The translations under genes were made by a program, and so were the position numbers. A stretch of 52,276 nt of DNA from a virus. Lineage: Duplodnaviria; Caudoviricetes. Positions 1 through 52,276 of the stretch are shown one piece after another (positions within the stretch are counted from its first letter, which is position 1; the number at the start of each line of letters is the position of its first letter). The notes beneath the pieces are model-generated. The model saw nothing but the letters and a program-made list of their open reading frames with translations, was not told the DNA's origin and did not search any database. The DNA lies in the IMG/VR virus record IMGVR_UViG_3300047552_000486, positions 1-52,276 of that record. The stretch is one strand, 5' to 3'.

Positions 1-2
1 TT

Positions 3-1880
3 TGTTACTGTGTACTTACCTGGAGCAGCACCGTCACTGCCTTTGAGAATGAACTCAACAGCAGTACCACTACCAGCAGGAATAGCAGCAACTACAGTAG
101 CCGCAGTTGATGTGGTCGTAACCGTCGCACCACTGATAACGGCAGCACTGTTAGCGCCTACTGTTACCGTAGTGTTAGCAACAACAGCACCGCCAGTTAC
201 TGTACCAGCAGCAGTTACAGCGCCGTTAGCCGCATAGTTCTGCGCTCTCATACTTGCTAGAGTAGCAAAGTCAACTGTTGTACCGGGTTCAGTTGCTGTA
301 TCGTACAACTTCCATACACCGTCACTAGCGTCACGTGCGATACCAGCAAACATCTGTGTACTAGATCCATTGACGTATCTACCAACAATACCTAGGTCTT
401 GTAGGTCGGCTGGGTTGCCTTCGCCAAGCACTAATAACGGGTCACTTAGTTTTGTGTTCTCTACGTCCAGGTACACTAAGTTGCCACTAACAGTCAAGTT
501 ACCGTCAATGTTTGTGTCACCGGTGATGTTAGCACCTCCGGCTGCTACGTTTAAGAAGTTACCGACTAGCAAGTTAGCGCTGATATTAGCCCAGCCGCTA
601 GCAATAGTCAAGTTACCGGCCGTAATGTCTACGTTACCCGCTGTGACTTCTGCTCCGCCGCTAGACACTGTTAGTTTGTCGCCGACTGTTAGCGTGTTAG
701 AGATGTTGCCTAAACCAGTGACTAGTAGTGTGCCAGTGACATTAGCACCGCCACTTGTTACCGTCACGCCTGTGCCGACTACCAAGTTTGCTGTTACGTT
801 GCCGTCACCAGTGATAAGCACGTTACCAGTGATGTTAGCACCGCCGCTTGTTACCGTTACGATGTTACCGAATGTACCACTGCCAGTTACGTTACTATCG
901 CCGTCGATGAGCACGTTGCCAGTGATATTGGCGCCGTTTGCTAGAACTGTTAGCTGACCACCTAGACCTAGTGTTGATGTGATGTTAGCGATACCATCAA
1001 TCATTACACTACCAGTAATGTTAGCGCCGTTTGCTGTTACAGTTAGTTTGTCGCCCACGTCTAATGTTGATGTAACATTACCTGTGCCGGTGATGAGTAC
1101 GTTGCCAGTGATGTTAGCACCACCAGTTGTTACTGTTAGTGCGTTACCAACTGTTACTGAGTTAGTGATGTTAGCTACGTCAGCGGAGATGTTACCAACT
1201 AGAGTTAGACCTGTGCTGTCTAGTGTTGCTACGTTATTGCCGTTGACGTTAGAAGTAATCTGACCGTTTGCAGTAGCAATACCAATAAATGTTTCGCCGT
1301 TAGCAATACGAGAAGCGTCAACTTGTGCCCATGTGAGGTTGCCGTTGCCGTCTGTCTTCAAGAAGTCATTAGTGTTGCCGCCAGGAATGTGTATGTTAGC
1401 AATGTTTGAGAATGTAACGTTAGCACCAACAACAGATAAGTTTGAGATTTCTACGTTACCGTTGAAGTCAACGTTGCCGTTGTTTTGACTAATACCACCG
1501 TCGAAGTTTACACCTGTATCAGTAAAGATAGCAATGTTAGCATTGCCGCCTACACTTACTCGTACACTTGAGTTAGCATCGATAGATACGTTTGAGTTGC
1601 CGTTTGCTAATGAGTCGCTGCTTACTGTTGCCCAGCTTAGATTACCGTTACCATCTGTCTTCAAAAACTGAGCGTTTGTGCCGCCGTTGATGTAGATTTT
1701 TGAAATGTTGCCGAGACGAACATCTGGTCCGTTGAACAATACGTTACCGCTGCCAGTGAACTCAACGTTACCGTTAGCCGTAAGCGCCGCTGCCGTAATG
1801 TTTGCGTTGCTGTCGATTACGTCAGTAGCGATGGTCCCTACTGATAGTCCCTTAGCAACATTGAATGATTTTAATGCCAT
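3..1880 (-). CDS. Tail-fibre/virion fibre-like protein, 3' end runs off the left edge (>=626 aa; not in the ORF track)
   Basis: Manual translation from ATG at 1880 (AAGGA SD upstream): MALKSFNVAKGLSVG...FLKTDGNGNLSW...FLKTDGNGNLTW...GGANITGNVLI repeats...LVYLDVENTKLSDPLLVLG...FAGIARDASDGVWKLY. No stop found before position 3. Rich in G/N/T/V, as in trimeric beta-structured fibres. Confidence 0.8.
   Translation of the reverse strand, partial: MALKSFNVAKGLSVGTIATDVIDSNANITAAALTANGNVEFTGSGNVLFNGPDVRLGNISKIYINGGTNAQFLKTDGNGNLSWATVSSDSLANGNSNVSIDANSSVRVSVGGNANIAIFTDTGVNFDGGISQNNGNVDFNGNVEISNLSVVGANVTFSNIANIHIPGGNTNDFLKTDGNGNLTWAQVDASRIANGETFIGIATANGQITSNVNGNNVATLDSTGLTLVGNISADVANITNSVTVGNALTVTTGGANITGNVLITGTGNVTSTLDVGDKLTVTANGANITGSVMIDGIANITSTLGLGGQLTVLANGANITGNVLIDGDSNVTGSGTFGNIVTVTSGGANITGNVLITGDGNVTANLVVGTGVTVTSGGANVTGTLLVTGLGNISNTLTVGDKLTVSSGGAEVTAGNVDITAGNLTIASGWANISANLLVGNFLNVAAGGANITGDTNIDGNLTVSGNLVYLDVENTKLSDPLLVLGEGNPADLQDLGIVGRYVNGSSTQMFAGIARDASDGVWKLYDTATEPGTTVDFATLASMRAQNYAANGAVTAAGTVTGGAVVANTTVTVGANSAAVISGATVTTTSTAATVVAAIPAGSGTAVEFILKGSDGAAPGKYTVT
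700..1150 (-). repeat. Five degenerate 93-nt (31-aa) tandem coding repeats, TV..(G/N)GAN(I/V)TG
   Basis: ccagt(g/a)a(t/c)(g/a)tt(a/g)gc cores start at 733, 826, 919, 1012 and 1105, an exact 93-nt period. A further copy lies near 520. Confidence 0.85.
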
Positions 1881-1893
1881 GATTTATTTCCTT

Positions 1894-2946
1894 TTATTGG
1901 TAGAGAGTCACTACTAGTCGGTAGTCCACCCGATTAGCAGAACTTGGTGTAGCGATTACTCTTACGAGACCGCCCGATTGGTCCATGTAGAATGAGGCCA
2001 TTTCTGTGCCGATAACAACATTTCCGTATTGACTATAGGATGTATTAGTGTCTTTTGTTACGCTCAACATCTTAGTAATCTGTTTTGATGTGCCGTCATC
2101 GGCCGTTATGTGAACATCAATACTACTAACTGTATTAGCAGCAGTGAATAACACTGTTGGGTTGGTAGTCATCGTTACTGCGTCTAACCATCTGTTAGTT
2201 GAGATAGTTGTAGTAGAGTTGCCTAGAATGAAGTTATTACTAGTGAATACGTTAGCAATAGCACCAGCATCAGTAACCGTCATCACGTTAGCGTTGCCGC
2301 CCACTGTGAAGTTTACGTTTGAATTAGTTTCGATTGATACCGTACTAGAACCGTCATTGATGTTGTTGCTGCCGCCAGCTACAGAAATCGATGTCCACGT
2401 TACGTTGCCGTTACCGTCAGTGCGCAGAATGTCGCCGCTAGTGCCGCCTAAGATGACCAAGTTAGCCACTTGACCGAGATTAGCAACGTTACCTACCTGT
2501 AGATTAGCCGTCTTTAGCCAACCATTGAGTTGTAGGGTATCGCTGTCACTCCAGTATTTGAAGTCACTATCAGCGCTGAACTTGCCATCTCTATAGAACT
2601 GCACATCACCTATGGCGCCAGCTACGTTATTGACTGATATATTTTGGGTAACTCGCTGAATTACCGGAGCTACGCTTGTATCTACAGTAGTGGTGGCCGC
2701 GCTTGGAGACACGGTGGCCGCCCGAGGAACTGCGATTGTAATGGGTGCTGACACCGGAGCAACTACCGCTGTGGTGGCGCTTCCTACGAGTCCCTGTGCG
2801 GATACTGTGGTACTAGCAACTGCGCGAACTGCTACTGTCGGCGTTAATGAGACTCCAGAATCTACGGCAACTTGACCACGCCCAGTTATTGGGGTAGTAG
2901 ACGCGATTTGAGGGCTATCGATTGCTGGTGCTTGGGGTCTTGCCAT
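1894..2946 (-). CDS. Fibre-related virion protein, paralogous to the downstream gene
   Basis: Shares GG.....L(R/K)TDGNGN..W and VSI..NS.V...VGGNAN motifs with the 1880 gene, and has an A/T/V/P-rich N-terminal linker. Start moved from 2988 to ATG 2946 because the late motif lies at 2966-2973. Confidence 0.7.
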   Translation of the reverse strand: MARPQAPAIDSPQIASTTPITGRGQVAVDSGVSLTPTVAVRAVASTTVSAQGLVGSATTAVVAPVSAPITIAVPRAATVSPSAATTTVDTSVAPVIQRVTQNISVNNVAGAIGDVQFYRDGKFSADSDFKYWSDSDTLQLNGWLKTANLQVGNVANLGQVANLVILGGTSGDILRTDGNGNVTWTSISVAGGSNNINDGSSTVSIETNSNVNFTVGGNANVMTVTDAGAIANVFTSNNFILGNSTTTISTNRWLDAVTMTTNPTVLFTAANTVSSIDVHITADDGTSKQITKMLSVTKDTNTSYSQYGNVVIGTEMASFYMDQSGGLVRVIATPSSANRVDYRLVVTLYQ

Positions 2947-2965
2947 ATTATATTTCTTATTATTG

Positions 2966-2973
2966 TATTTATC
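2966..2973 (-). promoter_or_regulatory. T4-type late promoter GATAAATA
   Basis: Close to the T4 late consensus TATAAATA and directly upstream of the fibre genes. Confidence 0.7.
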
Positions 2974-3004
2974 TTGCTGGCGATCCATTTTGCTTGTGTG
3001 CCAC

Positions 3005-3033
3005 TTGACAAAAGTGTAGACATGTGATATACT
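3005..3033 (+). promoter_or_regulatory. sigma70 early promoter TTGACA-17-TATACT with extended -10 TG
   Basis: TTGACA 3005-3010, 17-nt spacer ending in TGA, TATACT 3028-3033. Confidence 0.85.
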
Positions 3034-3063
3034 GTGAGCTTATTAACTATATAGGAAAGCCGC

Positions 3064-3597
3064 GTGGTCAAATCTAGATACAATAACTTCGCTGAATACG
3101 AACTCAAGGATGCTAACTTCCTAATCAAGGTACTCAAAGATGAGTTATACAAGACTCAGGCAAAGATTGAGTTCAAGGATGGCAGTACCTACCATGTAAC
3201 TAAATCAGGTAGTAGATATTGGGAGAAGAATAAACAGATGCATCGCGAGGATGGACCATCAAGCTCATATATGTGGAGCGGCGAGGTCCGCAATAGATAC
3301 TATTTGTTCTCAGTTCACTTTGAAGATGTCGAGGATCACACGAATGCTGTTGTTCGACTCAATGAACTTAGAACTCTGACTGATGGCAAGATTGAAGGCA
3401 TCGTGGAAGAGATTACTAAGAATATCAGTTACGACCAAAGAGGTGCCATTTGGCGCACTCTTCTCAGTGGCAAAAACGATGATCAGGTATTACTCGACAT
3501 CACTGCCCTGTCTCAGGAGTACGTCAGACTAACTAAGTTGTCCACTGATTTTGTGTCTAAGTACTCTACATTGCCCGAGTCTGTCGATCAGCCTTAA
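3064..3597 (+). CDS. Early hypothetical protein with an HREDGP motif
   Basis: 177 aa, GTG start, AGGA SD, downstream of the sigma70 promoter. YWEKNKQMHREDGP resembles the HRxDGPA motif common in large-virus hypothetical proteins. Confidence 0.7.
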   Translation: MVKSRYNNFAEYELKDANFLIKVLKDELYKTQAKIEFKDGSTYHVTKSGSRYWEKNKQMHREDGPSSSYMWSGEVRNRYYLFSVHFEDVEDHTNAVVRLNELRTLTDGKIEGIVEEITKNISYDQRGAIWRTLLSGKNDDQVLLDITALSQEYVRLTKLSTDFVSKYSTLPESVDQP

Positions 3598-3610
3598 TAA
3601 ATATCCGACA

Positions 3611-5311
3611 ATGAAGCAAAAAATATTAGATATTATCTCCCAGAAGCCAAAGCGATTCACATTCATCATTGCGCGTGATGCGTCTCTACTAGACTGGGTA
3701 ATGAATAACTCAATCATTGACCCAGCGTCTCCGCTTGTGCAACACGTATACAGTGCTCTACATAACAGCACTAATGTATGTCCCCACGGCGGGGTCAAAG
3801 GACTACGTAATATTACTCTAGGATGGTCTACTGGTTGTGGTCCAGCTGGCAAATGCAAATGTACTCGTGCCGCGGTAAGTGCATCGGTAAGTGCCAATAA
3901 ACAGGCTAGGTCCAAAGAGGACATCAAAGCAGAGAACAAAAAACGTGAAGCTACTAATCTAAAGACGCATGGCGTCAAGAATACTGGACAAACTAAACAG
4001 GCCAAAGCTAATCACGCTGCGTTCTACGCTGATCCCACTAGTGCGGCAGCAGCTGTAGTAAAGCAGCAGGCAACAATGACTCTGTTATACGGACAAGATA
4101 ACCCAATGAAGGTTACTCAGTTTAAAGATGCCGCCATCGCGACAAGTATACAACGCTATGGCGTAGCTAACCCTATGCAGAATAGCACAATATCGGCGCT
4201 GTCTGCTACAAACCGTAGTATCAACTTTAATAGCAGCGAGTCGATCAAAAAGAACTTCCCCAGCTTCGTCGAGATGTTAAAGAGTTCGTATAACGTTGAG
4301 CCGCTGATGACCGCTGACGAATATATCGGTGTTGGCACCCGGCCGTTCATCAACTTCAAGTGTTGTGATTGTGGTCACACGTTCGTAAAGCGTATGGACT
4401 ATAACGAGACCACTGCACCTTATTGTAAAGTATGTAATCCCTCTGAGAAGTCTTTTTGCTCTAAAGAAGAACAATCTGTGGCAGAATTCATCAAAGAGCA
4501 CTACACTGGCAAGATGGTGATTGGTGACAGAAGTGTGATTAATCCGTTCCAGCTAGATATCTATTTACCAGATTTGAATCTAGCTATCGAATATTGTGGG
4601 TTGTACTGGCACAGTGAGAATGGCGGGGCATCAAAGAAGTTCAGCTATCATCGCATCAAGTACGAGTTAGCGGCCAGCAAAGGCATCCGTTTGATTACGC
4701 TATACAGTGATGAATGGTTACAAAAGCAGGACATTGTTAAAGATAAGCTACTGGCGATTATTGGTGTCACCAAATTAGCGAATATCGGTGCAAGACAGTG
4801 TACAGTCGCCAAAGTTGAACGTGGGGTCGCACGAGCCTTCTACGATGCGCATCACATTCAAGGGTCGTCGATGACAATTGGAGACACTTATGGGCTACAC
4901 CATAATGGTGAATTGGTCGCCGCCATGAGCTTTAAGCGCATTGATGTCGCGAACAATGTATACGAACTATCTAGATTTGCTACTAGATTAAATGTGCGAG
5001 GTGGTGCTAGTAAATTACTTAAACACTTTATCACGGTGTCTGATGCCAACAGTATCGTTAGTTTTGCTGACCTTCGTTGGAGCACGGGTGATATGTACTA
5101 TAAGTTAGGATTCACCAACGTCGGTGAAGTTCCACCAATGCAGTACTACGTTGAGAACTATACTACCAGATACCATAAGTTGAAGTTCAAAAACATCGTT
5201 AATGAGGGCGAAGATATCACCGAGTGGGGTAAGTTACAAAGTCTTGGTTATGACCGTATATGGGACTGCGGTAAGATCAAGTTTGCGTTAGATATCTCTC
5301 GTGATATTTAA
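3611..5311 (+). CDS. Hef/Vsr-like homing-endonuclease-type protein with Zn ribbon and C-terminal GNAT(Mom)-like domain
   Basis: Three (H/Y)GxxN repeats; Zn ribbon CCDC...CKVC; LDIYLPDLNLAIEYCGLYWHSE nuclease motif; C-terminal ELSRFA...GGASKLLKHF...IVSFADLRWS.GDMYYKLGF. Start set at ATG 3611, after AATAAATA at 3596-3603. Confidence 0.75.
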   Translation: MKQKILDIISQKPKRFTFIIARDASLLDWVMNNSIIDPASPLVQHVYSALHNSTNVCPHGGVKGLRNITLGWSTGCGPAGKCKCTRAAVSASVSANKQARSKEDIKAENKKREATNLKTHGVKNTGQTKQAKANHAAFYADPTSAAAAVVKQQATMTLLYGQDNPMKVTQFKDAAIATSIQRYGVANPMQNSTISALSATNRSINFNSSESIKKNFPSFVEMLKSSYNVEPLMTADEYIGVGTRPFINFKCCDCGHTFVKRMDYNETTAPYCKVCNPSEKSFCSKEEQSVAEFIKEHYTGKMVIGDRSVINPFQLDIYLPDLNLAIEYCGLYWHSENGGASKKFSYHRIKYELAASKGIRLITLYSDEWLQKQDIVKDKLLAIIGVTKLANIGARQCTVAKVERGVARAFYDAHHIQGSSMTIGDTYGLHHNGELVAAMSFKRIDVANNVYELSRFATRLNVRGGASKLLKHFITVSDANSIVSFADLRWSTGDMYYKLGFTNVGEVPPMQYYVENYTTRYHKLKFKNIVNEGEDITEWGKLQSLGYDRIWDCGKIKFALDISRDI

Positions 5312-5324
5312 ATAGCACAGCAAC

Positions 5325-5351
5325 AAAAAGGGAACCCGAAGGTTCCCTTTT
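5325..5351. terminator. Bidirectional intrinsic terminator, C(UUCG)G loop on the minus strand
   Basis: AAAAGGGAACC-CGAA-GGTTCCCTTTT between the converging endonuclease and capsid genes. Confidence 0.9.
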
Positions 5352-5357
5352 ATTTTT

Positions 5358-5375
5358 GAGAGACCGAAGTCTCTC
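5358..5375 (-). other. Second C(UUCG)G hairpin in the capsid gene 3' UTR
   Basis: GAGAGAC-TTCG-GTCTCTC on the minus strand, with no U-tract on that strand. Confidence 0.75.
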
Positions 5376-5412
5376 GTTCTTCCCATCCCTTTTGAGAATG
5401 AATACTTTAGTA

Positions 5413-6609
5413 TTACTGAAAAGTCACATTTTGAATTGCTACTTCGCCCAAGTAATCTGCTGCATTTCCGAAAGAAGATGCAGTGTTGGTCAATTCCAGG
5501 TAACCATATCGTGTCATGAAACTTACGACTGGTTCGAATGTAGCTGGATCTAATACAACACCACTACTCATCAATGGAATGTATGGGCAGTAGAACGCAG
5601 CAGCGTCAGTTTCGCTTGTGCCCTTGTAACCAACTAGCACTGATGTGCCAGTAGGAGCATAAGAGTCAACGAACACGCGCATGGCCGAATTGAGTGTTCC
5701 TACGAATTTAGTATTAGTTGGAGCCTCGAAGGTACCTTCTGTAGTACGAGCAAAAGCTGAAGTAGTTGCGGATTGCAGTACTGTTAGAGCCTCAGCAGAT
5801 ACAACAGCCCAGTTACCTGCGCCGCGACGAGTGCGTTGAGCGATCAAGTTAGCTGTACGGTTGATTAGAACTGCTAGAGCAGCGTGTTCGTCACCAACGA
5901 AAGTAGCTGTACCAGATACAGTAGCTTGGTTGTATGTGAACTCGGTTGCTGCTAGTGAACGTAGACTCAAGAGGATTTCTTGGTCGATTTCAGCAGTGAT
6001 TTCTTGGGCTAGAGCGGCCATGATTTCTGCTTCAACGTCAATACCATGTTGAGATTGTGCGTCTTGAGCAGCTTCGAATGTCCAACGAGCTTGCAACTTA
6101 CGTGACTTAGCTTCTACGGCTTGACGTAGGATCTGGACAGAGATAGCCTTACCGCCGTTGCCTTCTAGCTTAGCAGTGTTAGCACCTGTGTAACTACTAG
6201 TAGTTGTGTCACCACTTGCAGCTGTAGAGTATGCTTGAGCAATCTTGAATGGTGATAGTGCTTCTTCACCAGCTGTTACAGGAGTAGCAGCAGCAGAAGT
6301 GTCACCTAGTGTGTTAGCGTAACGCACACGTAGAGTGTGGATTTGGCCAACTGGGCCGGTCATTGGCTGAACGCCTACCAATTCGTTAGCGATAACGGTT
6401 GGCATGACACGACGGATAACTGGTAGAATTACGCGGTTTAGCGTAGCGATGTTACCAGCTGTAGTAGTACCGGCTGAACTTTCAGCTAGTAACTGCTTTT
6501 TAGTGTTTTCTAAAATAACACCCATTGATGAGCGCTTGGTGCCCTTGAGACCTTCTAGGAGGGCTTCTTTGGTTTCACCCCAACGGCTCTCTAATAGTAC
6601 TTTTGACAT
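5413..6609 (-). CDS. gp23: Major capsid protein (T4 gp23-like)
   Basis: VGVQPMTGPVGQI, AKSRKLQARWTFEAAQD, EIDQEIL, RRGAGN, FYCPYIPL and FMTRYG motifs. Confidence 0.97.
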   Translation of the reverse strand: MSKVLLESRWGETKEALLEGLKGTKRSSMGVILENTKKQLLAESSAGTTTAGNIATLNRVILPVIRRVMPTVIANELVGVQPMTGPVGQIHTLRVRYANTLGDTSAAATPVTAGEEALSPFKIAQAYSTAASGDTTTSSYTGANTAKLEGNGGKAISVQILRQAVEAKSRKLQARWTFEAAQDAQSQHGIDVEAEIMAALAQEITAEIDQEILLSLRSLAATEFTYNQATVSGTATFVGDEHAALAVLINRTANLIAQRTRRGAGNWAVVSAEALTVLQSATTSAFARTTEGTFEAPTNTKFVGTLNSAMRVFVDSYAPTGTSVLVGYKGTSETDAAAFYCPYIPLMSSGVVLDPATFEPVVSFMTRYGYLELTNTASSFGNAADYLGEVAIQNVTFQ

Positions 6610-6636
6610 GTGTTTCTCCTATAGTAGTATGTCGAT

Positions 6637-7737
6637 TTAAAGCCCTGCCAGACGTTTGATATCGATAACGTTATCACGTTCTTCGGTATCAACTTCAGTC
6701 TTAGTGGCAGATTTATCCCCAGTGATTGCAACACTCTCAGTAATTACAGCTTTTTTTGCTGGCGTTACTTGAGCTTGATTCAACACTGCTGGTAGATATT
6801 TATCAAAAGCGCCCTTTAGCTTTGGTGTCTGGACGCTCTCTAGTAAGTCCTTCATTACAGTTGCCTTCTCTTCGTTGAGGGTACCTAGCAATTCAGATAG
6901 GGTCTTCTCACGGAGATTAGATTCTTTAATGATGCGAACTTCACGTTCTTTACTTTCAACCAAGGTTCGAGCTTGACTGATTTGTTTCTTGGATTCGGCT
7001 AACTGCACTTCTTTGGCTGCTAGTTGAGCCATTAATTTGCGAGTTTCTGCTTTTTCGTTCAAGTGGGTTGCACTGAACTCTGCTGCAAATGCTTCAAATA
7101 GACGGGCACCAAATGCGTTTTGACGACTTGATTGAATGTCTTCTTTGAGAGCTACGATTTCACCCTTGAGTTGTTTAGTTACGATAGTGTTGATACGCTT
7201 AGCACTCTCAGTGATGAAGTTTTGCTTTAACTTTTCGAGTTGAGCTTTACCTTCAGCAACTAATTTTACTTTTGCTTCTACAACTGCGCGTTTATCAGTT
7301 TCAAACTCTTTGATTTCACGTGCTAATGCTTGTACAACGAATTGTTCTAGCTTGTCACGGGATTCATTTTGAATTTGGCGTTCTTTGCGCAGTTCTTTGA
7401 TTTCTTCGGATAATTTACTAACCATGAAGTCATTGAATTTTGCTGCACTCTCACGAAGTTTTTGCTTTGCTTGAACACGATCTTCACTCATTGCTACGCG
7501 CTCACTTTGGAACTCAGCGAGTTCTTCTGCGAGACCTTCAGTAACCATTTTATCCAACGCTTCCACGATTACGTTTTTATCGTGATCGTATTTACGTGAG
7601 AATTCTTCACGTAATTCAGCGCGGACGCTTTCTCGGGCTTCGTTTAGCTTGGTTTCCCAGGCTTCATTGATGGCTTGTGCAGTCTCGGTATTAACGATAC
7701 CACTTTCAAGCAACGTCTTAATGAATTTATCACTCAT
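6637..7737 (-). CDS. gp22: Prohead core/scaffold protein (gp22-like)
   Basis: E/K-rich coiled coil located between the protease and capsid genes, with many [LIV]xES motifs. Confidence 0.85.
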   Translation of the reverse strand: MSDKFIKTLLESGIVNTETAQAINEAWETKLNEARESVRAELREEFSRKYDHDKNVIVEALDKMVTEGLAEELAEFQSERVAMSEDRVQAKQKLRESAAKFNDFMVSKLSEEIKELRKERQIQNESRDKLEQFVVQALAREIKEFETDKRAVVEAKVKLVAEGKAQLEKLKQNFITESAKRINTIVTKQLKGEIVALKEDIQSSRQNAFGARLFEAFAAEFSATHLNEKAETRKLMAQLAAKEVQLAESKKQISQARTLVESKEREVRIIKESNLREKTLSELLGTLNEEKATVMKDLLESVQTPKLKGAFDKYLPAVLNQAQVTPAKKAVITESVAITGDKSATKTEVDTEERDNVIDIKRLAGL

Positions 7738-7750
7738 TAGATTTCCCCTT

Positions 7751-7758
7751 TATTTAAT
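7751..7758 (-). promoter_or_regulatory. Late promoter ATTAAATA
   Basis: Motif followed by an AAGGGG SD and the scaffold ATG. Confidence 0.55.
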
Positions 7759-7822
7759 TGCTCGTTTGACTCCGATGCGCCGAGTATTACGGACAAGTTC
7801 TTGTCCACCAATTTGGTCGAGT

Positions 7823-8464
7823 TCATTTGATTCTGAGCTCCTGAATCAAACGAGTTACTTCATCTTTTAAATATTTTTGAACTGCTGGTGATTTGCGGTC
7901 GCCTTTGAGTGCTTCGATTAGGTTATGGCCGTGCGGCATATTGATCAAGCCCTCGTAGATCGCCTTAGGATAGGCATTTGGTGCGCTTGGCTGCGCAACG
8001 ATGTCTACCGTCACAATCTCGAAGTCACTGACTTTGCCAGACATCTCATCAACATTGCCACTACCACGACTAGATACACCTAGCTTTACACCGGCGCCTA
8101 ACATCTTAGCGATAACGTCACCCATAGGTGTTGGCAAGATTTTTAATTTGCCCTGACCGGTTGAGCCGTCCATCCACATATCGGTAATTACATGACTAAC
8201 GCGATCTAAATTAATCTTTAGGTCTTCGGGGTGATCAATTTCGCCGAGCACAGAGTTGCCGTTTTTAATTTGCTCTCTGATTGTATTAACTGCTCGTTCA
8301 ATTTCATCCACTGGATAGACACGCTCATTAGCATTGCGAACACCGCCCTCGATAAAGATGCCCCTCATATAGAAGTTTTTACCCCCATCAGAATTTGATT
8401 CTGATTCAGTCACCATCCGACTCATGGATGGTGCTAGGTATTCTTGGAGTAGACGCTTATTCAT
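7823..8464 (-). CDS. gp21: Prohead maturation protease (gp21-like)
   Basis: RNANERVYP, GEIDHP (His), GVSSRGSG (Ser), DIVAQPSAPNA. ATG 8464 preferred over TTG 8479. Confidence 0.95.
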   Translation of the reverse strand: MNKRLLQEYLAPSMSRMVTESESNSDGGKNFYMRGIFIEGGVRNANERVYPVDEIERAVNTIREQIKNGNSVLGEIDHPEDLKINLDRVSHVITDMWMDGSTGQGKLKILPTPMGDVIAKMLGAGVKLGVSSRGSGNVDEMSGKVSDFEIVTVDIVAQPSAPNAYPKAIYEGLINMPHGHNLIEALKGDRKSPAVQKYLKDEVTRLIQELRIK

Positions 8465-8479
8465 TCTAGGGCTGTCCAA

Positions 8480-9358
8480 TTAGATACGGCGCTTAACTGT
8501 CTTGCGAGACTCAGCTACTGGACTCTTTGACTTGCCTGGATCTTCGTTCTTCGGTGCTGGTGCTTTTGTTTTGAAAGCAGTCTTGCCGGCATTGCCACCA
8601 ACTTTGTTGATGTTACCGAAGTCTTCTTCGCCTTGGCCTTTAGTAGCATAGTTACTTGGCTTCTTAGCACTTGTAGGAACACTTTCTGCGCCATCGAATT
8701 GTACTGGCTTGCCGCCTGTTTCTAGACGCTTAGGGTTTTGTAGGGTTGGACTCTTTGTTTGATCGCCGTTGTCACCCATCTTGCCAAACTTGTCGTATGT
8801 CTTACCACCGACTTGCTTTAGCTGAACAGATTCCATCATCTCGTCGCCTAGGTCTTCTTCACCTTCTTCGTCGCCGAATTCGTCGCCTAGGTCTTCTTCA
8901 CCACCAAAGTCAGCTTCGTCGTCGCCACCGAATTCTTCTTCACTGTCAGCGTTAGTTGACATTTCAGATTCGAATTCAGCCATTAATTGTTCTAGCTTGT
9001 CTTCTAGATCGACAACGCGGTCTTCTAGGTCTTCTTCATCCATACCTTCACCAGCGTCAACTGCATCTAGGTCTTCGTCGCCGAATCCTTCTACGCCTTC
9101 TTCGTCTTCAGCACCGAATTCTTCTTCGCCGCCAAAGTCTTCGCCTTCTTCTTCGAATTCTTCTGTCATGCCAGATTCTTCTTCGCTACTGATGGTATCG
9201 ATCTCGTCGAATAGGTTACCAACGGCGTCTTCACCGATGATAGATTCATAGATTTCACGTGATTTCTCAACAATGATATCGTGGAACAACTGGTCTGCTG
9301 TTGCGTGGTCTTCGTTTACGATCAGATCGATCAAACGGTCAAATTTTGCTGCACTCAT
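8480..9358 (-). CDS. Highly acidic prohead core/internal protein
   Basis: D/E/G/F-rich middle and basic C-terminus; lies between portal and protease like T4 gp67/68; GGAG SD. Confidence 0.7.
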   Translation of the reverse strand: MSAAKFDRLIDLIVNEDHATADQLFHDIIVEKSREIYESIIGEDAVGNLFDEIDTISSEEESGMTEEFEEEGEDFGGEEEFGAEDEEGVEGFGDEDLDAVDAGEGMDEEDLEDRVVDLEDKLEQLMAEFESEMSTNADSEEEFGGDDEADFGGEEDLGDEFGDEEGEEDLGDEMMESVQLKQVGGKTYDKFGKMGDNGDQTKSPTLQNPKRLETGGKPVQFDGAESVPTSAKKPSNYATKGQGEEDFGNINKVGGNAGKTAFKTKAPAPKNEDPGKSKSPVAESRKTVKRRI

Positions 9359-9392
9359 TTAAGTCTCCTATAGGTTAATGACTGTGTTATTT

Positions 9393-9400
9393 TATTTATA
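9393..9400 (-). promoter_or_regulatory. Perfect T4 late promoter TATAAATA
   Basis: Exact consensus upstream of the core-protease-scaffold-capsid genes. A TCGACT/AGTCGA inverted repeat lies just upstream (~9415-9432). Confidence 0.85.
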
Positions 9401-9452
9401 GCGTAATGATAAATTCGACTCAAAATAGTCGATTTTTTAGCATTTTGTGGTG

Positions 9453-9680
9453 TTATAGTCCTGGGACGGCTGGTTCTGCCGGTGGTTGATATTGTTTTCT
9501 GAGTTTTTCACGCTCAATTGCTCGTTCAAAAGATTCCACTTCCTTCATTTTGCGAAGTTTATTAATCATGCTCAGAGTCAATTTTGACTTACGAACTTCG
9601 CCCCACTTAGGACGAGAGTTGTCTTCCTCGGTGTCGTGGTATGAATTGTCTTTTGGTTCAGTAAATTCTCTTATTAACAT
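9453..9680 (-). CDS. Small head-module protein
   Basis: 75 aa, directly after the portal gene, with GATAAATA at 9685-9692. Confidence 0.75.
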   Translation of the reverse strand: MLIREFTEPKDNSYHDTEEDNSRPKWGEVRKSKLTLSMINKLRKMKEVESFERAIEREKLRKQYQPPAEPAVPGL

Positions 9681-9694
9681 CTTTTATTTATCGC

Positions 9695-11473
9695 TTATAG
9701 TCCGCCTGGAGCTGGCGGTTGCCCAGCCATGTTCTGAACTGGAGGCATCATGCCAGGAGCATCAGGTTGAGCACCAGGCTCGGTACCAGGTTGTCCGTTG
9801 AGATCACCATTGGCTTCCATTTCGTCGCCCATCTCAAGATCACCTTCAACATCAGCTGAAGACAATCCGATGCCACGAAGGTCACTGCCTTTTGGCTTTT
9901 CTTCTGTTGGCTCAATTCGCTCTTCTTCCCACAACTTCTGATTCTCTTTGATCTCTTCTTGTGACAGACCTAGGAAGCGTTCCATACAAAAGCGAGTAGA
10001 CATATAAGGCAGAGCCGCTAGTGTGGTGAATGTACCAACACGCGCGGTGTCGATCTCAGCTTGACGGTAGCTGGCAAAGTTTTGTGGTGGATTAAACTTG
10101 ATGTCAAAGATAGATGCATCAATGTTGAAGCCTCTCCATCGCATAAACAATTTGAATTCTTCATTTAGTTTACGAGAGATATATTTTTGCAGGCGCTCAC
10201 AGTATTGATTGAAGCGGAATTCTTGAATCATGGCAGTGCCAACACGACCATCGCTCATTGGTGTTGGTTGATCATCTGGGCCAGTTGGTAAATAAGAACT
10301 AGGGATTCTGAGACCACGAGCTAGACGGTTGTTGAACCAACGAAGATCACTGATTTCGTTTATATTTTGACCGCCTGGTAATACTTCCACAGAAGAGCCA
10401 CGGCCATCGCTGTTAACAGGGAAGAAGAAGTCTTCGTTTGTTGACATTGGCGAATAAGTGGCGTCGATATTACTGCCACCGCCAGATGTTGTTGGAATTC
10501 TGCGTTGATGAATCTCATCTTTGATTCTGTTTACAAAACTCATTGCCATATGGCTTGGCATATTACCAACGTCAATCTTAAACACTCTGCGTTCTGGGGC
10601 ACGAGCGATACGATAAATGAGCACCGCGTCTTCTAGTAGTTCTTTTTGTTTGAATACTTTGAAGATGTTTTCTAATATAGATTGTCCAAACGGCCAGTGT
10701 TGATCAAGACCTTCTGTTAATGACAAGTGAACTACGTGACGCGCATCGATAGCAGCTTCATTGATGTTAGATGCAAAGCGTGAGCCAGATGTACTTGATG
10801 ACGATGGAGCTTGATAACCTTGAGGTGAACCGCCGCCGCCAACTCCGCCTAAGCCGGTACTACCTTGAGAGAAGTCGGAAGTTGTTTTTGTTGCTACAGT
10901 TAAGTTTTGCAGATTGAAGTTAAGGTCACGAACTACGTATTGCTCAGGCTCTTTACCTTCGCTCTCGTTCACAATTACTTTAACAACTTTTACCATGTCC
11001 ACCCAGTAGAGCTTGAATGTTTCTGGGTCACGAATGAATACTTGATCGCCGTACTTCATTGTGTTACGGAACAATTTGAAGGCGCGAGTGTCGAATTCAT
11101 TTAACTTGCACCACTGGTACAATTGTTTGCCAACTAACTCAACTTCAGTTTGTGTTGGGTTACCATTAAACTTAATGTCGAATGGTGTGCCGTTGTATTC
11201 GTTTTCTTGAGTACTGAATTCTGATAAGATATCCAGACACGCATTGACTTCTGGGTCAGCGTCCATCATCTCGTAGGCATTGTATCTTTCGACACGGTTA
11301 GGATGGCCCGCATAAATTTCAGGTAGACGAGACTGGTAATTGCGGAATGCAAAGTCGTTTGTGTTTGATGGTGGGGTGCCTGACGATTGATTGTTCCAAT
11401 TCCCTGGCGCAGCTGCACCTGAGATTGGGCTCATGTTGCCAGTGTGGTTGGTGAATCTTTTTTTGAGTGTCAT
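9695..11473 (-). CDS. gp20: Portal vertex protein (gp20-like)
   Basis: LEDAVLIYRIARAPERRVFKIDVGNMP, EDFFFP, LPGGQN and EFRFNQYCERLQ motifs; AATAAATA at 11482-11489. Confidence 0.96.
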   Translation of the reverse strand: MTLKKRFTNHTGNMSPISGAAAPGNWNNQSSGTPPSNTNDFAFRNYQSRLPEIYAGHPNRVERYNAYEMMDADPEVNACLDILSEFSTQENEYNGTPFDIKFNGNPTQTEVELVGKQLYQWCKLNEFDTRAFKLFRNTMKYGDQVFIRDPETFKLYWVDMVKVVKVIVNESEGKEPEQYVVRDLNFNLQNLTVATKTTSDFSQGSTGLGGVGGGGSPQGYQAPSSSSTSGSRFASNINEAAIDARHVVHLSLTEGLDQHWPFGQSILENIFKVFKQKELLEDAVLIYRIARAPERRVFKIDVGNMPSHMAMSFVNRIKDEIHQRRIPTTSGGGSNIDATYSPMSTNEDFFFPVNSDGRGSSVEVLPGGQNINEISDLRWFNNRLARGLRIPSSYLPTGPDDQPTPMSDGRVGTAMIQEFRFNQYCERLQKYISRKLNEEFKLFMRWRGFNIDASIFDIKFNPPQNFASYRQAEIDTARVGTFTTLAALPYMSTRFCMERFLGLSQEEIKENQKLWEEERIEPTEEKPKGSDLRGIGLSSADVEGDLEMGDEMEANGDLNGQPGTEPGAQPDAPGMMPPVQNMAGQPPAPGGL

Positions 11474-11487
11474 GGTTGTCTTATTTA

Positions 11488-14400
11488 TTAGGAGAGGGCG
11501 TTGACTAGTTTTTTGTTGTAGTTGTTGCCGTCATCAAGTAGATTGATTACTTCATCCAATCTAGATATCATCTGACCAAACATAGTCATCATCGCATCGT
11601 ATGATTTGTCATTGTCGTTGCTGGCAGTTCCTAGTGGCGACTTAGTTACTTCAGTGCTGTTAACTGGTTTAACCTCTTCTTCACCGTGCATCTCTACCAG
11701 ATAGCCAGAAGAAGGACCTTTGAAGATACCGCCAGTACGCGCTTGTTCAAAGTGAACTGGGTCTTTGTCAGGGAATGGCTGCTTGAGACCAGCTGCTTTA
11801 AGAGCAGTCAACGCATCACTATCGCCCTTGCCTTGCTGAATGTCTACTGCGTTACCCAATTCATGTTTACTGGTCCCTGGCTTAGCCACCAACATACCAG
11901 TTGGACCTATGCCCTCACGGCCAGCTTTAACAGTTTCATCCCACAGACGCTGTTGGTCTTCAGAATCACGCACCGCGCTATTGACTTTTAATTTCTTATT
12001 GGTCTTTTTAAAGTAATCATTTGCTGCTACTAGCACGCGCTCACGCAATCCTAGATCCAGTTTAGCAAAGTGTTCTCTATCACCGCTCTTGTCACCAAAG
12101 TCCAAAACTTTTTCTGGAGTGATTACTTCTCTGTCAGCAGTCTTACTACTGATAGCTGATGCAGCACCAGCTTCGATAGCAACAGATGCGAACTCTTGTT
12201 GAGCAGCTTTAGTCGCGCTTGCCGATGCCGACTTCAGTTTAATTTCTTTTTGTTCTTTGCTTAGAGATTTATCATCATTGATTTTGGCATGCGACTCTTT
12301 GATTAGCGCTTCTTTTCTAGCGGTGTACGCCGCGTGTTGCGTTGCATCTTTCTTTTTAAACGCTTCTTCGTTCCATGAGGAAGATACATTGGTCAATGCC
12401 GCTTCTTTAGACGCAGCTTTTTCTTTTTCGTTTTTCTCTTTTAGATATTTGTCAGCGCCTATACCATACCATCTGGCCATTAACGGCGCATTCTCTAATT
12501 CTTTTCTGCGTTGCGCGTATGCAGATTGACGATCTTCAGGACTCAATTCGGCCATAGATGACATATCATCAGCTGACTTAGTTGATTCGTTGTTTACACC
12601 ATCAACTTTAATATCACCGCCAGTAACGCCTTTTGCACCAACAACTTTAGAGAATGTATCAACAGCGTTAGTAAATGCTTTTGCCGCCTTCTCGTGTAGT
12701 TGCGCAGCGCCGTTGAATGTCTTTACAACAGCGTCCATCTTTTGACCTGCTGCCTGCTGTGCGCGATTGGCATCTACCATCAAACCAGTGTCTTTGTCAC
12801 CACTGTACATCTTCTGACCTTGCTCGGTCTTTAGGAAGTCTTCTATTGCGTTTTTACCAGTAAAGCCAGCTTTAGAGGCGCCTTCTGCTAATGCCTTTTG
12901 TCTTAGTTGGAAGTCATCTGCTTTAGCAATGCTAGTTTGCATCGAGTCGATCTTACCAATATACTTGTTTAGACCCGCAAATGTTTTTTGATTATCACGT
13001 GTTGCATTCGCAGCAGCATCGAACATCTCACCCATTGATTCTTTACTGAGCGTGTTGTCGAGGTCATACTGGCGCATCGCCGCTTGTGATTGTTTTGTAT
13101 ATGCGCCACCCGCAGCGTATTGAAGAACACCAGCTGCGCCTTCTTCGTCGCCAGATGCCTTCAACATACCAGCTAACTTTTGTGCCTTCTCTAGACGCTT
13201 AATTTCTTTTTCATCGTTGTTGTTACGAGCTTCAATGAGCGCGGCGCGATGACGATCATCTGCCATAGCTATCTCACGAGCTTCCATTTGCTCTTTGCGA
13301 GTTGTGCCAGTCATCTGAGCAGCTAAGTCTAATTCTTTGACGAACTCAGCGCTGCCTTCCATGAGCTTCTTTGTGTTGTTTAATTGAAGCTGACCTGTAC
13401 GCGCTTGTAGACTCATGTACTCAAGTGCACTGTCACGTTGCTCTTCAGCCGTAACACCAAGCATCTCAAGACTTCTACCAACATCACTCTTGTATAATCC
13501 ACCAGCAACTTCAGCAAATGCCTTACTGCCTTGAGCGGCAGTCGCACCAAACATCTTCAACGTCTTGGCGTTTGTCGATAGTAACTTGTTATACTCATCG
13601 ATCTGATCCATTGTCATGCCGAGAGTTTGCACACCCTCGAACACGTCGGTCATACCACGAACACCAGATACACCAGCCTTACTCAAGTCATTGAATGTTT
13701 TAAATAGTTTATCAGATTGTTCAGCCGCAAGTTTGTTAAACTTCAGCGCCAGTTCACCAGCAGCACTAGCGCCTTTGATAAGCATACCAGCTAATGCGAC
13801 ACCAGCTTTGACTAAGATGCCTCCTGGAACAAACATCGACGCAAACGTGATGATGTTACCGATCATGTCGCCAAATTCCAACACCGGCTTAGCCAGGGAT
13901 TCAATCGCGTTCGCTGATGCTACAGCACCGCGTTCACCTTTGTAGATGGCAGCGCTGTATTGAGTCAGAGACTTTGTAACACCCTCAGCCGCAGCGCCGA
14001 GACCACGTAGCGTTAACTGCGCTGCGTTTGAGTTACCAGCTAAGTCGTAGAGTTTGTCCTTTAGGAACGACCCGTTGCCACTCAGCTGCTTCATCGAATC
14101 AAACCACTCAGCGCTACTAGACTTAGAAGCCGCCTGATGATCACGCATCGCTTTTGATAGGTTGCGAGTGTTTTCTAAGCGCTCTTTATTGGCTTTGTAG
14201 TATTCCTCGTCCTGCCCAGTAATCTTCTTGCGTAAGTCGTGATACGCCTGCTCACGCTTCTGGTATTCGTCCATGGCCGTTGTATGGGCCTTGGTAGACT
14301 TTGTATCAGCTTCAGTCGCGTCAGTAGCTGCCTTGGTGGACTTGGTGCTCTCCTCCTGGCGCTTCATCGACTTTTCAATCGCAGCGTTAAAGTCGTCCAG

Positions 14401-14580
14401 CGATTTGTCTTGTTTCTTGGCACTCCGTTCCGATTTGTCCAGTTTAGTGCCCAGAACTCCAAGAGCAGCGACAACCTTCTCTGTCCCAGAATTGAACGCG
14501 CCACCAGATCTCATGGTATCGTTAAATATCTTGAACTGTTCAACTAATTGTCTAAACTCTGCTTCGCTAATGTTGTCCAT
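11488..14580 (-). CDS. Tape-measure-like protein with C-terminal peptidase M15 (VanY-like) domain
   Basis: 1030 aa, helical and A/K/E-rich with one hydrophobic segment. NSAVRDSEDQQRLW...PGTSKHELGNAVDI...DPVHF matches the M15 SxH..G.A.D / H zinc motifs. Confidence 0.8.
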   Translation of the reverse strand: MDNISEAEFRQLVEQFKIFNDTMRSGGAFNSGTEKVVAALGVLGTKLDKSERSAKKQDKSLDDFNAAIEKSMKRQEESTKSTKAATDATEADTKSTKAHTTAMDEYQKREQAYHDLRKKITGQDEEYYKANKERLENTRNLSKAMRDHQAASKSSSAEWFDSMKQLSGNGSFLKDKLYDLAGNSNAAQLTLRGLGAAAEGVTKSLTQYSAAIYKGERGAVASANAIESLAKPVLEFGDMIGNIITFASMFVPGGILVKAGVALAGMLIKGASAAGELALKFNKLAAEQSDKLFKTFNDLSKAGVSGVRGMTDVFEGVQTLGMTMDQIDEYNKLLSTNAKTLKMFGATAAQGSKAFAEVAGGLYKSDVGRSLEMLGVTAEEQRDSALEYMSLQARTGQLQLNNTKKLMEGSAEFVKELDLAAQMTGTTRKEQMEAREIAMADDRHRAALIEARNNNDEKEIKRLEKAQKLAGMLKASGDEEGAAGVLQYAAGGAYTKQSQAAMRQYDLDNTLSKESMGEMFDAAANATRDNQKTFAGLNKYIGKIDSMQTSIAKADDFQLRQKALAEGASKAGFTGKNAIEDFLKTEQGQKMYSGDKDTGLMVDANRAQQAAGQKMDAVVKTFNGAAQLHEKAAKAFTNAVDTFSKVVGAKGVTGGDIKVDGVNNESTKSADDMSSMAELSPEDRQSAYAQRRKELENAPLMARWYGIGADKYLKEKNEKEKAASKEAALTNVSSSWNEEAFKKKDATQHAAYTARKEALIKESHAKINDDKSLSKEQKEIKLKSASASATKAAQQEFASVAIEAGAASAISSKTADREVITPEKVLDFGDKSGDREHFAKLDLGLRERVLVAANDYFKKTNKKLKVNSAVRDSEDQQRLWDETVKAGREGIGPTGMLVAKPGTSKHELGNAVDIQQGKGDSDALTALKAAGLKQPFPDKDPVHFEQARTGGIFKGPSSGYLVEMHGEEEVKPVNSTEVTKSPLGTASNDNDKSYDAMMTMFGQMISRLDEVINLLDDGNNYNKKLVNALS

Positions 14581-14594
14581 CGGTCCTCCGCCGT

Positions 14595-14626
14595 GCTAAA
14601 TATGCACATGTGACACTATATTTAGT
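14595..14626. promoter_or_regulatory. Face-to-face late promoters GCTAAATA (+, 14595-14602) and ACTAAATA (-, 14619-14626)
   Basis: Inverted CTAAATAT/ATATTTAG within the 76-bp gap between the divergent genes. Confidence 0.7.
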
Positions 14627-14656
14627 CACCCAAAACTCAACAAGGAGATCCTCAAC

Positions 14657-15487
14657 ATGAGTAACGACAATAACCCACTTAAAGCGTATTTCAGACGCCC
14701 TGCTATCTACTTCAAGCTACCATCAGGTTCGAAGTACTATGCTGACGGCGTAGTAGATACACCACCAAACGGTGAACTACCAGTCTATCCAATGACTTCA
14801 ATAGACGAATTGACTATCAGAACACCAGACGCCCTATTTAACGGCGCCGCCGTAGTAGACGTAATCAAAAGCTGTATCCCAGCTATCAAAGACCCGTGGA
14901 AGCTCAATGATATCGACTTAGAAGCTATCATTATTGCGATCAGAGCAGCTTCCGTAGATGGTAAGATTGAAATTGCATCAACATGCCCATCTTGTAAAGA
15001 AGATGCTACGTATGACATCGACCTTATGCGTCTACTGGTTACCAAGCGTGACGTAGACTACACTACACCACTCAATCTTGATGAATTAGTATTCCAATTC
15101 CGTCCACTCACGTTTGCCCAAAGCAACGCTAACGCAATGAAGCAGTTCGAAGTTCAACGAATGCTAGCCCAAGTTGATGGTGCGCCCGAAGGAGACGATA
15201 AACAGCAACTTATGAAGGAATGTGTGTCCCAACTCAATTCGATGCTCCTAGACGTTATAGCCGAGACCATTGAGAGTATCGCTACACCAGAAACAGTCGT
15301 CACTGATCCAGTATTCATCCGCGAGTTCTTAGCCGAATGTGACACAAAGACGAACACCAAGATTAAAGAGTTCAGTGCCAAGCTCAAAACAGCTAACGAC
15401 ACACCTCCTATTAAGATTGAATGTATCCACTGTCACCATGAGTATGAGCAACAACTGATCCTGAACTTCACAAGTTTTTTCGCCTAA
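14657..15487 (+). CDS. gp26: Baseplate hub/tail assembly chaperone (gp26-like)
   Basis: LPS...PMT..DE, IRAASV, two CxxC pairs (CPSC, CIHC), FRPLT, C-terminal SFFA; AAGGAG SD. Confidence 0.8.
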   Translation: MSNDNNPLKAYFRRPAIYFKLPSGSKYYADGVVDTPPNGELPVYPMTSIDELTIRTPDALFNGAAVVDVIKSCIPAIKDPWKLNDIDLEAIIIAIRAASVDGKIEIASTCPSCKEDATYDIDLMRLLVTKRDVDYTTPLNLDELVFQFRPLTFAQSNANAMKQFEVQRMLAQVDGAPEGDDKQQLMKECVSQLNSMLLDVIAETIESIATPETVVTDPVFIREFLAECDTKTNTKIKEFSAKLKTANDTPPIKIECIHCHHEYEQQLILNFTSFFA

Positions 15488-15525
15488 GACTTCTCTATAT
15501 GAGCGATGAAGAGATAGAGAAGTTT
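15475..15525 (+). promoter_or_regulatory. Putative -1 ribosomal frameshift signal
   Basis: In-frame T TTT TTC heptamer (15475-15481), 5-nt spacer, stem AGACTTCTCTAT/ATAGAGAAGTTT. The -1 frame is open into the next ORF. Confidence 0.75.
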
Positions 15526-15711
15526 CTTGAATGGCATGTCGCTCAGCAAGGCATAGTAAGAGCTAACGCAGCAAAGATAAGTTGGTACATGCGTGGTGGT
15601 TTAAGTTACACGGATGCACTGAACATGAGTTCAAGTGAGATTGATAACATCAACGCCCTTATCGATGACAACTTAGAGACTACTAAGAAGTCGGGCTTGC
15701 CATTCTTCTGA
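15499..15711 (+). CDS. Small gp51-like hub assembly protein, probably the C-terminal extension of a frameshift fusion
   Basis: WYMRGGLSYTDALNMS..E motif; no SD; its ATG lies in the loop of the stem. Confidence 0.7.
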   Translation: MSDEEIEKFLEWHVAQQGIVRANAAKISWYMRGGLSYTDALNMSSSEIDNINALIDDNLETTKKSGLPFF

Positions 15712-15727
15712 TTTAACTCAGAACTAC

Positions 15728-15750
15728 AAGAGCACCTTCGGGTGCTTTTT
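15728..15750 (+). terminator. Intrinsic terminator with C(UUCG)G loop
   Basis: AGCACC-TTCG-GGTGCT followed by a T-tract. Confidence 0.9.
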
Positions 15751-15772
15751 GTTGGTCTATACATGGAGTACA

Positions 15773-15835
15773 TGGTGCTACGCACGTGTGTATTTTATAG
15801 ATTCTTCATCCGCTCTTGGTGCTACGCACGTGTGT
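15773..15835. repeat. Two exact 19-bp direct repeats TGGTGCTACGCACGTGTGT, each containing a hairpin
   Basis: Copies at 15773-15791 and 15817-15835. Confidence 0.9.
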
Positions 15836-15852
15836 CATTCAGTGTCCATTAC

Positions 15853-15929
15853 GTGTGGTACCCGTCTTCGACGAGTACACACAATTTACTTCGTTTGCTC
15901 CGGCTATCGCCTACGCATACTCGTAAATT
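15853..15929 (-). other. Two adjacent long imperfect hairpins
   Basis: 15853-15882 with CGTC-GAA-GACG core on the minus strand; 15883-15929 AATTTAC...GGC-GATA-GCC...GTAAATT. Confidence 0.7.
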
Positions 15930-16007
15930 ACTTCTTTTTCAGTTCCATAGCAGTCAATTTATCCATTTTATAACTAGTAAATCAGCAAGATATATGAGTT
16001 CACCTTA

Positions 16008-16132
16008 ATACACACCATATACACACCATAGTGCTATACTTCCGAGAATGATTTCGCAATATAGTAGATTACTTTACGCAAAAATGTGAATAATTCGTCA
16101 AAAACCGTGTACTTATAGTGCGATACTTCCGA
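16008..16132. repeat. Tandem 11-mer ATACACACCAT x2 and 18-bp direct repeat ATAGTGC(T/G)ATACTTCCGA x2
   Basis: 11-mers at 16008-16018 and 16019-16029; 18-mers at 16028-16045 and 16115-16132 (17/18 identical). Confidence 0.85.
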
Positions 16133-16240
16133 CGATTTCTGTGTATAACTTTGTGACTTTTCGGTTGATCCAAAATGCTTGATTTTTTTGATATTTTTAG
16201 TTTAAAATAGCGAGACTATAACTCCGATTTAACAATTTAA

Positions 16241-17371
16241 ATGACAAAAAAACAATATATTCCAAATTTCAAAGACAAACGAGTAGTTGCCAGAATCCGC
16301 CGCGCTCATGGTTTCGCCAAAGCCATGCTGCGTGAAGCAAAGTGGGTACCATGTAGCCGAACTATGTTAGACAAGCACCTTGGGTTACACAATAGTGACT
16401 TGGGTCGCTATCTTCGTTGGTTACTGTTGATTGGATCGGCTGAACCATATTCAATGCACGATGGTGTTGTAAAGCGATACAAACTAAACAAACCTGGTTT
16501 AGACTTCCTCCGTTATCAGATCAATACACCGAACAACGACTATACATACCACGACCATCTTGAAGGTAAAGTATGGATCGATACTACTTCTGAACAGGCG
16601 CTCGAATATGAACATAAACTATCGCATGAGACTGTCTCAGAAGCCTACCACGCGACACACGGTGAAGAACTCACGTCATTGAACTTTATCTACAATGACA
16701 AGTCCAGCCGTCTCTGGCACCCTATCCAGAACATCAAGCGCGAGTACAAGACTAAACTACTCGAAGATGCTGGTTTGAAGTACCACTATGACATTGTTTG
16801 CTGTGCACCGACATTGATTGCAGGTCACGCTAAGAATTTAGGAATGGAAACGTATCCCGAGTACATCTATGGTTATATCGAGTGTCGTGACGCGGTGCGT
16901 GAATCAATGGCTATTGATTTGGGAGTTGATGAAGAGTCAGTCAAACGAGCAATCTTGGCTCTCTTTTGTGGCGCACGGTGTGGTACTAATGAGCGATTTG
17001 CTATCTTCAATCTACTGGGAAGTGTCAAAGCGGTCACTGAGTTCAGAGAGCACTTCTTTGTCAAAGGTGTGCGCGAAGAGATTAAAGACTGTTGGGAAGC
17101 AATCAGACCGACTATTGGTAAACGCACTATTGAAGATAAGAATGGTATTGAGCGGGTATTACCAATCAGTAGCAGACAGAAGTGGGGCGTTTACTTTGAT
17201 ATCGAGCGCACGGTGCTGAACGCGGTCTCTGATTACTTGGACAGCTACGATAATGGTCACTTCTTAGAGCATGACGGTTGGTCATGTGAAGATGTGGTTG
17301 ATACTGTAGCAGCAAGCGCGTATATCAAAGCTGCTACTGGATTCGAGATTGAGATTGTTGAATCTGATTAA
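16241..17371 (+). CDS. Minimal family-A/T7-like polymerase-fold protein with possible N-terminal winged helix
   Basis: RLWHPIQNI (R157), motif A YDIVCCA (D184), motif B VKRAILALFCG (K235), motif C LEHDGW (H344, D345), in the canonical order. Confidence 0.65.
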   Translation: MTKKQYIPNFKDKRVVARIRRAHGFAKAMLREAKWVPCSRTMLDKHLGLHNSDLGRYLRWLLLIGSAEPYSMHDGVVKRYKLNKPGLDFLRYQINTPNNDYTYHDHLEGKVWIDTTSEQALEYEHKLSHETVSEAYHATHGEELTSLNFIYNDKSSRLWHPIQNIKREYKTKLLEDAGLKYHYDIVCCAPTLIAGHAKNLGMETYPEYIYGYIECRDAVRESMAIDLGVDEESVKRAILALFCGARCGTNERFAIFNLLGSVKAVTEFREHFFVKGVREEIKDCWEAIRPTIGKRTIEDKNGIERVLPISSRQKWGVYFDIERTVLNAVSDYLDSYDNGHFLEHDGWSCEDVVDTVAASAYIKAATGFEIEIVESD

Positions 17372-17871
17372 GTACTTAACTTTTTAATCAGTTCTTTGTT
17401 CCGCGCAAAGAAGTCATCAAAGTCGGTAATCACCCAGCGTCCATGTTTATTTGTGTACACTGTGTGATTACCAAGAGACAACTCCTCATGTTCTTGAACA
17501 GCGACATACTTGCCCTTGCGAGTAATCTTAAACATTAAGATATTAAAGTCGCCATCATCAGCTACAGTCATCAGCTGATCGAGCCAACCATCTAATTGTT
17601 TGCTACCAGTATATAGATTGTGAAAGTCTATATCAGCGTAGTTCTTAGCTTCTGCGTTGAAGTGTGTCCAATCATCTGGCGCAGTGATGTCGCCTTTTGT
17701 GCTTTGAATCTGACCAGCACTCATTGTGCCTTTACGATGAACATTGCGTCCACCAATATACGCCCCACTCCCGGTGATATTCCGCAGGAATGATTCGTTA
17801 TAGAGTTCAGAGAGATATTTTGCAATATCTCTTTCAAATGAACTCCCCTTTTGTTTTGATTTGCTTGCCAT
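17368..17871 (-). CDS. Holliday junction resolvase (Hjc-like PD-(D/E)xK)
   Basis: KGSSFERDIA...GDI...EAKNY; lies downstream of gp46. Confidence 0.8.
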   Translation of the reverse strand: MASKSKQKGSSFERDIAKYLSELYNESFLRNITGSGAYIGGRNVHRKGTMSAGQIQSTKGDITAPDDWTHFNAEAKNYADIDFHNLYTGSKQLDGWLDQLMTVADDGDFNILMFKITRKGKYVAVQEHEELSLGNHTVYTNKHGRWVITDFDDFFARNKELIKKLST

Positions 17872-17897
17872 GTTTTATTTATTATGGCAAGCGCACA

Positions 17898-19982
17898 TCA
17901 TTCTTCTTCTGCGTGTCTGAATGATGAGAAGCCATTCTCTTTAACTACTGTTAAGATGTTGTCGATTCGACTTACCAGTTCTTCCTTATGGGACACTAAC
18001 CATACACTCTTGTTACGAGTGCGCGAGAAGTCTTTAAGAATTGCCAGTGCGCTATCAACGCCAGCTGCATCCATACCCGAGTCGATCAGTTCATCAATCA
18101 TCAACAAGTTAACCGGTTGGTACAAGTTTTCCCATACATCTCTGAATGCGAATGACAGACCTAAGATAACACGATTGCGTTCACCGCGACTGAATGAGTC
18201 AAAGTCAGTATCACGACCAAAGTCTGTAATCTCAACACTTAAATCGTTCAAGAATGTCACGCGGTGTGGCAATCCCAACTTATCTAGATAGTAGCTCAAG
18301 CGTGTGTTCAAGTAACCTAAGTTTTGCTCGATGATTCGCTTACGCACAAATGACTTTTTGTTGGTCAATAGGTCCAACAGGTAATCTTGATGTTTGAGTA
18401 CGCGATTCAACTCATCGATGATTGTGTAATCGACTTCTTGTAGTGCGTCACGTTGCATCTCCGTGATTTGTTCACTGTATGGGTCCAACTCGGCGTGTTT
18501 CTCAAGAATCTGTGCTTCTAAGTGCGCTACGTTTGCTTTATGGGAGACAGCTTCGTTCTCAGTGCGATAAATGGTAGTTGGCGGAACACCAAGGGTAATC
18601 GGTGTCAATTCTGCTAGTTGAGCAGCGTATGGATCAGTTTCTCCCAACTTGTCGGCTACAGCGCGACACATGTTTGCGTCTTCGGTCATGGCACGTACAG
18701 CTTCGGCTTCAGTTTTATAATGGGTCGTGGGGCGCTCAGGAAGCGGCAGGAGCGCTTGAAGCGCGGTAGTGTGCTCTAGATACTGTGTATTAGTTGACAA
18801 CGCTTGGAGAGCTGCCTCCTGTAACGCAGTGCGTTTTTGTTCCAATACTGCGCCATGCTTCTCATCGTGGAATTCTTGACCACATGCGTAACACTTATGC
18901 GCTTCTAAATCAGCAATCTCAGATTTGAGGGCATCGATAACTTTTTGTTCACGTGCTTCTGCTACTTCACACGCAGAGATCCAACGCTTCAACTCAGTTA
19001 CTTTAGCACTCTGCTCCAACCATGCAGCTAATGCCACATGCGCCGCCGCTTCAGCTTCGTAGTCGAAGTCACCATTAGCTTTGATCGCTGCCTCTAGCGC
19101 CGCAACTTCAGCTGCGTGTTTTTTAGCCCATGCAGCCTGACGATCAACCACTGATTGATATACGTCAGCTTGTTTGCGCTGTTCGTTGTAAATTGCTAAA
19201 TCCTTGTGTGCCAGCAATTCAGCATCAATGTCGATAGTATTTAAGTTGTCATACTTGCCAATCAAAAACGCCAAGTCACTGTCATACTTCTTTTGCCACA
19301 ACACCTGTCGGCGCTTTAACGACTCGATTTGTTCAGTGATACGCTTATTGGCATCTTCTACGCCACGAATTCTGAATTCTTCAGCTGTGATAGAGCCTTT
19401 AGTTGCCTTAATCAATTCTTTGACTGCTGTTGCCTTCTCAGACAACAGCGTAATTCCCAACAACTGTTCGATTACTTCACGCTGCTCACTTACTTTGAGT
19501 GACAGGAATGGAGTTGTGTAGCTGTTTAAACAAACAATGTGATTAAACATGGTGTTTGACATTCCAAGTACACGTTCAATCGCTTCTTGAGTCTCACGGC
19601 TATCACCTTGTGCGTCATCGGTAACTTCTTGTTCTTTGTTGTCGATGAAAAACTTTAAAGAGTTGGGCTTCCGCGCACGTGTAATCTTATAGTCGATAGT
19701 ACCAACAGAGAAATCGATAGTTACCGACATGTTCTTCTCGTTAGTTCTATTAATTAAATTATCACGTTTAATACTGTTGATGGCAGTGCCAAACAGCGCA
19801 TAGCTAATCATTTGAAATAGTGATGATTTACCACAACCGTTCTTAGCGCCTTCAGCAGCGCCGCCTAAGTCGATGTTCTCGCCTAAGATAAGTGTGAGTT
19901 GTTCGTTGTCCAATTCAAGAGTCTGCTCTACTGCGCCAAAACTCAGGAAGTTTTTTGCTTTGATGTTATTAATCTTAATCAT
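17898..19982 (-). CDS. gp46: Recombination ATPase gp46 (SbcC/Rad50-like)
   Basis: Walker A NGCGKS, zinc hook CYAC, signature FSRGE, Walker B LLMIDE, D-loop SGMD, H-loop VSH. Confidence 0.95.
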   Translation of the reverse strand: MIKINNIKAKNFLSFGAVEQTLELDNEQLTLILGENIDLGGAAEGAKNGCGKSSLFQMISYALFGTAINSIKRDNLINRTNEKNMSVTIDFSVGTIDYKITRARKPNSLKFFIDNKEQEVTDDAQGDSRETQEAIERVLGMSNTMFNHIVCLNSYTTPFLSLKVSEQREVIEQLLGITLLSEKATAVKELIKATKGSITAEEFRIRGVEDANKRITEQIESLKRRQVLWQKKYDSDLAFLIGKYDNLNTIDIDAELLAHKDLAIYNEQRKQADVYQSVVDRQAAWAKKHAAEVAALEAAIKANGDFDYEAEAAAHVALAAWLEQSAKVTELKRWISACEVAEAREQKVIDALKSEIADLEAHKCYACGQEFHDEKHGAVLEQKRTALQEAALQALSTNTQYLEHTTALQALLPLPERPTTHYKTEAEAVRAMTEDANMCRAVADKLGETDPYAAQLAELTPITLGVPPTTIYRTENEAVSHKANVAHLEAQILEKHAELDPYSEQITEMQRDALQEVDYTIIDELNRVLKHQDYLLDLLTNKKSFVRKRIIEQNLGYLNTRLSYYLDKLGLPHRVTFLNDLSVEITDFGRDTDFDSFSRGERNRVILGLSFAFRDVWENLYQPVNLLMIDELIDSGMDAAGVDSALAILKDFSRTRNKSVWLVSHKEELVSRIDNILTVVKENGFSSFRHAEEE

Positions 19983-19989
19983 TTGAATC

Positions 19990-21009
19990 TCACAGGTTAC
20001 GGTAAATATCTAGTAATAGTTTTTTGTCAAAGGCGGTGCCTTCTTCCAATTCTTCAATTTGTGTTTGAATGATATGGTCAACACTTTCGAATTCGGTATT
20101 GGAGTAATCGGTGTTGTCAGTTTCAATATCAGACTTCTGGGCAATCAACGACATCTCTCGCAAGCTATATTGTTGGACAAGTGTCTCTTTAAGGAAGGCA
20201 CTCTCTTCGTAGCTCAAGTCGATATCAAGATTTACTTTGACATAACTGTTCCGAACCAAAAGTTTATCTGGGTCTTCAATTAATTCACTCAAATTGTGAA
20301 TTCGATATTTTGGACCATCTTCCCAGTTATGGTAAACTGGTTCGCAATCCCATTCTAATGTCATCATACCGCGTTCGTCATCACCAGCATCACTGTAGTT
20401 ATGCGCGAATGCGTTACCGATATACGATACGTTGCCCTTGTGTTGGCGTTTGTGGAAGTGACCGGTAAACACTCGCTTGAATTGTGTTAGATGTTCGGTC
20501 TGTAATTCACCATGATCAGGCATCTCAATCATTGCATTTAAGATAAAGTGTGGCAGCTCAAAGTGGCCGGCCAAATATTTCGATTTGATGTCCTTTATTG
20601 CCTTGTACTCATCGCCGACCAAAAACGGACATATGGTCATGTTACCCTTAGTCGTGATTTTGTCGATTAAATGAACATTCGGTAAGTGCTTCGCCCACTC
20701 TACCGAATGAATATCTCGTTTATTTCTATGGAACATGTCATGATTACCTACCACGAAATACACATCTTTAAAATTTGCACTGAGTTTTTCCAAACCTCTT
20801 AGTGAATACTGTAGAGTTTGGATATTAATAGATGCCCGGTGATGGTTGTAGTCACCTAAGAAGAAGCATGTTTCACAATCTTCCTTCTTGGCGGTAGCAA
20901 TGAACCAGTCGATGAAATTTGAACAATCTTCGTTGTGTTGTTCGCTGTTGCCTTTTGCACCGAAGTGAAGATCAGTAAAGAATGCGGCTTTTTGAAATAG
21001 ATTTGACAT
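19990..21009 (-). CDS. gp47: Recombination nuclease gp47 (SbcD/Mre11-like)
   Basis: Metallophosphoesterase motifs DLHFG, GDY, GNHD and GHFH. Confidence 0.95.
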   Translation of the reverse strand: MSNLFQKAAFFTDLHFGAKGNSEQHNEDCSNFIDWFIATAKKEDCETCFFLGDYNHHRASINIQTLQYSLRGLEKLSANFKDVYFVVGNHDMFHRNKRDIHSVEWAKHLPNVHLIDKITTKGNMTICPFLVGDEYKAIKDIKSKYLAGHFELPHFILNAMIEMPDHGELQTEHLTQFKRVFTGHFHKRQHKGNVSYIGNAFAHNYSDAGDDERGMMTLEWDCEPVYHNWEDGPKYRIHNLSELIEDPDKLLVRNSYVKVNLDIDLSYEESAFLKETLVQQYSLREMSLIAQKSDIETDNTDYSNTEFESVDHIIQTQIEELEEGTAFDKKLLLDIYRNL

Positions 21010-21039
21010 TGTATTGGTGGATAAAAGTTTACATAACTG

Positions 21040-21067
21040 ATTCTACACCACAAAAAACAAAACGCAA
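21040..21067 (-). promoter_or_regulatory. Possible sigma70-like promoter for gp47/46
   Basis: TTGCGT-16-TAGAAT on the minus strand. Confidence 0.4.
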
Positions 21068-21076
21068 GTAGGTTTG

Positions 21077-21147
21077 GATAAATAAAGATGAAGGTCACGA
21101 GATTGCCGTCTCTACCCTCTCTAACTGCTAAGAAGGAGCAAGTCAGC
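21077..21147 (+). promoter_or_regulatory. Late promoter GATAAATA plus two-hairpin 5' leader overlapping the SD
   Basis: GGT..GAGAT-TGCC-GTCTC.ACC and CTAACTGCT-AAGAAGG-AGCAAGTCAG immediately before ATG 21148. Confidence 0.6.
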
Positions 21148-21899
21148 ATGACTATTTATTATTTAATGGTGAAGACCCACCGTAAAACAGGTCTAAAATA
21201 TCTGTGTCAGACTAGACAAAAAAATCCCTACACATACCCTGGTTCTGGAGTAGACTGGTCAAAGCATTTGAAGGAATTCGGTGAAGATATCCATACCGAG
21301 ATACTGTTTAAAACCACTACCAAAAGCGAGTTGAATGCTCAGGGAAGATATTATAGTACATTATTTCGTGTAGTAACTGCTGCCGATGATTATGGTAATA
21401 AAATATGGGCAAATTTAATCCCAGAGACTGGTGGTGGCCCAGGCTGGACCAGTGAACAGTGTGATCGACGCATGGTGAAAATAGTTTCGGAAGGTAAACA
21501 TCATTGGCAAAAGAGGGCCGATGGGACATCCCGCGCGTCTGATTCAGTGATAGATGGTACCAATGCTTGGCTCAAACGTTCAGATGGTTCATCGGTTGCC
21601 GGTGATAGAGTAAAGAATGGTACTCATAATTTTTAAAAAGACAAGATGGTACATCGATTCAGACTGACAGAGTTAAGAATGGCACTCATAATTTACTCGG
21701 TGCCAACAAGGGGAAAGATAATCCTCGCTATTCAGAACTGACTTACAATTTTGCCCATATTGATGGTAGATTAGAATCCAACGTGACGCAGTTTTATATG
21801 AAGATGAAGTATGATAATTTACATTCATCTAAGATGTCTTTGTTGGTTAAAGGACATAGAAATTCACATATGGGATGGCGAATAGTTCATCGTTATTAG
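21148..21899 (+). CDS. Seg-like GIY-YIG homing endonuclease split by a -1 frameshift at ~21633
   Basis: IYYLMVKTHRKTGLKYLCQT...YPGSG...EIL...WANL. Frame 0 stops at 21636. The -1 frame continues LKRQDGTS...GKDNPRY...LVKGHRNSHMGWR to TAG 21899. Confidence 0.75.
21505..21692 (+). repeat. Three 21-aa repeats (W/F).KR.DG(T/S)S...D.V..GT
   Basis: Copies start at 21505, 21568 and 21631. The third is 62 nt rather than 63. Confidence 0.85.
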
Positions 21900-21977
21900 T
21901 CTATCAGACATCTATACCAGTAACAATGAGATTGGATCAATCAACTAAATAAATCACAAAAAAGTACTACTAACCGC

Positions 21978-22006
21978 TTGACATATTGAATACTTTTTGT
22001 TATACT
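21978..22006 (+). promoter_or_regulatory. sigma70 promoter TTGACA-17-TATACT (extended -10) for gp55
   Basis: TTGACA 21978-21983, TATACT 22001-22006. A late motif ACTAAATA also lies at 21944-21951. Confidence 0.85.
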
Positions 22007-22029
22007 GGTACTCTGATTAACTACTACTT

Positions 22030-22971
22030 ATGAGCACACAACAAACACTAATACCAACAGCAAAGAAGCCCGTCAATTACTTGGCCAATAAAGATATCTT
22101 AGTTCAGATTCATCTTAGCAAAAACACCTACTGCCAATTCACACAGCCAGAATATCATCAATACGACTTTATTGTTGACTATTTGGACAATTCTAGTTTA
22201 GAGGCAAACTTAGAATATGCCTGCAGGGAAGAGACTATCTTACAAGCAAAGACAAACCGCGCCCTGCGTTTAGATGCGGTTGCTGGGAATCCTAAAGGCA
22301 CTACTCCTCCAGAATCCATAGATAAAGAAGACTTAATTATTCGCGTCATGACCTGGGCACATATTCCACTTGCACCAAAAGCTCCAAAGAAGGTCACCAA
22401 GAAGAAGAGTGCTAAAGAGATATTTGACTTTGGAGATGAAGATGACTCATTCGCGGATCTGGAAGTAGACGCGCCAGTTAAACTAGATGACTTGGTTCAT
22501 GTCAGAGTAAACTTCCCACCATTCCAACATTACAAGTTTGATGGAGCTGGCAGCTTAATCTGTGTTGGTAAGTCACACTGGGAAGGCGATATGGTGACTG
22601 GTGAATTCGCCCGAGATAAAGGTCAAATCACCAATACGCTGGCTAAGATGTATTTGAAGTTGTGTGAGCGTTATGGTACCAAGTGGAATTGGCGCGGCTA
22701 TTCCTACAATGACGAGATGGTGTCATCCGCACTGTTACAATTAACATATGTTGGACTGCGCTTCAATGAAGCCAAGGGTAGTAACCCATTCGCGTATTTA
22801 AGTGCAGTATTAGGTAACGCATTCTGCCGAGTATTGAATACTGAAAAGCGCTCACAGAGTATCCGAGACGACTTAATGGAAGCTAATGGTATTGCACCCT
22901 CATTTACGCGCCAATTTCAAGAAGAGTACGCTCGTGAGATGAAACGGATGGAAGACACTGCTGGTGAATGA
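22030..22971 (+). CDS. gp55: Late-transcription sigma factor (gp55-like) with a large N-proximal insertion
   Basis: NYLANKD...NWRGYSYNDEM...RFNEAKGSNPFAY....NAFCRVLNTEKR. Confidence 0.85.
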   Translation: MSTQQTLIPTAKKPVNYLANKDILVQIHLSKNTYCQFTQPEYHQYDFIVDYLDNSSLEANLEYACREETILQAKTNRALRLDAVAGNPKGTTPPESIDKEDLIIRVMTWAHIPLAPKAPKKVTKKKSAKEIFDFGDEDDSFADLEVDAPVKLDDLVHVRVNFPPFQHYKFDGAGSLICVGKSHWEGDMVTGEFARDKGQITNTLAKMYLKLCERYGTKWNWRGYSYNDEMVSSALLQLTYVGLRFNEAKGSNPFAYLSAVLGNAFCRVLNTEKRSQSIRDDLMEANGIAPSFTRQFQEEYAREMKRMEDTAGE

Positions 22972-22996
22972 TGCTGGAAATGCTGGTTTTTGCATC

Positions 22997-23004
22997 GCTA
23001 AATA
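22997..23004 (+). promoter_or_regulatory. Late promoter GCTAAATA
   Basis: Starts the baseplate operon; an AAGGA SD follows. Confidence 0.7.
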
Positions 23005-23024
23005 GTAGATAAGGACAACATACT

Positions 23025-24290
23025 ATGGCAGATGATACAACAGTCGATGAAGAACCAAGTTCGCAAGGCACACCATATGACGATGATGGCAATCTGAACA
23101 ATGGCTGGTCGACCGATGAAAACGGCGACCCTGTTTGGATCGGTGCCGGCTACGATGACTCCAGTGGTAAGAATATCGAAGATGTCAACGAGGAGGACCC
23201 GTTTGAAGCTGCCAGAATTGCTGCAATCGCGGCAGAAGAAGAAGAGTCGTCTCCCACTGAGCAAGCAGTTATTGACAGTGATCCATTAGGATATTGGGCA
23301 GACCGAGCTGTTAATCTTGCCAGTGGAGCTGCTGATACTGTTGTCGGCGGTCTAAAGAGTTTATTTGGCGCAGATACAAAGACCGGCGGCGCGGGTGCCG
23401 CTCCTGGCAAAACAGCTGCGGTTAACTATTCACAACCACCAGATTGGCGATTCAGAATTACACTTGCCCCTGGCGCAAAGTATCTGTACAACGCTCCTGG
23501 TAACGCTGGTATCTTAGAGCCACTTCGCGGTCGTGGAGTTATCTTCCCGTATACTCCATCAGTGAGTGTCGCGTACAGCGCTGCTTATGAATCGCTACAA
23601 CCAACACATAGTAACTATAAGATCCATCAATATCAAGGTAGTTCAGTTGATACTGTTACTGTTACTGGTGAATTCACGGCACAAGATGTGACTGAAGCAA
23701 ACTATATGTTAGCTGTGATTCACTTCTTACGCTCTTCTACCAAAATGTTCTATGGACAAGATACTTCACCAAGAGCAGGCACACCACCACCACTCCTATA
23801 CTTGAGTGGCTTTGGTCAATTCCAATTTGATAATCATCCAGTGGTGCTGCAAAACTTTACCTATTCATTGCCGACTGACGTTGATTATATTAATGCGTAT
23901 CCTAGTGGTGGTACTGTTGGTGTTACTGGTGCAGATTTGTCGCCTTATTTGAAGAACTCACCACTTGGTCGCATGAGCGCTAGTGGTTTGATTAACTCAA
24001 TTGCTGGCGCTGGTATCTCGCGTTTAAAAGGTGCATTCGGTGACAGTAAACTAGGCAAGATGGCCGGTGATAAAGTTGGTGGTATGTTGGGAGGCGCAAT
24101 TAGTGGCGCTGTTGGTGGTGGCGGAGGCGGCGCAGCTATACTAACTCGTGTTCCTACAAAGATGAGCATTACTCTGACGTTCTTGCCAATTGCCACCCGT
24201 CGAGCAGTTAGTAATGAATTCAGTTTGCAAAAGTATGCTAAGGGTGAATTGCTCAATAGTAAAGGCAGAAGTGGTGGAGGTATGTGGTAA
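23025..24290 (+). CDS. Baseplate/tail-tube initiator-like protein (gp48/gp54-like)
   Basis: FPYTPSV...GTPPPLLYLSGFG...VVLQNFTYSLP..VDY...VPTKMSITLTF tube-fold pattern; first gene of the baseplate cluster. Confidence 0.65.
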   Translation: MADDTTVDEEPSSQGTPYDDDGNLNNGWSTDENGDPVWIGAGYDDSSGKNIEDVNEEDPFEAARIAAIAAEEEESSPTEQAVIDSDPLGYWADRAVNLASGAADTVVGGLKSLFGADTKTGGAGAAPGKTAAVNYSQPPDWRFRITLAPGAKYLYNAPGNAGILEPLRGRGVIFPYTPSVSVAYSAAYESLQPTHSNYKIHQYQGSSVDTVTVTGEFTAQDVTEANYMLAVIHFLRSSTKMFYGQDTSPRAGTPPPLLYLSGFGQFQFDNHPVVLQNFTYSLPTDVDYINAYPSGGTVGVTGADLSPYLKNSPLGRMSASGLINSIAGAGISRLKGAFGDSKLGKMAGDKVGGMLGGAISGAVGGGGGGAAILTRVPTKMSITLTFLPIATRRAVSNEFSLQKYAKGELLNSKGRSGGGMW

Positions 24291-24589
24291 TGGCTTATTC
24301 AGTTACTAGTCCGTATTACGGAACTCGTGTTGTTGACAACAAGTATCTTGATGTGATGCGTAATCGTCCGATTACTGGTGAGGTCACTGACCAGCACTGG
24401 GCAATCACAACCGTGTACAATCTTCGCCCTGACTTATTAGCAAGTGATCTTTATGGTGATAGTAGATTGTGGTGGGTATTTGCTCAGCGTAATCCTAATA
24501 CCCTTCAAGACCCGTTGTTTGACTTTGTAACTGGTACTTACATTTATGTGCCAACTGCTGATGCTGTTAAACGTGCACTAGGAATTTAA
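24290..24589 (+). CDS. gp53: Baseplate wedge protein (gp53/LysM-like)
   Basis: RPDLLASDLYGDSRLWWVFAQRN; TAATG overlap with the previous gene. Confidence 0.85.
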   Translation: MAYSVTSPYYGTRVVDNKYLDVMRNRPITGEVTDQHWAITTVYNLRPDLLASDLYGDSRLWWVFAQRNPNTLQDPLFDFVTGTYIYVPTADAVKRALGI

Positions 24590-24592
24590 AGT

Positions 24593-27388
24593 ATGGCTAC
24601 GGCAGCAGAATCAACATTAGCAAGTTTAACAGCGCAATATGATAGCGCAGTAGCAGCAGCAAGTGCGGCAGAAGCAGCTGCTGAATCACGCAGAGCTTCG
24701 GTCATTGCTTCTGGTGGTGAACCGTCTGAAGATGCTGAGTATCAAGCACTGGCAACTAAGTCTAGCGAATTAAACAAGGAAGTTGCGTCACTACAGGCGC
24801 AAGTCTATCAAGCGACCAATGATGTAAAAGCCGAAGCAGAAGCCGCGCAACGCGAGGCTGAGACTAAAGCAAAAGAATCAGAAGATGCAAAGAACGCAGC
24901 ACCAGCAGAGACAAAAAAGACTGCTGAGAACAAAGAAGATGAAGACAAGAAGCCAGAGAGTGACCAAGATAATCCTACGCAACAGTCATTAGCTTCTGGT
25001 ACCACACCAGCTAACGAATCAAAGAACGCAGATGTAAAGAGTGGACAAAAAGCAGGCAGTGGTACAACTGACGATAAAGAATCAGCAGACACGATTAAAC
25101 CTAAGATTAATCCACTTAGTGTACTGAGTAGTTACACATACGCAATCTCGCTCTATATGGTAACTCCTGAAACTATGAACAAGTTTACAGTAACTGGTAG
25201 CTTGAATGGTCTCAAGGGCAAGAATAAAGGCGACAGCGGTGATGGTGTTTATGTTGTTGCGCAGAGTGGCGGTATCAATAATAGTGTTGAAGATCGCTTG
25301 CTTACTATCGACCACAAATTAGGTGGCGGTCGCGAAGGTTACGATTACTACATTGACAACCTGCAGCTACAAACCCTCTTACCAGGTGGCGAAAACCGCG
25401 CGTCTGTTTCTACTTCAATTAAATTCAAAATCATTGAACCAAATAGTTTTGTATTCTTACAAGACATTGCCCGTGGCGCTGCTGAATTAAATGCGCGAAG
25501 TATACTCTTAAAGAGTCTACCAGATGGCCGTAAACCAAACGGGTTTAATCAACACTTTATTCTCGGCATCAAGTTCTATGGTTACGATGTCAATGGTGAG
25601 ATGATTACCAGCGCGAGTCCTGGATTCTCAGAATACAGTAACGGTGACAAAACTGATCCTGCTAGTGTTATTAATCGATACTTCGCAATCAAGTTTAGTG
25701 ATATGAAGTTTAAGATTGATGGTAAGACTGTTGTTTATGATTGTGAAGCACTGGTAATTGCTGAGCAAGCGGCTTATGGTAAAATTAACGCAACAATCAA
25801 AAAAGACTTTACGATATCTGGATCAACTGTTGGTGACGTAATTAATGGTGATGGTTCTGGTATTACCAGTCTTGCTACGGTTCTTAACAACGAAAAAGAT
25901 GCGCTATTGGATCGCAAACTGGTCGAAGCGCCTGGTAAAGTTGCTTTTGAATTCATCAATGATGCTGGCAAAGTATTAACTAACAGTGAGATTGCGGCAG
26001 CTGGTCTTATTAACGATGCTACATACACGGCAGCTACTAGTGCAATCTCAGTTGCAAAAACTACTAACGAAGTCACAATTGCTGACTCGGTTAAATCAAA
26101 CGGCATCGACAAATCAAAAAAGACAATCTCTGTTGCTCATGGACAAAACATATTAAACGTACTAGACAACATCATTGTTAAAAGTAATTATATCACCGAC
26201 GCACTCAAAGCAATCGCGGATGAAAACGTCGAGACTACCACTATTGCAAAAGCAGTGACTAAGAAATTAAAGTGGTATACGGTGAATCCGGTCGTTGAAG
26301 TTGGCACTGTTGATAAAGTTACTGGTTTGTGGAAGTATGATATCACGTATCAAATCAAGCCGTTTATGATTCCATATATCAGAACAAACAAAGCTGGTCT
26401 CACCAGTAAATATCCTGGCCCGTATAAACAATACAAATATTGGTTCACTGGTGAAAACAGTGAAGTGACTTCTTATACTCAGCAGTACGACAACTTGTTC
26501 TATACGGTTAATAGTATGAGTACCGACACTAGTAATTCTGCTAAAGCAGAAGGTGGTGCACCAGCGGCACCAAGTAACGGCTCTGCTAGCGATCAAAGTA
26601 GTGGCGCACAAAACAAAGGCAGTATGTTGAACGATGAAGTTCGTGCGCAGCTGTATAGTCCTAGTGACCAAAGTTCTGCAAAGATCACTATTCTTGGTGA
26701 CCCAGATTACATCATGACTGGTGTTGGTGTGCGTAATGGATACCTAAACAAATTCCATAGTAAAGATGGTAGCATATCGCCATTCGGCACACAGGTCTTT
26801 ATCGAGATGTCATTTAATATGTCAACTGACTATACCGACAACGGCGTACTAGATGTCACAGACCAACTTCAATTCTACAAAACTGATCGCACAAAGAAGG
26901 CCGGTATTCAGGGTATTGTTTACATGGTTAATAGTGTTGAGAGTACGTTTAACAAAGGCGCGTTCACACAAGTATTGGATTGCTTGTTGGTAATGGAAGA
27001 TAAATTAGTAACTGGTGATGCAAGTGTCGGCGCAGATCAACGAGCAACTGATGGCAATAACAGTGATGGTACTGGAACTATTAAAGGTGCTGGTGATACT
27101 AAGTCTGCTAAGAATCAAGTGCAGAGTGGAAGAGCCACAACAAATAGTAGCGGTAAGCCTAGTGCGCCCGCTGAGTCTAGTACCGAAGTGCGTGACAGTA
27201 ATGTTGAAGTGCCGCCGCCAGATCGCAGTGAAGAAGAAACTTCACCAACTGAAAAAGATGTACTTGCGGCTATGGACACACCAAACAACACGCTTACTAC
27301 AACTAATGGCGTCTCTGGTGTAGACGATGACGCTAAAGTGTATACAGGCGCCACCGACTACTATGACGCAGGCGATGAGACTGCTTAA
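24593..27388 (+). CDS. Baseplate hub protein (gp27-like) with low-complexity termini
   Basis: Lies between gp53 and gp5; ITILGDP and GIVYMVNSVESTF..G.FTQ.L are typical of hub C-termini. Confidence 0.65.
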   Translation: MATAAESTLASLTAQYDSAVAAASAAEAAAESRRASVIASGGEPSEDAEYQALATKSSELNKEVASLQAQVYQATNDVKAEAEAAQREAETKAKESEDAKNAAPAETKKTAENKEDEDKKPESDQDNPTQQSLASGTTPANESKNADVKSGQKAGSGTTDDKESADTIKPKINPLSVLSSYTYAISLYMVTPETMNKFTVTGSLNGLKGKNKGDSGDGVYVVAQSGGINNSVEDRLLTIDHKLGGGREGYDYYIDNLQLQTLLPGGENRASVSTSIKFKIIEPNSFVFLQDIARGAAELNARSILLKSLPDGRKPNGFNQHFILGIKFYGYDVNGEMITSASPGFSEYSNGDKTDPASVINRYFAIKFSDMKFKIDGKTVVYDCEALVIAEQAAYGKINATIKKDFTISGSTVGDVINGDGSGITSLATVLNNEKDALLDRKLVEAPGKVAFEFINDAGKVLTNSEIAAAGLINDATYTAATSAISVAKTTNEVTIADSVKSNGIDKSKKTISVAHGQNILNVLDNIIVKSNYITDALKAIADENVETTTIAKAVTKKLKWYTVNPVVEVGTVDKVTGLWKYDITYQIKPFMIPYIRTNKAGLTSKYPGPYKQYKYWFTGENSEVTSYTQQYDNLFYTVNSMSTDTSNSAKAEGGAPAAPSNGSASDQSSGAQNKGSMLNDEVRAQLYSPSDQSSAKITILGDPDYIMTGVGVRNGYLNKFHSKDGSISPFGTQVFIEMSFNMSTDYTDNGVLDVTDQLQFYKTDRTKKAGIQGIVYMVNSVESTFNKGAFTQVLDCLLVMEDKLVTGDASVGADQRATDGNNSDGTGTIKGAGDTKSAKNQVQSGRATTNSSGKPSAPAESSTEVRDSNVEVPPPDRSEEETSPTEKDVLAAMDTPNNTLTTTNGVSGVDDDAKVYTGATDYYDAGDETA

Positions 27389-27396
27389 GGAAAACA

Positions 27397-30300
27397 ATGG
27401 CAACACGTGACGATATTAAAAAGAATGGCACAGACAATCTGTATAAGAATGACAGAGGCAAGTCTACGCTTATTACAGAACCAGTCATTGGTGTCGTGAA
27501 GAACAACGTAGACCCAACTCGCAGTGGTCAAATATTTGTGTACATCGGTTCATTCGGTGGAAGTAATCCTGACAGTAAAGAAAACTGGATTCCAGTTCGT
27601 TACATGAGTCCGTTCATGGGACTAGTTGGTCCAAACAATGATTACAAAGACGGTCCTGATAAGAGTGGTTATGGTAAGTTTACTGGTAATCCACAGAGTT
27701 ATGGATTCTGGGCTAGTGCGCCAGACTTAGGCACTGAAGTAGTTTGTATATTTGTAAACGGTCGTATCGATCAGGGATTCTACATCGGTTGTATTCCAAA
27801 GCCTGGACTGTTGTCAATGACACCAGCAATCGGAGCTACTACTAATGTGGTGCCAAATGGTGAAGAAGCCACTAGTTATGGTGGCGCTGACAGATTGCCT
27901 ACTAGTGAAGTCAACTATAGTAATCCAAGTATCAGAAAGAGTGCACAGGTGTTCAATGAACCAAAGCCTGTACATTCGTACCAAGCAAGTGTCTTATCGA
28001 ACCAAGGATTGATTCGTGATAACACTCGTGGTGTAATCTCTAGTAGTGCTCAGCGTGAGTCACCAAGTCGCGTATTTGGTATCAGTACTCCTGGTGGTCC
28101 AATTTTTGAAGGTGGCTATACTGCATCAACAATTGTGTCTGCCGTTAAAAAGGGTACCGATACTAATAAATTAAAGATCATCGGCCGTACTGGCGGTCAT
28201 TCATTGGTGATGGATGATGGTACCATAAGCGGTGCTGATCAATTAATGAGATTACGTACTTCAGGCGGACATCAGATTATGATGAATGATAGTGGTCAGG
28301 CGCTATTCATCATTCACTCTAATGGTCAAACTTGGATTGAATTGGGCAAAGAAGGCACCATTGATATGTATGCCACAAACTCATTCAACGTTCGCTCTCA
28401 AGGTGACTTGAATTTACACGCTGATAAGAACGTCAACATCAACGCTGGTGTTAGTTTGAATTTATATGGGGGCGGAGTCAAAATCGAGAGTGGTAAAGAT
28501 ATGTCATTCAGAGCAGGCGCAAACTTCATTGGCTACGCTGCTACTAACTACACAATCAAAGCTGGCTCTAACTTAGGACTGAGCGCTAGTGGTGAAGGCG
28601 GATTCGTGGCAGGCGGTACTGCATTCGTCAAAGGTGCTAAACTAGATTTAAACGGCGGTGACCCATCAACGTCACCAGGTGAAGCACCGGCGATTGCTCG
28701 TAAGAGTCACGTTGATACTACGTTTAGTAAGAAGGCTGGTTGGATGAATCCTGCGCCGCAACCTCTGTCTAGTATTACCAGCAGAGCACCAGCTCACCAA
28801 CCCTGGGTAGGCGCGAGTGTTGGCGCCCCAGTTAAAGTCGATCCAGTTGCACCACCATTAGCTCCAGCGAGTTCAGTTGACACAGCTAATAGCGAGACAC
28901 CAGCTACACCAACAGAGACGGTCTCTCCTGCGGAAATCAAAGCCGCACCCGCTGCTTCTAACTTGAGTGATGCAGTGAACCCATCTGCTGTAACAGCGAT
29001 GACTGGTCAAGTAGCGTTGGCAGCACAAGGAGCATCGGCAGCTGATGCTGCTAAAGCTGGTGTGTTAGATTCAAGTAGTGGTTTAACTGCTAAGATGGCA
29101 GAAGCTGGTAAAGCACTGTTACCAGGCGCATCTAAATTGGCAACTGACTTGATGGCTAAAGGCATGCCTGCTGGTAAAGCATTAAGTGGTTTGATGTCCG
29201 GTGGTGGCACACCAAGTACACCTTCGTCACTGTTGGGCAATAACCGTTCACAAGCTGGTATCGTACAATCAGTTATAAGTAGTGGTGCTGATATGCTAAA
29301 ACGTGCGGGATTATTAACTGGTAAAGAAAGTTCAGCACAAAGCGGTGGTTCAATCATGGCAGCTGCAACAGCTGGTGCTGGTTACGTAACTGGTCTGTTG
29401 AAGAAGGGACCAGGCGCACTGAAGGATGCATTCTCTAAGGGCGCTGGTGCAGTCTCTGGCATGGTAGGTTCACTAGGCAATATGTTTGCTGGCGGCAAAG
29501 CTGCTGGCGGTGCTTCTGATAGTATGAGTTTTGCTGGCTTGAAGTCTAGCTTGAGCGGACTTGGTGATAAAGCGTTAGGTGGTCTATCGTCACTAGGTGG
29601 TAGTCTAATGAGTGGCATGCAAACTGCGTTTGCTGCGGTTGAAACTTCATTTGCTGGCTTAACTGGTGGTAAACCAAACTCTCTTGGTGCTAAGACTAGT
29701 GTTGCTGTTGATAGCGCTGCATCAAAGTCAGGTAAATCTTATGATGCTGCGATTGCTGAACGCGAGTCTGCTGAAGTTGCTTACTTGGCAGCTAAGCAAG
29801 CGCACAGAAACAGCGGTAGTGCTGAAGACTATGCTACTCTACAGGCGGCAGAACGCAGATATAATTTAGCGCAACAGGCTGTTGCACAATTAGGTACTAC
29901 CTACATTGCCACAGCTGGTTCTAAGACAACTACGACAAAGAAATCAAGTACAGCTTCAAGTGGAACATCTATGCTTCCAGGTGGATTAAAAAGTTTGATG
30001 GCTACTGTTACAGGTGCTGCAAGTTCAATCACGTCCTTGTTTAAGAAGGTAGGTGACATTGACCCAAGTACGGCCTTGGCTGATGCACAATCATTAGCTG
30101 GCGACATGATGGGCAAAGCGTCTGACGCTATTAGTTCAGCAAGTAATTCGGTGAGTGGTGCACTTGATTCAGCAACTAGTTCTGCTAGTGGTATGATGGC
30201 AGAACTTGAGACTGGTATTGGCAGTCTAGGTGGTCTCTTTGGTGATGACCCTCCTGTTGCTGCTACCAATACATTTGATAAAGCGTCTATGACAGCTAAG

Positions 30301-30603
30301 ATGGGCAGTTTGCTTGGTGATCCTAAGATTCCGGTGCCGGTATTTGGTGACGCTCCAGTTGCCTCCGCTGATGCTGATGAGATCGCCAGTAAATCTGCCG
30401 ATGCGATTGTTGCGCTTGATGAAGCACGAAGTCAGCTTAATTTGGAAGAAGTACAATTAGCAGCTATATTCCAAAAGGTGGTGAATGGTGTTCTAACTGA
30501 AGACGAGGCTTATCCGCTGATTACCTCCCAGCAGGCTAAAGTAGACTCTGCTAAAGAGTCACTGGCAAGTGCGGAAGACGCTTACTCACAGACGCTAGCT
30601 TAA
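27397..30603 (+). CDS. gp5: Central spike protein (gp5/VgrG-like) with a long A/G/S-rich C-terminal extension
   Basis: OB-fold VKNNVDPTRSGQI...PDLGTEVVCIF; GHSLVMDD, RTSGGHQI.MND and beta-helix repeats; no lysozyme motif seen. Confidence 0.8.
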   Translation: MATRDDIKKNGTDNLYKNDRGKSTLITEPVIGVVKNNVDPTRSGQIFVYIGSFGGSNPDSKENWIPVRYMSPFMGLVGPNNDYKDGPDKSGYGKFTGNPQSYGFWASAPDLGTEVVCIFVNGRIDQGFYIGCIPKPGLLSMTPAIGATTNVVPNGEEATSYGGADRLPTSEVNYSNPSIRKSAQVFNEPKPVHSYQASVLSNQGLIRDNTRGVISSSAQRESPSRVFGISTPGGPIFEGGYTASTIVSAVKKGTDTNKLKIIGRTGGHSLVMDDGTISGADQLMRLRTSGGHQIMMNDSGQALFIIHSNGQTWIELGKEGTIDMYATNSFNVRSQGDLNLHADKNVNINAGVSLNLYGGGVKIESGKDMSFRAGANFIGYAATNYTIKAGSNLGLSASGEGGFVAGGTAFVKGAKLDLNGGDPSTSPGEAPAIARKSHVDTTFSKKAGWMNPAPQPLSSITSRAPAHQPWVGASVGAPVKVDPVAPPLAPASSVDTANSETPATPTETVSPAEIKAAPAASNLSDAVNPSAVTAMTGQVALAAQGASAADAAKAGVLDSSSGLTAKMAEAGKALLPGASKLATDLMAKGMPAGKALSGLMSGGGTPSTPSSLLGNNRSQAGIVQSVISSGADMLKRAGLLTGKESSAQSGGSIMAAATAGAGYVTGLLKKGPGALKDAFSKGAGAVSGMVGSLGNMFAGGKAAGGASDSMSFAGLKSSLSGLGDKALGGLSSLGGSLMSGMQTAFAAVETSFAGLTGGKPNSLGAKTSVAVDSAASKSGKSYDAAIAERESAEVAYLAAKQAHRNSGSAEDYATLQAAERRYNLAQQAVAQLGTTYIATAGSKTTTTKKSSTASSGTSMLPGGLKSLMATVTGAASSITSLFKKVGDIDPSTALADAQSLAGDMMGKASDAISSASNSVSGALDSATSSASGMMAELETGIGSLGGLFGDDPPVAATNTFDKASMTAKMGSLLGDPKIPVPVFGDAPVASADADEIASKSADAIVALDEARSQLNLEEVQLAAIFQKVVNGVLTEDEAYPLITSQQAKVDSAKESLASAEDAYSQTLA

Positions 30604-30614
30604 CTAAATATAGT

Positions 30615-31070
30615 ATGCCTACCTACTTTGGATTCTCAACTATTAATGCGCTGAAGTCAAATGCTATTAAAAGTAGCACTGACTCAGCGTTTGTGCCTGG
30701 TGCCATTAATGGTGTTCCTAAGCCGCGCACCACACGCAAATTCAGATTAACAGATGAAGAGTTGATTATTCGTGACTTTACAAATGCGCTGTTAATCAAA
30801 CAGGGTGAAAAGCCAGGTAACCCGACTTATGGCACCACTATTTGGAATCTGGTTTTTGAGCCATCTAATTCAGACACTCAAGCTGCCATAGAGGAAGAGA
30901 TTCGCCGAGTTGCTAGCTTGGACCCTCGCCTAAATATCGAATCCCTGCTGGTGTATATGTCAGATGACACAGTGTTGCTCCAGCTGGAAGTCTCTTACAA
31001 CCCAGGTGGCGGTGGTCAGACTCTTAGTTTGACAATGAGTAAGAGTTCTGGGACTATCACGCAGAGTTAA
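30615..31070 (+). CDS. gp25: Baseplate wedge/sheath initiator (gp25-like)
   Basis: GEKPGNPTYGTTIWNLVFEP...DPR; ACTAAATA at 30603-30610. Confidence 0.9.
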   Translation: MPTYFGFSTINALKSNAIKSSTDSAFVPGAINGVPKPRTTRKFRLTDEELIIRDFTNALLIKQGEKPGNPTYGTTIWNLVFEPSNSDTQAAIEEEIRRVASLDPRLNIESLLVYMSDDTVLLQLEVSYNPGGGGQTLSLTMSKSSGTITQS

Positions 31071-31116
31071 AGTCTGCTTTTTGGCGCGATAAATAGTAGA
31101 TATTAGGATCTACACT

Positions 31117-34100
31117 ATGGCATCAACATCTCGTCAATCAAGTCTCTTCGGTACCACCGACTGGAAAAAGGCCTATCAGGCTTATAGTGCGGCCGATTTG
31201 CAGTCATATGATTACGAATCTCTACGTGCAGGCTTCATTGCTTATTTGACCCAACAATATCCCGAGGCATACAATGATTATGTGGAGTCGTCGGAATTCG
31301 TAGCACTCATGGACGTCATGGCTTATATGGGTCAGGCACTGGCATTCCGTTCAGACTTAAACGCCCGTGAATCATTTATTGACACTGCTCAGCGTAGAGA
31401 TTCCGTCATTAAATTGGCAAATTTAGTTGGTTACAATCCGAAGAGAAACATCGCGGGTCAGGGGCTGGTAAAAGTCACCGCTATCTCCACAACTGAAAAC
31501 ATCTCTGACATCAACGGCGTTAATCTATCAAACCAAACAATCTTATGGAATGACGCCGCCAACAGCAGCTGGCAAGAGCAGTTCAACACTATCTTAAACG
31601 CAGCACTACTAAACAATCAACGCATTGGTAAACCAGGGAATTCCCAGACGCTGCTCGATATCAAAACTGATGAGTACACAATGAACATTCCATCTGGCAT
31701 CTTGCCAGTGATGCCATATCAGGCCCAAGTAGACGGCCAGATCATGAACTTTGAATTAGTATCTACCACTAGTTTGAATCAGACTTATTTGTATGAAGTG
31801 CCACCAGCGCCGAACGGCCAGTTTAATATCTTGTATCGCAATGACAAGCTGGGTTATGGAAGTATCAACACAGGATTCTTCTTCTACTTTAAACAAGGTC
31901 AGTTACAGACCAGTAACTTCTCATTCAAAGAAAAGATTCAAAACAACTTACAACAAATTAATGTGCAGGGTGTTAATAACGAAGACACTTGGTTATACTC
32001 AGTTGATAATCAGGGAACTGTTGACAAGCTATGGACTCAGGTTGAAAGTATCTATGCTGGTACTACCAGTACCACTGGTGTGAAGACGCTATACAGTGTT
32101 GCTAGTAGAGCAAACGACGAAGTATCTTATGTGTTTGGTGACGGCGTTTTTGGTCAGATTCCTATTGGTAGCTATCGTGCTTATCTGCGCAGTAGTAATG
32201 CGCTAAAGTACACAATTGACACTAGTGAAATGTCTGGCTTAACTGCTACCATCAACTATGTAAGTCGTACAAAACGCACTGAGCAATTAACATTTACATT
32301 CTCGTTACAAGTACCATGCAGTACCAGTCAGAATCGTGAGACTTTGACTAATATCAAAGAACGAGCACCGGCTAAGTTCTACTCTCAGAACCGTATGGTA
32401 AATGGTGAAGATTATACTAGCTTCCCATTCACCTTGTACAACTCAATCATCAAGTCGAAAGCGTTAAACCGCACAAGTATTGGCGTGTCTCGTAATCTTG
32501 ACTTGTTAGACCCTACTGGTAAATACTCGTCAACTAATATCTTCTCTGATGACGGCGCGTTGACATTCTCCGACACGTCTACAGTAACTACCTTCTCAAC
32601 AAGCTCCTCTAATTATGCAACTGAGTTTTTGACCAGTACATTACCCGCGCTGTTGAATCGCGCTGAGTGTGTACAATATTATCACACGTATTATGGTAAA
32701 CAAAAAGGTACGGTTGGTGTCGAACATGCTAAGAAGCGAGTATTCTGGCAGTTGGTTACTATTAGTGGTAGTCAAGTCACTGGTTACTTCTATACAACTG
32801 CTGATAATCTACCAACAACTGTGCTTACTAATCAAACGCCACAAGCTCTTGGTTCGTTTAGTAGTGACAATTTAAAGTTTATCTCAACTGGTGCCTTGAT
32901 TAAGTTGCAGCCAGTAAATAAGGACTATCGTTTTGATTCTAACAATCGACTAGTGGCAAATACAACAGATAAAGAATATCTATGGGTAGGTGTTGACAAC
33001 GTTAGTGGTGACGGCTACAACTATGGTACTGGTAAATTGGCAAACGGTCATGGTCCAGTTACGTTAAGCGCGTATATTCCAAACGGCACTATGTTGTTTA
33101 ACGATATAGTGATTGATTCTACTACTGGTAATGATGATGATACATCTACTGGTGCGATTATTCCATCATTTGACAACACACTGAGTAGTACAATTGCCGG
33201 CTCAGCACTTGGTTACATCAGATTACAAAAAGACTTTGTGTTACAGTATAATAATACTCTGTCACCAACCTCTGAACGCTGGAGTGTTATCGCAGCAGCG
33301 AGTGCTGGTACTACACCGGCCTCTTATCTTGTTAAGTTTACCTACAGTTCAAGTGACTCAAAATATACAGTGACTGTTCGCAACGTAACTTATTCATTTG
33401 CAAGCGTGAGTGGTGTACGATTCTTATTTGATTCTAATAAGCGAGTGTATGACCCAAAGACTGGCGCCGTGTTGAGTGACTTTGTTAAGCTAACTGAGAC
33501 TGACATTGTTCTTAACGTAACAGATCAACCAGTACAGAGTGATGGATTTAAAAACGACTTTGAAGTATCAGTGAGTCCTATTAACGCTACAACTGGCTAT
33601 AGTAGTAACCCAGACTTCTTTACCGCTAAGCTGAATGGCAATACTGTTGTGGAACCAAATTCAGCTGTGTTCTTCTCACGCGATACTGAGACTTCTGGTA
33701 TCGAAACGCTACAATTGCTAACAGCTGGTAAAGTTATCTATACTACTGAATTGAGTACATTTGACTTGGTGAACAATAAGAAGGAAGAGTATCCAGTTGA
33801 TACTGTGTTCTATTGCGTTGATGCGTTGACTGCTAATCTGGTTGTATCTAAGCCTAACGCGGCACCGGCCAATACGCAATACACGGTCACTGCGACTACG
33901 AGTATGAATCATAAGATTCCTACTGGTAACGTCACTATTCAAATAACTGGTGCTAGTAATAGTTACACGTATTTGGATGCTAGTAGCAATTCAAACATTA
34001 CTGTTGATTACAGCGTATTGAATGGTACACATCAGGGTACGGTAGGAGCATCAACTGTTGCGAACTCTGCCAATACTATAACGTTTACAGTGACCAATTC

Positions 34101-34884
34101 ATCTAATGCGATAATTACCGGCACCACTATTACTGGTGAACCAAAGCCTGTACCAGTGACAATCATCAACCGATTCTACAAGTCTAGTGAAGACGCAACT
34201 GTGATTCCACCAGTAACTGTTATGACAGACGTTACACCTAATTACCTGGTAAAGCCTGGTAAAGGTAGTTCAATCAAGTTCCAGTATCGCCATAACTCTG
34301 GTCAGACTAGCAGAATCGACCCTGCTACTACAAACATCATTGACTTGTATTTGGTGACACAAAGTTACTATACTCAGTACACTAACTGGATTACGGATAC
34401 TACTGGTGGAGTGGCAGAACCATCTGTGCCTACCATTAACGAGCTCCAGCAGTCCTATGCTGAGATTAACAGCTATAAGATGATCAGTGACGCGGTTGTG
34501 TTAAACAGTGTTCGCTTTAAGCCGCTCTTTGGTAGTAAAGCAGAAGCTAAATTACGTGCTACTATCAAGGTAGTAAAGAACTCTAAGTCAACTGCCAGTG
34601 ACAGCCAGATTCGCAGTAGCGTCTTATCGGCGTTAAACTCGTACTTTGCTATCGAAAACTGGGACTTCGGTGACGTAATGTACTTTACGGAATTATCAGC
34701 TTATCTCCATGCACAGCTGGGCAGTTTAATTAGTTCGGTTATCTTGGTGCCAACTGATCCTACGCTCCAATTCGGTGACATGTATGAGGTGCGTTGTGAG
34801 CCAGACCAAATCTTCGTGAATGGTGCCACTGCGTCTGACATCTCTGTGATTACTAGCTTGACCGCAGCAAATATGGGCCGTTAA
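31117..34884 (+). CDS. gp6: Baseplate wedge subunit (gp6-like), enlarged
   Basis: DYESLR...ESFIDTAQRRDSVIKLANLVGYNPKR, FGDGVFG.IP, QNRMVNGEDY; GATAAATA at 31088-31095. Confidence 0.9.
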   Translation: MASTSRQSSLFGTTDWKKAYQAYSAADLQSYDYESLRAGFIAYLTQQYPEAYNDYVESSEFVALMDVMAYMGQALAFRSDLNARESFIDTAQRRDSVIKLANLVGYNPKRNIAGQGLVKVTAISTTENISDINGVNLSNQTILWNDAANSSWQEQFNTILNAALLNNQRIGKPGNSQTLLDIKTDEYTMNIPSGILPVMPYQAQVDGQIMNFELVSTTSLNQTYLYEVPPAPNGQFNILYRNDKLGYGSINTGFFFYFKQGQLQTSNFSFKEKIQNNLQQINVQGVNNEDTWLYSVDNQGTVDKLWTQVESIYAGTTSTTGVKTLYSVASRANDEVSYVFGDGVFGQIPIGSYRAYLRSSNALKYTIDTSEMSGLTATINYVSRTKRTEQLTFTFSLQVPCSTSQNRETLTNIKERAPAKFYSQNRMVNGEDYTSFPFTLYNSIIKSKALNRTSIGVSRNLDLLDPTGKYSSTNIFSDDGALTFSDTSTVTTFSTSSSNYATEFLTSTLPALLNRAECVQYYHTYYGKQKGTVGVEHAKKRVFWQLVTISGSQVTGYFYTTADNLPTTVLTNQTPQALGSFSSDNLKFISTGALIKLQPVNKDYRFDSNNRLVANTTDKEYLWVGVDNVSGDGYNYGTGKLANGHGPVTLSAYIPNGTMLFNDIVIDSTTGNDDDTSTGAIIPSFDNTLSSTIAGSALGYIRLQKDFVLQYNNTLSPTSERWSVIAAASAGTTPASYLVKFTYSSSDSKYTVTVRNVTYSFASVSGVRFLFDSNKRVYDPKTGAVLSDFVKLTETDIVLNVTDQPVQSDGFKNDFEVSVSPINATTGYSSNPDFFTAKLNGNTVVEPNSAVFFSRDTETSGIETLQLLTAGKVIYTTELSTFDLVNNKKEEYPVDTVFYCVDALTANLVVSKPNAAPANTQYTVTATTSMNHKIPTGNVTIQITGASNSYTYLDASSNSNITVDYSVLNGTHQGTVGASTVANSANTITFTVTNSSNAIITGTTITGEPKPVPVTIINRFYKSSEDATVIPPVTVMTDVTPNYLVKPGKGSSIKFQYRHNSGQTSRIDPATTNIIDLYLVTQSYYTQYTNWITDTTGGVAEPSVPTINELQQSYAEINSYKMISDAVVLNSVRFKPLFGSKAEAKLRATIKVVKNSKSTASDSQIRSSVLSALNSYFAIENWDFGDVMYFTELSAYLHAQLGSLISSVILVPTDPTLQFGDMYEVRCEPDQIFVNGATASDISVITSLTAANMGR

Positions 34885-34942
34885 TTCAGAAATCACCTGT
34901 TTTTGTATAGATAAATACAGTAATAACAGGTGATCAAAGAAC

Positions 34943-37900
34943 ATGGCACAAGTCCGAACCCTACAATTTCTACCAGAAGTCTTCCAAACGGAGACCAATG
35001 AACAATTCTTAGCGGCTACGCTAGATGTTCTAACAAGTCAACCCGACATGCTTAAAGTGCAGGGTTTAATTGGTTCGAAATATGGTTATGGAGTTACTCA
35101 GAATGACAAATACGTTGTGGAGTCCACAGACGTCCGCAATAACTACCAGCTAGATCCAGCGGTCACCTTCTTAAAGACCGACACACAGGAAGCGGTTGAC
35201 TTTATTGACTATCCTGGCATCATCGACGCTATCGCCCGTGAAGGCGGCATCAATAAGAACCACAATAAACTATTCTCTAGTGAATTCTACAGCTGGGACA
35301 GCTTTATCGACTTAGATAAGATTGTAAACTACGCACAATATCACTGGTTGCCACTTGGCCCTGATGCTATCTTAATCGACAGTGATACAGACTTCTCAGC
35401 AATCATTGGTGCTAAGACATACCCTAGTGCTGCTGCCATCACAGCGGGCGCAGCTACATTCGTAAACGGCCTAAAGGTAATGTTTACTGGTAACGTAACC
35501 GCTACGGCAGATGGATTCGGTGCTAAATTCGTTGAATACTACGTTGAAGGTGTTGGTACAAGTATTGAATTGATTCCAGTTGACGACTTGCTATGCGTTG
35601 AGACATGCGCTGGCGGTATCTACAACCCTTGGGACATTGGCCGTTGGGACAGTGGTTCATGGTCTATTCGCTTGAATGTTCCAGTTAACCCAGACTATAT
35701 TGTGTCTAATCGCCGCAGTCGCGAACGCAATGCGTGGGCTCGTGGTAATCGCTGGTTCCATCAATCAGTAATCGACACCGTAATCAAGTACAATGGCGTT
35801 GCGACTACTAACGATTATAACACACAAACTCGTGCGCAACGACCAATCATTGAATTCGAACGCGACTTAGCACTGTTTGACAGTGGTACTAAATTCGGCA
35901 CTATCGTTGACTTCGTAAACGATACGGAAACTAATGCGATGTCTAACGTTGTTGGTAGCGATGCTTGTACATTTACTACTACAATTAAAACAGCTGGTAG
36001 TACACTTGGTCAGACCGTTACAACTACTGTACTAGACGGCGGCACTATCATGTTCCCCCATGATAGTAACTCAACAGTTAAAAAGACTGTGTACACAGTG
36101 CGTATGATACCAGCAGGCCCAAATGGCGCAAAAATTGTATCATTGGTGCCAAAAGTCGGTGTCACTATTGAAACAGGCAGTGCCGTATATGTTGCTAAAG
36201 GACCAAGCGTTGACTATTTGGGCAAAGCTCTACAGTGGACGGGTAGTTCATGGGATGAGTCTCAAACGAAAGTCTCTATCAATCAACCACCTATGTTTGA
36301 TGTGTTTGATAGCAGTGAGTATAAATTAAGCAACGACACCAAGTACATCGCCTCTACGTTCAAAGGCACAAAACTATTTGGCTACACTGTTGGTACTGGT
36401 GACAATGACGCTGTTCTTGGCTTCCCAGTTAAGTACAGTTCTGGCGCCTCTACTGGTGACTTTGTGTTCACTGTTTACTTAAACGAAGACACGTTCACTT
36501 ACAAAACAACTAGCGCTGCTACTACGGCTACTATCGCACGAGTTAACTCAGGATTCATTCACACTAACTACGCTGATGGTACATTCAAGGCGCGTAATGG
36601 CTGGGTCAAAGCTGCGTCTGATAGTAAACAGTATCAAGTATTCGTCTTTGATATCACTGCTACTAATCAATATCTACTTGAGTGTGATGTTGTTGCTGGT
36701 GAAGAAGCGGTTACTCTTTGGAATCCTGTTCAAATTTATTTAAACGGTGACTATGTTGACAGCAGTAAGTACAGGGTAATTCGTGACACGGTTGCAAACA
36801 AGACTACTATCATCTTTAAAACGAATCCACCAAGTATCGGTGATCAAGTATCGGTGTCTCTGCTAAGTGATAGTGTTAGCTCAAAGGCATTCTATGCGAT
36901 TCCTACTAACTTGCAGAACAATCCATTCAATACAGAAATTAAGTCCGTATCTGCTGGTGATATCAAGCACTTCTATACAAGTATCTATAGCAATGCACCA
37001 GGCGCTTCTGGTAATATCTATGGTAGTAACAACTTAAACACACTTGGTGAAATCTCCAAGTACGGTACCACAATCATTCAGAACAGTGCTAGCTTGGTAC
37101 TACCTGGTGTATTCTTGCGCAAGACTAAAGCTAATTTAGGCAGTGCTCTTCAATATGCGTCCGATGAGTACATGGATTACAAAAACAGCATCATTGAATT
37201 AGCACAAAAAGGTGACTACTCAGTGTACCAAACACCAGCTCAGATTCTGGATGACATCATCTATCAAATCAGTTCTACTAAAAACGAAGCTGATTCATTC
37301 TTCTGGAGCGATATGCTTCCAAGTGGCAGTCCTTATAAGACTTCTACCTACACATTTAATGCAACTGTGTCTAACACCGTGTTCCCGTTATCAGAAATCT
37401 ACTTTTTTGACCGAGCAAACTACAAAGGCATTGCTGTATATCACAAGAAGATTGTGGACGGTAATGCTGTAACAAAACAATTGATTCGTGGTGTTGACTA
37501 CACCGTTAGTACCACTGAAAAAAGTTTGATGGTAAGTGCTACACTAACAAAGACTGATACCATCATCGTTAATGAATATCAACAAACATATGGTAGTTAT
37601 GTACCAGCTACACCAACAAGCATGGGTCTATTCCCAGCTTCTAAACCAGGTGTAGTCTTAGATGAAACTGCGCAAAGCCCAGTTTATATGTTGGTCGGTC
37701 ACGATGGTAGCTACACTCGTTTATATGGTGAGTATGATGCTACTAATGACACATTGGTAGACTTCCGCGATATCGCCCTACTTGAGTACGAGACACGTGT
37801 GTTCAACAACATCAAAGGTACCAAGAAGCCACCGATGACACGTGCTAGTTTGTTCCCTGGACAATGGCGCACTACCGACTATACTTTTGAAGAGATTCTA

Positions 37901-40900
37901 CCAGCTTATACAACGTCATTTATGCGTTGGGTTGGTAAAAACAGAATCAACTATCGTGAGCAATTCTACGCTGTTGGTAATCCATTCTCTTATAACTACA
38001 ATCGAGTATTCAATAAATTTGACAAGTCACAATTGAAGAGTGGTGGCTGGCGCGGTGTATACTTATGGTTGTACGACACAGTTAATCCAGCTGGTGCGCC
38101 ATGGGAGATGTTAGGACTAACGGTTAAACCAGAATGGTGGGACAAACGTTACGGAGTCGCTCCATATACAAGTGGTAATCTTCGCATGTGGGAAGATATC
38201 GCTGCTGGTTATATCTGGAATGACGCTGATGCTGATTCCTATGTTGACTCTACACGAGTGCGCCCTGGTCTATTGAACGCCTTACCAGTTGACGAAGCTG
38301 GCCGTTTAATGGATCCACTTAAATCAATCGTCGGTAACTATGATTCTAACACGTTTAAGCGTGAATGGGTAGCTGGTGACGTGGGCCCAGCAGAAGCATC
38401 GTACTTGCGCAGTTCATCATGGCCATTTGACCTAATGCGCCTATTAAGCATCTTTGAACCAGCGCAGTTCTATAACTACTGCGTTGATACTGATGATTAC
38501 AAATACGACAGCATCACTGGACAATACTTGTTCAACGAGCGCTATCACTTGGACCCAGCCTCTGTTGTTCTCTACGGTGCTGGCACATCAAAAAACAGTT
38601 ATGTAAACTGGATCATTGACTACATCAATCAAACAGGCGAAGACGGTCACAGCTATGTATCGGATCTATTAAAGAACTTAGATGTTCGCTTAACTTATAA
38701 AGTTGCTGGCTTCTCTGATAAAGATTACCTACGCTTCTTAACTGAAAACAGTTCACCAAACAGTACAGCTGCGTCTCTGTTAATTCCAGATGACAACTTC
38801 GCAGTGCTCTTATACGACAACGTGGCATCTGATAAGATTACCTACAGTAGTGTAGTGATTCAAAAGACAGAACGTGGATATACCGTATGGGGTAATTCAA
38901 TTACTAACCCGTACTTTACTGTGGTGACACCATCTTCTGGTCCGCTAGAGACAATTAAAATCGGTACAGTGTCAGTTCAATTAAGCACCGTATACGACTC
39001 ACTTAACACAGTTACTATCGCTTATGGCACTGAGTTCTATTCACTACAAGGTGTCGCTGAATTCTTACGTAACTACGGCCGTTACTTAGGTGATCGCGGT
39101 GTACAATTCGTAAACACACGCAACGGCGTTACCATGGACTGGACAGCAATGATTGCTGAGTACTTGAACTGGGCACAACAAAGTTGGAGTGTTGGTAGTA
39201 CCATTAGCTTGAACCCAAATGCTACAGAATTTGTAGCTGGTAAAGCTGGTCTAATTGTTCAACCATTGACAATTCGTGAACGCAACTTTGTCTTGAATCA
39301 AAACTTAGTTCCGTTACAACCAGAAGACATCGCAGTACTGCGTAAAAACGAACAGTTTACAATCAGAGTAATGAACGAAGGTGATACTGTTGCTTATGCT
39401 AACATGGATCTCAGTTGCGTTGAACATGCAGTTGTGTTTGACAATCAAACAATCTTTGGCGATACTCTGTACGACAAGACTACTGGCTTGCGTCAAGGCC
39501 GATTGATTCTACAAGGCAAAAAGTCGGCAAGTTGGACTGGCTCAGTTGATGCTAGTGGCTTTATCTTGAATCAAGGTGATATCGCTGAATGGTCAAGCAA
39601 CGGCAAGTATGCCAAGGGTACTATTGTCACTTATAAGAATTTATACTGGTCTGCTAAAACAGGTATTCAACCATCAGTGGACTTTGACTACACCCTATGG
39701 AATCAAAGTAGCTATGACAACATCAAGCGCGGCTTGTTGCCAAACCCATCAACTATGGCGTATGAAATCTCTCAGCTATATGACATCAACACTGCTAACT
39801 TAGAGCAAGATCAAGACTTGCTGGCATTTGGTTTGATTGGCTTTAGACCACGTGATTACATGGTAAATGCTGCTCTTACTGACACTACACAAATTAACGT
39901 GTATCAAACTCTTATTAAAAATAAGGGTACTAATCAAGCAAGTGGCATCTTTAAAAATGCTACACCGCTCCAAGGCGCGCTTGAGTATGACGTATTCGAA
40001 AACTGGGCAATTAAGAATGGTGAATTCGGCAGTGTCTTAAACAGTAACTTCGTTGAGATTCAATTACGTCAAGACCTGTTAACTGGTAATCCTAGTTTGA
40101 TTGGTATTGGCACCGATACTGGTACTGTTGATCAAACTGTTACTCGTGCCGAGTTAATTAACTATGGTGTTAAGCCATCGACTGATGCGTTCCTACCAGC
40201 TTATACTAGCTCGTATATCGAACAACGTGGTTTACCAACTGCAGGTTATGTCAACATTGACGACACTAAGTTCAGTGTGTTTAACTTGATGGACTTAAAC
40301 TACTCTGCTGAGAGTTTGTCTAGCTTATATCGTGGTGACATCATTTGGGTGGCAAGTCACGCTGGTAGCTGGGATATCTTTACACCAGTAAGTGTTGGCA
40401 CTGTTGCTACTACTGTAAAGAACAACCTGAATGGTACGATCACACTAACATTTGATTCTGCTCACGGATTAGTGGCGGATGATTACTTCTACATGACTGG
40501 CTTTGGAACGCTGGTAGATGGCTATTACAAGGTAAAGACGGTAGGAAGCGCTACCACCCTAACTGTAGCAAGTGCATTGACCAAGAGTAAACAAACGCTG
40601 GTGGGTACTGGTATCGTGTTTAAACTGGTGTCTAGACGCCATTCTTCACCTTCTGATATCACCAATGACACTTATAGTGCTTTTGTTAAGCGTCTACACT
40701 GGGTAGATTCTGATTATGGTGATAACTGGAAGGTCATGGCCGGACAGGTGGCATTCACTGCTAGTTCTGACTTACAACAAAGTAGTGGATACGGTTGCGC
40801 GATAGCGCATAGTGCCGTTCTTGGTACTGTTGTGGCTGATGATACTGCTGTCCATATTAGTGGATACACTGTACCGTTAACAGGTGTGCACTCACTCTCC

Positions 40901-43900
40901 GTCGTTAATGATAGCGCTGTTGTGTTTGCTGGTACGAGCACTGGTGTGTATAAGATTGTGAAGACTGTTGTTGATGGGTCAGTCACTTGGTCAACGACAC
41001 AGACACCAACAGTGCCAGTAGCTGGAACTTCACACTTCGCAGTTAGTGACAACGGCCTATGGTTGTATGTTGCTGCTGGTACTGTCGTTAAGACTTACAT
41101 GTGGAACGAAACTGGGTATGCGAATACAAATGAGACTATCATTGGTCACGAAATCACAAGTCTAGCTACCACACGTGATGGTTCTAAATTGGTTGTTGGT
41201 TCTGCTTATGAAGATGCGGACAGTATCACTAACGACAGTGGCGCTGCGTACATCTACGCACGTGCAAGTCAGACATTCATTCAAAACATTGGCGCATCTG
41301 TTCCTAATGAGTACAACAATGCGTTCCCGTTGTATGATTGGAATGCTACTACGACGAACGTTAGAGTAACAGTTAATAGCCGCGCAGTCACTACTGGGTT
41401 CTCAATTTCAATTACCAATAACACATTGTCATTCACTACCGCACCAGATGACGGCGCCACCATTATTGTTGACTCCGGTACTCTCACGTTCAAGCAACGT
41501 GTAGTTAGTGCTAAGCCACATATCGGCGGCAACTTCGGCATCTCTGTAGATACTAACAGATATGGTGATGAAGTAGTAATTGGTGCACCATACGAATTGG
41601 GTGAAGTTGATGGAGTACGCAACGTTGAAGGCGCTGCTCACCGTTTTGTAAACGCTGGTCAACGCTATGGTATCGTCTCTGCGAAAGTAACAACTCTCAC
41701 TTCTGATGTGAGTATCTTTATTGATGGGTACTTAATCGCTCTGACTACTGGTATGACCGCGCAAGATGTTGTTGATACTATCAACGCACAAGAACCAACA
41801 AACGTAAATGCATCAACACCAAGTTCATCTGGTGCGTTTACCATAAGTTTAACAGACAGAACAATTCTAACAGTACATGACAAATTAGACATTACTGGTA
41901 GTGACACCGACCTAGCTCAATTAGGAATCACTACTTATACTCACGTGCAAAGTATCACTAATCCGGACTACGGTTCAAATACAGGCTTCGGCGCTGTGGT
42001 ATCACTTGGTAAAAGTGAAAAGTGGTGCAGTACGTTGGCAATCAGTGCGCCAACCGGCTTTGCTCTAAGTGAAGCGTCATTTGACGCACCTACTTACGAC
42101 AACGTAGATAACGATACCATCTTTGACAATGGCGCAACTACGTTCGTAGACAAGATCGCTGATTGTGGCGCTGTATATGTTTACACGCTGTTGGATTCTG
42201 AATCAGAATCATTGGACAATCCTGACAAATATGTATTCGGTCAATACTGTAGTATCACTGACAGCGCTGGTATGAAGGCGCGACCACACTACGGTAGCAC
42301 TCTAGTAGTTGGCGACGGTGCTATCATTGCTGGTACACGTGAGTGGAGTAACTCTGGTGACGGCCGTGTTGTAACATTCACATCTACTGTTGGTAGTACA
42401 TGGAGTGTTGATAAGAGTGCTAGTGCGCGGGTGGACGTAGCCAAACTCCGTGGCGCCACCATCTACAATACTAGTACAAACACTACTATTGAAACACTTG
42501 ACTATATCGACCCATCACAAGGCAAATTATTGAGTGCAGTTGAAACTAACATCGACTTTATCAGTCACGTTGACCCAGCTGTATATGGTGCAGGTCAGCG
42601 CTGGGGCCAAAATAAAATTGGTACTACCTGGCTAGACATTAGTAATCTACGCATGATGAATACAGCGCAACCAAGTGCTGTGTACAACGCAAAACACTGG
42701 GGCGAGGCGTTCCCTGGCAGTACTGCTGATATCTATACTTGGATCGAAAGTTTTGTAGCACCGATTGATTACGCAGGTTCTGGATTCCCAACCTCTTATG
42801 ATTCGTACACTACATCTGTTGTTATCGACAGGGCTTCTAACTCACTGGTAACAAAGTATTACTACTGGGTAAAGAATTACGACTTGGTACCAGTTGGCAA
42901 ACAACTGTCACCAGTGACTCTATCACAGTACATCTTAGACCCAGTTGGAAGTGGAATTCCGTTCATGGGCGCAATTGCACCAAGTGTCATTGCACTGTTC
43001 AATACTGGTGATGCGATTCATGGAAGTGACAGCGCCATTAACATTGGCTATGCTACAACTAGCAGCGATGACGGTGCACACTCTGACTGGACACTCATTA
43101 AAGACGGCGAAGAGACCGACTTCTTAGCTGGTGTTCCTGGCAGCATCTCTGAGCTGCCAACTGATATGTACATGAAGTACATCAACAGCTACATGGGCTA
43201 TGACATGGTGAGTAATACAGTGCCGGACACTGGGCTACCATCATTAAAGCAAACTGGTACAGCATTCCGTCCACGTCAGACTATGTTTACTGACAGATTC
43301 GTGGCGCTAAAGAACTTCATTCAATACGCAAACAGAATCATGGCAGAAAATACCATCTCTGAAACACGTAGCACATTCTTGTTGAATAAAAAGTTTGAGA
43401 GTGGTGACCTAGTCGCTAATGATATCTTAAAGAAGGAATACTTCAACACAACAGATTACTGGAGCACGGTTGATTGGTGGGCTACTGGCTTTACTGCCAA
43501 CACCAAGATTACAATTGAAGTACCAACTAAGTCGGATCTACTCCGCATTGGTACTACCAGTACTCTGAACATCGGCAGCGAAGGTATCATCTTAGGATTA
43601 AGCGAAGGCTTGGTAGCACGTGTTACCAAGAATGGTCAGGGAGTTAACGAAACTTACTGCTGGACATCAGCCGCTGGTTGGACTCGCATTGGTCTCCAAG
43701 GCGGCACAATTCAATTCTCGGCTAACGTTTATGATTCAGTGACACCGGCTAAATCAGCGGCAATCTACTGGATCATTCGCTGGATTACTGAGCAATTGTT
43801 TGTTGATGAACTCTTATCACACAATAACTCATCACTAATGATGATGTTTGCTCTGATTCAAAGTACAGCTCCACAACATCAAAACTATTTACCATGGTTG

Positions 43901-46900
43901 AATAAGACCAGTTTAGTAGACGTTAAGAACACTATTCGTAAATTGGTTCAGTACAAGAAATATCAGCGCGATAGTATCGACTTGGTAGCTGGTTACTTGA
44001 ACGAAATTAAACCATATCACGTTTACATTAAAGACTTCTCATTCCTGTATAAGGGAACTGACACGTATGAAGGTGCATTCACTGACTTTGACATCTCATC
44101 TCAGTACAACGCAACTTCTGGTAAATTCGAGAGCCCGCAGCTGGTTTATAGTAACCCTGGTGATGGTCAGTATTTACCAACAGATAGTATTTGGTCTAGC
44201 TCTGCTTATAGTGATTGGTTCAGTCACAATGGCTTGACATTCAACAACAGTCAGGTAGACATCGTTGAAATCAGTAAATTGGCAGCTCCAATCTCAACTA
44301 GTTCTGCGTCGATTGTACTAACAGAATCTGGTAATTTACCAGACACCGGCACCCTTCAAATTGGCGATGAGCAAATTGGCTACAAGCAAATTGACCGTTA
44401 CACAAATACTGTAACTGCGCTAGTACGTAACACAAATGGCACTGGTGCATCTAACTATGATGCAAATGAAATCGTATACTTAGTACCAGAAGCGGTTATG
44501 GTAATGAACAGTGCGCGTGGTTACACCAGTGCACCAACAATCACTGCTTATTATGACACGGTTGAGTATCCATATCCACCACGTTCAGTAGCATCATTCA
44601 TCCCAACAATCACTGATGGTAAGTTGACTTCAATTTACACAGTGACTCCTGGTGATGGTTACCCAACTAACGTATCATTACGTGTATCACCATCATCTAT
44701 TACCACTAAGTTTGTAACTGACCAAGTTGACTCTGAAATCAATCAGATTCAAATCAATAGTCACGAGTTCATCTCTGGTGATTCAGTTGTATTAACTGAC
44801 TTGTCTAATGATGGCACGGCCGATACGAATACCAACTTGAAGGAATATCAATATTACTACGTTGGTGTGGTAGACGCTAACAACATTGCTCTATACACAC
44901 ATTACCGTGATAGTATCGATACATTCACAACATCGATGACTAAGTACACATTCTTGGTTGCTGGAACACCGTATGTCAATTGTATCAAACTCGATCAACC
45001 AGTATCAATTGGTAACCAACCATTTAACACTGGTGCACGTGTTCGTATTGTACTAGATCAAAGTGCTGGTAAGTTTGCTTATTACTATATCAGCCGTGTT
45101 GGTATGGAATACTCTAATGACACTAGTGTAAACGGATTCGCAGTAGTTGCTCTACATGAGACACACGCTGAAGCGGTTGCTGGTCTAGAATCAACACGTG
45201 TGTTGGTATCTGGTAGTGGTAAGATATCACTAGTGGCTCGTACTGACAGTAAGCGAATTGTATTTAAGAATGGTACTGACGGCACTATCTCTGTGTCAGC
45301 ACAGGTGCGCGGATTCATGAACTTGGGCGCAATTCGCCAAATGAAGATTGGTCTGCGCTTTGACAGAACCGGTTACTTACCAAGTATCACGACTTATGCT
45401 AAAGACACCGTGTATGAAGCTGGTGACTTAGTTAAGTATACCAACACTGATATCAACGCTAGTTTTGTTTATGTCTGTGATGTGGAACACATCAGTGTGG
45501 CTGATGCGCCAGACTTGGCTAAATTCGTTGAAATCAACAGTAGTGGCATTCGCATGACTGGTGACAAGATGGGCAAGTCGGTCGACTTAAACGGTCTTGA
45601 TCGTATTGCTGGATGGTATGAGCCAAAAGCTACAATGCCTGGCTACACTCTTGGCACTAAAACAACTCGTAAGCAGACTTCAGACCTGTCACAAATTGTA
45701 GATGGTACTAAGTACCCACATGCAACGGTGATGGACATGCCGTTTGCTGGTCCTAATACCTATGTGTTTACCTCTAAAGACGTGAACACGTCAAACAATA
45801 CCATTAAGTTGAATTCTACAAAGTCATTGAGTACAACTTACAGTGAAGTGATATATGGTAGTTCAAATAACGGTTTGTATGTGACTACTACACCGATTGC
45901 TGTCAAGTCTACGGCTGGAAGTAATGTCATTACAATGACTTCTACTACTGGCATCTATCAGAATAGCGAGATTCGTTTTGTAGGATTGCCACTAAACGAG
46001 AGTATTAATACACTATCTAGCACTACATACTTTGTAACTTCAGTAACTGGTAACAATATCACAATTGCTAACACAGTTGGTGGTAGTAACATCGAAATGG
46101 GCAATGTAGTTTATGCTAATGGCACAAGCGCTAACGTATCAGAAGGTTATTCACCAGTTATCCTAAACGTTGCTACTACTATGCCTACTGCTAAAGTATT
46201 CGCCGCGTTTACATCTGTTACTAAGATTAATGGTGAGGCTAATGCTAACTCAACACTAGGCGGCCATCGTATTGAGTTAATCAGCGATGCTAACATCAAA
46301 CAGTTTGACAAGATTGCTAACGGTACTGTTGTAAAGTTCAACAACAGCGTCGGTAGTATTGTTGCTGGTCAACACTACTTCGTTGGTGACAAAGCCGACA
46401 GTATTGTAGTTACCACGCAAACTGACCCTGCGAATAATTCTCCAATCATTAATACAACTATAACTAATTCGATCCGTTTATACACTGCTGCTAACCTCGT
46501 ATCGACAAGTTTAGTTACATTTGCTAATGCGACACCGTTCTCAACTACTGCGGTATTTAACGAAGCATTTGCTAATATCTCAATTGTTGATAATACCATC
46601 ACCCTCAGCAACTCTACAGCAACTATCGCTCGTGCTAATGCTGCCAATATATACTCTAACGTTACTATACCAGCTGCCAATATCGCTAATAACGCACCAG
46701 TTACCATCAATGGCAATCACTACTATGTTGCTAACAAAAATGATTCTAATAACAGCTTCAAACTGGTAACAACTCCAGGCAATGCCACCACCGTGTCCAT
46801 TGCTGATACTACTGGTACTACATACGCAGTCTTCTCCGGTTACACACAACCACTAGCCACAGACTTTGTTACTGGTGATCGTGTATCTGCGGAATTCACT

Positions 46901-49900
46901 GAGCCAACAAATTCAACTTCTGGTTACATGTTTGCCAACGTTACTAATGGCATCGTCACACTACACACTGATTTAGCAGGCGCTAAAGCTGGTACTAATC
47001 CGTACACCGAAATCGGCACTGTTGGTCAAATTATCAGACCAAAAACATTATTGACATTGGTTGGTGCCAACACTGGTAACGCAACGTCATATACTGCCAC
47101 GTTCGACCACTCTACGGATTCCACATCATTTGGTCTTGTCAATGATAAGCAATACACACTGAAGATTATCTCTACTACTGGCGACATTGCTGTTTATAAC
47201 AACGTGGATGATGCTGATGCAGATAGAAATCGCGTGCCATTAATTACAGCAGCAGGTGGTCAGTTCACTATTACCGAACTCGATTCAATCATTCGCCCGC
47301 CAGCATTCTTTGACACTGTTGACAATTACAGATTGAATGGTTCTTCATTCATTGAAGGTTATGGTCCAGAAGAATTGGTAGCTGGTGTTCTAACAGACGG
47401 TCTCAACTTCACAGTCACAACTCGTCCTGGCGCCACTTGGGACCCGTTGATGAGTGTTGAAGGTGCAGTTGAAGATGTTGCGTTTGGTAATACTGCGTTC
47501 AATAAGGTTCGTATTACTAATGCACTAACACCAACAAATAAAGTAGTCAGCTTCAAAGACGTGGTAGCTAATCCTGTTACTGTGATGGTATATACTAACA
47601 CGACAACTGGCTCAGTTCGTCTAACATTAGATACCGATTATACCATTAACTGGGTGGATCAAACTATTACATTGACACCTGGTTCAACCATATTCCCGAC
47701 TCTAGTGCCAGTCGCCCTAGACATCTATGAGTTCGGTAACGGTAGTCAAATTGTTCGCTCAAATTCTAACCGTATACCATTCCGTAGCGTTCAAACACCA
47801 GGTTCTTCCACTAATCACTCTGAAATCTTGTTGAACGTCCCGTTCAGTGAACTAGAGTTGCCAAGTGCTTCTAACTCTTATTTGAGTGCGCTGGTGTTTG
47901 TTGGTACTAATAATACCGATACTACACGCCTAACTTATATCGACGACAAATTTAGTCCAGTGTATGGCACAACTGAACACTTCAGTATTGAGCCACAACG
48001 AAGCTATGACCCAGTGAATGACCCGTATAACCCAGCTAAGATTGTGTTCTCTAAAGAGTACACTGCTACTGATTATGTGGTGTTCGCCCTAAGTACCAAC
48101 GTAATTGGCTTCTACACTGCTAATTCTGATGATATGAATACCATCACTCTGGTAGAGGGTGACAATGTTAAAAAGGTATACCTGGCACACATTGTGGACT
48201 TGAGTACCACAGTCAACTTCAAAGATTCAATCTCACTATACTTCTATCTACAGGATCGAGTTAGAGTGTACGTTAATGACATGTGGATGAGTACGGACGA
48301 TTACGCATTTGATATGGTCGACCACGATCAACCAATCTATGATTCGGTTACTGGTAAAGTTGTTGGATACGAGGTAGTCAACGGCACTTCACTACGTGAT
48401 GTATTAACTCGCGGTCAAGCATTTGCTCAAATCACATTCTACGATGGTATTTTGGCAACTGGTGACACTGTAAAGATTACATATGGTAGCTCTGGTATTG
48501 GCGTACCAGAGACACAGTGGTTCGGTGCTCCTACAGCTACTGATGTCGCATCTAACAAGAAAATCTTCCCACTAGAAAACTACATCAAAGACGGTAACTA
48601 CACTGCTATCAGTGAAGTTGAAATTTTGGATAACAACGGCAAGTTCAAGTGTAACTCAACAATCTTGATGAAGGCTGGCGACAGAATCACCATCAGTGGT
48701 AAGTTGATATCACCGACAACATCTGGTAAAATCGTCGGGTACACAGATTCACCCACAACAAATGTCTGGGATAGTAAAACATATTACATCTCGGAGACTA
48801 ACGGCTTTACAGGCTTCACACTGACATCATACTATGGTGGTAATCCAGATATCGTTACTGAGATGGGCACAGTTGAAGGTCTAACATTCAGTATTGAAAA
48901 CAACATTGTTGTTGAGATCAACGGCGTCCGTCAAGACGGCCCAGCGCCAAAAGAAATCTTCTATAAGATTGTGTCTGTTGTTGGTGAAAAGATGCACTTG
49001 AGTTACCCTGCGCCTGTGTACGGCTTGACTGAATTCAACGTCAAGTATTTGACAGTACAAGTCAACGGTAAGACTATTCCGCAGATGAACACAGATGGCA
49101 TCAATGCTAACTGGAACGTCAACTTTGACCCACTAGCAAACGAGTTCTATCACTATGCTGCTGACTTTGTGAACGAGCGTATGCCTTCGCCTTGGATCGC
49201 AGCTGACACTTATGTTCTCGGTGAACGTGTGATATACAACAATGCTTATTATGTATGTACTACAGCTATTATTACAGCTACCAGTACGACACCAGCACTA
49301 GACACTGATCACTGGGCTACATTAGCATCATACCCGCTCGACCCAGAAAACCATCATTACGGCTTCTTCGATGACGGCACACCGTTCGACAACCAGTTCT
49401 CGTTCAACGTGGTGTTCAATGATACTATTGCGTCAACAGACTTCACTGGTTCATTAGCACAAAACGACATCGTATCAATCACATACGATGTGCCACCAGC
49501 TACCGGCATTAAACAACCAGACGTGTATGTAATCACTGAGCGCGTAGAGAATGGCGCACTAACTGGTAAGTACGATATGTATGTGACTTATCCGTTCGGC
49601 ACTGAAGATAAAATCTCAATCACCACGTTTAACAGAACTAATCAGTCTAATCTAAAGACTCAGCGTATCACCGATGCGTTTGTGAACGAGGTATCAACTG
49701 TTGACATAGTAGCAGGTGTAGCTCCTCTAGTAACCACAAATCAAAGTCACAACTTTGTCACTGGCTATAAAGTAATGTTGAGCGGTGGTGCATTAGGCGA
49801 ACTAGCGGACAGATCATACTGGGTGGAGCGCGTGACTGCCACTGCCTTCAGAATCTATAACGACAGCGGGCTATCAACATTTGATACTGACGCAACTATT

Positions 49901-51649
49901 AGTCCATTGAGCGCAGTCAAGGGCTATGCTCAAATCGTAAACAGTTATCGCAGTACGATTGATACCACGCTCCAGATTAACCCATTGGTAATCGACCAAT
50001 CAAGTCAGTTCATTTACGACGATGTGAATCGCTTCTTGGTCAGTATTGTCGACCAATCAACTGGATTATCAGTATATGTTCACCCAGACAATCTTCGTAT
50101 CATTCGTGTACTAGATGAATTCCGTGGCGAGTATGTCAATACAATGATCATCAAGTCAAAGGTCAAAGCTGGTGACAAAGTGCTAATCACATCTACAGTG
50201 CCTGGTAGTGACCCTGGTGAAACACGCTTCCGTATTAATCAGACATGGAACACTGTTGGCGATTATCCAAATCCTCCGACAATTTACCGTGAAAATGCCA
50301 TCTCCCGCACTTATGTGACAGCGGTGTCACCTTCTACAACTGAGTTCTGGTACGATAGTCAGGACGTCCAACATCCATATGCCGATACCATTACGGTTAA
50401 AGATGCGAGTGTTCTGGTCACTAAAACAGTTGATGGCGCAAAGACTCCGTTGGAGTTCACAGACAATCGTTACTACACAATCGTTCGCGGTGTCGTGAGT
50501 ACTCAGGTAGTCGGACACTTAGTTAAGTTCAATGGTGCTGATGTTAATGAGTATGCGCTGTCTAGTGTAGACAACAGTAATTCCGTACGTGTCGATTTGA
50601 CTAGCTTTACCGACGCGACTAAGAAGCCTATTGAGCTTACTGGTAGTATTACTGGTACCACACTAACAGTTACCAGTATTATTAAACCTGAAGTAGGCCA
50701 ACGCATCATCGGCCGTGGTGTACTAGACGGTACTTATATTACTGGTGGCACTTATCCTAACTACACGGTAAATATCAGTCAAACAGTTGCTAGCACCTCA
50801 ATGACCGCATATTATAACGTCGAAGTCACCTTATATACTGGTAATCAATTGCTGGTAAACGGCGGTCAGATTCAGTATGGTAAAATTGACGTGTCTACAG
50901 GCGTAATATCTAAGTTAACCTTCTCAAAGAACACGACTTATGCTCCAGTTATCTCCGAGTACGATGAAGTCCAGAGTATTCTGACTGAAAACATCATGAT
51001 GGGTTATACAGACAAGACCATGTACGACAGTGTAATCACTGCGAATATCGAGTCCGTGGCAAATACTAATATTCTGACATTTAACAATGCGGTTGTAGCT
51101 GATGATATTACTGGTAAAGTAACCTCAAAGGCGATTGGTTCTGTTCGTAAAGGAGACAAGCTATCATTTGCCGACTCAGTAAACGTCAAACTCATGAATA
51201 CGACCTCTAATCTGGATATTGCCAATACAACAGTGGCATTCTCTGGTCTTATCGACTTCACTGATACCGGTATTACTCAATATGCCAAGGAAGGTGATAC
51301 TCTCACATTTACCAAAGGCGGCACGAGCTACGACAAGTTCAGAAATAAACAGGGTAAGCTGGTGTCTGAATTCACCGTGATTAGAAACATCAACAGCGGC
51401 AAGACCCTACAAATTGCTGAGCTGGTTGATATTGATGGTAACTGTACTGCTAAACTCAACAAGAGCGAGTACACGGTACAAGAGGTAGTGGACGTCGGAG
51501 ACACGCGCACGATAACTGTGTCAACTAACGGTGGATTACCAACCATCACTGCTGGTACAGCCGTGAAAATCAACAAAAAGACGTATGACCTACCTCTCCA
51601 GTTGGACACCACAGTCGCTGCCTCGTTCTTAAACAAACAATCACGGTAA
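34943..51649 (+). CDS. Giant 5568-aa baseplate wedge/fibre protein (gp7-position)
   Basis: Follows gp6; begins FLPEVFQT. Contains NEIKPYHV, FG-GAP-like repeats and three W/Y....Y..G..V.Y CBM5/12-like motifs; GATAAATA at 34910-34917. Confidence 0.75.
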   Translation: MAQVRTLQFLPEVFQTETNEQFLAATLDVLTSQPDMLKVQGLIGSKYGYGVTQNDKYVVESTDVRNNYQLDPAVTFLKTDTQEAVDFIDYPGIIDAIAREGGINKNHNKLFSSEFYSWDSFIDLDKIVNYAQYHWLPLGPDAILIDSDTDFSAIIGAKTYPSAAAITAGAATFVNGLKVMFTGNVTATADGFGAKFVEYYVEGVGTSIELIPVDDLLCVETCAGGIYNPWDIGRWDSGSWSIRLNVPVNPDYIVSNRRSRERNAWARGNRWFHQSVIDTVIKYNGVATTNDYNTQTRAQRPIIEFERDLALFDSGTKFGTIVDFVNDTETNAMSNVVGSDACTFTTTIKTAGSTLGQTVTTTVLDGGTIMFPHDSNSTVKKTVYTVRMIPAGPNGAKIVSLVPKVGVTIETGSAVYVAKGPSVDYLGKALQWTGSSWDESQTKVSINQPPMFDVFDSSEYKLSNDTKYIASTFKGTKLFGYTVGTGDNDAVLGFPVKYSSGASTGDFVFTVYLNEDTFTYKTTSAATTATIARVNSGFIHTNYADGTFKARNGWVKAASDSKQYQVFVFDITATNQYLLECDVVAGEEAVTLWNPVQIYLNGDYVDSSKYRVIRDTVANKTTIIFKTNPPSIGDQVSVSLLSDSVSSKAFYAIPTNLQNNPFNTEIKSVSAGDIKHFYTSIYSNAPGASGNIYGSNNLNTLGEISKYGTTIIQNSASLVLPGVFLRKTKANLGSALQYASDEYMDYKNSIIELAQKGDYSVYQTPAQILDDIIYQISSTKNEADSFFWSDMLPSGSPYKTSTYTFNATVSNTVFPLSEIYFFDRANYKGIAVYHKKIVDGNAVTKQLIRGVDYTVSTTEKSLMVSATLTKTDTIIVNEYQQTYGSYVPATPTSMGLFPASKPGVVLDETAQSPVYMLVGHDGSYTRLYGEYDATNDTLVDFRDIALLEYETRVFNNIKGTKKPPMTRASLFPGQWRTTDYTFEEILPAYTTSFMRWVGKNRINYREQFYAVGNPFSYNYNRVFNKFDKSQLKSGGWRGVYLWLYDTVNPAGAPWEMLGLTVKPEWWDKRYGVAPYTSGNLRMWEDIAAGYIWNDADADSYVDSTRVRPGLLNALPVDEAGRLMDPLKSIVGNYDSNTFKREWVAGDVGPAEASYLRSSSWPFDLMRLLSIFEPAQFYNYCVDTDDYKYDSITGQYLFNERYHLDPASVVLYGAGTSKNSYVNWIIDYINQTGEDGHSYVSDLLKNLDVRLTYKVAGFSDKDYLRFLTENSSPNSTAASLLIPDDNFAVLLYDNVASDKITYSSVVIQKTERGYTVWGNSITNPYFTVVTPSSGPLETIKIGTVSVQLSTVYDSLNTVTIAYGTEFYSLQGVAEFLRNYGRYLGDRGVQFVNTRNGVTMDWTAMIAEYLNWAQQSWSVGSTISLNPNATEFVAGKAGLIVQPLTIRERNFVLNQNLVPLQPEDIAVLRKNEQFTIRVMNEGDTVAYANMDLSCVEHAVVFDNQTIFGDTLYDKTTGLRQGRLILQGKKSASWTGSVDASGFILNQGDIAEWSSNGKYAKGTIVTYKNLYWSAKTGIQPSVDFDYTLWNQSSYDNIKRGLLPNPSTMAYEISQLYDINTANLEQDQDLLAFGLIGFRPRDYMVNAALTDTTQINVYQTLIKNKGTNQASGIFKNATPLQGALEYDVFENWAIKNGEFGSVLNSNFVEIQLRQDLLTGNPSLIGIGTDTGTVDQTVTRAELINYGVKPSTDAFLPAYTSSYIEQRGLPTAGYVNIDDTKFSVFNLMDLNYSAESLSSLYRGDIIWVASHAGSWDIFTPVSVGTVATTVKNNLNGTITLTFDSAHGLVADDYFYMTGFGTLVDGYYKVKTVGSATTLTVASALTKSKQTLVGTGIVFKLVSRRHSSPSDITNDTYSAFVKRLHWVDSDYGDNWKVMAGQVAFTASSDLQQSSGYGCAIAHSAVLGTVVADDTAVHISGYTVPLTGVHSLSVVNDSAVVFAGTSTGVYKIVKTVVDGSVTWSTTQTPTVPVAGTSHFAVSDNGLWLYVAAGTVVKTYMWNETGYANTNETIIGHEITSLATTRDGSKLVVGSAYEDADSITNDSGAAYIYARASQTFIQNIGASVPNEYNNAFPLYDWNATTTNVRVTVNSRAVTTGFSISITNNTLSFTTAPDDGATIIVDSGTLTFKQRVVSAKPHIGGNFGISVDTNRYGDEVVIGAPYELGEVDGVRNVEGAAHRFVNAGQRYGIVSAKVTTLTSDVSIFIDGYLIALTTGMTAQDVVDTINAQEPTNVNASTPSSSGAFTISLTDRTILTVHDKLDITGSDTDLAQLGITTYTHVQSITNPDYGSNTGFGAVVSLGKSEKWCSTLAISAPTGFALSEASFDAPTYDNVDNDTIFDNGATTFVDKIADCGAVYVYTLLDSESESLDNPDKYVFGQYCSITDSAGMKARPHYGSTLVVGDGAIIAGTREWSNSGDGRVVTFTSTVGSTWSVDKSASARVDVAKLRGATIYNTSTNTTIETLDYIDPSQGKLLSAVETNIDFISHVDPAVYGAGQRWGQNKIGTTWLDISNLRMMNTAQPSAVYNAKHWGEAFPGSTADIYTWIESFVAPIDYAGSGFPTSYDSYTTSVVIDRASNSLVTKYYYWVKNYDLVPVGKQLSPVTLSQYILDPVGSGIPFMGAIAPSVIALFNTGDAIHGSDSAINIGYATTSSDDGAHSDWTLIKDGEETDFLAGVPGSISELPTDMYMKYINSYMGYDMVSNTVPDTGLPSLKQTGTAFRPRQTMFTDRFVALKNFIQYANRIMAENTISETRSTFLLNKKFESGDLVANDILKKEYFNTTDYWSTVDWWATGFTANTKITIEVPTKSDLLRIGTTSTLNIGSEGIILGLSEGLVARVTKNGQGVNETYCWTSAAGWTRIGLQGGTIQFSANVYDSVTPAKSAAIYWIIRWITEQLFVDELLSHNNSSLMMMFALIQSTAPQHQNYLPWLNKTSLVDVKNTIRKLVQYKKYQRDSIDLVAGYLNEIKPYHVYIKDFSFLYKGTDTYEGAFTDFDISSQYNATSGKFESPQLVYSNPGDGQYLPTDSIWSSSAYSDWFSHNGLTFNNSQVDIVEISKLAAPISTSSASIVLTESGNLPDTGTLQIGDEQIGYKQIDRYTNTVTALVRNTNGTGASNYDANEIVYLVPEAVMVMNSARGYTSAPTITAYYDTVEYPYPPRSVASFIPTITDGKLTSIYTVTPGDGYPTNVSLRVSPSSITTKFVTDQVDSEINQIQINSHEFISGDSVVLTDLSNDGTADTNTNLKEYQYYYVGVVDANNIALYTHYRDSIDTFTTSMTKYTFLVAGTPYVNCIKLDQPVSIGNQPFNTGARVRIVLDQSAGKFAYYYISRVGMEYSNDTSVNGFAVVALHETHAEAVAGLESTRVLVSGSGKISLVARTDSKRIVFKNGTDGTISVSAQVRGFMNLGAIRQMKIGLRFDRTGYLPSITTYAKDTVYEAGDLVKYTNTDINASFVYVCDVEHISVADAPDLAKFVEINSSGIRMTGDKMGKSVDLNGLDRIAGWYEPKATMPGYTLGTKTTRKQTSDLSQIVDGTKYPHATVMDMPFAGPNTYVFTSKDVNTSNNTIKLNSTKSLSTTYSEVIYGSSNNGLYVTTTPIAVKSTAGSNVITMTSTTGIYQNSEIRFVGLPLNESINTLSSTTYFVTSVTGNNITIANTVGGSNIEMGNVVYANGTSANVSEGYSPVILNVATTMPTAKVFAAFTSVTKINGEANANSTLGGHRIELISDANIKQFDKIANGTVVKFNNSVGSIVAGQHYFVGDKADSIVVTTQTDPANNSPIINTTITNSIRLYTAANLVSTSLVTFANATPFSTTAVFNEAFANISIVDNTITLSNSTATIARANAANIYSNVTIPAANIANNAPVTINGNHYYVANKNDSNNSFKLVTTPGNATTVSIADTTGTTYAVFSGYTQPLATDFVTGDRVSAEFTEPTNSTSGYMFANVTNGIVTLHTDLAGAKAGTNPYTEIGTVGQIIRPKTLLTLVGANTGNATSYTATFDHSTDSTSFGLVNDKQYTLKIISTTGDIAVYNNVDDADADRNRVPLITAAGGQFTITELDSIIRPPAFFDTVDNYRLNGSSFIEGYGPEELVAGVLTDGLNFTVTTRPGATWDPLMSVEGAVEDVAFGNTAFNKVRITNALTPTNKVVSFKDVVANPVTVMVYTNTTTGSVRLTLDTDYTINWVDQTITLTPGSTIFPTLVPVALDIYEFGNGSQIVRSNSNRIPFRSVQTPGSSTNHSEILLNVPFSELELPSASNSYLSALVFVGTNNTDTTRLTYIDDKFSPVYGTTEHFSIEPQRSYDPVNDPYNPAKIVFSKEYTATDYVVFALSTNVIGFYTANSDDMNTITLVEGDNVKKVYLAHIVDLSTTVNFKDSISLYFYLQDRVRVYVNDMWMSTDDYAFDMVDHDQPIYDSVTGKVVGYEVVNGTSLRDVLTRGQAFAQITFYDGILATGDTVKITYGSSGIGVPETQWFGAPTATDVASNKKIFPLENYIKDGNYTAISEVEILDNNGKFKCNSTILMKAGDRITISGKLISPTTSGKIVGYTDSPTTNVWDSKTYYISETNGFTGFTLTSYYGGNPDIVTEMGTVEGLTFSIENNIVVEINGVRQDGPAPKEIFYKIVSVVGEKMHLSYPAPVYGLTEFNVKYLTVQVNGKTIPQMNTDGINANWNVNFDPLANEFYHYAADFVNERMPSPWIAADTYVLGERVIYNNAYYVCTTAIITATSTTPALDTDHWATLASYPLDPENHHYGFFDDGTPFDNQFSFNVVFNDTIASTDFTGSLAQNDIVSITYDVPPATGIKQPDVYVITERVENGALTGKYDMYVTYPFGTEDKISITTFNRTNQSNLKTQRITDAFVNEVSTVDIVAGVAPLVTTNQSHNFVTGYKVMLSGGALGELADRSYWVERVTATAFRIYNDSGLSTFDTDATISPLSAVKGYAQIVNSYRSTIDTTLQINPLVIDQSSQFIYDDVNRFLVSIVDQSTGLSVYVHPDNLRIIRVLDEFRGEYVNTMIIKSKVKAGDKVLITSTVPGSDPGETRFRINQTWNTVGDYPNPPTIYRENAISRTYVTAVSPSTTEFWYDSQDVQHPYADTITVKDASVLVTKTVDGAKTPLEFTDNRYYTIVRGVVSTQVVGHLVKFNGADVNEYALSSVDNSNSVRVDLTSFTDATKKPIELTGSITGTTLTVTSIIKPEVGQRIIGRGVLDGTYITGGTYPNYTVNISQTVASTSMTAYYNVEVTLYTGNQLLVNGGQIQYGKIDVSTGVISKLTFSKNTTYAPVISEYDEVQSILTENIMMGYTDKTMYDSVITANIESVANTNILTFNNAVVADDITGKVTSKAIGSVRKGDKLSFADSVNVKLMNTTSNLDIANTTVAFSGLIDFTDTGITQYAKEGDTLTFTKGGTSYDKFRNKQGKLVSEFTVIRNINSGKTLQIAELVDIDGNCTAKLNKSEYTVQEVVDVGDTRTITVSTNGGLPTITAGTAVKINKKTYDLPLQLDTTVAASFLNKQSR

Positions 51650-51670
51650 ATATCAATGATAAATACTCGT

Positions 51671-51805
51671 ATGACTAATGAAGTTAACCCACCAGAAGTT
51701 AAGGAAACCCAGCCACACGATACGGCTGGCTTCCACTTCTCTGGCGGCATCAAAATTACAGATCCTGAGACTAAAGAGGTCTTGGCTCATATTCGCACAG
51801 ATTAA
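51671..51805 (+). CDS. 44-aa small late protein (below the ORF track cutoff)
   Basis: MTNEVNPPEVKETQPHDTAGFHFSGGIKITDPETKEVLAHIRTD; GATAAATA at 51658-51665. Confidence 0.65.
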   Translation: MTNEVNPPEVKETQPHDTAGFHFSGGIKITDPETKEVLAHIRTD

Positions 51806-51816
51806 GGAAAAGCTCA

Positions 51817-52276
51817 GTGGACGCTACTATACAATATAACATTAAGGGACACATCACTATTCGAGATTACGTAACTCGTGAAGTCCTGGTAGACAAAGAC
51901 AATGGAATTAATTACGAAGTAATTTCCATGGCAATTGCGAATTCGTTAACAAACCGTGGCACTGGCCCAATTTACCAAATGGCATTCGGCAACGGCGGAG
52001 CTACTATTGATAGTACTGGTCTAATTACATATTTGCCATCAAATACCACTGGTTTAAATGCATCCCTGTACAATCAAACATATGCCAAGATTGTGGACGA
52101 TAACTTAATCTCCAACTTAGATCCAACTCGCAACAAAATGACCGTTAGTCATGTATCTGGTAAAACGTACAGCGATATCAAGATTCAGTGTCTACTAGAC
52201 TATGGTGAGCCAGCTGGACAGTATGCATATGATAACGCTACTGACAGTGAAGGTACATTCGTGTTTGACGAATTAG
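51817..52276 (+). CDS. Virion baseplate-associated protein, runs off the right edge
   Basis: GTG start with AAGGA SD: MDATIQYNIKGHITIRD...QMAFGNGG...CLLDYGEP...FVFDEL; no stop inside the window. Confidence 0.75.
   Translation, partial: MDATIQYNIKGHITIRDYVTREVLVDKDNGINYEVISMAIANSLTNRGTGPIYQMAFGNGGATIDSTGLITYLPSNTTGLNASLYNQTYAKIVDDNLISNLDPTRNKMTVSHVSGKTYSDIKIQCLLDYGEPAGQYAYDNATDSEGTFVFDEL

Follow-up and report, generated by a model that had tools for sequence, protein, structure and literature searches.

Jumbo phages of the PA5oct/Rak2 clade serve as models and therapy candidates, and to our knowledge their control and replication signals are almost unknown. Several described systems resemble the locus reported here, which lies in a 52,276-nucleotide stretch of viral DNA (the window). 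N4 vRNAP reads early promoters that occur three times per genome and form strand-specific hairpins with G-N-A triloops; the stem measures 7 bp in the P2 complex whose structure is solved, the G at −11 is recognised and a sheared G:A closes the loop (PMC4496689). Our locus likewise has strand-specific G-N-A triloop hairpins on the would-be template strand at what are probably three sites in one genome; in contrast to the N4 promoters, it has a 13-bp wobble stem in its hairpin 2 and an unconserved start region, and it belongs to a T4-like phage dependent on host RNA polymerase. Mini-hairpin DNA of the d(GCGNAGC) type has the same C-GNA-G closing and loop motif, and owes its stability to that short motif alone (PMC13037366); here, by contrast, the nearest-neighbour energies of the 4-bp hairpin are unremarkable and the motif is about as frequent in the window as expected.

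The T4 origins oriF and oriG combine a middle-mode promoter (a sigma70 −10, no −35, an activator site) with a downstream unwinding element; T4 has at least five origins, several of them near transcription strand switches, and oriE carries iterons (PMC3016281). Our locus has, by prediction, the same promoter design of a sigma70 −10 without −35 and with an upstream factor site, and it shares with the T4 origins multiple sites per genome near strand switches and repeated short motifs. Unlike oriF and oriG, it has a large folded module upstream and no conserved unwinding element, and MotA and AsiA were not found in the 247 kb analysed. In T4-like phages, PeSLs combine terminator and promoter in a conserved motif; they border variable ORFs and have been linked to indels (PMC4122927; PMC2839356). 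Like PeSL/PmSL elements (Arbiol 2010; Comeau 2014, PMC4122927), our locus is a conserved non-coding composite of stem-loops and host-type promoters dispersed in a T4-core genome, precedes unrelated variable genes and is a possible substrate of modular shuffling, whereas its long invariant boxes and 11-bp repeat array set it apart.

The cultured relative PA5oct depends on the RNA polymerase of its host, and some of its non-coding regions are transcribed, among them one at a divergent junction after the tail genes (PMC7318152). Its ncRNA001–004 and our locus are long non-coding intergenic regions of the same jumbo-phage clade, and ncRNA003 lies at the divergent junction after tail genes, as does our copy in contig G001 (PMC7318152, record annotation). 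That report does not describe the ncRNAs as repeats of each other, whereas our locus exists as three related copies. No sequence similarity to it was found in ncRNA001 or ncRNA002, nor, by eye, in the ncRNA003 region.

A non-coding cassette in three copies

The DNA of the window belongs to a jumbo myovirus with a T4 core, of PA5oct/Rak2-like type, and covers part of its genome. The phage has the T4 core proteins gp23, gp20 and a gp55-like sigma, and its promoters, predicted from sequence, are of sigma70-type (early) and gp55-type (late); ordinary early promoters read TTGACA-N14-TGnTATACT, eight of which were counted by eye among 34 TGnTATAC[TA] matches. No tRNAs were found in the window, positions 15000–17000 had no blastn match among cultured phages, and GC skew follows gene orientation and nothing more.

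The first-pass annotation had described an array of minus-strand C-GNA-G mini-hairpins at 15773–15929. This array constitutes the 5′ module, conserved among copies, of a non-coding cassette of ~330 bp at 15817–16150 (Table 1). The module, about 115 nt long, comprises box A, box B, hairpin 2 and hairpin 3, and in each copy it is followed by two extended −10 boxes without −35 (ATAGTGCKATACWTCCGA), a canonical promoter and a different gene. The upstream terminator lies outside the cassette and sets its left limit in the window.

Table 1. Features in and around the window copy of the cassette (window coordinates).
Feature	Position	Strand	Description
Terminator of upstream 70-aa ORF	15731..15755	+	C-UUCG-G hairpin, then T run
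Extra 19-mer (box A) copy	15773..15791		Window-specific; one copy each in the other two cassettes
Box A TGGTGCTACGCAC	15817..15829	−	13/13 identical in three cassettes; mini-palindrome GTGC-nnn-GCAC (minus strand C-GTA-G)
Box B ATTCAGTGTCCAT	15837..15849		13/13 identical in three cassettes; unpaired in minus-strand consensus fold
Hairpin 2	15853..15882	−	13 pairs including a conserved U.G/T.G; loop GAA/GCA/GAA in the three copies
Hairpin 3	15884..15929	−	Outer helix AATTTAC/GTAAATT; loop GATA, GACTA in G002
TATCCA	15960..15965		Sole part of the variable spacer common to all three copies
P1 region	15978..16047	+	Conserved upstream box GAGTTCACCTTAA; extended −10 TGCTATACT at 16032–16040, then TCCGA
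P2 region	16099..16135	+	Inverted GTGTAC motif; 18-mer ATAGTGCGATACTTCCGA at 16115–16132 with TGCGATACT; no −35
Boxes TGTGTATAAC(TTTG) and TCCAAAAT	16140..16176	+	Conserved; only in the three cassettes
Sigma70-like promoter of downstream gene	16179..16208	+	TTGATT-18-TAAAAT in the window
P0001, 376 aa	16241..17371	+	Downstream gene, outside the cassette

Within this layout, the 25 nt after the extra 19-mer look by eye like a degenerate echo of box B and its flank. The stem of hairpin 2 contains a bulge and a wobble, its outer two pairs being confined to the window, and the minus-strand internal loops of hairpin 3 are rich in purines. On the same strand, the TATCCA site reads TGGATAAATT in two of the three copies, which matches 7/8 of the late-promoter-like GATAAATA. 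In P1, two 11-bp direct repeats ATACACACCAT (16008–16029) occupy −39 to −18, where a −35 would be expected. Each cassette holds the 18-mer ATAGTGCKATACWTCCGA twice, and neither the window nor L003 has it anywhere else (0.04–0.08 expected); all four matches to TGTGTATAAC lie within cassettes. TACACAC is 30-fold enriched in the cassettes, which account for 8 of its 42 occurrences in 1.5 of 247 kb; besides making up the two 11-bp repeats of P1, it is found in either orientation around hairpin 2, P2 and the TGTGTATAAC box. By reading, the canonical promoter of the next gene is TTGACT-17-TAGAAT in G001 and TTGACA-17-TATACC in G002.

G001 (44.5 kb) and G002 (150 kb) are the two further contigs that, with the window (52 kb), make up the 247 kb compared (CheckV completeness 15 + 13 + 42%). 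The three have no orthologous genes in common, and the cassette is their sole substantial DNA similarity: window 15814–16151 matches G001 4325–4649 with 82% identity, the window cassette matches G002 58326–58027 with 74%, and G001 and G002 are 71% identical. In DNA runs X1 and X2 the assembly breaks at the cassette, leaving G001-type and G002-type flanks on loose ends; in X1, cassette variant pieces have depths of 111–152 and flanks of 121–126, contig depths not being equal to copy numbers. The three variants have similar depth in the same DNA runs and so probably represent copies within a single genome of ~350 kb. No new variant was present among the contigs of run X3.

Conservation is mosaic. 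A 79-column core has four substitutions and one indel, the spacers are divergent with indels, and this alternation of invariant boxes and divergent spacers points to selection. Changes in the core module fall in loops. The annotation had made its interpretation depend on GNA loops being kept in relatives, and the triloops are GNA in all three cassettes, with GTA in every box A and GAA, GCA and GAA in hairpin 2, where the loop centre is the only substitution. One helix pair of hairpin 3 changes from A-T to G-C on both sides in G002 with pairing kept; because only three copies exist, the covariation evidence amounts to one event against one broken pair. By eye, conservation ends directly after TCCGA, where a plus-strand start would lie. 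The two-fold 19-mer repeat is found in the window and not in G001 or G002.

All three copies have the same orientation relative to the next gene, which differs at each, and each lies 0–2 kb from a strand switch of transcription; the G002 copy heads a row of small early-type ORFs. A terminator 25–30 nt before the module (window and G002) or a divergent leaderless late gene (G001) shields the module from plus-strand transcription arriving from upstream. Plus frame 0 stays open in both the window and G001, and in G002 it is interrupted by a stop ahead of box A and by a frameshift from a 1-nt loop insertion; a protein-coding module was ruled out, as every frame is broken in G002 by a 1-nt indel and a stop.

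Further copies were sought in several collections. Scans of a viral collection with the 19-mer, the hairpin 2 core, the 18-mer, an 18-nt P1 piece and a hairpin 3 piece returned only G001 and G002; loci L010–L014 and L032–L039 were rejected as chance matches in coding DNA. Metagenome scans for cassette pieces gave no match and then four chance matches, and six matches in a genome collection consisted, by construction, of the hairpin core alone. A covariance model (R1) found no further copy of the module in 496 kb, with three copies in 247 kb, and a partial look-alike at ~63,070 of G002 was rejected as lying inside a coding region. Rfam at gathering score had no match in the window and, at E values up to 10, only two weak matches in 15600–16300, both on the upstream terminator.

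Chance and folding in the hairpin array

The sequence features that the annotation had read from the minus strand were recovered. The exact 19-bp repeats (TGGTGCTACGCACGTGTGT; 15773–15791 and 15817–15835) are 100% identical, lie 44 nt apart from start to start and contain one minus-strand GTGC-GTA-GCAC each; CGTC-GAA-GACG (15863–15873) and GGC-GATA-GCC (15902–15911) are present on the same strand, as are the GUA/GGA internal loops of the third hairpin, and plus-strand C 15862 opposite A 15874 becomes a G.T pair. Its remark that RNA hairpins of the window use UUCG agrees with three perfect C-UUCG-G hairpins at 15731–15746 (plus strand), 5358–5375 and 5326–5351 (both minus strand).

Allowing up to three mismatches, the 19-mer occurs twice where 0.06 copies are expected, and 0 of 100 shuffles reach two. 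The bare 11-nt hairpin is unremarkable at up to one mismatch (two found, 1.04 expected; 28 of 100 shuffles reach two). Hairpins with a 4-bp stem, a GNA loop and C-G closure number two on the plus and five on the minus strand of the window (simulated mean 5.2 for both strands together), and three of them lie on the minus strand within 15775–15873. At least two per 160 nt of one strand were reached in 10 of 300 simulations and at least three in none of 300; because two of the three hairpins are the duplicated 19-mer, the cluster holds two independent ones. The strongest evidence that the array exceeds chance is its conservation in two further copies.

Folding of both strands, a check that the annotation had proposed, bore out the strand asymmetry: the minus strand folds better both as DNA and as RNA. 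Hairpin 2 reaches −8.7 kcal/mol on the minus and −7.3 on the plus strand as DNA, and −17.0 (z −4.2) versus −13.5 (z −2.6) as RNA; for hairpin 3 the values are −7.8 versus −5.6 as DNA and −15.8 (z −4.2) versus −11.6 (z −3.3) as RNA. The consensus fold of the module has −36.4 kcal/mol on the minus and −29.1 on the plus strand. Over the whole 171 nt, the RNA z is −3.1 on both strands and the DNA z −1.5 (minus) and −2.2 (plus), and neither strand gives the 4-bp mini-hairpin a significant energy (z −1.2 to −1.5).

The annotation had taken the array for a folded single-stranded or cruciform DNA signal. The strand asymmetry, the retained GNA loops and one compensatory pair are in line with that part of the claim; the N4 mechanism attached to it was not supported, and the array is one module of a larger cassette. 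As no conserved promoter was found by eye in front of the module on either strand in the three copies and Rfam has no match to it, a folded signal acting at the DNA level is possible.

The polymerase gene downstream

Residues ~135–376 of P0001, the product of the gene after the window copy, are the palm and fingers of an A-family/T7-RNAP-like polymerase, previously unannotated. T7 RNAP scores Z 10.5 against it, tied with Pol I-type enzymes (Z 11.0–11.5), and N4 RNAPII gp16 scores Z 8.0. The family has at least 219 homologues, none of them in cultured phages, and belongs to no Pfam or PHROG family; its sequence profile gave nothing meaningful against PDB chains. At 18 of 40 other loci the homologous gene overlaps or abuts the upstream ORF, and the neighbourhoods, with methyltransferases, ParB-like and HNH nucleases and unknowns, give no functional clue. 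A relative of the downstream gene, at L002, has a different upstream context, and a baseplate-hub query for related loci found none. The other two cassette copies precede genes unrelated to P0001. Independently of the cassette, the polymerase family offers a lead on the initiation of nucleic-acid synthesis in phages.

What the cassette may do

Since the hairpins form the conserved front end of a cassette carried three times before different genes, a start or control region of transcription or replication is most likely. Judging from sequence, we give a probability of roughly 40% to the cassette being a cis-acting, factor-dependent transcription-start region of a special, rare class. A putative phage DNA-binding factor would recognise the TACACAC motifs and bring host sigma70 RNA polymerase to P1 and P2, the two predicted extended −10 promoters without −35, in a logic comparable to T4 middle-mode or PhoB-type activation. 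The upstream folded module would belong to the same control region and act on DNA, with no separately made RNA, either as protein-bound palindromes or as minus-strand hairpins in opened or supercoiled duplex. Several points count against this reading: P1 and P2 are dispensable for expressing the downstream genes, each of which is already served by a canonical sigma70 promoter; the candidate activator families MotA and AsiA are absent from the 247 kb, a search space outside which ~30% of the genome lies; the compensatory pair and the conserved G.T favour single-strand folding, whereas a purely double-stranded protein site needs neither; and the module lies 100–190 nt upstream of P1, far for an ordinary activator site.

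We consider it unlikely that the cassette is instead a T4-type replication origin in three homologous copies. The downstream DNA, richer in A+T, would then take up transcripts from P1 and P2 as an R-loop that primes synthesis to the right, while the module, lying to the left and folding on the minus strand as lagging-strand template of a leftward fork, would act as a priming or helicase-loading signal. The extended −10 promoters without −35, the 11-bp repeats at −39 to −18, the iteron-like TACACAC in both orientations and the position of all three copies 0–2 kb from strand switches are consistent with such an origin, which would also supply a reason for a strand-specific, untranscribed folded module; moreover, the next gene in the window encodes an A-family polymerase, and mobile elements use an A-family-type polymerase as primase (PMC10061031). 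However, the DNA downstream of P2 is modestly A+T-rich (by eye ~62–70% against a genome mean of 57%) and unconserved, T4 origins have no common sequence whereas the three cassettes do, GC skew tracks gene orientation, and the hairpins could serve transcription equally well.

That the module is a small structured RNA gene seems rather unlikely. Such an RNA would most likely come from the minus strand, starting in the spacer at the TGGATAAATT box, or else from the plus strand, ending at the T run after hairpin 3. In favour of it, none of 200 shuffles folds as well as hairpins 2 and 3 do as minus-strand RNA (z −4.2 each), the minus-strand consensus fold is the better one, and the G.U pair and purine-rich internal loops on that strand are joined by the one compensatory pair. 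Furthermore, GATAAATT, 7/8 of the late-promoter-like motif, stands on the minus strand just before hairpin 3 in two of the three copies, the upstream hairpins of the window and G002 are terminator-like both ways, and PA5oct has four ncRNAs (PMC7318152). Yet, by eye, no promoter is common to the three copies on either strand; the G001 box reads GATACTTT, and a minus-strand RNA would there enter a late structural gene with its own GATAAATA-N4-ATG start. Unpaired parts are also conserved as much as stems, Rfam has no match to the module even at E 10, and the cassette keeps one fixed orientation toward the gene after it, a constraint that an RNA gene acting independently would not need.

There is a small chance that the cassette is a PeSL-like mobile regulatory element of stem-loops and promoters, which would spread by giving expression signals and shuffling homology and whose hairpins would have no role beyond being stem-loop or terminator parts. 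The presence of the same cassette before three unrelated genes and the local 44-bp duplication in the window copy speak for it. PeSLs, however, are described as small, many and scattered in hyperplastic regions, with near-consensus −35/−10 promoters (PMC4122927), whereas the cassette spans ~330 bp, exists in three copies in 247 kb and has no −35 at P1 or P2; a small terminator stem-loop joined to near-consensus −35/−10 boxes was not found in it. Hairpin 2 and hairpin 3 do not qualify as intrinsic terminators on the plus or the minus strand; only two of the three copies have a T run after hairpin 3, and real terminators already stand upstream of the module. A mosaic of this kind, with its invariant boxes, is suggestive of specific recognition.

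Of equally low probability is a composite view of the cassettes as three homologous replication-initiation sites at which P1/P2 transcription would open the duplex and the exposed minus-strand hairpins would be the priming or loading signal, used by the 376-aa polymerase as a TV-Pol/CcPol-type primase or minimal RNA polymerase.

The N4-like mechanism suggested by the annotation, in which a single-subunit RNA polymerase would read the minus-strand C-GNA-G hairpins on an extruded or single-stranded template and start at ACACAC, is very improbable. GNA loops in all copies, a geometry that fits (the minus strand as template, transcription running rightward toward the gene) and a polymerase of the Pol A/T7 RNAP superfamily encoded next door do agree with it. 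But the ACACAC by the repeated hairpin, the supposed start, is not kept in G002, where GTGTGTC by box A differs at 7/7 positions, so that the conserved −17 to +1 of N4 promoters is missing. The 4-bp stem of box A lacks significance in folding energy and its loop has a central T, the loop centre of hairpin 2 varies between A and C, and the N4 hairpin with 7-bp stem and −11 G was found in neither. PF00940 (T7/N4-type RNA_pol) had no match in any of the three records (247 kb, with ~30% of the genome outside), a search in which the controls were matchless too, and the giant ORF of 5568 aa matches phrog_10938, a virion structural protein, and has no RNAP domain. N4 mini-vRNAP scores only Z 4.9 against P0001, genes homologous to P0001 have no constant upstream element at the 40 other loci, and the module is absent from all 44 loci searched; the phage itself has a T4 core with sigma70 early and gp55-type late promoters.

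Several further candidates were dismissed by eye: a sigma54 promoter within box A; ends of IS200/IS605 or REP type, given that neither a second end hairpin nor a transposase was seen; a CRISPR-like mini-array, whose repeat and spacer would be too short; and minus-strand intrinsic terminators, for want of a U run. Also by eye, the idea that the 18-mers are T7-type promoters of the minus strand was set aside, such a promoter being indistinguishable from a plus-strand extended −10 because the two are near reverse complements.

With its invariant boxes, an 11-bp repeat array that replaces the −35 and a strand-asymmetric folded module, the thrice-kept 330-bp non-coding cassette is a testable candidate for a special promoter class or for replication origins. 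If it is only a promoter/terminator composite, PeSL-like shuffling cassettes would exist outside the classical T4 group. If origins read by P0001 are true, the idea of a folded single-stranded DNA signal used by a single-subunit polymerase would survive in a T4-like phage, and if the module works as folded DNA, hairpin-type signals would extend beyond N4-like and single-stranded replicons.

A conserved non-coding cassette in three records

The strand-specific hairpin array described by the first-pass annotation lies in an intergenic gap of the window, and the annotation's sequence claims hold: the two exact 19-mers lie at a spacing of 44 nt, the minus strand reads C-GTA-G, C-GAA-G and GGC-GATA-GCC, and the plus-strand C.A at 15862/15874 is a minus-strand G.T pair. 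The 19-mer pair is far above chance (at least two matches in 0 of 100 shuffles); the bare 11-nt hairpin is within it (at least two in 28 of 100). C-GNA-G hairpins with 4-bp stems occur seven times in the window, with 5.2 expected, and simulations placed at least two within 160 nt in 10 of 300 cases and at least three in none of 300, two of the three clustered hairpins being the duplicated 19-mer itself.

The second 19-mer opens a ~330-bp block (the cassette), further copies of which lie in the records G001 and G002 (see the table); the extra 19-mer is found in the window copy only. Apart from the cassette, the three records have no substantial similarity in DNA, no orthologous genes common to them were found, and searches of viral, metagenome and genome collections found no further copies. 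In the DNA sequencing runs X1 and X2, contigs break at the cassette and the loose ends carry G001-type and G002-type flanks; X1 depth was 111–152 for cassette variant pieces versus 121–126 for unique flanks, contig depth not being equal to copy number. Since variant depths resemble those of the flanks and the completeness estimates are 15 + 13 + 42%, the simplest reading is that one ~350-kb genome holds all three copies in diverged form.

Elsewhere, an 87-nt match between the window and G001 (76% identity) spans a GATAAATA late promoter and an ORF start, and may mark paralogous gene starts. Protein-level similarities among the records are limited to repeated fibre-like modules (30–55% amino-acid identity) and one 47-residue match.

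Coordinates of the cassette copies and other features
Feature	Record	Position (strand)	Remarks
Intergenic gap with hairpin array	window	15712–16240	530 bp
C-UUCG-G terminator of the 70-aa ORF left of gap	window	15731–15755	
Cassette	window	15814–16151	
Cassette	G001		44.5-kb record; 82% identity to window
Cassette	G002	58012–58326 (−)	150-kb record; 74% identity to window, 71% to G001
P0001 ORF, right of gap	window	16241–17371 (+)	376 aa
GATAAATA sites	window	9692 (−), 21077 (+), 31088 (+), 34910 (+)	
GATAAATA sites	G001	4318 (−)	
GATAAATA sites	G002		several
Apparent early promoters	window	3025, 21998	
Apparent early promoters	G001	31270	
Apparent early promoters	G002	16198, 33856, 75656, 79056, 81330	
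87-nt match	window / G001	21073–21159 / 40307–40223	
47-residue match	window / G002	21088–21636 / ~116,000	
Fibre-like modules	window / G001 / G002	600–2600 / 22400–25000 / ~125,000	
Homing-endonuclease-like ORF	window	3551–5311 (+)	phrog_3339/559
Major capsid gene	window	5413–6609 (−)	
Giant virion structural protein ORF	window	34943–51649 (+)	5568 aa; first ~2800 residues match phrog_10938 (profile of 3324 positions)
Repeats	L088	384–552, 1198–1528, 2516–2788, 3313–3597, 4229–4487	

Cassette anatomy, folding and promoter-like parts

The order of parts is identical in all three copies: box A (TGGTGCTACGCAC), box B (ATTCAGTGTCCAT), hairpins 2 and 3, a variable spacer with TATCCA as its only kept stretch, the P1 region, another variable spacer, the P2 region, the TGTGTATAAC and TCCAAAAT boxes, a canonical sigma70-type promoter and then a gene. 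This gene differs per copy, encoding P0001 in the window and, in G001, an unrelated 401-aa protein of phrog_11903; the G002 cassette heads a row of small ORFs. A terminator lies 25–30 nt upstream of box A in the window and G002; in G001, a divergent virion gene begins directly next to box A with GATAAATA-N4-ATG, a late start typical of this phage. The coding strand switches 0–2 kb from each copy.

The part from box A to hairpin 3 (the module) has a 79-column core with only five changes among the copies. The loop centre of hairpin 2 varies (A, C and A on the minus strand), the hairpin 3 loop carries a 1-nt insertion and the hairpin 3 outer helix a two-sided A-T to G-C exchange, and one substitution breaks a pair of a 2-bp helix. 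The compensatory pair accounts for two of the three G002 substitutions, and rough reasoning, rather than computation, puts its chance probability at ~1–3%. Folding of both strands agreed with the proposed strand preference, hairpins 2 and 3 gaining 1.4–4.2 kcal/mol in stability on the minus strand whether folded as DNA or RNA, and the consensus fold reaches −36.4 kcal/mol on the minus versus −29.1 on the plus strand. Together, the compensatory change and the better minus-strand folds suggest that single-strand base pairing is probably under selection, with the minus strand, folding as DNA or RNA, as the better candidate. The unpaired stretches vary as little as the stems do, and this conservation points to a protein that recognises the module.

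An unrelated Flavobacterium franklandianum contig (L088) has its own intergenic cassette (220–330 bp, 4–5 repeats), each repeat with a hairpin stem that has ~20 nt in common with hairpin 2, wobble position included. The contig showed no protein similarity to the phage, and the likeness is probably due to chance; the repeat family deserves separate study.

Among the motifs counted upstream of ORFs (282 regions), GATAAATA is the top 8-mer (22 regions versus 1.5 expected). GATAAATA-N4-ATG is a predicted variant of the gp55-type late promoter, and the placement of the 8-mer exactly 12 nt before ATG in 7 of its 29 occurrences suggests that late mRNAs would be leaderless. Ordinary early promoters apparently read TTGACA-N14-TGnTATACT, that is, a −35 with an extended −10 (eight counted by eye among 34 matches). 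P1 and P2 keep TGnTATACT / TGnGATACT with the −35 absent, and positions −39 to −18 of P1 are occupied by two 11-bp repeats (ATACACACCAT). TACACAC is enriched 30-fold in the cassettes, to which the 18-mer motif of P1 and P2 is confined. Judged from sequence, this layout would be the pattern of factor-dependent promoters: P1 and P2 resemble T4 middle-mode promoters in having a −10 without a −35, and PhoB-type activation follows a comparable pattern. MotA and AsiA were not found in the 247 kb of the three records.

Phage identity and the gene beside the window's cassette

The window is an entire IMG/VR record with an estimated completeness of 15%. It carries T4-type capsid, portal, prohead protease and baseplate (gp5/6/25/53) genes and encodes SbcCD-like gp46/47 and a gp55-like late sigma factor; its capsid protein is 64–67% identical to those of Sinorhizobium phage Phosso, Vibrio phage 2.275.O, the PA5oct group and Rak2-like coliphages. 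Baseplate wedge genes precede the giant virion protein ORF. The homing-endonuclease-like ORF adjoins the major capsid gene, and the counterpart site of PA5oct is annotated in its record with a Hef-like homing endonuclease.

P0001 falls in no Pfam or PHROG family; metagenomes yielded at least 219 homologues (E ≤ 0.001), and none was found in cultured phages. The predicted model is confident (pLDDT 95.1, pTM 0.88), and the Foldseek matches listed (ranks 1 to 50) are all A-family DNA polymerases (E from 3.3e-4, TMq 0.32–0.39). VIA-align Z scores, covering residues ~135–376, are 11.5 for Pol nu and 11.4 for Klenow, tied with T7 RNAP at 10.5, then 8.0 for N4 RNAPII gp16 and 4.9 for N4 mini-vRNAP. 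By this model, P0001 would have an A-family DNA polymerase or T7-RNAP-like palm and fingers, the N-terminal ~130 residues being left without an assignment. Across 44 sequences, D184, K235 and H344-D345 do not vary. Ala189, likewise invariant, may lie at the site of the steric-gate Glu of Pol I and of a Gly in T7 RNAP. P0001 is a candidate TV-Pol/CcPol-like primase or minimal RNA polymerase; mobile elements have A-family polymerases that are able to serve as primases (PMC10061031).

At 40 other loci, no constant element was found upstream of P0001-homologue genes, which overlap or abut the upstream ORF in 18 cases and follow a gap of at least 200 nt in eight, and a covariance-model search of 44 loci found the module absent beside them. 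It is therefore no more than possible that P0001 and the cassette are linked.

Readings of the cassette

In the literature listings and passages covered, on PA5oct promoters and ncRNAs, PeSLs and jumbo-phage intergenic repeats, no cassette like the present one is described. The reading we rank first, at a rough probability of 0.4, is a cis-acting, factor-dependent transcription-start cassette, the module of which would act on DNA. A T4-type origin comes second and is unlikely. Slightly less likely still is that the module is a small RNA. A passive cassette akin to PeSLs, the composite stem-loop/promoter motifs of T4-like phages, is distinctly improbable. The N4-like promoter raised in the first-pass annotation is the least likely, and very improbable. 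A domain search of the three records (247 kb) gave 0 matches to T7/N4-type RNA polymerases, as it did for its controls. PA5oct depends on host RNA polymerase (PMC7318152). The transcription-start cassette and the T4-type origin are compatible readings, since T4 origins are promoters.
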